Positions 1 to 64,000 of a DNA stretch of 64,000 bases are shown piece after piece; position 1 is the stretch's first letter, and the number at the start of each line of letters is the position of its first letter. The translations under genes and the position numbers were made by a program. The stretch is from Chlorokybus atmophyticus. Taxonomy: Eukaryota > Plantae > Mesostigma and Chlorokybus algae. The notes beneath the pieces are model-generated. The model made no database searches and was not told the DNA's origin. It was given only the letters and a program-made list of their open reading frames with translations. The stretch spans positions 1,069,854 to 1,133,853 of the forward strand of contig RHPI01002069.1 in NCBI GenBank assembly GCA_009103225.1. The letters run 5' to 3'.

Positions 1-66
1 CGGAGTGATCACTCAAACCCTAACCCTAATCTGCTCTCAGCGGTGTGGTCGGCGGTGCTGGGCGAC

Positions 67-2417
67 ATGGGGCCGGCGGTGGCGTCGTCGGGGGTGTTGA
101 CGTTGAGCGCATCTTTGTCGACATCTTCCGCCGTGACACGCCTTCCAAACACGCGGAGCGGTAAGGAAATCTTTTGCAGGTGGCCTGGATGCAGTATTTT
201 TGCAATGGCGTGAAGTGTCCCTTTGTTGGCTGAACTGCATGCATCTAAGCGCGCTTGTGTATGTAGCACCAGTAATTTTGAAACGCTGTGCGACTCATAC
301 ATCTAAAGGATTGGTGGTCATGGGCACGTTTGTTCAAGTGCGGTCATGCGTTACAGTTATAAGGCAGACACGGATGTTGTTGTGTAGTCCAAACGTCCTG
401 GCAATTGAGTATGCTAACACAAGTGGTGTTACTCACTTCACAGGATGGCAATTTAGATGCTTACCATGCGCGTTGCATTGCTTTCAGAGTTAGTTTTCAG
501 CTGCGTTGCTTCAGGCGAGGGTTTTCTACTGCCTTGAGTTGCACACATGTACACTGATATTGTTCACACCATGTTGGATTAGGTACATGTGAACGAGACA
601 GTCTTGACACTTCCAACACAGAAGCATGTGTCACGGCATGCATTTCCGGCATTGATGCATTTATGTCGCTAGTGCTTGTAGTGCTTTTGAGTGCACACAG
701 GTACACTGACATCCTTCAACTATGTTTAGTAGGGTATACGTGAACAAGACCTAATCACCGTGAAGACTGTCTTCTTATTTTTTTCTTCATACAGTAGCCT
801 GCGTCGCTGCAATTTCGGCATTATTGTCGTTGTGTTGGTAATATGCATATCCGTTGTTTAGCTGAGCGATCTTGCAGGTTCACGTGGAGGGGTTGGTCAT
901 GCGCTAGTGCACACGCCAGTGCGAAGCAGCGCGCGAGGAGGCGGGTTTGTAGGTGATGAAAGGTTGAGTTTGCCCACGTTGCGGACATTGCAACAACACA
1001 GAAGCTCGCGGAAACACCTTGTGATCCAGAATGTAAGCTGTTCTTGTTCACAACATAGTGCTAGTGCATGAGTTCGGATTGTGCCAATGGTATTTGGGTG
1101 ACCAGTTACGCCATCAGCATGAAAGTTTGATTCCAGTAGTGAGCTTCAAGCGCAGTTGGTTGCGAGTAATTCTATGCTACTCTAATGGTATATATATGCT
1201 TTCCGTGTTTGCTACATTCTGCAGGTCATCCCGCAGACGCAAGGGGAGGCGTATACGCAAACACCTCCAGATCTGCCGTCTTATCTTTTCAAGCAGCGCA
1301 TCATCTACCTTGGGATGACGCTGGTGCCCTCAGTGACAGAATTGATTCTAGCGCAGCTGATGTATCTACAATGGGACGACAACAAAAAGCCCATCTACAT
1401 GTACATCAACTCAACGGGTGTACAAAAAGTACGTTTCAAGTTGTACTCCACAGAGGCAGTTTTGGACTGCTGTTGAACCCTTTCATGATCAGGGAGGAGA
1501 GAAGTATGGATTTGAAACGGAGGCATTTGCTATTATTGACACCATCCAGTAAGTTGCAACATTGCGATGAGTGTCTTTGCGTTGTACATGTGCAGGGCAG
1601 GAGTATGTTGTGCTGCCTGTGTCCTTCAGTTGGCAGTCATTGTGGCACATACAGCAGCAACAGGGGGTGACCAATGCTTGCTCTGTTAGGTACATGGCGG
1701 CGCCCATCTACACACTTGCCATTGGTAATGCTTACGGAGAGGCTGCAATGCTCTTGGCGGCTGGTGCAAAGGGCCATCGTGCGGCGCTGCCATCAGCATC
1801 AATTATGATCCGTGAGGTGGGGCAGTGGATATGAGTGTGAATGATTGTGCACGCATGCATCACAATGTGCTGCTTCCTGCCACTTCGAAGCTTCTGCAAG
1901 GGAGAGTTGTCTGTGGTTACTGTTGAAGGGTTTGCTGCTGGGTTGCTAACGCCTTCTTGTGGGTTGCAGCCCATCCAACAATTCAGGGGACAAGCCACAG
2001 ACATCATGACACAGCGCAACCTAATGCGGCAAACCAACAGAGAGATTGTGAGTACTTTTGTCTGGCGACCAACCCATGTCTTGGTTGATGCCATTGGCGT
2101 ATGGTACTTATTCCTGTTTTGCTGCAGGCGCTGCATCTGTCGCAATGCACAGGCCATCCAATTGACAAGATTGCTGCAGACGTGAGGCGACCAAAGTATT
2201 TCACCCCGCATGAAGCCAAGGAGTACGGTCTCATTGACATGGTAATTGATGGTGCCGTGGCTTCAAGTGCTGGCCGCTACAGACTGTTAATCCGGCAGCT
2301 TATGTTTCGCAATTTACATCTGTCTTGTTTCGTATATGCTAGGTGTTGGAGGCTCCAAAGAAGCAACCATACGTTCCTGAAGAACTTCGCGGCGGATATG
2401 CATCAGGTGTCATCTAA
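67..2417 (+). CDS. clpR4: Plastid Clp protease non-catalytic R subunit (ClpR4-like), multi-exon, with N-terminal transit peptide
   Basis: Phase-compatible exons give MGPAVASSGVLTL...(67), GSRGGVGH...VIQN, VIPQTQGEAYTQTPPDLPSYLFKQRIIYLGMTLVPSVTELILAQLMYLQWDDNKKPIYMYINSTG, GGEKYGFETEAFAIIDTI, YMAAPIYTLAIGNAYGEAAMLLAAGAKGHRAALPSASIMI, PIQQFRGQATD, PKYFTPHEAKEYGLIDMV, ending GVI-TAA at 2415-2417. GNAYGEA in place of the catalytic-Ser motif fits the R subunits. The subunit number is from remembered similarity to plant ClpR4. Confidence 0.85.
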
Positions 2418-2738
2418 GCAGATGAGGCTGCTGCTTGCAAGCCTGTACAGAGGCAGGGACCTTGCGTTTTTCGGATTGTGCAGTGAGTAGAGCTCGCGCG
2501 TAGAGTTGAACAAGCAAGTGCTTCAGCCAAGTTGTGTTGTGAGCTGAGTACTGCCAACATTGTGACACCTAGAGTCTTCAGGCCGCATGTCGTTGTGTTT
2601 GCTAAAACACAGAGCTATGAATGGCGTTGAGCAAGGCGTGTTGGTTACATTATTTGGTAACCATAGAAGCAATGTGCTGTCCTAAAGAACTCTTTACAAA
2701 TCGTACGCAGCAGCTACAGCTCAGACCTGCAGCTGTGT

Positions 2739-4361
2739 CTATGAGTTGACGCAGCTTTCATATGTGGGTACCATGTACTTGATGTTGATGAAGGCGTCCT
2801 CACCTCCGCGCTCCTCAAATAGCTCCAAGCACCTCTGCACCAGCTCCCCAATGTTCTTGTTCTTCTGCTGGGCATAGTCAATGCAGTCACCGATGTTCTT
2901 GTCGTTGGACTTGAACAGGTTCAGGACTGGCAGTATTTGCCTGTAGTATGGCACCAGCGCCTCTCCCACAAGCTCTTCACTCTCCACCAGCTTCATCAGC
3001 AACTGTGGCAAAGGAGTCAACAGTCAGCAGGTGATTGGCCCATGAGGACACGTGTTGCGCGCTTCACGGTTTGTGCGTTGTTAAAGTGTTGAACCGGTAC
3101 CTGCAGTGTGATGGTAATGACAGATGGGTCCCTGGTGTTGAGAGCTGTCTTGATCGGAATGATAAGCTGTGGCACAACGGGTAGCACTTTGCCGCGGCCT
3201 GCCCTGAGCATGTCCTCAACACCCTGTTAGATTGGGTCTGTCAGCAGTCAATATGGTGCAAGATACTGCAGTGGAACTTTGTCAACACTGAGCTGCCCTG
3301 AAAGTTTGTATGAGGCACGTATATGCCATGTCACTCACCTTCACTGCAAGGAACCGATAAGGCTCTTCCTTCTCGCGGATGCCGTCAAAGAATATGGGCA
3401 AGTAGTGGTGGTAGTCGAGCTTGGAGACCTCCACCTGTTAACATGAAACCAACGGTTCGCTTATCTATCATTCCTGTCACTGTACTTGTCGTCATACGGT
3501 AGTGTAGACCCAATTTTACAGACAGTGCACAGCAGCGACGCACCGCAGCTTATTGCGAGTGCATATTCCCTTCCTTGACTCAACTAATGTCTCACCTTCC
3601 AGCTGATGACGTTCTTCACACCCTTGTGCTCCACCGCCACCGGCAGGTCCCCCCTCTCATAGAACTTGCGGAACTGAACATACACAGTAGTGTGGTAATG
3701 TTTGTTACAGTAGCGAATAGATTAGTAGTTGAGCTTAGCCCGGTGATTGTGTGTGGTGACGTAAGAAATGACTGTGCTGGTGAGTATACTGGTCACGGCC
3801 TGTGCTGGTTGTTGCATAAGCACGCATAAATTCCTACGCATCTCCTATACACACACTAACTCAACCTAGTGTCCTACGCATTTCCTAAATACACACCAAC
3901 TCGACCTCTCAACCCCACTGCACCAACACCCACAACAGTGCGCACACCCCACCCCCGCCTACCTGCGTATTGGGCGGGTTGTCCCTCTGCTTGAACGCTC
4001 CCGCCTTGGGCGGCGCCACCGCCTTGGTTGGCACCTGCTTCATCTCCCCCGCCTTAACCTTCTCTCCATCTCCCTTCTTCACAAAGCTCTTCGGGTCCGG
4101 TTTCGGCGATGGCCACCTGTACGTCCCGTCGCAGGCGTAGTAGGGGAGGTCCTCTTCCTTCACGTGGAGAGGCGGGTGAGCGCCGGCGCGACGGGAAGAA
4201 GAGACGGGAGCGGTCTGGTCGAAGGGGGAACCGGTTTGGGGAGCGCGAGGGTGAGCGGCGTTGGCGGAGACGCCGCCTTTACCGCCGTTGCCGCGGATCT
4301 TGGTCTCGCAGTATTCCCAGACGAAGAGTTGGCCAGCGACGTCACCCGCCAACCCAGACAT
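2739..4361 (-). CDS. PACRG: Parkin co-regulated gene protein (axonemal inner-junction protein), multi-exon
   Basis: [13 protein letters not shown]... (ATG 4361), [109 protein letters not shown] are all hallmark PACRG motifs. Confidence 0.95.
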
Positions 4362-5285
4362 TGTGCTCTCTGTCTCTTCACCCAAGCCAACTGCACCAGA
4401 CTCTGCTACCTTACAAACACCCTACACACTCGTGCACGCACACACCCACACACCCACACACACGCACACACGCACGCCCAAACACACGCCTGGAGTGCTC
4501 TCTCCCTGTGTGTCTCATTCTACGCTCCCCACCTCGCTGCTGCCTGCCTCCTCCTGTCGGTGTGGTTGTGCGTGTGTTTGTGGTGACTGCTATCCCCAAC
4601 CTAGGTTAGGTTACACTACTCTCTTCTCCTCCCGCACTGTAGTCAATGTGTATGTGTGCATGCACCCCAGCAGCATGACGTGCTCGCCTATACGCCTATT
4701 CAGCTATTTCTGGCTTTGACCAATGGCACAGGGAGCCTTAGCTCACGTGACCCGCGCACAGCGCTGTGCGATTGCGCACAAGATCAACTCACTTGTGCCA
4801 ACATCGCACAACACCGCACAAGGCACATCGCAACTGTAAAAAGGTCGGAAAACAGGGAAGCCGAGATGGGCTTCGCTACATCTCTGACTACTGAACTCCA
4901 ATTCGGCTTGTGATCGAACCGACGCTGCTATCTCCGCTATCTTTGACCGCCGCTGAGTGACGCCATAATGGCTGCGTGCTTGCGCGTTGTTCATCCAGTA
5001 GCGAGCGAAAAGCGGAAATGAGCGGTAAGGGCGGCTAATTAAGCGAGAAAAGGCGCTGCCCTAACCGTCTGGTAAGAGTTTTGTTTTGGGCGCGGACGTT
5101 GCCGTTGTTGCTGCGGGCGTAGGTGTTGTTGTCGTGGTGGGCGGCTGGGGGCAATCTCTTTGCACAGGAAGCAGGGGCGCTGGCTAATTTCCCTGTGACT
5201 GAATTGTCCTAGCTGAGGGTTGCCTTTGCGGGCTAGGCTGGGCTGGGCTGGGCTGGGGGAGGCTTTGTCCACCACTGCTTGAGCA

Positions 5286-6880
<1,595 letters not shown>

Positions 6881-7370
6881 ACTGTACGTCTAGATGGTAC
6901 TATAGCTACCTGTCTCCCAACAGCTGTACTGATTGTATAGGATATTGCCAAAAGCTCAATACTGGCACAACCAACATGTGCCATCAATATCACCACGTGG
7001 ATCATGCGTTCTGTTGCGTTTGCTTATGATTGGCAGGCAGACACTTACACAATGGCATGCTCGCACTTTGATTTGCAGCTGGCACCGAGCAACTTTGCAC
7101 TGCACGTGTCTCATTAACAGAAGTTCGTGATTTGCACATGACCTTACAGGTCCGTGTGGCGCAGAAGCTGTATTGAGAGTGTCATGATTGCAAAGAGTAT
7201 TGAGGGGTGCCAATGGTTGACTGACTTGCCATGGAATTTGTCGGTGACAGCATCTGCGCGGGATCACCTGAGCATAAGATAATATGATTCTCACAGTGCA
7301 GGTAATTCTATAAACTGTGCAGATGCAAGAAACCATGTTACTATATTGCACACTTACTCTCCATTGCACA

Positions 7371-7914
7371 CAACCCCACCACCCAACCCCACCACCCAAC
7401 CCCACCGCAGCACCTGACTGCCACTGGCACCCCAACCCCTAGCACACTGCACTGGCAGGACTAGCGGCATTGAACCACTACTGCCCGTGAGGGCGAGTCG
7501 CGGCAGGCATGCCAGCAGTAGCATACTGCTGACGTAGGCGATGCAACCCTGGCTGCGTCAACAGCAGCACGTAGTGCAAGGAGCGCACGTACTGCAAGCA
7601 GGGAGGCGGCAGGAAAGAGGCGGAGAGAGAGGGAGACAGAGGAGGGGGAGTCCGTCTGCTGTCTGCTACTGCTACCGCTCAGCCTCACCCGGTGCCTAAC
7701 TGTTTGAATCGCCATGGTGTACAGGTAACTACGCATGCATGTTGACTAACGGGGCAAGGGCTTAGCGAAGGTAGCTTCCTAGTATGTATAGGTAGCCCGG
7801 TGGTGTAACAAGTTGTTGTTTGCTGGCGTGTGCGAGTGCGCTTGTGTTTGCATGTGTCATGCATGTGCACAATGCAATGGGGTCACATGCATAGCATTGC
7901 ATATACGCTACACA
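7371..7914 (+). repeat. 5' pseudo-LTR of the Penelope-like element
   Basis: Matches 11155-11685 with only about 4 substitutions by eye. Starts in CCAACCCCACCAC repeats (one extra unit here) and ends at CATATACGCTACACAC. Confidence 0.92.
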
Positions 7915-8203
7915 CACTGCCCTGGTTGGTCAGTCCGACCGTCCCAAGCCAGAGGCCAGCCCAGCGCGCTTGCGCCATTTTGGGTAAGCGGCTGGCTACC
8001 CTATGCTACGGCATGGGTTCGTGCATGACACACATGCGTTGTGTTTGACGGATGGTCATGGGTGTGGGTGTGCTGTACGTGGTGAGTGCTTGACCGGGAG
8101 CACTCTGCATGTGGAATTACTTTAGTTGGCCAGTGTATGGTTAGCTGCAAGTAGTGCCCACCCCGTTGGCTCATACATAGCAGTGCTACAAGGGAGCAGC
8201 GCC

Positions 8204-8866
8204 ATGGCGTCACCGACATGGGATTGGCAGAACATCAAGGCTCGTGTGTTGGATGTGCATGGGCATTGGCAGCTGCCAGTGTTGAGGAGGCTACGCAAGC
8301 GAGTCCTACACATTTTGCACACACCCTGGCGCCTGTCACCTACTGAAGACGACCACGTCATTTACGTCATCTACCTTCTGACTGGTTCAAAGAAGTGTTA
8401 CGTTGGCATGACAGTGAATTCGGCATTTCAGCGGTTCCAAGGACATTGGAGAGCTGCACAGCATGCTACTGCTACGTTGCTGGAACAAACCATGTGCAAG
8501 ATACCGGTGCAGTCGTGGGGAGTGTCACCGGTGGAGCACATCCCGCCCTTGCCCAATGAAACCAACGATGATTGGCACCACCGTGCTGCACAGAAGGAGT
8601 GGTTGTGGACCCAGCGTTTGCGTACGCACGTGCCTCGCGGATACAATGTGGAACATAGCCCCTACAAAAGTGCAAGACTACCACACTGGAGACGCCAACA
8701 GTTGAAGAGGCCACCGCAACCACGGCCACATGAACGACCTGGCAAAATATTTGGCTACAGAGATTTCTTCAGGCGCATCCAGAGACTGGCTGAGCGTGTA
8801 CAACAACAACGCCTGACTCTGGCAAGTCTGCTCAAGTTCAAGCAGCGAACTTGTGCAAAATGTTAA
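8204..8866 (+). CDS. GIY-YIG endonuclease part of the Penelope-like element
   Basis: ATG in GCCATGG context at 8204. IYVIYLLTGSKKCYVGMTVNSAFQRFQGHW and E-WLWTQRLRTHVPRGYN motifs. Short spacer with no CCHH insertion. Confidence 0.88.
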   Translation: MASPTWDWQNIKARVLDVHGHWQLPVLRRLRKRVLHILHTPWRLSPTEDDHVIYVIYLLTGSKKCYVGMTVNSAFQRFQGHWRAAQHATATLLEQTMCKIPVQSWGVSPVEHIPPLPNETNDDWHHRAAQKEWLWTQRLRTHVPRGYNVEHSPYKSARLPHWRRQQLKRPPQPRPHERPGKIFGYRDFFRRIQRLAERVQQQRLTLASLLKFKQRTCAKC

Positions 8867-11043
8867 ACGTACTACAACATACAGCACCACAAGACCTGCA
8901 CGTGCTGCCCAGTCATGCTGCAACACTCAAAGAAGCCCTGCAGCGTCTACTAGCCAACTACCCAACTGCATTGCCGCAAACCCGCAATGCCAGGTTGCTG
9001 ATAGCATGCCCGTTTGCGAATGGCGATGCTGAGGAACTACAGCTACAAAAACTGCTGTCACACCCCTTGCTGCTGGCAACGCTGCCTGCACACCTGCAAG
9101 CACGCCTGGGCCAACCACTAGTGGTATGGCGTTGTAGTCAAACGGTGGGAAGAATGCTGTGCAATCGCACAAGGGAGCTCCTGACATCAACCGCCCTGCA
9201 GCAAGTACACATCATGTCGGCTGCGCAGTGTGTGTGTCAACAACCCAAGTGGAGAACACAGCTGCATGCAGATCTGCATCATGTAGTGAGCTGTGATTAC
9301 AACCGTGTGACATGCTCGGACGTGCTGCGCACCATACTGCAGCGTGGGGCCAAGTTTCGGAGCCAGGTGCCGGCTGACGTCGCCGTGTGTTGGCCAGCAA
9401 TCACATCAGCGGTGTCGAGTTTTGCAAGTGACCTGGAGGAGAAGTGGGGCCAACCTTTCGTGCTACAACAGTGGGTAACAACATTGTTGTCGCTGGTACG
9501 CCAACGTGCGGATGCCATTGCCGCAATGCCTGAGTACCAGAGACAAAGCCAGGCACCAGATACTGTGGCGCCGTGGGATGCTGCAGCTTTGAAGCTCTTG
9601 CACCGTGACTTTATCATTACGGAAGTTGACAAGTGCACCGGCACTCTGGTGGCGGTCTGCAAGAAACATTATTGGCTGTGCTTGACACAAGAGCTGATGA
9701 CAGAGACATATGAACGTGAAGATGCACCAGCCCAAGCAGTGCTGCAACGGCATGCACAATGGAATCAACAGCACAACTACTGTACAGCGAAATTGCGCCA
9801 ACAGCCCAAGCTACCGCACTTGTACCTGTTGTTTAAGCTGCACAAGAATCCGCCTCAGCCGCGCTTCATAGCAGCGGCGCGTGACACTTCGCTGGCGGAT
9901 GCTAGTGTGTGGCTGAGCAGAGGCTATCAATGTATGACACCTATTTGGCATCAGCTGTGGGAGGAAGTAGTGGGACTGCCAGCAATACAGCACAACTGGA
10001 TTATGAAGGATTCAGGCGCTTTTGGGAGACTGCAAACGGCATTGAACACCACACGCACGCTGCGAGACAAGCGCCAGCATTTGGTACTGCGCACTTTTGA
10101 CTTCTCCACCCTGTATACACGCATACGGCACAGCGATTTACTCCAGCGCATGCGCCGCTTGGTAGATGCCACGTTTCACATGCAGCACCAAAGGACCCGT
10201 GCTACACACTTGCACTTGACCGTGAAACAAGATGGCTCCGTACAGCACCATTGGACAGCAGCAGCACAGTACCGAACGGATGAGGAGGGCCATTGGCGAA
10301 CATTCACTGCTGCGTCCATGCATGAAGTACTGGCGTTTGTGTTGGACAACTTGTTTATACGCACGGCGAGTGATGAGCTGTACAAGCAGCGCGTGGGCAT
10401 CCCCATGGGCAATAGTGCGGGCGTACACTTAGCCAACGGAGACTTGTTAACATATGAGTTGGAGTTTATGCAGCGCTTGCGTCAGCAGGGACACGTACAA
10501 CTGTTGCAACAATGTGCCAACGGCATCTTGCGCTACATTGATGATCTGTTTGTCGTGGGAGTACCAGATTTTCAGCAACTGCTGTACATGGATCCGCATG
10601 TGCCCGGAGGAGGCTTGTACCCGCAAGACAGCCTCACCGTCACACAAACAGCTGTGGGTACAAAACTGCCATTTTTGGACTTGGAGGTGTTTCAAACTGA
10701 GGACGGCATCTGCACCAAACTGTACAGTAAACGAGACTTGCCAGCCTACTCCGCTATACCGTGCCACCGCGCGCCGTTGCCAACCTCGAACACCCCACGC
10801 GCTGTGCAGCTGGGTGTCATCAGCTCGCAGTATGCGCGCTTCACCCGCGTTTGCACATACAGAGCACACTTCCTCACAGCCATGACGGACTTATTGCACG
10901 CCATGCAACATGATGGACACCCTTTGAACAAGCTGCTGACTACCCTGAGGCAACGCCTACTGCGCAGCAAGGACTATGTTTACTGTACACCACCAATGCT
11001 GTTGTACATGATGGTGGTGAAGAAAGTCAAGCAGCAACCATAA
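8860..11043 (+). CDS. CxC linker plus reverse transcriptase of the Penelope-like element (different frame from the endonuclease)
   Basis: AQCVCQQP linker, LQRGAKFR, EVDKCTGTLVAVCKKHY, LYLLFKLHKNPPQPRFIA, TFDFSTLYTRI (motif A), QRVGIPMGNSAG (B'), RYIDDL (C), LPFLDL, TKLYSK. The frame is open from 8794 to 11043. Confidence 0.93.
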   Translation: MLNVLQHTAPQDLHVLPSHAATLKEALQRLLANYPTALPQTRNARLLIACPFANGDAEELQLQKLLSHPLLLATLPAHLQARLGQPLVVWRCSQTVGRMLCNRTRELLTSTALQQVHIMSAAQCVCQQPKWRTQLHADLHHVVSCDYNRVTCSDVLRTILQRGAKFRSQVPADVAVCWPAITSAVSSFASDLEEKWGQPFVLQQWVTTLLSLVRQRADAIAAMPEYQRQSQAPDTVAPWDAAALKLLHRDFIITEVDKCTGTLVAVCKKHYWLCLTQELMTETYEREDAPAQAVLQRHAQWNQQHNYCTAKLRQQPKLPHLYLLFKLHKNPPQPRFIAAARDTSLADASVWLSRGYQCMTPIWHQLWEEVVGLPAIQHNWIMKDSGAFGRLQTALNTTRTLRDKRQHLVLRTFDFSTLYTRIRHSDLLQRMRRLVDATFHMQHQRTRATHLHLTVKQDGSVQHHWTAAAQYRTDEEGHWRTFTAASMHEVLAFVLDNLFIRTASDELYKQRVGIPMGNSAGVHLANGDLLTYELEFMQRLRQQGHVQLLQQCANGILRYIDDLFVVGVPDFQQLLYMDPHVPGGGLYPQDSLTVTQTAVGTKLPFLDLEVFQTEDGICTKLYSKRDLPAYSAIPCHRAPLPTSNTPRAVQLGVISSQYARFTRVCTYRAHFLTAMTDLLHAMQHDGHPLNKLLTTLRQRLLRSKDYVYCTPPMLLYMMVVKKVKQQP

Positions 11044-11154
11044 CGCTGACGACACAGTGCATCTGCCGGCGTTACACACTGCTGGACAAGCATCATGCGC
11101 GGGGAGCAAGCTGCATGGTAATAGCAGCTTGCCCGTGCGAAGGACGTGTCACTC

Positions 11155-11685
11155 CAACCCCACCACCCAACCCCACCGCAGCACCTGACTGCCACTGGCA
11201 CCCCAACCCCTAGCACACTGCACTGGCAGGACTAGCGGCATTGAACCACTACTGCCCGTGAGGGCGAGTCGCGGCAGGCATGCCAGCAGTAGCATACTGC
11301 TGACGTAGGCGATGCAACCCTGGCTGCGTCAACAGCAGCACGTAGTGCAAGGAGCGCACGTACTGCAAGCAGGGAGGCGGCAGGAAAGAGGCGGAGAGAG
11401 AGGGAGACAGAGAAGGGGGAGTCCGTCTGCTGTCTGCTACTGCTACCGCTCAGCCTCACCCGGTGCCTAACTGTTTGAATCGCCATTGTGTACAGGTAAC
11501 TACGCATGCATGTTGACTAACGGGGCAAGGGCTTAGCGAAGGTAGCTTCCTAGTATGTATAGGTAGCCCGGTGGTGTAACAAGTTGTGGTTTGCTGGCGT
11601 GTGCGAGTGCGCTTGTGTTTGCATGTGTCATGCATGTGCACAATGCAATGGGGTCACTTGCATAGCATTGCATATACGCTACACA
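11155..11685 (+). repeat. 3' pseudo-LTR of the Penelope-like element
   Basis: Direct repeat of 7385-7914. The ORF track shows near-identical peptides at 7461-7736 and 11232-11507. Confidence 0.92.
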
Positions 11686-13510
11686 CTCACAATGACACTC
11701 ACACGACCAGGCCACTACAAAACTGCTCCAGGTATTGCAATACACCCTCACTATGCCATAGCAATGGTACATGTAACAACATGGCACTCGGCTGCTGCTA
11801 CGATGCTGTGTTGTTGATGGTTGATCATAGGAAGGGGCGGGTGTGGTAGGTGCAGAATTTGTGTTTGCTTGCCATATCTGACTGCAAGCTGACTGCGAGT
11901 GCGATGGCAATTGCACGCGTCGCCAAGCACACTGCATCCCCTCAGGAGCCTGTGCTGTATTGCGCATGTACTGAGCCGTCCGGGCTGCGCTGCCAGCAAA
12001 ATGCAAGCGCGTATACTCTGCCCTGCATGCTAGCCTACCTTAGCCTACCTACCTTGCTGCATTTAGGGTTGTCTCTTCGGTTTGGTTGTTTGAGCCACCT
12101 TGAGGCCTCTTAACAGTGAGTGTTGTTTGTTTAGGATCACCGCAACATACATGCAGGCCAAATAAACCCGAATGTTGTTCTTTCTTCTCTCGGACCATCT
12201 GAGGGATAGGTCATTCAAGATAGTTCCAACGCACTTCAACATCAGCGTTATCCCGACCAAATAACATGGGCAAGTACCACATACAACAACTTATATCAAA
12301 ACATACAGCGAGCTGATGATCTCCCTATCGTCCTAACCTAGCCCTACGAACATAACCACACGCACAAGTGTGCAGCCACCCGTGCGCGATACCAGATCTA
12401 TGGTGGCTTGGATGCTGGCTTTTCCCTAATGCTGCTTGAAAAGCGACCAACCTCTCCATAAAATGTCTGCAACCCTTTGCACCCTACAATGCATGCAATG
12501 TGCCATGAGGGGCACGCCCTCGGCTGCGAGAACACCATGGCTGCTGGTACCAGCATGATGCACATCACAGAGCTCATTAGAAACAGTTGTTCGACAAGCT
12601 TGTCAATGTCAGTTACGGCATCAGCACAACAACAACAGGCCCCATCAGAATGCATGCAACATCACCAGAGACGTGACCAGAACTGCAGCATGAGACAGTG
12701 AGCATGATACGTGTGCGTGTGCGAACGCGTGAGTGTATGAAGTGCACGCTTGCGTCTGGGTTTATGCCCAGGACGGGGCGAGGAGGAGGGCAGACACGAG
12801 GGGTGCTTTCTAGCTGTCAACAACAGGAACACCGGGTGAAACATACTGGCTCCGCCCCAAACCACACTAACACCGCCACTCTACCCCATCTAACCAAGCA
12901 AGAATCCACCGGCAGGGCCTCCTTCACACGAACACCAAAACACAAGCCGCTCGCTCCCGCAGCAAGTCTCCCGCTTGCTCTTCAGGTCGTATCACGTCCA
13001 TGGTCATTCTCATCCCTCCTCTACCTACCTCTACACACTCAAGCCTACGATGGTTTCGCCGCCGGAGTACCGCACACGTCACGACAAGATCTGCCACCAC
13101 TGCCAGTCGCTCAGTACCCTTGCCTCAAAACGGGTCACCCCTGACGCGGGAATCGGACTGACCGACCGTCTGAACGCGGTGGTTGGGTCATTTTGCTCGC
13201 CCTGTTTAACGCTTTGGCAGAGGGATTGGCTGCTATCTGGTGGGCTACAGACCTGCCAGCTGGCGGGATGGCAGACGCGGTGGACTGCACTCACCGTACT
13301 GGCTGCGGTGGTGGAGAGTGTGTCGGGGAGACTGGTCAGTTAGTCGGACAAGTTGAGCTGGGCTGGAGGAGCGCAGTGCAGGCCTCCTCTGGTCTGGTGG
13401 CCTGGTAGTCCATCTGTGGGCTGCTACAGCTAGGCCTGCTGGACGCTGGTCTAGTGGCCTGGTTTCAAGCGCTTACACCGACGCTGCGCCACAGGTAAGA
13501 CGAGTAACAC

Positions 13511-16365
13511 ATGGCGTTCTGGAGGTTGGAGTGGTGGCGGACACCCAGCGTGCCGCCTACGCCCACGGTGAAGGGGGAAGCGTTGTTCGTGCCACTCAAC
13601 ATCCCGCAAGACCTCGACCTCCAGCTTGACAGCTCGCTCAGGCAGCCGCTGCTTCACACAAGAGCAGAGATCAAGGTGCGAGCCAAGAGCAGAGATCAAG
13701 GTGCATGCATGCGCAAACAGCGCTGCTCCTGTCCGTTTGCTTTTATGTCCGCACCCAACCCACTCGCACATGGAGTCGGGATGCGGCCTTTGCTGTATGG
13801 GCAATCTCAATTCAATGCTGAATCTACAGTACACACATCCAGAAAAAACAACTACGTGACAGGTTTATGCGTTGTGTCTTCAGAGTACACACAACTGCTT
13901 AGATGGGTGTAGTTCAGTGTGTGCCATTGTTTCACTGTGCAAGTCACATGTACAAGGGATTACCACCTGCCAGCTCGCTATGCTAGTTGTTTGCAAGCTT
14001 CCCAAACACTGCTAGCAGCGTTATGTGCTGCTTTTGTGGGGGCAGCTTCAAGTTGCCCTTGCTGCTTTGTGCGTATGCATCATCCAAATTGGTAAACCTT
14101 GCTTGCTGATCAGGATCGATGGCGTTTGTGCTTTTGGGCATTCTTTCTGCTGGGGCTGGGGTATGTTGAACAATGTGGCATGCACAGATTGCACAATACA
14201 TGTTTACGCACACGTGCAGAGTGCATGGTTGTTGAGTAGCAGTACCGATTAGACCATTGTTGGCAGGATGCTCTTCCCGTACAATGCTTTCATCACAGCG
14301 CAAGCTTACTTTTCCATACGCTTCCAACATCTGGGTTCAATTGCAGACGAGTTCGCCAGCCTATTTGCCTTCGTGTACCTACTCAGGTACCACCTATGTG
14401 TTATGGTCCTCGTTGAGTTGTACTGTTGCTACGTGCTTGAAACTATCTTGTGCATCACAGACATCCTTGCATCAATGCACCACAGTTGCAGCAAGTGTAT
14501 AAGTACACATGTGTGCAGGCAACACTGACCCGCGCTGTCATGTGTTCAGCTCTTTGCTTTCTCTACTCGTATTCGTCAAAATCAAAGACAAGTTGGTGCT
14601 GAGCGACGATTCCCGAGTTGGCAGCAATGGAGTGTGGCGTGAGAGCATCCGCATTGGTCTGCCCCTTGCGATCAACATCGTCGTGTGCATCCTTGCAGCA
14701 GTGCTGGCGCTTGTAACAGGCATCTCCAGCAAAACCGTTTTCATGTGCGTGCAGCATTGATGAACACAACTTGACCACCTGCCAATAATTGCGCTGATCA
14801 TTGTGCTTGCAGACTGTCTCTCGTGTGCATGGCCATTCTTGGTATTGATACAGCGCTCCTGCAATGCGGCATATTTGGGCTTGCTGGACGCTTTCCACCG
14901 CTCTACATGAATGTAAGTGGATTGACTTGTTAGTGGATGACCTTTGCGTTGTTACTCTGCCTCTCGACCAACTCAGCTGAGTGGCATGTGGTCTGGGCAG
15001 GCTGTCATCAGCGGGCAGGGCGTTGCGGGGTCCCTCGTGGCCTTAAGCCAGGTGCTTGCACTGCTGTCCACAACACCCACAGACAAAGTGCCTACTCTGG
15101 AAGAGGTACATTTATGGTGCAGGATGGAATAGGCGCAGCATGTTGCATTCGTCATTCAAGTGTTGACCGGTTGACCACCGTCTTGTCTAGCACTGTGGTT
15201 GCTGGTTGTTCTTGCTGAGTATTGGCAATATTCCTTGGTTGGTCACCAAGCGCGATTGCAGTACTTGCTCTCACTCTAGTATTGAAGTAGTAGTTGCTTT
15301 GACACCTTATGTCTTTTGTAGGAGGGCCCTGCGGCTTTCCGCTTCTTCCTGGTTGCAGTTGCGGCCTCGCTGCTGGCCATCCTTGCCTACATTACGCTGG
15401 GTTTCCTGCCGCTGGCATGTTATCACGCTGTGGCGGATCGCAATGCCGCCTTCATCCGCGCGCGGTCGTACGTCGAGTTCCCTCAGGACATCCCGCGCAG
15501 TGCGTCGCAGCCATTACTGGCCGAGATCGATGCGGGCGAGGAGACCACTGACTCCATCAACGATACCACCATTGAAGCCCCGAGCACGGAGGTGCTGAAG
15601 GCACTGGCGAAGAACCGCACGGTGAAGAACATGATACAGTCCCCGAACAATGCGATGATTATCACGGGCATTATGCCTCCCGACGACGAGTCGGGCCAGA
15701 TATTCTCCCTCACGCGTGAGTCGGGAGAGCCTAGTGTCGCAGCGCAGATAGCCGGCTATGGCGGGGCTCTTGCCGCTGTGTTTGTTGTCACGCTCACCAT
15801 CTTTCCAGGGCTGATATCTTCTGTGCGGTCCGTCCACAACCCCGACGGCGTTGTGAACCCGCCGGCTGGCCGTGTGTATGGCGACCTCTTCTTGCCTCTG
15901 CTCTTCCTTGTCTTCAACACGCTGGACACTGTTGGCAGGCTGATGAGCAACGTCTGGCCGAAACAGCGCCCGTCCGCGCGTGTCATCTGGATTGCGGTCT
16001 CGCTGCGCGTATTCCTGGTCCCACTCTTTGCAATGAGCAACCTGGTGCTCAGCTCTTCAGTAAATAAGCTTTCTGTTGTGACACAACTTGGGGAAGAGCA
16101 GTGCACGCCGCCAAGCGTGCTCTTCACCAGCGACTGGTATCCCTTCCTGCTCTCGGCAGTCATTGCAGTCACCAATGGTTACTTCTCCAGCATGATCATG
16201 ATGCACACGCCCGGCATCGTGCCACCTTACCAACGTGATTCCGTCGGGGGGTTGCTGGCCATTTGGCTCAGTGCTGGACTGACCCTCGGCTCTGCTGTCT
16301 CATTCGGTGTGCGGGAACTGGTGTGCTGTTGCAACCCATTCAGTGCGCTGATTCATCGGTGGTAG
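13511..16365 (+). CDS. Equilibrative nucleoside transporter (ENT/SLC29), multi-exon
   Basis: Spliced TM1 DRWRLCFWAFFLLGLGMLFPYNAFITA (exons 14114-14160 and 14267 onward), LQCGIFGLAGRFPPLYM, AVISGQGVAG, FVVTLTIFPG, FLVFNTLDTVGR, AVTNGYFSS, LSAGLTLGS are typical ENT motifs. Confidence 0.92.
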
Positions 16366-19027
16366 GGTACTCTTTACCATTCATGCTAGTTTGTGCATTC
16401 TTCTCGCAATGACAGTTCCAGGTTGCATACTGTGTGCTATGTAGCTGGGAATAGTGCAAGACCATTGTAAGTCCGCATGTTGTTTGTATCTATGCTAGTA
16501 AGACTAGACATGCTTACGTTTGGAAGGATGTATGCAGTGGTTTTTGAGAAGGGTACCTAATAGATTATCTACCTCATCAAATGCATCCGAACGTTGCCCT
16601 ATAATGATATCATCTTGTAGTACTAAATCGTATGTAATTTAGCCATGTCCATACAATGATGTTGCAAACTTACTTTTACACCAACATTGCACCCGTCCAA
16701 TGTGGCATTCAATCATTGGTAGATGAAAAGCCATACCACACAAACCGCTTGAAATCAGAATAAATTTTATTCAGTCCGTGTTTATTCATGCTTTACACAG
16801 GACTTTGCTCTTCGCAGATTGCGAGTCGCAGGGTGCCTCCCTTTCATTTCAATCAGAGTGACCGTAATCGGATAGTAGTGTTTTGTTTTATAGTGGTATG
16901 CATGCTTCTCACGCCTTTCATTTACGAGGGTGGGATCCGTGAAGCTTATTATGGTTAGGGGGGGTATAATGTGAGCACGCGGCACACGTGTGCACTGTAT
17001 ACACGTGATACATATTGAAAAAACATTCAGCACTAGCTGGTGCTTTGAAGCATTGTACAATGTAAATGTGCTTTATGATGACCATCAAGAAATGGATTAA
17101 CTTGAAATTACTCAACAGCTTGTAAGCGACACCACTTGGTTCGGCTGAGACATTGGCGGCCGCCCAAACGAAATTGGTTATGATAACGCTCGGGCGCGTT
17201 GTAACGAATAGTGCGATTGTTGTTAATAAGATGGGTTAAAAGATTCTTTGGGGGTATGGGGGGCAACGCAAATGCGCTTTTTGAAAAGCGTTTTACCGTC
17301 AAAGTATTTGCCTTGCTGTGCGGTAGATGCGCGCAATTTTCAATCATACCGTTTTTCGTTCGTCGTCGCTTAGGCGATTGAAGATGCTTTTCGGCTGATA
17401 GCCCGACGGCCAAACGAAATCGGTTAAGGTAACATAAGTTTTTGTTTTAATGAACAGATTGTGATTGCTGTTAGTATGATTGTTTCAAACATTCCTTGGG
17501 GGTACGGGGTGCCTTCCCACCTTGTACGTATGAAAACTCGATTTTAAAAACGCGTTTTAACGCGAAACTAAGTCGTTGCCTGCCAACGCAAGCGACATTT
17601 AACGCATCTTGTCGTTCGCCATTGTCATGTCGCATTAAAGATTCTTTGCGCTTTTTACGCAAAGCTCAGCGACTGCGTTTTTAACAAATTTGCTGAAAAT
17701 AGGTACGTAGGCACTTTAATTGGGTGATCATCCGGATGGTCACGATTGATAATGTGCCGATCGGACGACACTCACAATTACAATCCAATGTTTAACATTC
17801 AAGCGCGCTGTAACTCCCCACATGCATCCATATGCCGCAATATATGTACATGATCAATATGCCGGCATTTATCGCCATACTGTTTACTATCAAATCATAT
17901 GTTGTTTAAATGGACATTTGCAGTCATAAGTGGCCATATGCACCATGCATGTACATACGCTCATTAACTTATACTTATTTAGCATACATTTGAGCAATTG
18001 CTTAACATGGGGATGTGCTTTGGATGGCTTGGATCTTCTTTGAGCAGATCTAACGGGTTATACAAAGAGCTCGCCCAGCCAATTAGAGGCAGGCGCGCAT
18101 ACTGCGCAGCCCGGCAGTCTCGCGTGTGAAATATATCATGGCCCTTGGCGCGTGTGATGTGTAGTTGACCTGAACATTGCCGGCCCGCCCGACCAAACAG
18201 CCGCACCATTAGTTACCTCGTACTTTGTAACCGCATATTTAACGATCTTTAACGATGGCACCGCTTAGTTCATGCAGCATTTACATTTACACACTGCAAC
18301 GTAACGATGATGCTACTTTTTGTTTATGGTACACATATTCAATAGATCGACTTCAAAGCAACTTATTAATTGCTACATAACCATTGGATGTCGTCGCGTT
18401 ACATTAGCAATGCTCATTGTATACGGTCTCCTTAACCAATTTTGGCGAAAGTATAGACAACAGTTGTATGACTTATTATGACAGAGGTACGATCAAACAG
18501 TTGTTATAACACATAAGGAGCATATAAGGATTAACCGATCGCTAGCTTCCAATCCAACGTCTGTGGGTTACATTTACTGTCTCCCTTGTGCGACCATATG
18601 TGTCAATTTGAAGATATGGCAATATTTCACCATATTATTTACTACCACATCAATTCTCGCTGTTGCTATTATTTAGCAATAATTTAAGCAAACGCATGGC
18701 GTGCGGATGTGGTCAGGACGCCAAGGTCTTGTTTCACATAGATCTAATCGGTGCACCACTAGTACTCGCCGCCAAGCCAATAAGAGGCAGGCGGACCGCG
18801 CATACATATTGCTGCGCAGCACGACAGCCGCGGATGCCATGTGTGATGGCCTTATGTGATAGTGTGATGTGTAGCCTATCTGTAAGCGCCCTTCAATGCC
18901 CGCCGCCCCGACCAAATCCCTCACCAACGGTCTACTACGTTTTATAGTACGAGTGGTCACATATACTGACGTGTTCGTACCTACCGCATGCATACCCGCA
19001 TGCATACAAGCATGCAATCACTGTCAG

Positions 19028-19790
19028 CTACGCGTGTGCCGCCAACAGCGCGTCCTCCTCTGAAGCGGTTGCTGACGTTCGCGGCGGGGCCCACCCTGGC
19101 ACAGCAGCCACTGCCGCCGCTCCACGCTCGAGCACGGCCATGCCCTGCGCACGCTGCAATGCACACGAGAAACGCTTCCTGTAGAGCGAGACGAATGCAG
19201 ATAGCCTGTTGACGGGGAGATCTTTGTGCGCCGGTGTGCGGCGCATACAAGCATCGAGGACGTGGAACGCCTGCCCCAGCATGCCCTTCGTTTTGGTTGT
19301 GAAGGGGTGAAACGTGTCAACCGGTGGATTTAAACTTGCGATGTGCGCCTGACCCAGCGCCACGCCTGTACGCCGTCACCGTCATATAGAAGAGCATGCG
19401 CGCGTTACGCTCCGGCTCCGACGCAACCAGGTCGACCCTTCGTCCGCGATTTCTTTCAACCCGGATCGGCATAAAACCGGTTTGCTCTCTGGTCACCGTG
19501 AAATCAGATTCGCGCATCAGGCCATGAAACTCGTCACGTAACATGTCATGAGTTGCCGTCCTGTTACGACTCACGGGGCACCTAAGCAAATGTGCCTTGA
19601 GGCGCGATGAGCATGCCGCACACGCAGTGCGGCACGTTGACAATCATCGGGTGCGACAAGCGCAGCCTTGTACGGAGCGATGTGCGAAAAAGGTCGGCGG
19701 TGAGCCTGAGCGCTGGCATTATTGGCAACGCCGTTAACCACGCTCCTGCGCCGACGCTGACGGCCGTCTGGCGCTTTTGCTTTTCGTCGT
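19028..19790 (-). mobile_element. 5'-truncated, frameshifted CRE-like non-LTR retrotransposon tail (CCHC knuckle plus RLE nuclease)
   Basis: Across three frames: GAGAWLTALP...LFRTSLRTRLRL..CVCG...HLLRC..RTATHDMLRD...RRVDLVAS...MTVT...FHPFTTKTKGMLG...ALQRAQ. These match the C-terminal motifs of RLE-type LINEs. Confidence 0.8.
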
Positions 19791-22700
19791 TAAATGGCGT
19801 TGGACCAAACAGCCGCACCACTAGTTGCCATCGTGTGGTATTATGCGTACTATCATTATGTGGTATAACCTATTTACGATGTGACAAAAGGTTTTTATGA
19901 TATGCATCATTTTATTTTGGACGAGATTGCTCCTCTTCATTGCGATTGCGGTACTTGTCAAGATTTAAGGTAATGTGAGCGTCTTAATGGCATATAATCA
20001 TATGTCGGCCATGTAAGTTATCAATACATAAATCATGTTTATTGTGGTACGTTCAACTATAATACTGGCGAGGTTGGAGTTTTACATATTATGGCTACGA
20101 TATTATTGCTGGATGCATGAGTGTGTTTCGATAAGCAACTCACGTGCGTGTGCACGGCATGGTGTGAATCCATGAGCGTACCTTAAGCTACACGTTATAG
20201 CCTACCATTATTTTCCACACTTATATTATTCGTATACATTTTGCACTGCTTACGTATACCAGCAAGCTATCTTCCACCTACACAAGGTGCCTGCATGCCA
20301 GCCCCTGCCCATGATTTGTGATTTCTTACATTACCTTGCACATGGGAAATTAGCACTGTGGGACTAATTGTTGAGTTTATGGTTGAGTCCATAACTTTGC
20401 CCGCTTGCATGCTATTGCTTGCTTGCTTGCCTGATCTTAATGCTATACCCCATACACGTGTGGCACAGCATGTTAGAAAAGTCCGTCCGGTACGTAGAGT
20501 TGAGTTTTGAATAGAATTGGAGTTTCATGTCTCTCCCGCGTTCGAAGGGTCTTGCACTAAGACCCATCGCGACGGCGCGAGGTAAACCTCCTGCAGCCAA
20601 ATCGGGCGCATGCGGCGGCCGACTCCACTTCAATAAAGAAGTGCAGCATGCACGGGGCAAGCCCTATTGCTTCTGCGCCGGCGGCGGTGGCGCTGGTGTG
20701 CGTCGCCGTCATGCGTCGCTGCCGCGCAGATGCGCATGTCCTACGGCATTGAACCACAGGTTGGCTACGCTCATCGTACGCTAGATTCAGTACTGGATGC
20801 AGCTGCAATTGCTGCTTTCAGCCTGCTTGTGAGCCGCATCTACTGCTTGGAAGTTGTCGCAGCTGCCCGGATGGTCCTGTTATGCGATGGTTGTCTTTGC
20901 TTCGGTCTCTGTGCTACATTGCTTACGCTCTTGTGCAGGCACTCGACTGACATTACGAAGATGTCAACACGGTCAAGCGGAGTCGTCTTTCCCTAATGCT
21001 TTTTCAACGTCTTCAAGCCATCGACCAAAAGTGCCCAGACTTTCCTTCACCACTCGCCTTGCTCAGGTAACAACCATTGCAGGTTGAGGCTGCACATGCA
21101 GGTTGACACTATGTAGCTGTAGTCCCAGTTACATCCATCGAGCATGCATGCCATCCAAAAGATTGCCCAGCTATGCAGTGCAGTGTTGTATAGGATCGTA
21201 TAGGTTTCTGCAGAAACCCTAGCGGTAGTCAGTCATTTCCATATAGGCTGCGTGAGCTATGTTGCCCAACGAGCCGTAGAGACGGGGGTATCTGCATGGC
21301 CTTGCAGTATCCTTTGTGCACATTCGGGCGCCCTGTCGGCTCTCACGGGGGCCGGCTGTCACGGCGTAAAGCCATGCACAAACGTCTCTGATTGACGCCC
21401 GGCAGTCGCAGGCCTTAGGGCCTCCTGCCATCATGGGCGGGGTCGCATATTCCATTGCCGTGGGGAGCAGCTATGCTGCAATTACCCCGTTGGACAAACC
21501 ATGCGACCATCATTTACATCAAACTGTGCCCTTCTGTTCTTTGACTTTGGTGATGCTGAAGTTGAAGCTGCTTGCTGGCAGGATGATGGCATGGCGGCAG
21601 TGCCCGTTTGACGAGGAGGGAGTACTGTGCACATGAAGGCTTCAGGTATGTTTCCTTTGTCGTATATTAGTGTCGCGAGTAAGAGCGCCTGCTCTTCTCT
21701 CTACCTTCTCTGTGTTCTGATGATACAGCATGGGGTATGGGATCCCCAGCGGGCGCAAAGGCATACAGCCTGTTGAGTTGCAGCCGTTTAGTCTCAGTGA
21801 GCGGTTGCTAATTATAGGTTGGGACATAACATACTGTCTCCGCTCTGCAGTTGGCGTTGGGAGCAAGACATCAGTTCCAGTTGGATGACGGCGTGCGACC
21901 TTCATGCTGATGGTGAGTGGCAATGCGACTGTTGTTAATTGGAGTGGTCTGTCAATTGGGTTGGCACCTGTTGTGGAAACGATGACACTTTCCCCAAATG
22001 ATCGACGCTGATTCTAACTATGCGACAATGCCTTCGGGCAAGCCAGTAACCTGATCCATGACCGGTGCCTGATTGCTCTGTGTTGTTTGCGGTCGTATAT
22101 GATGACACTTTAAATCCAACGCTGACTCTTTGTGAGGAGTATTATCACACGAGCTTTTTAAATCTGATACGACCAGTTTGCATAAGACACTGATTCTTGT
22201 CATGGCGTTTGGTATCTTGGGTCGTAAGCAGCTTGTGATGAGCGACCCATCGTTAATATCGCCTAGACCTCATCAGCAACTGCGACGTGCTTTGGCCTGA
22301 TTGATATGACTCTGGCACTACTTATGTTGCGCATATGCTGTATGCAGGTGCTGCAGGAAGGTGTCGCGATGACCACTTGTCAGGTAGCTATCAATGCCAC
22401 GCTTGGGTTGTGTTGGTGCTTCTAATACAGTTGGTACATGGGCTGTCTAGTGTCCTTGCACCCGTTCCCAGAAGCCATATTGTTGCGGTCAGATGGGAAT
22501 TGAAGAGCCTTATCTGGCCATCAAAAGCGCCCGTACCCCGCTATCCCGGCGCGGTCCATACTGCGTCTGGGACGAAGGGTGCGGGACATCTTGCTTTGGT
22601 TCACTTACCATTGCTAGGTGCTCATGCAGGGTTCGCAAGCTTGAATGAGGATTGGCGCATGCAGCTTTTCGCTCAAAGAATCTGCTCATTGCAGGTGTGT

Positions 22701-24320
22701 TATCACTGTCAGTTCGCACTTGCACACAAGGTAGCCCAATCCCACGCTCAATGATGAACAACTTGATGACGAGTCAGAGCATTCCTGCCAATCCAGCGGG
22801 GTGCATCTCTGTTGACAATCGAGGCATTTGTCTGATGAGCATTGGGATGAGTCTCTTTGCATACTGTGAGGTGTACATAGCTGCTGTGATGACTTCCAGA
22901 TCACTTTGTTGCTGAAGCGCATACCTGATGGCGGAATCTAAGGGTCTGAGCAGCCATCACTGTGCACTGAATTGTTTTGTGTTCTCAAGGTTGTCATGGT
23001 ATTGGCACTGCTCAATCGTTGTGCACGCTTGTAGACGGTCGAGCAGAGAGGGCACTCTTACCTTTTTTGCTCAACATATACTACTAGCAAAAACGATTGG
23101 GTGTTTTCAGTCTTGCGCCACATGTGAACGCTGAGCATGCGGACTTGTTAGCACCCGTACATGCGCGCATGACCATATGTATGTGGACTTTGCGCACAAA
23201 CCAACTCCTTTCATGTCTTCAGGTGGAGCTTGCTGCGAGACAATTGGCGCCATCAATGTTCCCCTGGTAAGTCCCTATCTCCTTTGCATTTTAATGGTGC
23301 ATCGGTCTCAAGGCCTGGCAGTAACTTGCATGATGAGATTGTAAGTCACGACGGTCATCTTATTGACTTCCCAGTCACGCAGATATCGACTTCTCTGACA
23401 AGTTGCAGCCTTGCTGCTGCATTTCCAGTCGGTGTCATGATTTTTCGGTCGTGCTACATGTACCCAAGCACTGATGTACTCTTGCTGTTGCAGGCAAGAT
23501 GAAACGTCTAAACCAACCACCATACCAAGCAGCGCCCACACATCAGCTTGGCAATTGAAGGTGTTTGGCAGTAGCTAGGCCCAAGCCAGGGGTTCCATAG
23601 GAGTCAGATAGCATCTTGGCTGGTGATGATGTCGTTGATGGCAATATATTAAAAAAACAGGTGGATTCGCTCCCTACGATGAGTGATGAGTTGTCGGGTG
23701 ACTTCCTGATTTTCATCGAGTGGCCGCATCCATTGTTTATGCATTGTCACTTGACAGTAGTCCATCTGCACGGCTGTGCCTAACATTGCTTGGAATGATG
23801 CTAGTACCATCAATGAGCACCGGAACTGCAGAGGTGTACATGTGGTTCTGTTCACTCCTTGTCCAATGTTACATGACGCCGTCTGCTCCTGGTGCTAGCC
23901 ATCATTGGTGGTAGCCATCATTGTCAGTTAGCCTGTTTGGTACACCTCCTGCAAGGGACAGGTAGTCAAGCAGTCACAACCGTATGGCATGGTATAATGC
24001 ACGCAGCACAATCCAAGCATGGCAGAATGTTGTTGTGCAGTTATGTCGGACACTCTTCCGTGTACCAGAACTAAGCAGACAAATGCATAACCGCATAGAT
24101 GGATGCTGCCGAGCATGCTCATTGTCGGGCCTGCCTCTCAATTGTCAATTTGCGCCTGAACACTGTCAGCCTCCTGTCCTGCTACAGCCAGGAACCCATT
24201 GCAAAACAGGGCAACCCGTTGTGCCGGCTTGGTCCAATGCTTACGCATCCATGACAGTGACATTACAGCCATGGCGTTCCTACAGATAAACCCTTGTGCA
24301 TGGCCATCAAGGCCCTGCCA

Positions 24321-26876
24321 TCAAGGTGGCGTTTGCGATGTGTGCAATTTGTCCTCGCCTGCCATGTAACTCAACAAGCCTCGTGCTTTACCGAAGATGC
24401 CACCGTCCAACTCAACATCCTGTGCAGCAGGCGAGGCCGGTGTTGGCGTGGCTGTCTCAGCAGACTTGGCTGACCCCTGCAACAGCATGGCAGATGTGTA
24501 CACGATTGGCCGTCGCTGCAAGCGCGCTTCACTCTCGGCCTGTTCAAGTTTTGCTGCTTCTATCGCACGGAGCTTGTCGGGGTCGAGCACATCTGATGGA
24601 GCCTCTGCAGCCAAGGTTGCTGTTCTTTGTGCTGCTTCGTTCAGGTTGCGCGTAGGGTTAGGCTTGCCAGTGCGCACTGGCGGCAGAGTCTGCCCGTTCT
24701 GCAGCACACACGCATTAGTTCATTACTTGAGCAAAGTTGAACCTATACTGAACCTGCCTCCCTGGTAAGATGGTTTCATACGACATACAACTTGCAATGA
24801 ACGGGCTGCATGCAAGTTGACACGCTTGCTATACACACATATGCTGCTCTGTGCTGTGCTGAAGGTTGGCATAGTGCAGTTGCTACGTACCTGAGCTGGA
24901 GTTTTGTCCTTGTCAAGTTGCCGCACTTGTTGTGTTGCTATTCCTTCAGCAGTGACCATTGCATCCAGCCCGGACACCTCGTCTGACTCCAGTGCGGCAG
25001 CAGAAGCGCGATCATCGCCACTTGCTGGCTGAGCTTCCGGTCTCGTGGTAGTTGATGCGGACTCTGACGCCAGCATGACCTTGTTCTGGAATTCCATGAG
25101 CTCCGCATTCAACTCAATCAACTTCTCCAACACCTGCAGACGACGTGGACGGCTGTGTGGAAGAGCTTCTTCAAACACCTGCAACCAGTTAACGTGCACA
25201 TGGCATGCATGAGGGTGGACCCCTTGTGCCAGGGGTGGCACCTACCTTCGTTTGCTGGTTAAGTGACACGTGCAGGGCATTGTTCTCCTGCTCAAGTTGT
25301 TCCTCGGAGGTTGCCAGCTGCTCGCGCATTTTTGAAGTGGTCTCGCTTGCCTCCATCAGAGTTGCAATGACCTTTGTCTGTCATTTGTCTCAGTTAGTGA
25401 CGGCAGATTGGCAAGTGCAATGCTGTGTGTGCTACACCCTGCCTGGTGTTCAACTGTGTGGTTGAGGCGGACGAGCTCCTCATTTGCTTTGTCTGCTTCA
25501 CTCTTGAGCCCGTCGCGCTCTCTGAGCGCAATTTGCAGCTTTGCCACTATGTCACTGCAGGTTAAACGTTTTCAGCTGCCACAATTTTCTCCTCAGCTGT
25601 GCACTGCGTGCATGGCATTGCCACCTCACCGCATCTCCTGCTCTTTCCGCTGAACGTCCTGCTGCTGGACAACCACTTTGGTCCTGAGCTCCATGTTCTC
25701 CTTGGTAAAATTCTGTGTGGTCGTAGAGTCATTGCACCGCAGACTGTGATACTGTGTCCACATGTTCACAGAAAACCAAGAGTCGGTGCAGTGCACTCAC
25801 TTGCTGCGAAGCAGTGGAAGCCGCAAGCGTGCGCTGCTCCTGTTCAGCCTGCAGCGCGGCCTCTGCGGCTACTCTTTCGCGTGCCGCTGCTTCCAATGTG
25901 TCGGCTCCAGCATACTCTCAAACACACGCGCACAGACACTGAGCGCTTTCGTGAAGGGGGTAACAGCTCAATTGACTTGCTCTCGAGATCAGATTTAAAG
26001 CTTACCAAAAGCTGCACGCAAGCATCCCAAAACTCCCCGCCTGTCTGTGCATGGCCAACGGTCCAGTAAGGGTCACCGCACAAGTATGCAACTTCTACTG
26101 TATGCTTTGGCCAGCACGCGCCCACCTCTTGAACAGCTGTTAGCCGCTCTGCAGTCAGGCTGACAACGTCCTGGTGCAACCGCTTGGCTCGTCTGTAAGA
26201 AACAATGTCATACGTGGCTGATGTGAGAGGCACATACATGCACAATGGTGCAGCAGAAGCGAGATGAGCTTATTGACCATGCTTCACTATACAACGTCCT
26301 GGTGCAACCGCAACTACTGCTTCCACTATGACACGCTATGCACGGGAAGCATGCCAGCTGTCGCGTGCTTCACGCTTAACAAGAGTGTCAAGGTAAGCAA
26401 GTTGGTCTGCAGGGCAGCCTTCAAGGCTGTATGCCTATTACTACGTACTTTTCCCAAATGGCGCGTGCGTCGGCGTCACTGAGGGCAGCTGCGCCACTCT
26501 GCACTCGCCACACGGCGCACACAAGCTCGAACACTCTGCTAAGCTCCACTGTCCTGGCATGTGCACGCACCTGGTACCCCACACACGCATGCATGCTCAA
26601 TAGCAAACCCACCAATGCCTGCTCCTGGCATTGACACACATACATAATGACGACGAGCTCTGAATGAGTCTGCTGTGTCTGCAACAATCCAGCGCTGTTC
26701 AAGGCTGCACTCAGCTGAACAGAGCGCTGCTGCTTGCTACCGTTGTGCACAGCCAATGCATGAGCAGCACGTGCAGTAGCAGCAGAAGCTTGTAAGCACG
26801 ATATATGCGCAGGGCTTACTTCATCGGCAAGCGCCACCGCCTGCTGCTGCCACTCCCGCAACCTGGCGGCATCCAT
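24321..26876 (-). CDS. Coiled-coil protein of unknown function, multi-exon
   Basis: Phase-consistent exons: MDAARLREWQQQAVALADE, VRAHARTVEL...AIWEK, RAKRLHQDVVSLTAERL, YAGADTLEAAARERVAAEAAL, NFTKENMELRTK, AKLQIALRERDGLKSEADKANEELVRLN, VLEKLIELNAELMEFQNK, ...GGIFGKARGLLSYMAGEDK. No family could be named. Confidence 0.7.
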
Positions 26877-27012
26877 CGCTCCGCCGCCCCCGCTGCCAAC
26901 AACAACGCCGACAATGACGATAGCAGCGACCACAGCGCCTTAACAATAGTGGCGCAGCGCACAATTGCTGTGCTCCGTGTTTAAGGCGTTGCTTGCGGCG
27001 GTGGCGGCAGGA

Positions 27013-28689
27013 ATGGCGTCTTTGTCGTCGTCACCTTCGACGTCGTCATCGTCCTCGCTGGACATCAGGGGCTGCGGCGAAGGAGCCGTCGAGCGTTCAG
27101 GTCTAGCTGCAGCTGGGGTCGTTGGCGCCAGCAACAGCCGCAGCAGCCACAGTAGCCAGGAGGAGATGGCTGGGGTGGGACCAGGGTCGCTGCGGGCAGA
27201 GGCGCAGGCAGAGGCAGAGGCAGAGGCATCACCTTCGTCGTCGTCATCGACGCAGGGGCAGACGACAGCAAGGCGACCAGTGCGGAGGTGCTGTATGGGG
27301 ACGCTGCTGTACACTCGGGCGATGCGCGACAGCGCAAGGCCGCCCATTTGCGTCGGCTACGACGTGCCTGTCGGCACGCAATACCGTAAGCCTGACCAGC
27401 TTAATGCTTGCATGACAAGGATTGAAAGTAACAGTACCTTATCATATGGGTACTGTTATTCGCAGTCCATGTCTGTAACACTACCCAATTGTATGGGTAC
27501 TGGTACTTTCAACCTGGCTGCCATCGATCGCACTGTTCCTTCATGTGTTAAGTCGCAGCTCGGAGTGCAAATCGAACTCGTTATACTTGATGCTCAATTG
27601 ATTCATTGTACTCAATGCGTGTAAGTCGCTTACAACAATTGCGCATGCCCCATGGCTACTGCGCAGTCACACCTTATTCAATGCAGCGCCGGGTTGCTGT
27701 TTGTCTCAAAAATTTGATGACATTGGAACGTAGGCGCACTGTACTTGCTTGGTAGTATTAAGGTAGCTCAAGCTGGCTCAGTTTGGTTCGAAGTGCCGTG
27801 CACAGTCAACAGCTTGTGGAGTCGTGAACACAGGATGGCATAATTGTGCAAGCGTTCACTTAAGTGATTTACTACTGGCAGCAAATTCGCTTCCCAACAC
27901 AAGGCATGCTGACAAAATGGAAAGCGCTGCGGATTTCAAATATGCCTGCATTGGAGCTTCACAGTACAGTCGGTGCTTGGATGGTGCCCCGCAGAAAGGA
28001 GATCTGCCTTTCTGCTACACTGGCGTGCAGGTTTGGTGCAAGTATTCGGTGTAACTTCAGTGGGAAAGTGCTGTGACCAAATGTGACTGGTAGTTATCGT
28101 GCACGCAGTACATCGCAGTCAGGCGTGCAGAGCAGGCACAGGGCGATCAGAGGCCAGGGCAAGCTCCGCCAGCGTTTGATCCATTCAAGACACACAAGAA
28201 TATGTATGCGGCATGGAAGAAATTACAGCAGAAGCCTCCTCCGTCGAAAGTTGACTCACCAAGCCCTGAAGGTAAGCCTGTGTCCATCAACACAGCTGCA
28301 CCGTTATCGCGGTAGTGTTGGCTGAGGTGTTGGTGTTCTTCTGCAGCCTCCAGCGAGGAGTTTGCAATGCCGCAACTGTCCGGCCTGCCCGCTTTTCTTC
28401 TGGGAGCAGACTTTCCCTTAAGGCAAGCGCAAACAACATGCTTGCTTAACGTTGCAGAGCACTGGCACCTTCATATCGCTTTGCGCGTCAACACGAGTGG
28501 AGTCCTTTGGTCAGCAATCAAGGGATTGGCGTTTGCAACTGCGTGGTGAGTTGCTCATACAAACTGTACTTGCACAGATTCGCTCACTTTTCGGGTGTAT
28601 TATGGTCCAAAATGGAAGACAATGCTGCTGTGATCGCTAGGGCATTGGGCTTTTCTCCAAGGGGTCCTGGCCGGGGAACAAATCAATGA
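27013..28689 (+). CDS. Conserved green-lineage unknown protein with Cys motifs (resembles the Arabidopsis At3g51100-type family)
   Basis: RCCMGTLLYTRAMRDSARPPICVG, ADFKYACIGASQYS and LPFCYTGVQ resemble the remembered plant pattern SCKGxLYYS...PxCVG...DFKYACxGYS...LPFCxGLEV. The 3' exons and the start are less certain. Confidence 0.6.
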
Positions 28690-30270
28690 CTGTGGTCACA
28701 TTGACCATAGTGTAGATTGTGTACGTCGTCCATTGTATCGTGTACCACTTCCCGCTTTGCATGTCGTTTATATTGCCTCTTGAGCAATTATTAGCCACTT
28801 GCTAGTAGCATAATGGCTAGCGCTCAGTGTCTCCTTGTTGGCATGATGCACGCAGCATTCTTTTCCCATGCTCAGACGCATGAATGTGAATAGACAGCCT
28901 TGAGATCTAGTTATGACGGGTACTAATAGGTGCAATTACATCATGTGCATGCAGTTGTTGTTGATTTGAGTCACGGTGTTTTCGCGCTGCGTGGTTGCCA
29001 TTGCTACTGCAAATGCCTTGCTATAAAGCCTCCATAGAGGCCAAACTTAAGTTGGGATTGTTTCTAGTGTACAATAAATAGAGAGAGTTTTTCCAACCAA
29101 TGCATGAGACGGCAATTGCAAGGCCGCTGTAGTTGCGCTGCTGGTGGCGCAATAGACATTGACGATGTGGTGGGGGCGGAGGGTAGGGGCCTAGCAGCAC
29201 AGCATGGTGCCGCTCCCACTTTGCTTGTGCCAACCCCAGCTTAACTTGCTGCCCATTATCCTCAGGTGCGTTCATTGGTTTGTTGGTTTCGCCATTCCGG
29301 CATGCTGCCATCAGCCTACCCCACTGCCATTGCATTGCACAGGACATAGCACGCGCAAAGAAGCGACTTTGTGGCCCAGGGTGTAAGCTTGATTGCCTCA
29401 GTTTGTTGTGCCTGATGTGCTTGCCCGGCCATGCAATCTGCTTGTGTGCGCATGTTCATGCATGTCTGAAGTTGGAATTCCATTCTATGCAACGGATTTA
29501 CTGTTTAAGTGGTAAGATCGTTGCCGTTGTGTTGCTGCGTACACGACGCGACAGACGTGAACGATGTGGCGAGGGCGGGGCAAGAGACTTAGGAACAGCA
29601 CCGCGCGGCACCACTCCCATCTTGCTTGTCTCGCCAATGCCACATCCAAGCGTAACTGGCTGCCTTGTAGGCTATCCCAATGTTGGTTGGTTAAGTTCTT
29701 GCTGCATGCTGCCAACCGCCTACCCAATGGCATTGCATTACACAGCACATGTCGGCAGCTACGGTAGCGACGTGACCTTATGTGTAACATTACTGCCTCG
29801 GAATGTTATGCCTGCTCTGCTTGCGCTGCTATGCATTTGCCCGTGCACGCATTTGTGCACAACGTTTTTGATCTATACTCTACAAGGCAATGGTAATAAT
29901 GTTAATGTGATTCCCTACTACCGTAGTACCCAGAACTTTACATATGTTTGAGATTAAACATATGTGTACTATTTTTCGCTTTGTATGACGGCACAGCCTG
30001 CTTCGACAATTTCGTCAAGCGTGCGACTTTTTGCAGATTCTGGGCATCACTCAATGCATTGAGTGACCGAGTGGTGCCGCGTCTTATTTCTGCAGCAGTA
30101 CGTTAAACTGCTACTATTCCCTAATACAAATAGCGTCTAACAGCACTTTCCAATCACTATAACGTAAAGTTCTGGTCATCACGATAATGATATTGATACA
30201 TAATTAACCTTGTGATGCATGTAGATTACATAATGTAATGTGTAAGATTGTTGTTGTAATTGTACCAGTA

Positions 30271-30850
30271 CCGTATTTACCCCGTCACAGTGCCCCCCTT
30301 TTTATACAGTCCCCCTCAATTTTGCCGGGGGGGGGACTTTACTCGGGGGAGGACTCTATATACCACCGGGGGGCTTTATTGTGTAGCAGACGTCACCGAC
30401 TTCGTCACACTTCATTGACGAGTTACGCTTAGGTGGCGTAACTCGTCACGCTTTCAACAATTAGTCGACGCTTTGCGGTCGAATAATCGTACTAGTCGGC
30501 CGTTAGGCCAAGACCTGGTCGACGGACAGGGTTTGCGGCAGCCGACGGTGCGGCTGGGCGGCGCCCAGTGGGCGCGGCCGTTCAATTTACGGTTGATGGC
30601 ATTGCACCGCCAGCCTGTAAACAGACGTTCATTCCACTTGTATTTTAGCCCCTTGACATGCGTCTTTATGGTTTTTGCATGCTTTTTATCAATTTACCAT
30701 GATGCAACCAGCTAGCATGATAGATTTGCACGTGTATAGTGCTGATAACACATCAAGGGAGGGGGGACTCTAATGTACAAATACAGTTCGCCCCACGAAT
30801 TTGCCAAGGGGGACTGTATTTGGAGGGGGACTCTGACAGGGTAAATACGG
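30271..30850. mobile_element. MITE, Tc1/mariner (Tc2/pogo-like) type
   Basis: TA|CCGTATTTACCCCGTCACAGTGCCCC ... GGGGACTCTGACAGGGTAAATACGG|TA: imperfect terminal inverted repeats, TA target duplication, and no ORF. Confidence 0.8.
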
Positions 30851-32269
30851 TAGTACAGTCGTAGGTGTTCACGGGTCCTACTGCAGGACCGTGCCAAATC
30901 CCGTTCCCCAATGGTCTAGTTTTTGTCCTACCATTTGCTCATATGCTCAGGAATCCACCGTTCAATTACGAGCCGCGACTCGCCTGCGAACGAGTGGACA
31001 ATAACACCGTGCTGCACGGTTAACACACTGTTAAGCTCACGCACGCTGCACGCTCGTTTGTGACAATGTTTGAAGCAAGTCCCTCAAGCAAGGGACAGCC
31101 TGAAAAAAGCGGCTGGTCTGACACATTGGTACGAGCCAGGCGGCCTTGACGACCCACGCAAGGAGCGAGAGTCATCCTATCAGATGAGGCGGCTTGCAGC
31201 AAGCCGCGTCACTCCACAATGTTTATGCATGCAATGCAAGCCGCAGCAAGCAATAGGCGTTCCTTGCAAGTCGCGAGTGTCATGGGCATGACTCATGCTG
31301 CATGCATGAGTCATGCATGAGCCCAAAAAAGATCCGTCCCCTTCGCTCTGTTCGTCGGATTTGGCCGCCTCATTCGCTCGTGAACACTTTGAAGCGGCTC
31401 GCATCAATTGATGAGCAAGATATCCCCCCCCCGAAGCTACGGCAGCGCGCGGTGGTGCCGTATGATTTCAGCCAATCCGGAGTACGCACTAGACCTCTGA
31501 CAGCGTCTCCTGGTCGCAATTGCTCCTCAGAGGGACCCCTTCGCGCCAGAGAGAGATGCGCTCCCCCAGTTAGTTTCTATGTCCTCCCAACAACGTACGT
31601 GAGCTAAATACCACTGGCACAGTACCAGACTGCCTAGGGTGCAGTAAGCGCGGCGCCCAACGCGCCTCATGAGGTGAAGGTGAGGCTGACGTAGGGAGCC
31701 ATAGATACTGTCTAGCACGGTACATCGTGTACCGTGCCACACTGTACTTTTAGCTAAGCCGACGCATCGCAAGATTCTTTCGGGCCGTATGCGTCCTACG
31801 GACAAGTCGTGTGTCACAAAAGATGCATATTCCTCAGAGTCATACATTCGGGCGGGCAGGTTGCTGCCCAGGACAGCACGCAATTTCGACCGTTAACACC
31901 CGCCTCCTTTGGCGCATCCAGCGGCTACCAGGTGCGTAACGCGTTGCCGCCGTTTGGAGTTAGGCTTTATCTGTCGCAGAGAACCAAACTGTGCAATTGA
32001 TCAGGAGTTCAGGGGAGAGGGCTGGTATCTTTACCATCAACCGCGGCTTACACTGCCTGCACCACGGCGTTTCGTTGTTGGCAGGAGCGTTGTGGGCGGC
32101 GGTGGCGGTGGCCGTGGCGGTGACGGCGTGTGCAGGGTGTTGCCTTAGTATTGCTCGGTGTCGAGGAGCGATAGCCATTCGGTAGCTGCTGCTTGGTCGT
32201 CTGCTGCATAGTCACATCCAGCTTGCTTGGGTTGTTGTTGCTGGCGCTGTGGTGGTAGGCGGCCGCCCC

Positions 32270-34746
32270 ATGTCCAGGTCGGGAGACTCCACCTGTGCGC
32301 TGGCGTCACCTGCGCCCAGCTCCACACCCGGCTCCGCCGGTCTGACCAGAACGGCCAGCGGAAGGCTGAGACGCAAGAGCGGCAGCCTGCAAGGCACCAT
32401 TGATCTAGCCAGGTCAGCATGTCTGACTGGTTGGCCAACTGTTCAGTTGTAAGTTTATACATACTGCGTTGTAAGTTCATGAATACTGTGTTCGTCCCCA
32501 GCAAGCTGGTTTGGTCATACCTCAAGTCGAGTGGCAAGTGGTTGTTAACGTAGCCGATGCCTCGTGACGCCTCATTGTCGTGCATACAGGTGGCGGTCAC
32601 CTGTGCTTGTTTTGCAGATGTTCGTGAACGCTTGCATGGAACAATGCATCACTGGCACATAACGCCAGCACAATGGTGGCATTGCTGATGTCTGTTATTG
32701 TGGTGCTTCAAGTTGCACGCTGGTTCACCAGCTTTCTCATCTAACTGCAGTAACTCAGTAAGCAGTTTGTGCTTGCATGCGTGCAAGCACGTTTGGACTG
32801 GTTACCTCGTTACAACCTTTGCATGCGCTCATGGCACACCATTCTGCAGGTTGGTCAACGACTTGCGGAAGCGTCTTGACGATGCCGGTGTGCTGAAACC
32901 CGAACACGACGACGCAATTCTCAAACGCTTCCTTGCCGCGCGCTCCTTTGATTTGGACAAGGCGGAAGTCATGTTTGTCAACATGGTCAACAGGCGCAAG
33001 GAGTTTGGCACGGACACCATCCTGCAAGTGAGGGCATGCATGTGATGGGTATTGCACAGTGTCCAGCATGTTGTCAGTAGTCGGCATGACCTGTGCGCGC
33101 CCATGCGTTGTCGAGATACAACGCGCTTGCACGTGTGGCTCAACAGCTCGTATCTATGCTAGAGAGCCGGCTTGCAGAATCTTCTGCCATGTACACATGT
33201 GTGCCAGCGTGGGTTACATCTTACTCAATCGTCAATTTCTTGATGTTGTGCATTGCGTGGTAGCTTGCTGCTCACCTGGACTCGCGGTCTGCAGGCTCGA
33301 AGGACTTCCCAATCATCAAAGTCAGTCACATTAGAGGAGCTGCAGCTTCACTTCCACCTTCCCATCAATGAAGTGGCAAGAAAGGTGTGCTGCAGCTTTG
33401 TAGTTGCACGTGTGTCAACGCTTCCTCCTTTGTTAGCAGCTCGCGCATGGCATTGCTGCAGCTGATATGCAATGCGCTTGTGCCTGCAGCTGGGGTTATG
33501 TGTGACTGTGCTCAAGCAACGGTGCCGCGACAACGGAATTGAGCGATGGCCTTATCGCAAGGTCTGTTTGACTGGCATTGACTGCACGCTATGGACTTTG
33601 GTTCAGGACGGCCTGTGCGCAGTTGTCGGGAGCTGACACACAGTTGCCTTCCGCAGGTTCGCAAGCTAGACAAGTTAATAACTGAGCTACAGACCTCACA
33701 TGAGGTGCCTGGCATGGGCAAGTCGCCGGAAGATGTAAGTGCTACCGCGCTTCTGCATTGCTGAATGACAAACCATGCAGTCACACTCCCATAGGCTTTG
33801 CGCCGTGTGCTAATCATGACCACTGGCGCGCGCAGGCCAAGATGAAACTTGACACAGTCAGGGAAACTCGCAATTTCCTTCTCTCAAACCCTAACTCAAC
33901 AGGTACCGTGTCCTGAGCATTGGTTTGGCATCGGTCCTCTGTTGTGCACTACTCACGTATGGTCTTTTGCAGCACATCTGAAGCTAGGCAAAGTGAAGTC
34001 GCCCAGCTCTCGCAGTGTAAAAAGCACATCAAGTCAACCTGACCACCAGTCCAGCCACTCCGGATGCAGCACTCCCACCTCTGGTGTGGAGGACGGGAAC
34101 TTTGCACTTAGTGCGCACAGCCCCGATGAGACTTCCAAAGTGTTTCCTGCCACTCCTCGGCCCATGTATGCTGGCATTAGCAACGCCACCAGGTAGGGGT
34201 CCTTGCTGGTGCTTGAATTGTTGACTTGACGACCAAACTTATGCAAGCAAGACAGGCGTGCTGACTTGGCTTGTCTCTATGTGGTGTAGCGAGCAGGCAA
34301 TAAAGGCGCTTGGCACTCTGCCTGTGCCTTCTCCAACACGGTTCAGCACAAGTGGCCCCCTCTCTGCATTTCGCCCTCCCCACCAAGCCAACACCCTGCA
34401 ATCAGCCATCACCCTACGCACGCCTCCGTGCAGCGCGTCCCCAGCTGTTGTTCCTATGGAATGGAAGGCAGAGCCAGAGTATATTGAGGAACTGCCTGCC
34501 GTTGCGTCGTTGCCGGCCCCTATGCCGCCAATGCCCTTTTTCGTTCCAGCCATGATGCCGCAACATTGGCTGGCTGCGTTCGGTCCCATGGCTATGCAGA
34601 CCATGCCAGGGCTGGCTCATCACATGGCTGCTATGGCACACAGCATGTCAGTGATGAGTCAGTACCAGGGCATGTTTGCTGCACCGTACAGTCCCCACAC
34701 AGATGTAGCCTTTCACCATCTGCACGGGCATGCCCAGCAGCAGTAG
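32270..34746 (+). CDS. RWP-RK transcription factor, predicted to carry SEC14-derived N-terminal exons (CRAL-TRIO N domain)
   Basis: RWP-RK exons VTLEELQLHFHLPINEVARK (33295-33384), LGLCVTVLKQRCRDNGIERWPYRK (33490-33561) and VRKLDKLI, followed by a Ser/Pro/Met-rich tail to 34746. Upstream exons 32270-32412 and 32850-33027 are phase-compatible copies of SEC14 exons 1 and 2. The RWP-RK domain is secure; the fusion is inferred. Confidence 0.75.
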
Positions 34747-34872
34747 CGGAGAGTGCATGAGTAGGCAACTTGGTGATGATGGGTTGCGCGCAAGATCGCA
34801 TGTCATTCACGGGCGTAGCTGGAGGAGCTGAACTGATGCTTGTGAGGTGCGGGGGATGGATGCGGTTCTGCA

Positions 34873-35151
34873 GGCCCTGGCCTTAAGGTGCTGGCGCGTT
34901 TGCCACCTGGACATATGACACTGCAAGGCGCTCACAAGCGGTGGGCTCGCTCAGACCTCTTGAGGCGGCGTCTTGCAATTCGCTGCGTTCTGCTCTGTGC
35001 GTGCGGGGTGGACGACCCCGCCCTTGCGGCCGTCGAGGAGAATGGCAAGCAACTGAAAGCCCTGGACCTGAGCTTCTACTACCGCCAAGAGCTCTCCCCA
35101 AACAACGCGGGGCTTTGGGACCTCGCCTACAGCTGCAGGCCCGGCCTCTAG
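34873..35151 (+). pseudogene. Isolated LRR (F-box/RNI-like) fragment
   Basis: GVDDPALAAVEENGKQLKALDLS...NNAGLWDLAYSC resembles FBXL/SKP2-type cysteine-containing LRRs. No flanking exons were found. Confidence 0.35.
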
Positions 35152-36299
35152 ACTCTGAGACTGTTCAACTTTGCGCCTAGGCAGCCTCAGTCGCTAAACT
35201 CATCATGGATGCGGCATCCACGACGTCATGTACACTGATATATTTTCGGCGGCCACGCTCTCGCTGCCGCCGTTGTGCGCTACGTATGCTTCCTCAAGAA
35301 GGTTGTTGTCATCATGGCGGACACACCGGTCACTGCAGCGGGCGTGCAGGAGGCCGCGCTCTTTGCGGACAGGCAGATCATGAGTGCAAGAGAAAGAGTT
35401 GGCAAGAGACGTGTAGAGTTGTAAATATGTAGATATGTAGACACTCCGCCGCCAATTCTCCCTTCGTCCAACTCCCACGAGCTACCTTGATTTTTGGTTA
35501 ACGGTCTCTGGGTTTTACCATACTCCTTGTCCTTGTCCTGAACAAGCAGCTCCTGACCTTCATTTGGTACTCTTATGCTGTTATGGTTACCATGACTGTG
35601 GCAATGAATTGGCACAGATGTGTGGTGGTTGCCCGTGGACTTGCTGCTAGGCTGTTCATGCTGTTCAGCTCTGCACATACAACAGCTGGTCTTCGACAGT
35701 GACTTGCAAGGACATGGTCACATTAATGTTTAGAAAAGATCATAACAAGTTTTGGCAGTGCGTATGCAGAACTTGACCCGTGGCAGTGCACATGCTCGAG
35801 ACCATGCACGCAAAGCGGTTGATTTGTAGTTCATGCACAGTACATGACGACTTTTGTAGCCGTGTGCCTGTGCATGCACAATACAGGCACTTCAATCATC
35901 TGGCTAGAGGCCACAGCCTGGTGCAGCCTGGTGCAGCCTACGTCAGGACACTAGAGGCAGGTGCACTCACCTTCATCCTGTAGCTGTTGCTGCTAGCAAT
36001 GCGCACAGTTATGTCATATATCCATCTACTACTGCCGCCTCATTTGGCAGCTGAGCCTGACACATCCGCCCCACTTGCACAATTGGTGTCCAACGCTAAC
36101 ACCACACGATGTTACATTGACGCATTATGCAAGAATTACATTAAAAGAGTCACAGGCCGAAGCGCCGTGCAGTTGTTACATTATCGCGCAGCAACCACAG
36201 CTTCGCTGCTTGTGTGGCGCAGTATGCTTACCCTGCAATCATCAAAACACTAGTTAGCTACATGCAACTGCCTCAGGCATGCAGCGACAAAAGCCGTAC

Positions 36300-39200
36300 A
36301 AACCTGCAGGTCTATGAGCTGCTGTTCATGTTGGGCAACTGTTTTTCTGTATTCCTGCGCAAAACCAGCCACATGAGACAAGTTGCGCAAGTGCTGGCAG
36401 GCAGGTGCTGTGTGAACTGCATGCGCACCTCCAGCTTGGCTTCGCACACACTCAGCCGTTTCTGAACATCGTCAACCTGCAGTTGCAGCTGGTACTGTCC
36501 TACGTTTGATGCTTGCCGGCCTGCTTGGAAAGGAACTGAGGGGGTGAACTCGCCGCTAGGCGTGCCAAACTCTGGTGTCCTGTTTGAAAACTGATGTTAC
36601 TGCATGGTGGTAAGCGGTTAAGGTGTGTGCTACGCAGACATGTGGATCGCTAAGGCTGTGCTGTATCTGTATGCTCACTGTGGTTGATTGGCAACCGAAG
36701 ACACAGTTGTGGTACAGATAACAAACCAGTAAAGTAAACGCAAGCCAGCGAGGCAATCTGTTCAAAACTACACCTATGTTCAAAACTGCTGAAAACGTTT
36801 CAAGCAGCACATGGTACTCATAACTCACGGAGCAGCAGCAGCAGCAGCACAACCAGTAATTGGAGCAACACACATGCGTGCCCTTACCCTGGGCGACTCT
36901 GTGACACTGGCGCTGATGATGAAGCATCCCCTGCCATTTGCTGCAAATACACTACGGCTTAGCACCTTCACTAGCGCTGCCAACTGAGTCACAAAGTAAA
37001 ACATGCAATGAAGGCGTCACACACAACCGCAGCGATGCCCTTACGCAATTGTTGGCCTTGCATGAGCAACCTCCATGAACAAGCATGTTGGACGTGACTG
37101 CTGTCATATCGACAATTGAATGCGGAGTTGGGTCAACAACACTCGCAGCTTCACTTACTGAGAGGCCATCCCGCGAAGGAACCCGCAAAGGTTGTAACCG
37201 CAGACTCTTCCTTGCTGCAAACATCGTGTCCGCTTCCAGGGCAGACTTTTGTTCTGGTGACATTGGTGTCGCAGGCTCGTTGGCAGCTGGAGCAGGGAAC
37301 TCCGACTGTCCACTTGCTTGCGTGTCAGGAGCCCGCTGAGCTTCGCCATTTACATCGGGTTGCTGTTGCTGCTCAGCGGCAGGTTGTTCGTCTGACTTGC
37401 GCTGCATAGTCACTGGCATGAATGTTGGTTCAAGCTGAGCAATGCATAGGAAACTTGGCCTCAAGTACATATGAAACGGATGGAGCTGATGTGCATTTAC
37501 ACAGAAAGTGAAGGGAGATAATGATGCAGCGATGGTCATACCTCCCATGGCTTAGGGAAATCACGCCATGGTCCTGGCTCGCAAGCCAAACAATCACCCC
37601 CAGGACAAACACAGGTGCCACCCAAGAACTGTGGCAAGGCACTGCCAGCACAGATCACGCATAAGCATCCTTCAGAGGCTTCGTACAAAGTGCAGCTGGG
37701 CAAAGTTGCAACTCGCACAAAAAATAACTTCATCACATTGTACCCACCTTTCATCAACATACTCCAGGAGCGCCTTCTTGTAATCTTTGCCATGCACCTC
37801 GATCTTTGAGGCTGTCTTCGGGTCTATCCATGGCTTGACGATGGACCAAACTTGCTTGAAAGTCCATGGGACGTTGATGATGAACATCTTGAACAGCGTC
37901 TGATACAGGGATGCCCGTTAGCGCAGATGCGCTCAGTATGCTGATATGAGCAACAACTTCTGCCAGCAAACACACTACCTCCGGGTAGTAATCAGCATCA
38001 ACTTGCAAGATATACTTCAAAAACTTGCTGCCCTCCTTGTAGAACTTCAAGATGCCCTGCCGAGCAGATGCATGTGTAAGTGAGACAAGCTTACTTGTAC
38101 AAGGCAAAGTCCAAGGGCTGCAGGATGCGAGGAATGTACAGAAGAAGACCTGATTGCCTTCAAAATCTAGAACAGTGAAGGACTTGTCAATGTTGTGCCC
38201 TACAGCCTGACTGGCAGCAGGCCACTTCCATTGGAGCAGCTTCTCCCACTCATATACATGATTTCGCAGCATACGTTCCATGTTTGTGACCTGCACACCA
38301 AGACATGTCATCACTGCTTGGGCGCTTGGACGATATGTTCAGTATGCGTACACACAGTGCAGTGAGTATGAAAACAGGCGCACAAGCACCTCCATAAGCT
38401 GCTTGACTTTGAGTTGACCAAGCTTTTCAATGTACACCGGATGACCCCACTTGTCCGTGTTATGATGACCATGAGGGTACAACTCCATCACCTTCTTCAT
38501 CTCTGGAAAATCAAAATCCTGCACAGCCACACATCCACAAATCATCACCCTCTAACTCTGTTTCAGCGGACTTGCCAATGCTTCAGCGAACGAGCACGCA
38601 TACGTCAGGTTCATTACATGCAACACGCTGACCACTGTACAAGGTGCATGCGCTTGAGAACAACGCGAAGACAGTGCATGCATGTACTCACATGCAGGAT
38701 AGTATCCGTGCCGAACTCCTTGCGCCAGTTGACCATGTTGACAAACATGACTTCTGCCTTGTCCAAGTCAAAGGCGCGCGCGGCAAGGAAGCGTTTGAGA
38801 AGCGAGTCATCGTGTTCAGGTTTCAGTACGCCGGCAGCTTCAAGCCGCTTGCGCAAATCGCCGACCAACCTGCAAGGTGGTAGGCCGTGTGTTGTGACGA
38901 ACCAAGCACTCAACCATTGAAGTGCTTGCATGCATGCACACGGTGACAACCAAAACACTCGCCACATTGGCACGTGACAGCTGGGATCCTAAACTGGTGG
39001 AGTCCGTGTGCAAACAGGGCTCCCCTTGCAACCATAAGATGACATGCAAGTCAGCAGTAAGAGCTATGAAAACATGCATCCGCCACCGTTTCAGCAGTTG
39101 TGCGCAATAAGTACAAGACCCACTAATAACGCACCGGCTACCGCATGATACAATGCAATCTGACCTACAATCAACCCAGCGTGCTGTAATCCAAGTGTGC

Positions 39201-39428
39201 TGCAGTAACGAACTGGACAGTAACTGCACAGCCGGCATGACAAATGTGAGAAGTCGGTTTAACAATCGTCCAAATTGATACGGACCTTCCCAGATCCACT
39301 GAACCCTGAAGGCTGTTGCCGCTCCTGCGTCTTAGCCTTCCGCTGGCCGTTCTTATCAGGCCGGAGCTGGGCGTTGGGCTGGGCTCCGGGGTCGCCAGCC
39401 CACCAGCATAGTCTTCTAATCTGGACAT
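36300..39428 (-). CDS. SEC14: SEC14/CRAL-TRIO phosphatidylinositol transfer protein with coiled-coil C-terminal extension (3' end uncertain, may reach ~35200)
   Basis: DDSLLKRFLAARAFDLDKAEVMFVNMVNWRKEFGTDTI, YPHGHHNTDKWGHPVYIEKLG, HVYEWEK, DADYYPE, MFIINVPWTFKQVWSIVKPWIDPKTASKIEV, LPQFLGGTCVCPGGDCL...GPW. Confidence 0.9.
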
Positions 39429-40014
39429 GGGAGCGGCCGACTGGGCCTACCACCACCGCGCCAGCAATAGTCTAAGTAGCAAGCTGGATGTGACAGCACC
39501 GGACCAAGCAGCTGGCGAACAACTATCACTGCACGACTACAGGGACAGGCAACAACCTGCAAACAACGTCACCTCCACCGCCACTGCCACCGCCACCGCC
39601 GCCACCACCCACAGCCCTCCCGCAAACCTGCCAGCTACGACACTCCGTGCGCCAGACTAGACGCCCGCGTGCCCGCGGCGGCGGCGGCGGTGGGAACGGA
39701 GGAGGACTAGGAGCAGGTTGGGCTAAACGAGGCAGAAGCAGCACTGACGCTTACGCTTGCACACAGTGTTCTGCGGCCAGCTCTCTTTCCCGTTTGAAAC
39801 TCTGGGCCCGATATCAGTGCTGTGATCTGATCGATACGCGGGCCGCGTGAATTTCTCGTTGATGCGAGCTTTGCAAGTTGCAACTCGTCAACATAGAGTT
39901 GCTTGCCTGCTTGTGCTCTTATGCTTTGCATAGGGTAGAGTACCAGGGCCATTAGAGAACAAGCAGCACAGCACAGCACAAACTCCTCATTGAGGCAAGC
40001 TAGCACCAGCACAA

Positions 40015-40154
40015 GCATGTTGTTGGTCTTGCAATGCTATACCCTATCTGTGTGAGAGGCTCTTGCAAGCATTGCATGCAGCGACGTGCATGCCATGCGA
40101 GGTAAGTGTAGCCTCACACAGATAGGGTATAGCATTGCAAGACCTACAACATGC
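40015..40154. repeat. Long inverted repeat (42-bp arms, 1 mismatch), miRNA-precursor-like or small foldback element
   Basis: GCATGTTGTTGGTCTTGCAATGCTATACCCTATCTGTGTGAG (40015-40056) pairs with CTCACACAGATAGGGTATAGCATTGCAAGACCTACAACATGC (40113-40154). Confidence 0.85.
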
Positions 40155-41597
40155 AAAGCACAAGAGCATAACAAGGCAAGCAGCTGTGTTCCGATGACAG
40201 CCAACATGCACACAACTCAACTATGGGCTGTGTGCGAATGATGTGACTGTGACAAAAAAAAGATAATGACTTCGAGCGGAGCAGGCGCTCAAGCAATCAA
40301 CAGATGGACAGAGTCAATGTGCCTTGCAATTTTTGAGTTGCAATATTTTTGGCAAGGATCATGCCATAAATTGGGGGTTAATTGACTTTAACAATAGTCA
40401 ATTGTTAAAGGTACCAACACATGTACGCTTGACAATGCGAACATACACGTTGATGCAATAACGGCACGAGGGTAGGCCCAACCCCGTTGAGCTATGAAGT
40501 GGTGGCCTTGCCCTATTTGCTTTGATGCTATGCAATGCAAGAGGGCTACAGAAACAAAAGACAAAGCCTGGAAGCAATTTACCTTGGTAAAGACTCAACA
40601 ATCCATACTGTAGTATATTATGTGATATGAGCATTAGCGGTTTCCTTGTGTATGCGCCACATGCTATGCATTTTTTTTTGGCATGATGGCTTGTTGTGTT
40701 CGCTATGGTGTACCATATCATGTTGTAGCACGTCATTACACATCGACGAATGTAGTTTATACTACTAGCCAATGGTCACAATGAACATTGAAAAATGTGA
40801 AAGGAGCCAGTTGTATATTTAGCAACGTAAAGTTTAGCCTACAGCCATTTCAATACAATCCCACATCACCTGGGCGGTTACATAAACAATTACCTGCGCA
40901 CGCTGCGAGTTAACCGATTGTGACAATTCAGGAGCAACATGTAGCCGTAGTAAGATCAAGTTCATGCATATGCAGCTGCCATTGTCTTTGCATGTGCATG
41001 TGTGTGCTTGCTTGACATGCGTTATTTCGGCTTGTAAGGTTGCGGAATGTGTGATTGTATGCTTCATGCACGCATGTCTAAGCGCGCAATCTTAATCCTT
41101 AAGTGACCAATTATTGTAAGCCAGAAACACACGTTTTACACATCTCATCCTTTATTAGCATTGATAAAACACGTTTTACACATTGCACGGTGCATACATT
41201 ATGAACACAATTAGGTACGCCTGCAAGCACGCAATGGCTGATTCACGCTGGATGCCTCACAATCAGAAGTCTCTTGCGTGCTTGCAAGTTGCTACACTTT
41301 TACTGCTTCCAGATATAATGTCAGTTCACAGTTGCTGCCGAGAGTCTTTCTTAACGCTCTCACACAAACAATGTGCAGTGGCATGTACAAACAATGATGA
41401 GTGGAATTGCCCATGCATATATGCTTGAGTATGGTATAAGGCACGGTACGCAAGAATGTCAATCCCACCCGCCCATCCACAGAACTCTCCATAATCATTA
41501 ACACACAAGCGGTCGCTATCAGTGCTGCTATCATATCTAGTTGCCCTGCTACTCTGTACACAACCAACACACAACCCAACATGCACACCCCGTCATG

Positions 41598-42200
41598 CTA
41601 AGCCAGCGCGGCGCCTGCCTCGGTAGTTGGAGGGCCTCGCGCCATGGGACCCCATCCCGGCACCGCGGCCACCGCCGCAGCTCCTAGCTCTAAGATTGCT
41701 ATCACCTGCGCACGCTGCAATGCGCATGCCACTAGCTGACGGCAAATGCGGATGAAGCCCTCTAGACGCCGTGGCTCCACCCCGCGCACTGCGGCGATGT
41801 GGCGCGTACACAAACGCACATGCTGGAAGTCCCCTCTCAGCGACCCCTGCGTCTCCATCGCGAGCGGGTAGAAGGTGTCTCTTGACAGGTGGTCTCCATA
41901 CTTGCAACGCTTGGCCGCTTCCGCCCGCGGCACGGCCGCACCGGCTCAATCCTTACACGTCGTGACCGCGACGTCCCTTAGCAACTTCCTGTGGCGGCCC
42001 GACTCGGATGCCACCAGGTCCAACCATCCATGCCCTGCACCTCTTCCGCGCGGATGGGCATGATCCCTGGATGCTCGCGGCTGACTACAAAACGCGCCTC
42101 CGTCAGCAAGTAAAACATCTCTTCACGCACCGCGTTGTGCATGGCGGTACGCCCTCGGCCCACGCATAACTGTATCACACACGGCAAGCGACACATCATC
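41598..42200 (-). mobile_element. Second decayed CRE-like RLE LINE tail
   Basis: RTAMHNAVREE...SREHPGIMPIR, DLVASES...LRDVAVT, EAAKRCKY, TFYPLAMETQGSL, ACALQRAQ..ILELGAAAVAAVPGW. Clearly homologous to the 19.0-19.8 kb fragment. Confidence 0.8.
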
Positions 42201-42746
42201 ATATACTTGACCACCGGGCTCAATCACTACATCTAACTCAGTATTCACTGCCTACAACCGATTAATCATGCAAGCATGTATATAAAGCAGCGTCACCTGC
42301 ACAGCACCTGTGGGTAGTGCCAATCCGCAGCAGTAGTAGTGACAGTAGCAGCAGCGGCAATCGACCATGACTCCCTGTCCCTCGCCGCCGCCGCTTATTG
42401 TGCAATTGCCTGCAACGCACTGCCAATTCTACGATCGCCGTTGCACGGCTTTGCTGTGTGTTAGGGTTAGGTATACGGCATGCACACAACACGCCACTCA
42501 TCACACTCCCTCCGCAGCCGAGGTTATCCCTATGGCCGTGTGTGTTGCACCTTGTACATAGCACTCACGCTGGGTGCAGATATTGAAATCGCAACACTTC
42601 ACCTCCAGGCTGGAGGCGAGATCATTGTCAGCATGTTGATACCAACGAACATGTTGTGATTACAAGACGCCCGGCTGTGCATCTAGGTTCCATAAATGCG
42701 GTATTAGAGTATGGCAAGCCCAGTCAACTACAAGAATCATTCAGCA

Positions 42747-45700
42747 TCATGAAGTCATCTCATCATCCTCCTCATCATCCGGTGGTGCCATGACGATGGC
42801 TGGCATAGGCCCTTCAGAGTCCTCATCAGACTCATTAAATTTGGCAGCTGCAGGTCGCATCGGTTGAAGCAGGCTTTCGCAATGGGAGGGCTGCTGCGTT
42901 GACAGAAGTGCAGGCTCTGGGAGTGCTCGGGCAGTAGCAGCAGTTGTTCTACTATTCACTTGAGGCGGCTGAGCTTCAGCAGCTTGCCTAAGTACACGAT
43001 CGGCTGCGGCGTTTTCAGCGCCTGGTGCTTGTGCGTGCTTTGCAGGAACAGTGGCATCTTGCTGGTTGCGTGAAGTCTCCGCAGCTGCACCGCGCAGCTG
43101 CAGCTGCTGGGCGGGTGAAGAAGGCCTGGACTCTTCATGTGGATACACAGCCAGAGTGTTGTTTGCCTGATGCTCACTGCCACGGCTTGGGCTTGACAGA
43201 GCTTCTTGCACCCTCTCTGCATGTGGCTGCAAAGACAGCTCCACATCCTTCCATGGATCACTACGACCATGCGCTGATGCAGCACTGTCGGCGTGCAATG
43301 GTGCCAGTGCGGGTGAGTGTGGATGCAGCAGGGCTTCGCAAGCCAGCAGCGCATTGGTGCAAACCTCTTGCATGCCTGGCACGCCACTGTTTCTGCCTGC
43401 ATGGCATATAAATCACGATGCATCAGGACAACTGCGCACGACAGCTGGTGCTGTGTGCTGGCAATTGCCGATACAAGCTGCAAGCTGGGAGGATGCCATA
43501 GCTGGCAGTGTGCAAACCTTGGCGAAAAAGTTTGAGTGCCTGAGGCAGATGCTGAGCGCGATGCGGGCGTGGTGACAGTATGGATGCCAATAGAGCTTTG
43601 TGTGCAGCAATGCAGTAAGCCACCTGCCAAAAGTATACAAGCATTGGCCTCAACTTGCTTGTCTAGCATTGCTCTATCAGAGCAATGCTAGACATTTGTG
43701 TGCTGGTAGTGTAAACGCTTTGCAAAATGACGCCCATGACCAAAGTCTGAGATGAGGTCATTAAACATTTATCTGTGTATACAACAGACTGCTGCAACTT
43801 GTACCTGCAACTTGTACTGCTGCAACTTGTACCTGCAGACTAGTGCGCTGTGCGTGCCTTGTGCCGGTAGAACTGTTGACATCCCTGCTTGCAAGGCGTG
43901 TAGACTCATATACTGCCTTGTCAATGTCAGTTCGGGCGCACTGTGGAATGAATGTGCCACCCTGCAGGTGCAAACCAACAATTTTCTCATGCTAGCATGT
44001 TGGGCAGCGGGACTTTACAAGTAATGAGGAGAAGGTGTGGGTTGGGCACCTGGACAAGCTCATTTTCTTACCGCTGCCAACATAGCTGCGAGTGCATTGA
44101 GCACACTTGTACGCAACTGCAGCGCAGCCAACGCAGAGCCGCCAGAATCAGTGGTGGGTGTCACAACACCGAGTACGCCATCCTGGGCAAAGTCTGCCAG
44201 CTCTTCAGCATTGACAATCGCAGCCTTCTGATCGTACTGCGGGTTGCCGCTCTTGCCCTTCTTCCTTTTCTTGCCGGTTTGCTGAATGATAGGAGGGATA
44301 ACAGACTGTTTCATGTCGCTGAGCGTGTTCAGGTCCTCTATGGCATATGGAGCTAGTGAAGGTGACATTAGCGTGCTGAAACCTAAACACAAGCAGCCAA
44401 AATGTGTCACACTTCAGTGCAAATTACAACATGCTGCATGCGTCAATACCAGAGTACATAACAGACACAGTGCCAATGCAGCCTCACCTGCACCCAGCAT
44501 GTAAAAGCAGTTTGTGCACACGTCATACAACTGCGAGCGCACGGACATGCAGCTGATAGACTTGCGTGTCTGTGGTGAAGAACCCAAGCGCAGACTGTAT
44601 TCCAAGACGCGTGCCAACTGCGCAGCATGAACGACCATCTGCCTGCGAGAACTTTTGCTTAACCATTGCTTGACAACACAGCTGTAGTAACAAAAAGCAT
44701 ATGCTGCAAAAGTCATCTGGGCAAGGTAACAAACAATCAGCATGCTGCCCAACAACATGTGATTGCACCTGCGTGAGGCCAGTAACAGCGCTTGCAACAG
44801 TTGCAGGCTAAGTTGCTGCAGCTTTGGAAGCAAACCAACAGCCACCAGACGCTGAGTTGATGTAGGAGCAATCCGAGCTGTTGAGGGACGTTGGCCATCA
44901 ATGGCCAGGGCTCGTGCAGCCAATGCAAGAGTTGGCCCAACAGCAACAGGTACAGCGTTTGGATATGGAGAGGTCAACAGCTGTCGGAGACTAGATGCAA
45001 AGGCTGTAAATTGCAAAAGGAAATGCTGCTCAAAGTCCGCGGACAACACCTGCACAAGTTGATCCTTCGACAGTATAACTTGCAGCAAACCTGAACATAC
45101 TTGAGTTACGTGCCATAGCATTGCCCAAGGCAGTGCTGCGACAGAATAACACCGCTATGCATAGTGATGACAACATGGAGTCACCTGTGGCGGCTCAATC
45201 CACGGCTCTGCAGGTTCAACACCAGCTGGATTGAGTGTAGACGCTGCATACGCGGACTGCACAGGATCCTCCAAGCCAGCAAACGCCACATCTAAAAGGG
45301 CGTTGCACGTTACAAGAGTTTTACGCGAACAGGCGCTCCAGGCTCCGCTGTCGCCGCTGATTTGCGGCAGGCGCGCAAGAAGCTCGCCACACAGTGCTGC
45401 CATCGGACGGCTGTGTGTGCCTGCTAGCTCTTGCACCAGCAGTGACTCCAGTGCAGACACATGCCACTTCCATGCACCCGGTTGCGCGTCAATCGCAGCT
45501 TGCAGCAACAACAAGGCATCATGCGTCACCTGTGAATGGTAACAACGTTAGCAGTCTGCACAATATGACACAGTTTCTTCAGCTGTAGGACGTATCTGCT
45601 GTCCTGAACTTACGCCTCCTGCCTTGTTGTCCTCCCTCAGCAGCTGAAGCAGTGCAGGGACAAGCTTGCCGACTGCGGCATTGCCCTCGCGCCGGATGCC

Positions 45701-46963
45701 TGGCATGTCCTGAAGGCTTGCTAGGCGTTGCAGCAGCTGGACTGCAGCTTTGCAAGCAGCTTGGCGCACAAACGCTGGCTCGGTCGGCTTCAGAAGTGGG
45801 AGGAGGTTGTTGAGCCATGTAGCGAACGATGTAGCAAACGATCGCCAGCTTGATTGATAGCATGCGACCCCTGGCAGGCAGGTGCCTTTTAAATATAATG
45901 TCCGGGCACGGACAACAATGTTAATGTTCTCAAGGTCACGACAATGACGTCCTTGTCGATTATGTAACGACTGACGTGCTGGTGCAACCAATGCTGTGTA
46001 ACAACAGTCATCGCGGGTCGTGCGTACGGTGCCCACTGGCGTAGGCAGTTACGACTCAAGACACAACGGCGACCTACAACAAAAACAATGCATCAAACAG
46101 AACTGCATACTCCTGACCACCATCATGCTGACTTTGTACGCGCGGCATGCGTACTTGGACTACTTATTGGCATTGCCTTCAGTCATATGTCAGACAGCTG
46201 ACGAGGTAATGTAGAAGCATCATCAAGCTCAAAGGGACTTGCCAGCAATAGCGCGTCTAACTAAGCCCAAGTCAGACGCGCTATTGCTCAGCCACCAATG
46301 ATCAACATTGATCAACACTTGACCATGCAAAGCAGATAGTCCTTGTCGGCTATGTAGGGATTCTGACATAGCTTTTCAGCCTAGCCACCTTAATAAGCCA
46401 TGCAAGGTCATCAGGTTTCCACATGCATGCTGCATCATTTTGGGTCATGCCGGACATATGAGTGCGTCCGGCATGACCCAACTTGATGCACTCCTGCATG
46501 CATGTGTCAAATTTGGGTCATGCCGGACGCATGGGTGCGTCCGGCATGACCCAATATCATAATCCAACAGGTTGGGTTCCCACATGCAGAAGTCCGGACT
46601 CACCCATGCGTCCGGAGACATGGATGAGTCCGGACTTCTGCACGCAGTTGCAGATGGGTGCGCCCGCAAACAAGCATACTTGCCTGTGACCGCCGCCAGC
46701 GCCCAGTGGTTTTCGGCAGACTCGCCTGCGGAGAACCTCTTGAGCACAACCTCCCAAGCATCAACGGCGCTTTGACCGCTGACTGCTTGATCGTGCAGCA
46801 AGTGGTGGTCGTGCACAGCAGAAGCCAATGCGGCGACAGCACCAGGGGAGATCTGTGCCTGCTTGCCATCACTTGGCAGGCGAGCAGCTACCAGCTCACG
46901 GAGCAGCTGGGGCCTAATAGCATCGTCAAAGACACTCAACGTCTGACGATCCGTCCCGCTCAT
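42747..46963 (-). CDS. RIX1: Pre-rRNA processing protein RIX1/PELP1-like, multi-exon, acidic tail
   Basis: FDDAIRPQLLRELVAARLP, SAVDAW, WLNNLLPLLKPTEPAFVRQAAC, RREGNAAVGKLVPALLQLL, LLARLPQISGDSGAWS, GKKRKK NLS and a C-terminal DDEEDDE match the remembered plant PELP1/RIX1 pattern. Confidence 0.75.
46440..46642. repeat. Three adjacent perfect hairpins in RIX1 intron 1
   Basis: Stems of 16 bp (46440-46481), 19 bp (46513-46554) and 18 bp (46585-46642), all sharing a GTCCGG core. Confidence 0.85.
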
Positions 46964-47269
46964 ACCCTCTACGTACACCTATCTAAGCAGCGACACCGCC
47001 CCTGCCGCCGCCGCCGCTGGACCATTAAGCGCATCGCAAAACGCTTGGAGAGATTTGGAACCGGATTGGGACAGTCGACATGCAGCCGGATTCATGGAAC
47101 GGGAAGAGCCGACGCATTAGGGTTTTTGAAGCTAACCCGCTAGCCAAGTGGACGGCATCGGCGGTGGTGTGGGGTGGCGTTGGCGGCAATCAGGTCGGCC
47201 GCATGACGAGGCTGACAATGTGAGGGAAGCAGGCGTCCTGGTTGACTGTCTTTTCTCGCTTCTCGTCCC

Positions 47270-48604
47270 ATGGCACTCAGACGGCGTCTGCTGGCTGTGG
47301 CTGCGCAGGCAGCCACATCCAGCTTTGGCTCCGTCGCCGCTGTCGCCGCCCCCGCCGCTGCTCCCCTCTCCCGCGTTGCTGCGTTACAAGCCCAAGCAGC
47401 TGCAGCTGTTGCTCCAGCCCTGAATGTTAGGAGGCCCTATGCTACTACGGCTGCGGCGCAGGATCCACTGCCCCCGCAGCACCGGAATGTTATGATTTTG
47501 GAGAACCGTGTTCCTTTGGTTGCACCCGACGCATGGGTGAGTGGTGGTTGTAAAACACTTCAGCAATCAGTAGTTTGTCGATCAGCAGTGAGATGGAACT
47601 TCGTTGCATGTGCATGTACTGTAGTTGTGTCATGCGAGTTGGAGCTCAATAGTAACAATCTGCAACGTATGTTTGAACTGCTCTCATTTCAATGACTTTA
47701 TGGTCTGATATCTATGCATTTGCGCAGATTGCGCCAAACGCTACAGTTGTTGGCGATGTGGACGTGTACGACCGCTCCACCATCTGGTATGGAGCTGTGC
47801 TGAGGGGTGACTTGAACCACATTCATGTGGGCGGCTTTTCATCCATTCTCGAGCGCGTCATGGTGCATGCGGCGGAGTCCAACCCCACCGGCTTGTCTGC
47901 CGCAACCTCAATTGGCAACTATGTGACCATCGGTGCACGATCAGTCCTGCGCTCAGTAGACATTGGCAATGAGGTAGGCAGTGTGTTTGATGCTGTGTTC
48001 ACTCCGTTTGCCAGAAGTAGCACCCTTTGGTTGATTGTTAAGGGGTATCCTGTTAACCAGCAACAAATCACATGCATTTTTGGATGCAAGTTGTGCATGT
48101 CAGCTCAACCTTCAAATCCACGCAAATCGCTTGCAGTCATCACATCGCGTGCCCTCGTCACACCTTTGCACCTACATGTGTCGTTGTTGTGTGCGGTGTT
48201 GAGACAGCATTTTCACTTGGTCTGCAACAGGTCATTGTTGGCGCTGGCTCTATCGTCATGGAAGGTGTGATCATTGAATCACAAAGCGTGTTGGCGGCTG
48301 GCACAGTTGTTCCTCCAGGCCGCTTGATCCCGAGTGGCCAGCTTTGGGCTGGCAATCCTGCGAGGTATTGAAAAGCACGTTTATCTGGTGTGTTACAGTT
48401 GCAACTTCACATCTAGAAGTTTAATGCTAGATGCTTCTTGCCAGGTATGTCCGTGACCTGACCTATGACGAGAAGGCCGAGATTATCGACATAGCTGAGT
48501 CGCTTTCGCGAGTAGCAGTCCAGCACTGGTCAGAGTTTCTGCCGTACAGCTTCGCATACATACAGGCAGAAGCGTTGCGAAAAGCGCTTGCCCCGATGGC
48601 TTGA
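47270..48604 (+). CDS. Mitochondrial complex I gamma carbonic anhydrase-like subunit (gamma-CAL)
   Basis: Presequence, then IAPNATVVGDV..IWYGAVLRGDLNHIHVG..VHAAESNPTGLSAATSIGNYVTIG, VVPPGRLIPSGQLWAGNPARYVRDLT, SEFLPYSFAY. The PTGL insertion and SEFLPY are CAL-type features. Confidence 0.9.
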
Positions 48605-49639
48605 ACGGTTTAGCACAATACGAAGTGCACTTGGTTCCATGCGACACCAACAAGCCCTGCATACCCTCCGCGATGTTGCAGATGGTGCACAAACTTCTAA
48701 CCCATCAGATTATGGGTCGTCTGCGATTGTATTGGTTGCCATTGGGGCTAGTGTCTGATATTGGTATCCTAGGTATTGCTGCATTTAATTGCAAATATAT
48801 TGTTTCAAGTTGCAGCATGTTTAACAATGCAGTGATATCACAATACACTAGCCCAAGGTTCTGTGATAATGCAGATGCTGTGGAAACCGGTAGCATTGTG
48901 CTATATCCGAGCTGGTACCTAATGTTGGTATGCGACACATCGCTTGCATGTATGAAAGCAATATGGGGTTGACATGCATTTGCAGTTTCCGTATCACCAT
49001 GGGGACACAATCAATCCCTTATGTCACACAAGCATGACAAGGGGGCGGTAGTGATAGGGGTAGCGGCAGTGGGTAGATAGCATGCAGGCGCATGCCTTAG
49101 CCCGGTGGTTAAATTGGTCTGTAATTGTTGTGGTTTTCGCATTGCATGTTTATGTAGATCTGCATGTACGGATTCCTCCTTGCATCTTTTATACACCCTC
49201 CTTCAACATTGCTCCTTCAACACTCGGTAAAGTAGCTATATGGCAAGTGGGTACTTGCGTATCATATCACGCCATATTTAAAGGGTATTTTAGCAAGGTT
49301 TGATGCATGGTTCATGGGGCGTTATGGCATGATTATCATGTTAACAACATGACAGACACATGATGTTTTATGCGAACGAGACATCGACAATCCTGCGCTC
49401 GTTCAAGTGCGTAATAATTTTTATTTTCAACCATTGAATATAGGTACTCATCCTCAACATATGAGTTACAATATAAGCAATGTAGTTATATTTATACCTA
49501 AATCTATACCTATATCTATATTCATATTTATATTATTTATATATATCGAAATTTATATATATACTTGCATTTACATTTATATATATATATATATAGCTTT
49601 ATATAGTTATATTTTGAATTATATATACTTGTATATATT

Positions 49640-49922
49640 NNNNNNNNNNNNNNNNNNNNNNNNNNNNNNNNNNNNNNNNNNNNNNNNNNNNNNNNNNNNN
49701 NNNNNNNNNNNNNNNNNNNNNNNNNNNNNNNNNNNNNNNNNNNNNNNNNNNNNNNNNNNNNNNNNNNNNNNNNNNNNNNNNNNNNNNNNNNNNNNNNNNN
49801 NNNNNNNNNNNNNNNNNNNNNNNNNNNNNNNNNNNNNNNNNNNNNNNNNNNNNNNNNNNNNNNNNNNNNNNNNNNNNNNNNNNNNNNNNNNNNNNNNNNN
49901 NNNNNNNNNNNNNNNNNNNNNN
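49640..49922. other. Assembly gap flanked by TA-rich low-complexity sequence
   Basis: Run of Ns with (TA)n on both sides. Confidence 0.99.
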
Positions 49923-50803
49923 TATATATATATATATATATACCTTTAACTTTGTACCCCATACATAAGATTGAGTAATCTCTCACCGAATGTGTACACC
50001 CTTAGATGGCGTATACGAACAAGAGTACAGCAAAGACAAATAAACATGCAATGATTGCGTTTATAACTGTTGCGTTTGTTGTTATCCACTATTGCATAAG
50101 TTCAATACAAAGAGCGGATGTGCAACAAAACGTTTTCATTCATATCTTACCTTGCGCCTCATATTTGCTCACATGCGTAAAGCATTGCTTATTATATGAG
50201 ATAAATACAACATAAGGTGTATAATCTACAATAAAGCATCTATTGTAGAAAAAGCAATAAAGCAAGGCTGTACAACCAATTCCTATTGTACAGCAGGGAC
50301 TAAGCAGAGACACAAGACAAGACAGGGGGCAGTACAATAGCATATAATCTACATTACGGACAGCACTAGCGCACACCATGCACACGCGCAATCGCCGCGT
50401 ATAATTAACCGCAGAGGGCGGGCAAACCACTCTCAACTGTAATGACCAAGCCATCTACTAGCGGCTCACACAATGCACATGTGCAATAACGCCGTAGGCT
50501 ATGCACCGTAATGCTGTAGCTATAATCAACCACAAAGGGCGCTCCACATCAATGAGAAAGACGTTTTTCGATGGCTCACTATGTGCAAATCATTGTTCCT
50601 ACGCACATAGCTGAGCGATATGCGTATGTGCAAATGCATGTAAACCAATGCCTAAAGCATACGAGCGCATAAGCGCATTGCTCTATGCTTATGTCATGCA
50701 TATGCCATATCATGCAAATTATAATGTTAAGTTTTATCAATAGATATAAAAACCAACCCACATAATTAGCCTTCATATCGGTGTTATTTTTTGACAAGTA
50801 AGT

Positions 50804-51365
50804 GACCCTCACTCAAGGTCATTTACTTAATGTGTGCAACGTATGAACAATGAACTACGCAATTGACATGTTGTGTGTTACTCACGGATAGATGAAAAGC
50901 GGAGCAATGATTCTCGAAAAAAAGAACATATAACCGAAAGCAATGCATACATGAGACACGAATACCGTCGTGCCACGAAGTCTTCGTGAAATTACAACTG
51001 CGCGCGGGAACATTACAAATTGATTACTATCGGGCGCAAACTTATGACATCCAGTACATACCACAGATGGGCCGTGTGTGGTATGTACTGGATTGCATAG
51101 GTTGGCGGAGTCCTTACACGAAAAAGAAACTAAACATCTGGAGGCCTCTTGTACGAAGAGTTTCGCGGCACTACGGTATACCGGTACAGCTTATGCTTAT
51201 GGTCAGCCAGATCTCTGTATCAGTTCCTGTTCCCGGAAGCTGCTCATCCTGTAAACGGAGTCCAGGTTTAGGACCGTGACCTTCCACGTCAGATTTAGAA
51301 GGAAGGGTGAGGCTGCCACCTCAGCGGGTCCACACCCGCATGCCACAGATCTTGTGCAGGGCGAT
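50804..51365. repeat. 562-bp sequence, copy 1 (apparently identical to 57221-57782)
   Basis: Offset 6417 bp. The ORF track gives identical peptides for both copies. Confidence 0.9.
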
Positions 51366-51710
51366 GGGGCGCGCGTTGCGGCTCCCCTGCTGGACGCGCG
51401 GGCGGGCAGCAGAGGATCCAGCTTGATTGTCCATCGCAATCCCGCCCCTCTTCCTTTAGGGGACCTGGATCTGAGATCGCGCACTGCGCCACGCTATGCA
51501 TCGGCCGCACCCGGGCATCCGTTCTGCGCGCAACCAACTTTCGCGAAGGATGTGTCATAGTTCAAGGCATGTGCATCCTATCCGTCTGGAGCATTGCATA
51601 TAGCGGTAGTGTAGCTGTTGGAGAGAAAGCTGTGTGCCGTGTTTGCTTCAGTTGGAACACGGCGTGGAGGTGGTGGTTTTTCATTTGTGTGGGGTGAAGG
51701 TGTCGTAACC

Positions 51711-54442
51711 ATGGGGCGCCACGCGTTGCTGGCGCTGTTGCTCATCCTGCTTCTGGTGCCGCAAGTGGTTGTGTTTGGTAAGTACTGCATGGCGCTGTGT
51801 ACTGTCTCCCGGTTGTGGTTGCCTACGCTGTTGTTGTGTTGTGAGTGATGTTGTCTGCTGCAAGCGACTTGGTGTGCATGCAAATTGCAAGTACATGTGT
51901 GATGCCACGCCAAGTTTGCAAATTTGCATGACGGACATAACACGCGTGCATGCATGCACGCGTGTCATGATCCATCGGTCACATGCTTTGTCAAAATCTG
52001 TGTGCTCAATCTTACGAAACCCTATCCACAGTTTGTAGCGCAAAGCTGTGGAGCGGTGCTGCCCATTGACTGAATAACGCTTGTTGTTCAGGTTCCTTGT
52101 TTGGCAAGTCGAAGACACCAGCGGAGGAGGCGGCTGAGCATGCCTCCGCTGCAGCTGAACACGCGGTGGAGGCCGCCAAAGCAGCGGCGGCTGAGTTGAC
52201 AAACCGTGGCCAGGTAAAAATCGTTGCACTCTCGCGCGTGACGTTTGCAAGCAAGTAGCTTGTGACTGCCTTGCACTTGCATGTCGGGTGGTACACAACA
52301 GGTCTTTGCCGTCACAGGACGCAGCGGCTACAGCTTCAAGCTGGTTGGGCAACAAGAAGGATGAGGCGGTGGACGCGGCCAAGGAGACGAGCGACCAGGC
52401 TAGCGGTTGGTTTGGGAGCAAGAAGGAGGACGCTAAGGAGACAGCCGACCAGGCCAGCGCCTGGTTTGGTGGCAAGAAAGAGGAGGCCAAGGACACTGCC
52501 GACCAGGCCAGTGGCTGGTTTGGCAGCAAGAAGGACGAGGCGAAAGATGCTGCAGGCGAGGCTGCTGAGTCTACCAGCAGCTGGTTCGGTCTGAAGAAGG
52601 ACCAAGCCAAGGATGCGGCGGGCCAAACCGCTGACCAAGCAAAGGATGTAGCAGGCCAAGCTTCAGGCTGGTTTGGTCAGAAAAAAGAAGAGGCCAAGGA
52701 TGCCGTTGGCCAAAGCGCTGAGCAAGCAAAGGACGCTGCCGACCAGGCCACAGGTTGGTTCGGTCAGAAGAAGGAGGAGGCCAAGGATGCCGCTGGCCAA
52801 ACCGCCGACCAAGCAAAGCACGCTGCTGACCAAGCTTCAGGCTGGTTTGGTCAGAAAAAGGAGGAAGCTAAAGACACAGCTGGCCAGGCATCCAGCTGGT
52901 TGGGCAGCAAGACGGATGAGGCTGCAGATGCCGCTAGCCAGGCTGCGAACAAGGCCAAGGGTCAGGCCGAACAAACAGGCAGTTGGCTTGGAAGCAAGGG
53001 CGAGGAGCTGAAGGATGATGCCAAGTGGGCAGCTGACCGCGCCGCTGGTGTCGCTGCGAGTACTAAGGACGCTGCATGGGAGACAGCTCAAGCAGCCAAG
53101 GTCAATTAGCTGAACAATGTTGCAAGTGGTTGCAATGCATGCTTCGTTCAGTAGTACCTGACGCCCTTGCTTTCAGGATCGTACTTATGAAGCTGCAGCC
53201 AAAGCTGGTGAGACAGCGCAAGCAGCCAAGGTCAGTCAGCTGTATAACGGTAGAAGTGATTGCAATGCAGACTTGTTTCAGTAGAATCTGACGCCTTTTC
53301 GTGCAGGATCGTACATATGATGCTGCAGCCAAGGCTGGTGATAAGGCCGCTGAGTCAAAGGAGGCTGCAGAGCAGGCAATCAAGGAGGTTGGTTGTGTTC
53401 TGTGTGATGCTGGCATTAGTCTGCTGATAAAGCGTTGCATGTGCAGCTTCCATGCATGCGCTGACAAACATCTGTTAGGTGATGCAGCAAGCAAGCTCAA
53501 TTATTGATCAAGTGCGCTCATGGGCGGATGCTGCTGCTGAGAAGCTCTCCAGCGTCTTCACTGGTGCCAAGGACACCACCGTAGATGCTGCATATGCTGC
53601 CAAGGATGCTGCTGGGGATGCTGCTGTTGGCGCCAAAGACGCTGCCTACGGCACGGCACAAAAGGCGAAGGATGTCACCTACGGCACTGCAAACGCTGCC
53701 AAGGACACCGCTGCTAACGCTGCCGCTGGCGCCAAAGACGCTGCATATGGTACAGCACAGAAGGTGCAAGATGTTGCCTACGGCACTGTGAACGCTGCCA
53801 AGGACACCGCTGCTGGGGCTGCTGATGTTGCCTACGGCACAGCACAGAAGGCAAAGGACGCTACTTATGGCGCCGCGAACGCTGTCAAGGACACTGCTGC
53901 TGGCGCCGCTGTTGGCGCCAAAGACGCTGCTTATGGCACAGCACAGAAGGTGAAGGATGTCACCTACGGCACCGCGGAGATGACCAAGGATACCATTGTT
54001 GGTGCCAAGGATGCTGCCGTTAATGCCGCCTACAATGCCGCCGAGCTCGTGAAGGACACAGTTGAGGGTGCCAAGGATGCTGCCGCACGAGCTGCTCACA
54101 GCGCTGCTGAGACAGCTCAAGCAGCCAAAGACGCCACTTTGAATGCTGCCGGCATGGCCAAGGACGCCACCTACGATGCTGCTGGTAAGGCGAAGGATAC
54201 CACCTACGATGCTGCTGGCAAGGCCAAGGACGCCACCTATGACGCTGCCGGACGCGCTACCGACGCCGCAGGCAGGGTTAAGGACGCTACATATGACACT
54301 GCTGGTAGGGCAAAGGATGCTGCAGGTGACGCGGCGGAGTGGGCTAAGCAGAAGGTTGGTGCTGCTGGTGAGCAGGCGTCAGAGTTTGCAGGCCAGGCAC
54401 AGGTGAGCGGGCATCTGCGCACCATGCCATAATCATGTTGTA

Positions 54443-54505
<63 letters not shown>

Positions 54506-54506
54506 N

Positions 54507-54565
<59 letters not shown>

Positions 54566-55028
54566 GTATATATGCGACAATAGCAGTTTGCGCACTTTTC
54601 ACATGCATATCTTTTGCCACTTGATACAAAGCCAGAGGTTGCTGCAGGACAAAGCCAAGTTCCGCACACAGGACGCATATGATGCTGCTTCTGAAGTAGC
54701 AGACGCTGCTGCCAAGAAAGCTGGAGAGCTGCGCCGACAAGCACATGATGCTGCACGCAAAGTCCATTCATCTCTAGACGAGAAAGCTGGAATAGCCAGG
54801 GATGCCGCCGCTGACGCTAGAGGTGCGTTGCAGTGACTGCGCTCTTGCTGTGTAGCTCGGCACAGTGGCAAAAAGTGTAGTGCACATTCGCTGACTTACG
54901 CTGATTGATCTACTGCAGAGTATGCCTATGACCAAGTGCACCCACACCCACAAACCGCCAGTGAGAAGATTAGGCAGGCGGCTGAGGATACGCGCGATAA
55001 GGCGAAGAAGGCTTGGGAAGAGTTGTAA
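51711..55028 (+). CDS. LEA (group 3-like) repeat protein with signal peptide, multi-exon
   Basis: MGRHALLALLLILLLVPQVVVFG leader; ADQASGWFGxKKEEAKD repeats; 11-mer AKDAAYGTAQK/AKDATYDAAGK repeats; last exon ends KAKKAWEEL-TAA at 55028. Confidence 0.85.
54446..54563. repeat. (CT)n microsatellite in an LEA intron, with an N at 54506
   Basis: Direct reading of the sequence. Confidence 0.98.
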
Positions 55029-55796
55029 GGTTGAATGGGCTGTGCGGAGTGTAGATAGGTTTCTGTACAGGTCTGTAGCTAGAGGTTCGTGTGGCATGTA
55101 GATGTACGTTACGCAAGAGGTTTGCTTTCGCTGTTTGGGACATTTGCTCGAACTGTGGCTGAGAGTCTGCAGCTGTCGCTAACAAGGAAATCTGATTTTT
55201 ACCAGTATGGGGTTTTGACGGACTACATGGTGTTGTCAGCCAGCTACGTGCCTTCTGGCACCTATCTTTTGTGCACATGCGGTATTAGGCAGTTTTTCGA
55301 TGTGGCATCATGATATGCTGAGGCGTATGGTTTTTGTTAAGTTGTTGCACTGACATATGCTGCACTAACATACGCAAATGTGCAGCGGAGCAACGCTACA
55401 TGTTTCTGAATATTGGGTATGCTGTTATCATCCTTGCACATGTGTAGAAAATATGCAATGCTGTGCATTTTCCTTCCTGTTCTATTAAACTCAGTAGGCA
55501 AGTTCATGCGTCAATGCTGGGCGTGCCAATGTTTTCTGTACGCCTTGAGCATAGCCTTTTCTGCAGAACCTTACTTGGAGTGTATACCTGTGCATTCGCA
55601 GCAAGCGATGTACTGTGTAAACTCCGTGTGATGATCAGTTGTGGTGGGAAGAAAAACTCATGGTAGAGATCCATTTGCACCCTGAACTTCAACCACCCTT
55701 GCAGTAGTTGGGCAGTGGCAATCTCACACTGAACTGTCCAATAGGTGATGTTTACTATATGTCACCTGTGTAATTAGAAGATCATAATATGATATG

Positions 55797-56140
55797 TGTG
55801 CAGCACGCTGTACAGATTGCAACACTGTGCAAGCCAATTTGGAATAGCCGCAGTGCAAGATTAATAGATGTACAATCAGGTATGTGCTGACAACGCTAGC
55901 TCCAGCAAGCAGATTATAAGCGAGCATAGGATGTAACACAGCTACAAAGATGTCAACACGTTATGATGTGTTATCTGCGCAGCACATTGTACAAATTGCA
56001 ACACTGTTAGTGCCGATTTGGGCTAGCCGCAGTGCAAGATTAATGGATGTACAATCAGGTATATGCTGACAATGCTAGCTCCAGCAAGCAGACTGCAAGC
56101 GAGCATAGGGTATAACACAGGGGCTACAAAGATGCAAACA
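55797..56140. repeat. Two-copy ~180-bp tandem duplication
   Basis: Both copies share TAGCCGCAGTGCAAGATTAAT.GATGTACAATCAGGTAT.TGCTGACAA.GCTAGCTCCAGCAAGCAGA. Confidence 0.85.
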
Positions 56141-56330
56141 AGCAAGCACTCAAGCACATAACCAATATCAACCACGGCAATAAAACACAGCTAGATAGCT
56201 TGCTGGCTATGGGGCTGGACCTCTGTGCGTGCAAGGCAGCGAGGCAGGCAGCGTGTAGTAATGGAAGTCTCACAGCAGCGCTCGTTTGTCTCTCATGATT
56301 CCTGGCTATACAAAATATGAATGTTCGAGC

Positions 56331-56898
56331 TCAATATGGAACCACTTGATGTAGTACCTCCATACCAATGGCGCCAAGAATAGGAGCGATGTACACAAAT
56401 AATGCTACCATGCCAGCAGGTAACAACACAGATCGCCATACAGACTTGGTAACAAAAGCAGTAGCTTTGCCAGCCTGCTGCAAGTGGTCTTTGTGCGCTG
56501 CAAGAAGTAGCCAGTCATTAGCCCGTGCATCCAATGCAATACTGGCAGGAACTACTTCGCGACATACTTGTCACTGCGGCATTGAAGGAACAGCATGGCT
56601 TGTTGATGGCAGTGTTACCTGTATTGACGGCAGCATTTTCAGCTGCATGGCGCAACTCGCACAAGATGGTGTCAACTGCGCTCGTAGAAGTGTCATTGCG
56701 CTTTCTAGCATTGCTCGACTCATCTGAATGCGATGGTAACTGCTGCTCAACCGCGTCCTGCTCGTGCCGCCTGTCAACCTCAGCACTGCGCTGCTCTTCC
56801 TGGTACTTTTCTAGCTGCTCATAGTACACATCCCAAACGCAGGGTGTGCAACCGCCAGCGCAACAGTCCCCCAGCCCTGGCTTCTGTGGCTCCTCCAT
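56331..56898 (-). CDS. Oxidoreductase-like N-terminal domain protein (OXLD1-like) with predicted C-terminal TM; may have upstream exons up to ~58218
   Basis: EEPQKPGLGDCCAGGCTPCVWDVYYEQLEKY is the OXLD CC-G-C--CVW motif. A gtatgt...ttgcag intron joins in frame to VLLPAGMVALFVYIAPILGAIG. Confidence 0.75.
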
Positions 56899-57220
56899 TG
56901 CGCGCACACAACTTCGCAGAGCTTGCTGCTTGCTGAACACACAAGCAACGTAAGCACACAACCACACATGCTGTTGCGTTGTGGTCTTTTGGATGACATA
57001 ATCACAACCAAACTTCAGCGCTGTGTATGTGAACAAGTGTCCGAAGTATTAGTCTGTGGACTGGCCAACAAGCTGAGGGCTCGATACTTGTTGGCCAGTC
57101 CCATGGTTGACCAGCAAACACAACGCAACATTGCCTACTCATCGAACAGACAGTTGCAGCTATGCAGGTGTTTATTGTCGTTGTCAATCGTGCATAGGCA
57201 GCCAAGCCCTCTGCCGCCCC

Positions 57221-57782
57221 GACCCTCACTCAAGGTCATTTACTTAATGTGTGCAACGTATGAACAATGAACTACGCAATTGACATGTTGTGTGTTACTC
57301 ACGGATAGATGAAAAGCGGAGCAATGATTCTCGAAAAAAAGAACATATAACCGAAAGCAATGCATACATGAGACACGAATACCGTCGTGCCACGAAGTCT
57401 TCGTGAAATTACAACTGCGCGCGGGAACATTACAAATTGATTACTATCGGGCGCAAACTTATGACATCCAGTACATACCACAGATGGGCCGTGTGTGGTA
57501 TGTACTGGATTGCATAGGTTGGCGGAGTCCTTACACGAAAAAGAAACTAAACATCTGGAGGCCTCTTGTACGAAGAGTTTCGCGGCACTACGGTATACCG
57601 GTACAGCTTATGCTTATGGTCAGCCAGATCTCTGTATCAGTTCCTGTTCCCGGAAGCTGCTCATCCTGTAAACGGAGTCCAGGTTTAGGACCGTGACCTT
57701 CCACGTCAGATTTAGAAGGAAGGGTGAGGCTGCCACCTCAGCGGGTCCACACCCGCATGCCACAGATCTTGTGCAGGGCGAT
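57221..57782. repeat. 562-bp sequence, copy 2, ending at a single N (57783)
   Basis: Matches 50804-51365. Confidence 0.88.
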
Positions 57783-59810
57783 NGCCATATAATCTGACCC
57801 ACGACAACAAAGCTGTCAACGGATCGAGTGCGAGTGTAAAACTGAAGCTGATAAGTTGAGGCAACGCACCTCGGGCGCTTGCGCACGACACTCTGTTTGG
57901 CAGCTTTGCGTGAACATTGCCACACGCACATTGTGCAAAACCTCATCGCACAAGCTCACACCTGCTGCCAAGACGTCGTAGCTTCCACGGTCTGGAGCAG
58001 CAGAGGCCTCCCAACTCAACAGCCGGTAGCACAGGAGCGGAAGTGCACGTCCACCACCGTCCCAGCAGAGCAAGTCGCTGCAACGTGCCGCACGCCTGCG
58101 CCACCCGCTCGCCCGCTCTTTCTCTCCGCTGCCTGCCAATGCCGCCACGTCGACAGCTGCTGCTGCTGCGGGCAGGGGCCAGAGCCCGTGCGATGTCGCC
58201 GGCGCTGACGATGGGCATGCCACGTGGGGATGAAATTCGAAACGGAGCTGTGCCGACGTGGAGGATGAGCTCGATAAGCGGAAGTCTATTCGGAAGTGTT
58301 CAAAATTCAGTGCTGCAATCGTGCCGGTAGCATACAAATGAAAACGAACATTCCACTGCCATGTGACTTGTCACAATGCCAGCGACCTGCTGACAATGGT
58401 TCATGCACCAGTAGCACATAGTGGAGTGTTGTGTCAGCTGGTTATGCCCTACGTGATGATATGCCTCAGCAAATTGTCCACCAGTCGTAGGATACGATGC
58501 ACATTCCTGTGTGCTGTACGCACATAGGAATGCAAGCTGAACTGATCATAGCAATGTGATAGTCGCATTGCACACATTGAGCTCAGCTTGCTACACTTTA
58601 CGCTAATTATGGCCTTGGTTTGCAACGCATTTAAAAAAGACAATACATCATTATACACATCATCACAGTATATATACAAAGTCATGTCAATAAAGTGTCG
58701 CAATTTAAACTCGTTGGACCGCAATGTAATGCATGTATGCAAGTACGCACCTTTTTAATTGTGACAACCTTTACTATGTGCATAACGGAGTGCATGTGTG
58801 CATGTCTTGTCATGCATGTTTCAGCGCATGCACGCAGCCATTTTTATGGTAACATCTTTTGCTCTATGCATGACTGTGTGCATGTGTGCATGAATGCATG
58901 TGTCAAACGGTGATCAGTCTCAGTGCATGCATAATCGGTGTGGACTGCACTCGATTAGCGATTGTGGCTACATCTGTGTCATGAAGTGTTAAATGCGCCT
59001 TTTTTAACGTGAAACACGAGATTGCCGAGAAGGACAAGGCAATGGGGGAGTTGCGTAAAGAGCTCATAACATAAATTGTTGACCTTTGAAAGCTCAACGT
59101 GCAGGTTATTGCTTCGATGGGCATGCAAAAATTTTGCAAGTATGTGAAGACCTCCGGAAGGAATTTCGCAGCATGGACAACGGCTGGGATGGTGACCAGT
59201 CCGAGTATGGGGCCAAGTGGTTTGGAATCCACAACCAAGAGACATCAACCCAAGCTGCTGCAAAGTCAGAGAGCGAAGAGGCAGCTCCCTTCGTAATGTC
59301 TTACAGTGGGTCTCAATTTCAACACCTGCCTTTAATGCCTCATAAATATGCCTTGTACACTACCTGCCCTGCCATCCTCTGCGCTGTGCCGTTAGCAAAC
59401 AGTTGTGTTTGTTATGGTTGAGTTGTTGTTTAGCGCTGATCTGGCCCCCAATTTAACAGGCTTGTTACGTCCCAGATATAAACGACGGCGTGTAATATTG
59501 GCTGCAATTTGTTAGACGCTATGCTGCGGCGTGACTAAACACATTCCCTACGGGCAATGCCGTATAGCGCGCGATTTAAAGGCGGTGACATCGTTTCCGA
59601 CTACCCCTGATGTAAGACGCTGTGGAGCTAAAACTCCAAATCAAATGGTTGATATCTGTGGTTCTCTCGTAATTAAAAACGCCGCTGAAATGTGCATGTG
59701 GCTGCCACATAAGCCAAGTCTCTTTGCATTGGGCAAACAAATCACAGAGCAATCCAACCAATCATTATGCAAAGTTTATCGCACATCTGTTACGCGACAC
59801 CCCTTCATAC

Positions 59811-60993
59811 TAGGGATGTAGCTTAATGTACACTTTTGTGTACAATTAAGTGACCTCGTGGGCACGGCCACTACGCATACACCATAGAAGAAAGTTATCC
59901 TTTTCTACCAACCCATTTGACTATCCATTAAAACTAGGTTCACCTCATTGGCTTAGTCATGCATAAGATGATTTATAACTAGCAAGGATTTGACAGTTTT
60001 TACCGTACACTTAAGTGTACAATTATGCAAGTGATTGATGGGAGCTCAACTCATGCGTGCTGAGCTGGATGTCGGGGTTAGGGTGTTGAGTGAGTGTATT
60101 GGGTGTAGTAGAGCACTTGTGTATATATGCATGCCTATCAACTCATAAAGTGATGAAAGATACACTTGTTGACACATACGCATGCATCAGCACAAAACAG
60201 GCCATTTTTCATACAATGTGGTAGATTTAGTGCAACTGTTGCGCGCATGCTTCAAACATTGCAATACATCAACAACTACCTATCGCTACCACCACTACCT
60301 TCACGATCATCATCACCACTAGCACTTGCCCATGGGGCGTTGCAGGTGCACCTACATGCTCATCGTCCTCCTGTTCATCCACAGCATCCTCCTCATCAAC
60401 AACCTTATCTCTCCCCTCCCCTCCCATGCCTTCCCCCACCCACCATGTTCGCATGCAGAGCAGGCAAGCTATGCCAACTTTAAGCTACAACCACAAACGA
60501 TTGCACCATTAACATTAACACCCTGTAGTAACTTGAGTACACAGTATATGCAATTACAAACAACCACAAGTCGTGTTTGTGCGTGTTGCCATGCCTGCCC
60601 TGAGCTTGGTGGTAGAGCAGGCCAGGCCAAATTGCTGCCCAGCCTCCCAAACACCTAAACACCCGGCCAATGCACTTCACCAAGCCTCTCTCACTACCCA
60701 TAGACCTCCCTTACCTCCCCGACATGCCAACCGCCGCCACCGCCAGTCACCTGCTTGAATCTTGAAACCCGCGGCGGATTGCCGCGGTTTTTGCGCCGCA
60801 ACCCTAACTTGGCAGACCAATATTTTCCACATATGAGCTCCTAAAACTCCGAAGTAAACTTTCCCGTGTACCTCTCGAAGATACCTATTCAATAATACAT
60901 AAACATCCATCGTTGAATATGTATCTTGGGTCGGTAACGCGGGGGCAAGCACCTTTATTTCAATGTACACTTAAGTGTACAGATGCATCCCTA
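59811..60993. mobile_element. Possible non-autonomous hAT-like element
   Basis: TAGGGATG...CATCCCTA termini with subterminal GTACACTT(AA/TT)GTGTAC palindromes. The 8-bp flanks (CTTCATAC and GTGTTAAC) are not identical. Confidence 0.45.
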
Positions 60994-61430
60994 GTGTTAA
61001 CACGCCCGTCCGGTAACTATATTGTATTCAGTACTGTTTTATTGCAACTCAGGTAACACATCACAATTAAAATAGGTCCTCAAAGATACACTCTCTTTGG
61101 AGAGCGTTCATTGTGTTGTATACATGTATAGAAAACTGCTCGTTAAGGTAATCAGCATATGCGTTAGATGTGAAAATTGATGATATGCTTATAGTCATGC
61201 AGTCTGCGGCTGCGAAATGTATTATGGCATTGTCATTCGAATAACATCGTGAACTTGGCAATGAGCGCGCAAGTGAGTACCATACGTGTTTGTTAGCATG
61301 TATTATTGATGTTGCAAGGATGATAGCCATGATATGCTATATATAACATGTGTTATTTCATCATGAAATAACACATGTTAATCAGAGTGCTTCACTGTAA
61401 AGCAATATCTTTATGAATTCCGTCGCAAAT

Positions 61431-62813
61431 TTTACACGGTGACTGACAAGGGACTGAAGGACTGACGGGTGCCTGACCCTGCCTGATCCTACCTGACGTA
61501 ACGGATTGGTCCATAAAAAAACTTTTTAGGACGGCCGTTACTACTAAGCAATATACCGACGGCAAGCGGTCGGTCGACAGGTACAATCGATGGCGGCCTG
61601 CCTGTGACGGCAACACTGCACTTTAAGGTGACGGCCGATTGTCGGTCGTCCCATTTGCGCGATGGCGACCTATCTGTATAGCAAATAAGTCACGTTTTCG
61701 TCACATTTTGTGACGGCCGATCGTCGGTCATACCCTGACCATCGAAAAGTATGCGCGACAGCCTGCCTACTATGGCAAGCCAGTCACCGTTAGTCCCTAT
61801 CAGGTGACCATACCGCGTTTAACAAATGACGGCCGACCGCCGGTTGTGCACTTAACAGTTATACAAACAAGTTACCGCCCGTCCCTATATGTCGGCGAGT
61901 AATGCCGGTAAGTCGGGACGGTGGTACAATGCAATTATCATACCATATTAATGGTACAAAATTTCCCTTCTATGACATAATCGTACTAATTGAGTTGTAC
62001 GACGGTGCCATTGTACCGTTGAGCGTTTGAATGACTTAGGCAGCCCTCAACGGCTTGAAGTGTTGAACAGGTGAGCGCTGGGTGGCGGCGGCGGCGGCGG
62101 TGGCGGTGATGGCGACGGTCTACAGGAAGTAAGCTTGTATGCTGACGTTGTTATGCGCATGCAACAATAATTGCCGTTCTTGTCTCGGGGCGGCCCTGGC
62201 CAGACCAAACCAAGCCAGGCTAGGCCAAGCCAGGGCAGGCCAGGCCAAGCCTGGCCTGGTCAGGCCAAGCTAGGCCAGGTGGCGGCGGCAACGGCGGCGG
62301 TATGGTAAGCGACAGCATGCGAGTGTGAAGGTTGTGTATGTTGCTGTTGACTGCGCTTGATTAATTGCCTTGTGCTTTGCAGGAGCGGCGGTGGATAAGG
62401 AGCGACGGCGGAGGTGGAGCGCGGTGCAGGAGCGCCGGTTTCTATTAAGGTAGTAATGGTAGTAGTAGCTCACAATATGTAGTTCAGATAGTGCATACAT
62501 TGTAGTACTTTTATAACTTGCAATATATAGTGTGATTCTTTTATTTCAGTCACCGTCTTGCTTGTCACGCATTTAAATATCTAATCATGACGTGAACGGT
62601 ACTAACAGGTACCTTTAGACGTACCTATCAATAACGGGCGATAGGGAAAAGGTACCATGAGGTACCTGTTAGTCACACTGAGTTAGTGTACAGTCACCGG
62701 TACACTAACTGTACCTAACTAACAGGTATCAGTTAGTTAGGTTAAGTCCCTTTTGCCTAACGGGTATGTAACTGACAGGTACCTGTCCGTCCAAGTCAGT
62801 CCCTTTGTGTAAA
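61431..62813. mobile_element. Possible DNA transposon remnant with subterminal repeats
   Basis: Imperfect inverted ends (TTTACAC..AAGGGACTGA..GGAC.GAC.GGT.CC) and TGACGGCCGA motifs at 61629, 61711 and 61827. Confidence 0.35.
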
Positions 62814-64000
62814 CGGCCGGGGACGGCCGTTATACTCAGGCATGTGTAGGAAGATTATAGATGGACTGAGCCACGACAAATAAGTATTCTCAGGTGCACG
62901 GCCGTTGCCGATATTTAGTCGGCCGGCAGGGGAAAAATACTGCGATGTCATGAAGGCTGTTGGCTGTCTGGGTGGTGCTTGCCAGGGTTAGGACTACTCC
63001 ACTTGGATTGCGAGTGATGATGTCCAGTGCTTTAGCGAGTCCAGGAGCTTGCCTGTGACAAAAGAATGGCGCAAATGCTCGTGCCAGTATGATGTGAAAC
63101 ACATGGACCACTAACCTTGGGCTGCAATCAACACAAAAGTAATATCCAGAAGTATGAACGCGAAATGGAATGTAATTTAAGTCTTAACATAAAAATGGTC
63201 GGTAACCGTATTGTACTCGCTACTGTTTTTATGCAACTTCAGTAACATGCTGCAATAAATGTAAAGCTCTGAAAATTACACCCTTTTTATATGGCATTTT
63301 GTGATGTAAACATTTATTGAAAGTTACTCGCTGCGCCAATGGGCACATGAGAAAATCCAAGGGTGCTACCGTAGATACGTATGTGACATCATAAATGAAA
63401 AATTTCAATGCAAACTTGCTAGTGTAGACCTTCAAAATCAACTTTCAACCATACATGGCATGATTATAGATTAATACTACACAATTTGCAACTCGATGGC
63501 CCCAAAAGTCCGATTTTTACTACTTTTTAAACACGATCAATACAATGGCTTGGTACTTGTAGTAAGAATAGTACAGTAGCCATTATAGTGTTAAGCTTTG
63601 GCGCAACACTCTTAAAACAACACATACCTCTACGCCCAGGGAAAGGCACAAGGGTGGGGCATTGTGCCTCTAGGAGGCCAACATTGTTCAGAATGCTCGC
63701 GCATAGGCACTTCGTACATGTCATAGGTTTGCCACATATAAGACTCAAGATCAAGCCATGATTCCGGCATGTTTTACAAGAGTACTCGCACACAATCATT
63801 TGGCGTTCAACTTCAAAGTTATCTCATGCACGCTCGCGCAAGGCCAACTTCAGCAGCACATCAGTAGTGCCTTAAAACTAATGACGTCAACAGCAAGAAC
63901 ATGCGACATCTCTTGCAACGGTAAGTTACCCTGATGAGAGGGAATTTATGGAGTTAAATCTCACCGTCTACTTAATTCAAAAACCATCACCTCCCCCCTC

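What the first reader, a model, noticed from the sequence alone, without database searches (positions are those of the whole stretch)
32060..34746. Candidate chimeric gene: SEC14 lipid-transfer N-terminus grafted onto an RWP-RK transcription factor
Seen in sequence: 32060-33030 is an inverted copy of the 5' UTR, exon 1 and exon 2 of the SEC14 gene about 6 kb away (38693-39640, minus strand), with the intron positions kept, so this is a DNA-level duplication. Exon 1 reads MSRSGDSTCALASPAPSSTPGSAGLTRTASGRLRRKSG versus MSRLEDYAGGLATPEPSPTPSSGLIRTASGRLRRRSG, with only frame-preserving indels. Exon 2 is 51/59 aa identical, with roughly a dozen synonymous changes by hand count and no stops, while intron 1 has diverged; this suggests purifying selection. 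The exon 2 donor (CAA|gtgagg, 33027) is phase 0 and matches the acceptor ctgcag|GCT at 33295, giving one ORF: CRAL-TRIO-N helices, RWP-RK domain, then an activation-like tail. Established: RWP-RK factors control mating type, gametogenesis and nitrogen responses in green plants, and CRAL-TRIO-N is part of SEC14 lipid-transfer proteins. Inference: a lineage-specific TF that captured SEC14 5' regulatory sequence and possibly a membrane-associating module. I do not recall this architecture being described.
Basis: partly seen in the sequence, partly recalled or inferred. Interest (0 to 1): 0.85.

Follow-up and report, generated by a model that had tools for sequence, protein, structure and literature searches.

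The report
SEC14 head fused to RWP-RK factor
In the streptophyte alga Chlorokybus, a copy of the first two exons of a neighbouring SEC14 lipid-transfer gene replaced the three-codon first exon of a conserved RWP-RK transcription factor, and RNA from two independent studies shows the fused gene is spliced and expressed.

Summary
Window 32042-33110 (+) is an inverted DNA-level copy of the 5'UTR, exon 1, intron 1, exon 2 and the start of intron 2 of the SEC14/SFH-type gene at 35840-39680 (-).

- **RNA:** Spliced contigs from two independent studies join the copied exon 2 (donor 33027) to the RWP-RK exon at 33295. All seven introns are GT..AG.
- **Reading frame:** The result is one 434-aa frame that starts at the first AUG (32270).
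- **Domains:** Pfam finds CRAL_TRIO_N (exon 2) and RWP-RK (exons 3-4). The lipid-binding CRAL_TRIO domain is absent.
- **Ancestral state:** In 16 relatives, from Mesostigma to prasinophytes, the RWP-RK domain lies within about 15 residues of Met1. The Cymbomonas gene has a 3-codon first exon and then a phase-0 intron at exactly the position of the 33295 acceptor. The SEC14 module therefore replaced a mini-exon by phase-0/phase-0 exon shuffling.
- **Selection:** Exon 2 has dN/dS 0.16, and neutral drift of the copy is rejected (P about 0.001). An invariant SEC14 tryptophan has become arginine.
- **Prior record:** The organism is Chlorokybus (JGI Chlat1). The public model Chrsp17S02558 already carries both domains, with a wrong 3' end, but I found no paper describing the architecture.
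- **Not supported:** Promoter capture and membrane association remain untested.

The scan has not reported this fusion elsewhere.

The parts
32042..32105 (+). 5' edge of the duplicated SEC14 segment, upstream of the known transcript end
   Evidence: About 72% identity to parent 39598-39680 in alignment A1. blastn homology starts at 32095. No similarity further upstream.
32106..32269 (+). 5'UTR of the chimeric mRNA (SEC14-derived), with no upstream ATG
   Evidence: RNA contig X1 record 1 starts at 32106. There is no ATG in 31900-32269 and there is an in-frame stop upstream.
32270..32412 (+). Coding exon 1 (SEC14-derived): disordered N-terminus with a basic Ser-rich motif (RTASGRLRRKSGS)
   Evidence: Junction 32412/32850 is seen in two runs. 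It is 76% nt identical to parent exon 1 with dN/dS 0.28. The motif aligns with the N-termini of plant SFH proteins.
32413..32849 (+). Intron 1: position inherited from SEC14, sequence diverged
   Evidence: GT..AG ends, spliced in RNA. 51% identity to the parent intron.
32850..33027 (+). Coding exon 2 (SEC14-derived): CRAL_TRIO_N helices, ending in phase 0
   Evidence: Pfam PF03765 scores 29.7 bits against a cut-off of 23. 88% nt and 51/59 aa identity to the parent, dN/dS 0.16. Aligns with Sec14p 1AUA residues 32-91. AF2 predicts three helices, 46-59, 69-78 and 83-100.
33028..33294 (+). Hybrid intron 2: SEC14 intron-2 sequence up to about 33110, then sequence of the RWP-RK gene's ancestral first intron or 5' region
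   Evidence: Identity to parent intron 2 runs 78%, 67%, 63% up to 33110, then 25%. GT..AG ends, spliced in two runs.
33295..33384 (+). Exon 3: first half of the RWP-RK domain. The acceptor is the ancestral intron-1 acceptor
   Evidence: Pfam RWP-RK profile positions 1-21. Same start and same 30-aa length as Cymbomonas exon 2.
33490..33561 (+). Exon 4: second half of the RWP-RK domain (ERWPYRK)
   Evidence: Pfam PF02042 scores 47.2 bits against a cut-off of 29.3. The junction is seen in RNA.
33657..33734 (+). Exon 5
   Evidence: RNA junctions. Frame open.
33836..33902 (+). Exon 6: conserved ETRNFLLSNPNST motif of this RWP-RK clade
   Evidence: RNA junctions. Conserved in alignment A3.
33973..34192 (+). 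Exon 7: AHLKLGK motif, then a Ser-rich tail
   Evidence: RNA junctions. Alignment A3.
34290..34746 (+). Exon 8 coding part: Pro/Met/Ala/His/Gln-rich tail, stop at 34744-34746
   Evidence: RNA contigs run unspliced over 34288-35629. Frame shown. No Pfam family.
34747..35629 (+). 3'UTR (at least this far)
   Evidence: X1 record 1 ends at 35629 with 0 mismatches. TGTAA at 35420.
35840..39680 (-). Parent SEC14/SFH-type gene (JGI Chrsp17S02783, P0019, 492 aa), convergent with the chimera. ATG at 39428, exon 1 39286-39428, exon 2 38692-38869
   Evidence: RNA contig X1 record 2. Pfam CRAL_TRIO_N plus CRAL_TRIO. Best homologues are plant SFH phosphatidylinositol/phosphatidylcholine transfer proteins.

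Best explanation
This is a real, expressed chimeric gene in Chlorokybus (genome strain CCAC 0220, JGI Chlat1). It encodes a 434-aa RWP-RK transcription factor whose first 107 residues come from the neighbouring SEC14/SFH-type lipid-transfer gene.

**Origin (largely shown).** A segment of about 1.07 kb was copied in inverted orientation. It runs from about 60 nt upstream of the present transcript end to about 80 nt into SEC14 intron 2. It landed just upstream of, or in the first intron of, the RWP-RK gene. That gene originally had a 3-codon first exon followed by a phase-0 intron. SEC14 exon 2 also ends in phase 0, so the hybrid intron (33028-33294) splices the two in frame. This is classical intron-mediated exon shuffling that replaced the ancestral mini-exon.

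**How it works (inferred).** The protein is a DNA-binding RWP-RK factor and the orthologue of the Mesostigma gene. Translation of its DNA-binding domain now depends on the SEC14-derived AUG. It carries a disordered basic Ser-rich stretch and a three-helix CRAL_TRIO_N bundle, joined by a flexible linker to the RWP-RK domain. This head has been kept by purifying selection, so it most likely acts as a regulatory or protein-interaction handle. It is unlikely to bind lipid, because the lipid pocket (CRAL_TRIO) is missing and an invariant SEC14 tryptophan has been lost.
For: - **RNA.** X1 record 1 (2352 nt, 0 mismatches) spans 32106-32409 | 32847-33027 | 33295-33382 | ... | 34288-35629. X2 record 3, from another study eight years earlier, independently joins exon 1, exon 2 and exon 3. 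All joints are GT..AG, and the contigs carry the copy-specific letters at the 22 sites where the parent differs.
- **Frame.** 8 exons, 1305 nt, no stops. The ATG at 32270 is the first ATG, with an in-frame stop upstream. The retained intron has no in-frame ATG ahead of 33295.
- **Domains.** CRAL_TRIO_N 29.7 bits and RWP-RK 47.2 plus 23.3 bits per exon. On the public model P0001, RWP-RK scores 81 bits at 117-165 and CRAL_TRIO_N 25.1 bits at 65-92.
- **Ancestral state.** Of 18 hits to the RWP-RK region (17 with the Pfam RWP-RK domain), only P0001 has PF03765. In all 16 aligned relatives the domain starts right after Met1.
- **Cymbomonas gene L001.** Exon 1 is ATG GCT AAG, followed by a phase-0 intron. 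Its exons of 30 aa, 24 aa and 22 aa plus 1 nt match Chlorokybus exons 3, 4 and 6.
- **Orthology.** P0001 is sister to the Mesostigma protein (97/93 support) with the shorter branch, 0.19 against 0.35.
- **Breakpoints.** No SEC14 relic lies beyond about 33110.
- **Selection.** Exon 2 has dN/dS 0.16 (Fisher P 8e-5). If the copy were neutral, about 22 replacements would be expected on its branch, against 9 observed in total (P 0.001).
- **Structure.** AF2 gives three helices at pLDDT 70-90, a linker at 106-112 with pLDDT below 50, and an RWP-RK region at about 95. Foldseek's best hits are AtSFH5 and Sec14p over 61-72 columns.
Against: - The RNA data are assembled contigs, not raw or long reads. 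Each junction is shown, but a single full-length molecule, the transcription start and minor isoforms are not.
- There is no protein-level evidence.
- dN/dS rests on 59 codons and two sequences. It cannot be split by branch because the outgroups are too distant, and gene conversion between the inverted copies would bias it.
- The invariant Trp has become Arg, so the helical bundle may not fold as it does in SEC14.
- The AF2 model of the head rests on an alignment only one sequence deep.
- The role of the head is inference only.
Confidence: 0.82

Rival explanations
1. The fusion matters only as a replacement of the 5'UTR and start codon, and perhaps the promoter. The 107-residue head is a tolerated passenger with no function of its own.
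For: - The head lacks the lipid-binding domain.
- It has lost an invariant SEC14 tryptophan.
- Its first 25 codons evolve faster, with dN/dS 0.41.
- AF2 gives a flexible linker and no fixed contact with the RWP-RK domain (pTM 0.47).
Against: - Exon 2 has dN/dS 0.16, and a neutral copy is rejected at P about 0.001.
- Apart from the lost Trp, every residue that is invariant or nearly so in the SEC14 set and was still present in the parent is also kept in the copy.
- The RTASGRLRRKSG motif is nearly identical in both copies although dS is 0.7 in that exon.
Confidence: 0.2
2. This is a two-promoter gene. An ancestral-type short isoform starts inside the hybrid intron (33111-33294), uses a relic mini-exon and is the main functional product. 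The SEC14-headed isoform is secondary.
For: - A candidate relic exists: an ATG at 33197, four codons, then a GTGGGT donor. That leaves an 86-nt intron, typical for this gene, in phase 0 with 33295.
- Contigs drop rare variants (tool note).
Against: - No contig in either run covers 33067-33263.
- The assembled forms in both studies carry the exon 2-exon 3 junction.
- Many ATG...GT combinations arise by chance in this stretch.
Confidence: 0.1
3. It is a transcribed but non-functional chimera, that is, a decaying pseudogene or splicing noise.
For: Lineage-specific chimeras are often short-lived (general knowledge). There is no protein evidence here.
Against: - The frame is intact over 8 exons although dS between the copies is 0.43-0.72.
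- The RWP-RK part is the slower-evolving of the Chlorokybus/Mesostigma pair.
- It is the only Chlorokybus member of this clade found.
- The stop lies in the last exon, so nonsense-mediated decay is not expected.
Confidence: 0.04
4. It is an artefact of genome or transcriptome assembly.
For: Both copies share 31-mers in principle. Logan contigs are short-read assemblies.
Against: - The chimera's contigs match the window with 0 mismatches across exon 2, where the parent differs at 22 sites. The parent's contig is separate (record 2, 21 mismatches).
- The junctions fall on canonical GT..AG sites.
- Two studies agree.
- The independent JGI gene model has the same first seven exons.
Confidence: 0.02

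Closest known systems
Orthologous 'N-terminal RWP-RK' clade: Mesostigma viride Mv26583 (P0002), Mesotaenium ME000748S09284 (P0003), Netrium, Cymbomonas CYMTET_9465 (P0147) and MMETSP prasinophytes
   Same: - RWP-RK domain 55-67% identical.
- Shared downstream ETRxFLLSNPNSxAHLKxGK motif and a low-complexity tail.
- Conserved intron positions.
- Sister to the Mesostigma protein.
   Different: In all of them the domain starts within about 15 residues of Met1, and none has CRAL_TRIO_N. The Chlorokybus protein has 107 extra residues in front.
SEC14/SFH-type phosphatidylinositol transfer proteins: parent Chrsp17S02783 (P0019), AtSFH5 (PDB 7Y11) and yeast Sec14p (PDB 1AUA)
   Same: - Residues 1-107 are 77% identical to the parent.
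- They include the SFH N-terminal basic Ser-rich stretch and the three helices matching Sec14p residues 32-91.
   Different: There is no CRAL_TRIO lipid-binding domain, and the invariant Trp (119/119 homologues) is Arg. It is therefore not a lipid-transfer protein.
NIN-like proteins (NLPs): RWP-RK plus PB1 with an N-terminal regulatory region
   Same: An RWP-RK domain preceded by a regulatory-looking N-terminal region. In NLP7 that region carries a phosphoserine that controls nuclear retention (my own knowledge, not tested here).
   Different: No PB1 and no GAF-like region. The head has a different and recent origin.
Volvocine MID/VSR1 RWP-RK factors
   Same: Regions outside the RWP-RK domain mediate homo- and heterodimerisation (PMC10629530). 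This is a precedent for an N-terminal interaction module on an RWP-RK factor.
   Different: The domains are unrelated in sequence. In MID and VSR1 the RWP-RK domain is C-terminal.
Chimeric genes made by partial DNA duplication and intron-phase-compatible exon shuffling (the general class; Drosophila examples such as jingwei are from my own knowledge)
   Same: - A partial paralogous copy with its introns.
- A breakpoint inside an intron.
- A phase 0/0 join.
- An expressed fused frame, with selection on the recruited part.
   Different: Here the recruited part replaces a 3-codon first exon of a transcription factor whose ancestral structure can be read from distant relatives. The donor and the chimera remain neighbours in a tail-to-tail arrangement.

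Membership tests
RWP-RK transcription factors (Pfam PF02042) | Complete RWP-RK domain with the RWPxRK motif | tested here: met
   81 bits at residues 117-165 of P0001 (cut-off 29.3). Per exon, 23.3 plus 47.2 bits. The ERWPYRK motif is in exon 4.
RWP-RK transcription factors (Pfam PF02042) | Sequence-specific DNA binding and nuclear location | not testable with these tools
   Needs DAP-seq or EMSA, and localisation.
N-terminal RWP-RK clade (Mesostigma, Mesotaenium, Cymbomonas and relatives) | Orthology by tree, the shared NPNSxAHL motif and shared intron positions | tested here: met
   Sister to the Mesostigma protein with 97/93 support. The motif is conserved. The first, second, third and fifth Cymbomonas exon boundaries fall at the same positions.
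N-terminal RWP-RK clade (Mesostigma, Mesotaenium, Cymbomonas and relatives) | RWP-RK domain within about 15 residues of Met1 | tested here: not met
   The domain starts at residue 117 because of the SEC14-derived head. This is the derived state.
SEC14 / CRAL-TRIO lipid-transfer proteins | CRAL_TRIO lipid-binding domain (PF00650) | tested here: not met
   Absent from every exon and from P0001. No relic of SEC14 exons 3 onwards is found in the DNA.
SEC14 / CRAL-TRIO lipid-transfer proteins | CRAL_TRIO_N helical region (PF03765) | tested here: met
   29.7 bits for exon 2 alone (cut-off 23). Aligns with Sec14p residues 32-91 at E 6e-10. The invariant Trp is replaced by Arg.
NIN-like proteins (NLP) | C-terminal PB1 domain and an N-terminal GAF-like region | tested here: not met
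   Pfam finds only CRAL_TRIO_N and RWP-RK.
Chimeric gene by DNA-level partial duplication (exon shuffling) | Recruited part is a paralogous copy with intron positions kept, and the breakpoint lies in an intron | tested here: met
   Homology covers 32042-33110, and intron 1 is at the same codon position.
Chimeric gene by DNA-level partial duplication (exon shuffling) | Fused mature transcript with one open frame | tested here: met
   Junctions in two independent runs. A 1305-nt frame.
Chimeric gene by DNA-level partial duplication (exon shuffling) | Selection acting on the recruited part within the chimera lineage | tested here: inconclusive
   Pairwise dN/dS is 0.16 and the neutral-copy test gives P 0.001. 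No branch-specific estimate was possible.

The most novel reading that the evidence does not exclude
The SEC14-derived head puts an RWP-RK transcription factor under the same post-translational control as its SEC14/SFH parent. The same kinase, a 14-3-3-type or other partner, or an acidic-lipid surface would recognise the conserved basic Ser-rich motif and helical bundle. This would link membrane or phosphoinositide signalling directly to transcription in one of the earliest-branching streptophytes. It would be a naturally evolved, tethered or signal-gated RWP-RK factor.
Probability: 0.12. Interest if true: 0.75.

Novelty: new variant of a known kind. Interest (0 to 1): 0.52.

Why it matters
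- **Mechanism.** This is a clean case of new-gene formation by exon shuffling in an alga near the base of the streptophytes. The donor, the breakpoints, the intron phases and the ancestral state (a 3-codon first exon conserved since the chlorophyte/streptophyte split) can all be read from sequence.
- **RWP-RK biology.** RWP-RK factors control nitrogen responses, gamete identity and the egg-to-embryo transition in the green lineage. This is a natural experiment in which a clade with the DNA-binding domain at the very N-terminus acquired a selected 107-residue head.
- **Annotation.** The public model Chrsp17S02558 has a wrong 3' end. Its 508 aa should be 434 aa.
- **Limits.** It is a single-lineage event and the biological role of the head is unknown.

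Tried and rejected
- **Polarising exon 2 changes.** I used 119 SEC14 homologues to assign the 8 replacements in exon 2 to a branch. The outgroups are too distant, and only W96R could be assigned to the chimera.
- **Combined alignment for AF2.** An alignment of SEC14 heads plus RWP-RK relatives (A4) failed, because MAFFT placed the SEC14 pieces on the RWP-RK region. I used A5 instead, with the parent as the only SEC14 row.
- **ESM Atlas feature search.** No usable hit.
- **The look-up of encoding contigs.** Nothing on record for P0001 and the Mesostigma protein P0002, so the closest relative's gene structure could not be read. Cymbomonas was used instead.
- **Relic mini-exon.** The search inside the hybrid intron gives one attractive candidate (33197-33208) among many chance ATG...GT combinations, so it does not count as evidence.
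- **Literature.** No paper holds both RWP-RK and CRAL-TRIO. Papers holding both Chlorokybus and RWP-RK exist, but going by titles and abstracts alone (I did not open them) none appears to concern this gene.
- **Promoter capture.** No similarity lies upstream of about 32042, and the parent's transcription start could not be read from contigs.
- **Foldseek.** The RWP-RK region had no confident match in solved structures.
- My own joined 434-aa model was never sent to any search tool. Exons were searched one by one by reference, and whole-protein analyses used the public protein P0001 that a tool returned. P0001 is identical over residues 1-428. Its last 80 residues are a model artefact, and the true last 6 residues of the protein plus the 10 before them were searched only as part of exon 8. 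Exons 1 and 2 were joined once in a local script for a frame check.
Full report
**1. The observation**

The window holds two inverted homologous blocks.
- The repeat finder gives arms 32830-33042 / 38677-38889 (213 nt, 86% complementary) and 32337-32384 / 39317-39364 (48 nt, 90%).
- A pairwise alignment (A1) and local blastn place the homology at about 32042-32415 (5' flank, 5'UTR, exon 1) and 32845-33042 (end of intron 1, exon 2, start of intron 2).
- Nothing else is shared between the two genes, and there is no third copy in the window.

Identity by segment is 73% for the flank and UTR, 76% for exon 1, 51% for intron 1 (about random), 88% for exon 2 and 63-78% for the first 80 nt of intron 2. 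It then falls to 25% after 33110. The intron sits at the same codon position in both copies, so this is a DNA-level duplication.

**2. Is it one gene?**

The single reads search returned four runs whose contigs lack introns at GT..AG boundaries, so they are transcriptomes.
- In run X1 (study of 2021), one 2352-nt contig lies on the window with no mismatch as 32106-32409 | 32847-33027 | 33295-33382 | 33488-33559 | 33655-33734 | 33836-33899 | 33970-34190 | 34288-35629.
- In run X2 (a different study, 2013), a 333-nt contig independently joins exon 1, exon 2 and 69 nt of exon 3. A second contig covers exon 3 to 35254.
- The parent SEC14 transcript is a separate contig. It shows 21 mismatches where it cross-maps on the copied exon 2. 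It continues on the opposite strand to 35840, so the two genes are convergent, with contig ends 210 bp apart.
- No contig covers 33067-33263.

These are contigs. They prove each junction, but they do not prove a full-length molecule, a start site or the absence of minor isoforms.

**3. The reading frame**

After adjusting the joints to GT..AG there are eight coding exons: 32270-32412, 32850-33027, 33295-33384, 33490-33561, 33657-33734, 33836-33902, 33973-34192 and 34290-34746. They total 1305 nt, which is 434 codons plus a stop. Each exon is open in its phase.

There is no ATG between 31900 and 32269, and an in-frame stop lies upstream, so 32270 is the first AUG of any transcript that starts within 370 nt. 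Read straight through, the hybrid intron has a stop and no in-frame ATG ahead of 33295. The next in-frame Met lies beyond the RWP-RK domain. The DNA-binding domain can therefore be made only from the SEC14-derived start, unless an unseen mini-exon is used (section 8).

**4. Domains**

Searched exon by exon, exon 2 passes Pfam CRAL_TRIO_N (29.7 bits, cut-off 23). Exons 3 and 4 carry the two halves of RWP-RK (23.3 and 47.2 bits, cut-off 29.3). The other exons match nothing. The parent has CRAL_TRIO_N plus CRAL_TRIO.

Exon 2 aligns with yeast Sec14p (1AUA) residues 32-91 of 296 (E 6e-10). That is only the N-terminal helices and none of the lipid pocket.

An AlphaFold2 model of residues 1-232 (alignment A5, only one sequence deep for the head) gives the following:
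- a disordered exon 1 part (pLDDT about 54);
- three helices at 46-59, 69-78 and 83-100 (pLDDT 70-90);
- a low-confidence linker at 106-112, exactly at the exon 2/3 join;
- a confident RWP-RK region (pLDDT about 95) followed by two conserved helices.

Foldseek's best solved matches are AtSFH5-Sec14 and Sec14p over 61-72 columns.

**5. Organism and public record**

A HMMER search of 1.8 billion representatives with the last exon found one protein, P0001 (508 aa). It is EukProt EP00898 Chlorokybus atmophyticus, JGI Chlat1 model Chrsp17S02558. The sequenced strain CCAC 0220 is now called C. melkonianii (PMC8611356).

P0001 has the same fused N-terminus and is stored with PF03765 plus PF02042. Its last 80 residues come from a predicted intron that skips the stop at 34744. 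The RNA contigs run unspliced through that region, so the real protein has 434 residues.

No paper in the library holds both 'RWP-RK' and 'CRAL-TRIO'.

**6. Ancestral state and mechanism of origin**

A search with the RWP-RK region found 18 proteins, including P0001 itself, and 17 of them carry the Pfam RWP-RK domain. The relatives come from Mesostigma, Mesotaenium, Netrium, Cymbomonas and marine prasinophyte transcriptomes. Only P0001 has CRAL_TRIO_N. In the 16 aligned relatives the domain begins within about 15 residues of Met1: residues 6-54 in Mesostigma and 14-62 in Mesotaenium.

In a maximum-likelihood tree the Chlorokybus protein is sister to the Mesostigma one (97/93 support). It has the shorter branch, 0.19 against 0.35. 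So it is the orthologue, and its RWP-RK part is well conserved.

The Cymbomonas gene could be read in genomic DNA (L001).
- Exon 1 is ATG GCT AAG, followed by a phase-0 intron.
- Exon 2 (30 aa, TRRPAHSSKS...VARK) has the same start and length as Chlorokybus exon 3 (ARRTSQSSKS...VARK).
- The next exon (24 aa) and the fifth (22 aa plus 1 nt) match Chlorokybus exons 4 and 6 in length. The boundary after the fourth falls at the same aligned position as in Chlorokybus.

The acceptor at 33295 is therefore the ancestral acceptor of intron 1. SEC14 exon 2 ends in phase 0, and the SEC14-derived part of the hybrid intron ends near 33110.

The simplest history is this. An inverted copy of about 1.07 kb of the neighbouring SEC14 gene was inserted ahead of, or into, the RWP-RK gene's first intron or 5' region. 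Splicing from the SEC14 exon 2 donor to the old intron-1 acceptor then replaced a 3-codon exon by 107 codons.

**7. Selection and age**

- **Exon 2:** 13 synonymous and 9 non-synonymous differences, dS 0.43, dN 0.069, dN/dS 0.16 (Fisher P 8e-5).
- **Neutral-copy test:** If the copy had drifted neutrally, about 22 replacements would be expected on its branch alone, against 9 observed on both branches (Poisson P 0.001).
- **Exon 1:** dS 0.72 and dN/dS 0.28. The first 25 codons are looser (0.41), and the basic Ser-rich stretch RTASGRLRRKSGS is tight (0.16). That stretch aligns with the conserved 'SLKKK..RRSS' region of plant SFH N-termini.
- **Conserved residues:** Apart from one Trp, every residue that is invariant or nearly so in the homologue set and was still present in the parent is also kept in the copy. 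The exception is a Trp that is invariant in 119/119 homologues and is Arg in the chimera. That fits release from contacts that exist only in a full SEC14 fold.
- **Age:** dS of 0.4-0.7 is far above the distances among Chlorokybus species (up to about 0.09 in a different, concatenated measure; crown about 76 Ma, PMC8611356). The fusion is probably older than the genus crown. This is inference, and their transcriptomes can test it.

**8. What remains open**

- **Promoter.** Similarity ends about 60 nt upstream of the known transcript end. The chimera may use a core promoter that came with the fragment, or the RWP-RK gene's own older promoter upstream of the insertion.
- **Short isoform.** A candidate relic mini-exon sits in the hybrid intron: ATG at 33197, four codons, a GTGGGT donor and an 86-nt intron. 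It could give an ancestral-type isoform, but such combinations are frequent by chance and no contig supports it.
- **Function of the head.** Lipid transfer is excluded because the pocket is missing. Membrane association is unsupported. A regulatory or interaction role is the best guess. There is precedent in RWP-RK factors whose non-DNA-binding regions mediate dimerisation (PMC10629530).

**9. Verdict**

This is a genuine, expressed, selected chimeric gene and a new domain architecture for RWP-RK factors. It arose by a known mechanism, exon shuffling after partial duplication. It is already present in a public automated gene model but is, as far as I could find, undescribed. Interest is moderate: the anatomy is very clean and the lineage is phylogenetically important, but it is a single-lineage event whose biological role is unknown.

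Noticed in passing
window 34690-35150: The public gene model Chrsp17S02558 (P0001, 508 aa) splices past the stop at 34744 and adds 80 residues from what RNA contigs show to be unspliced 3'UTR. Those residues match no Pfam family. The model's 3' end should be corrected to 434 aa.
   Followed up: yes
window 33197-33208: A possible relic of the ancestral mini-exon lies inside the hybrid intron: an ATG, four codons and a GTGGGT donor, leaving an 86-nt phase-0 intron to 33295. It is at chance level, and no RNA contig covers it.
   Followed up: partly
window 21973-22173 (+): Two adjacent C/D-box snoRNA genes above Rfam gathering scores: snoZ103 (57.3 bits) and SNORD36 (40.8 bits), 34 nt apart.
   Followed up: no
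window 40015-40154: A near-perfect inverted repeat (42-nt arms, 98% complementary, 56-nt spacer) lies about 300 nt upstream of the SEC14 parent's duplicated 5' region. It could be a hairpin or a MITE-like element.
   Followed up: no
window 48001-50000: A sharp drop in G+C to 0.36, against a window mean of 0.51.
   Followed up: no
same scaffold, outside the finding (protein P0023, JGI Chrsp17S02773): A second, more distant SEC14 paralogue (361 aa, 46% identical to the parent) is annotated on the same scaffold, about 29 gene numbers away.
   Followed up: no
window 32446-32492: A 22-nt unit repeated 2.1 times inside intron 1 of the chimera and absent from the parent intron.
   Followed up: no
window 7371-11685: Earlier first-stage notes place a Penelope-like retroelement here, downstream of a centrin gene. 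I did not examine it.
   Followed up: no
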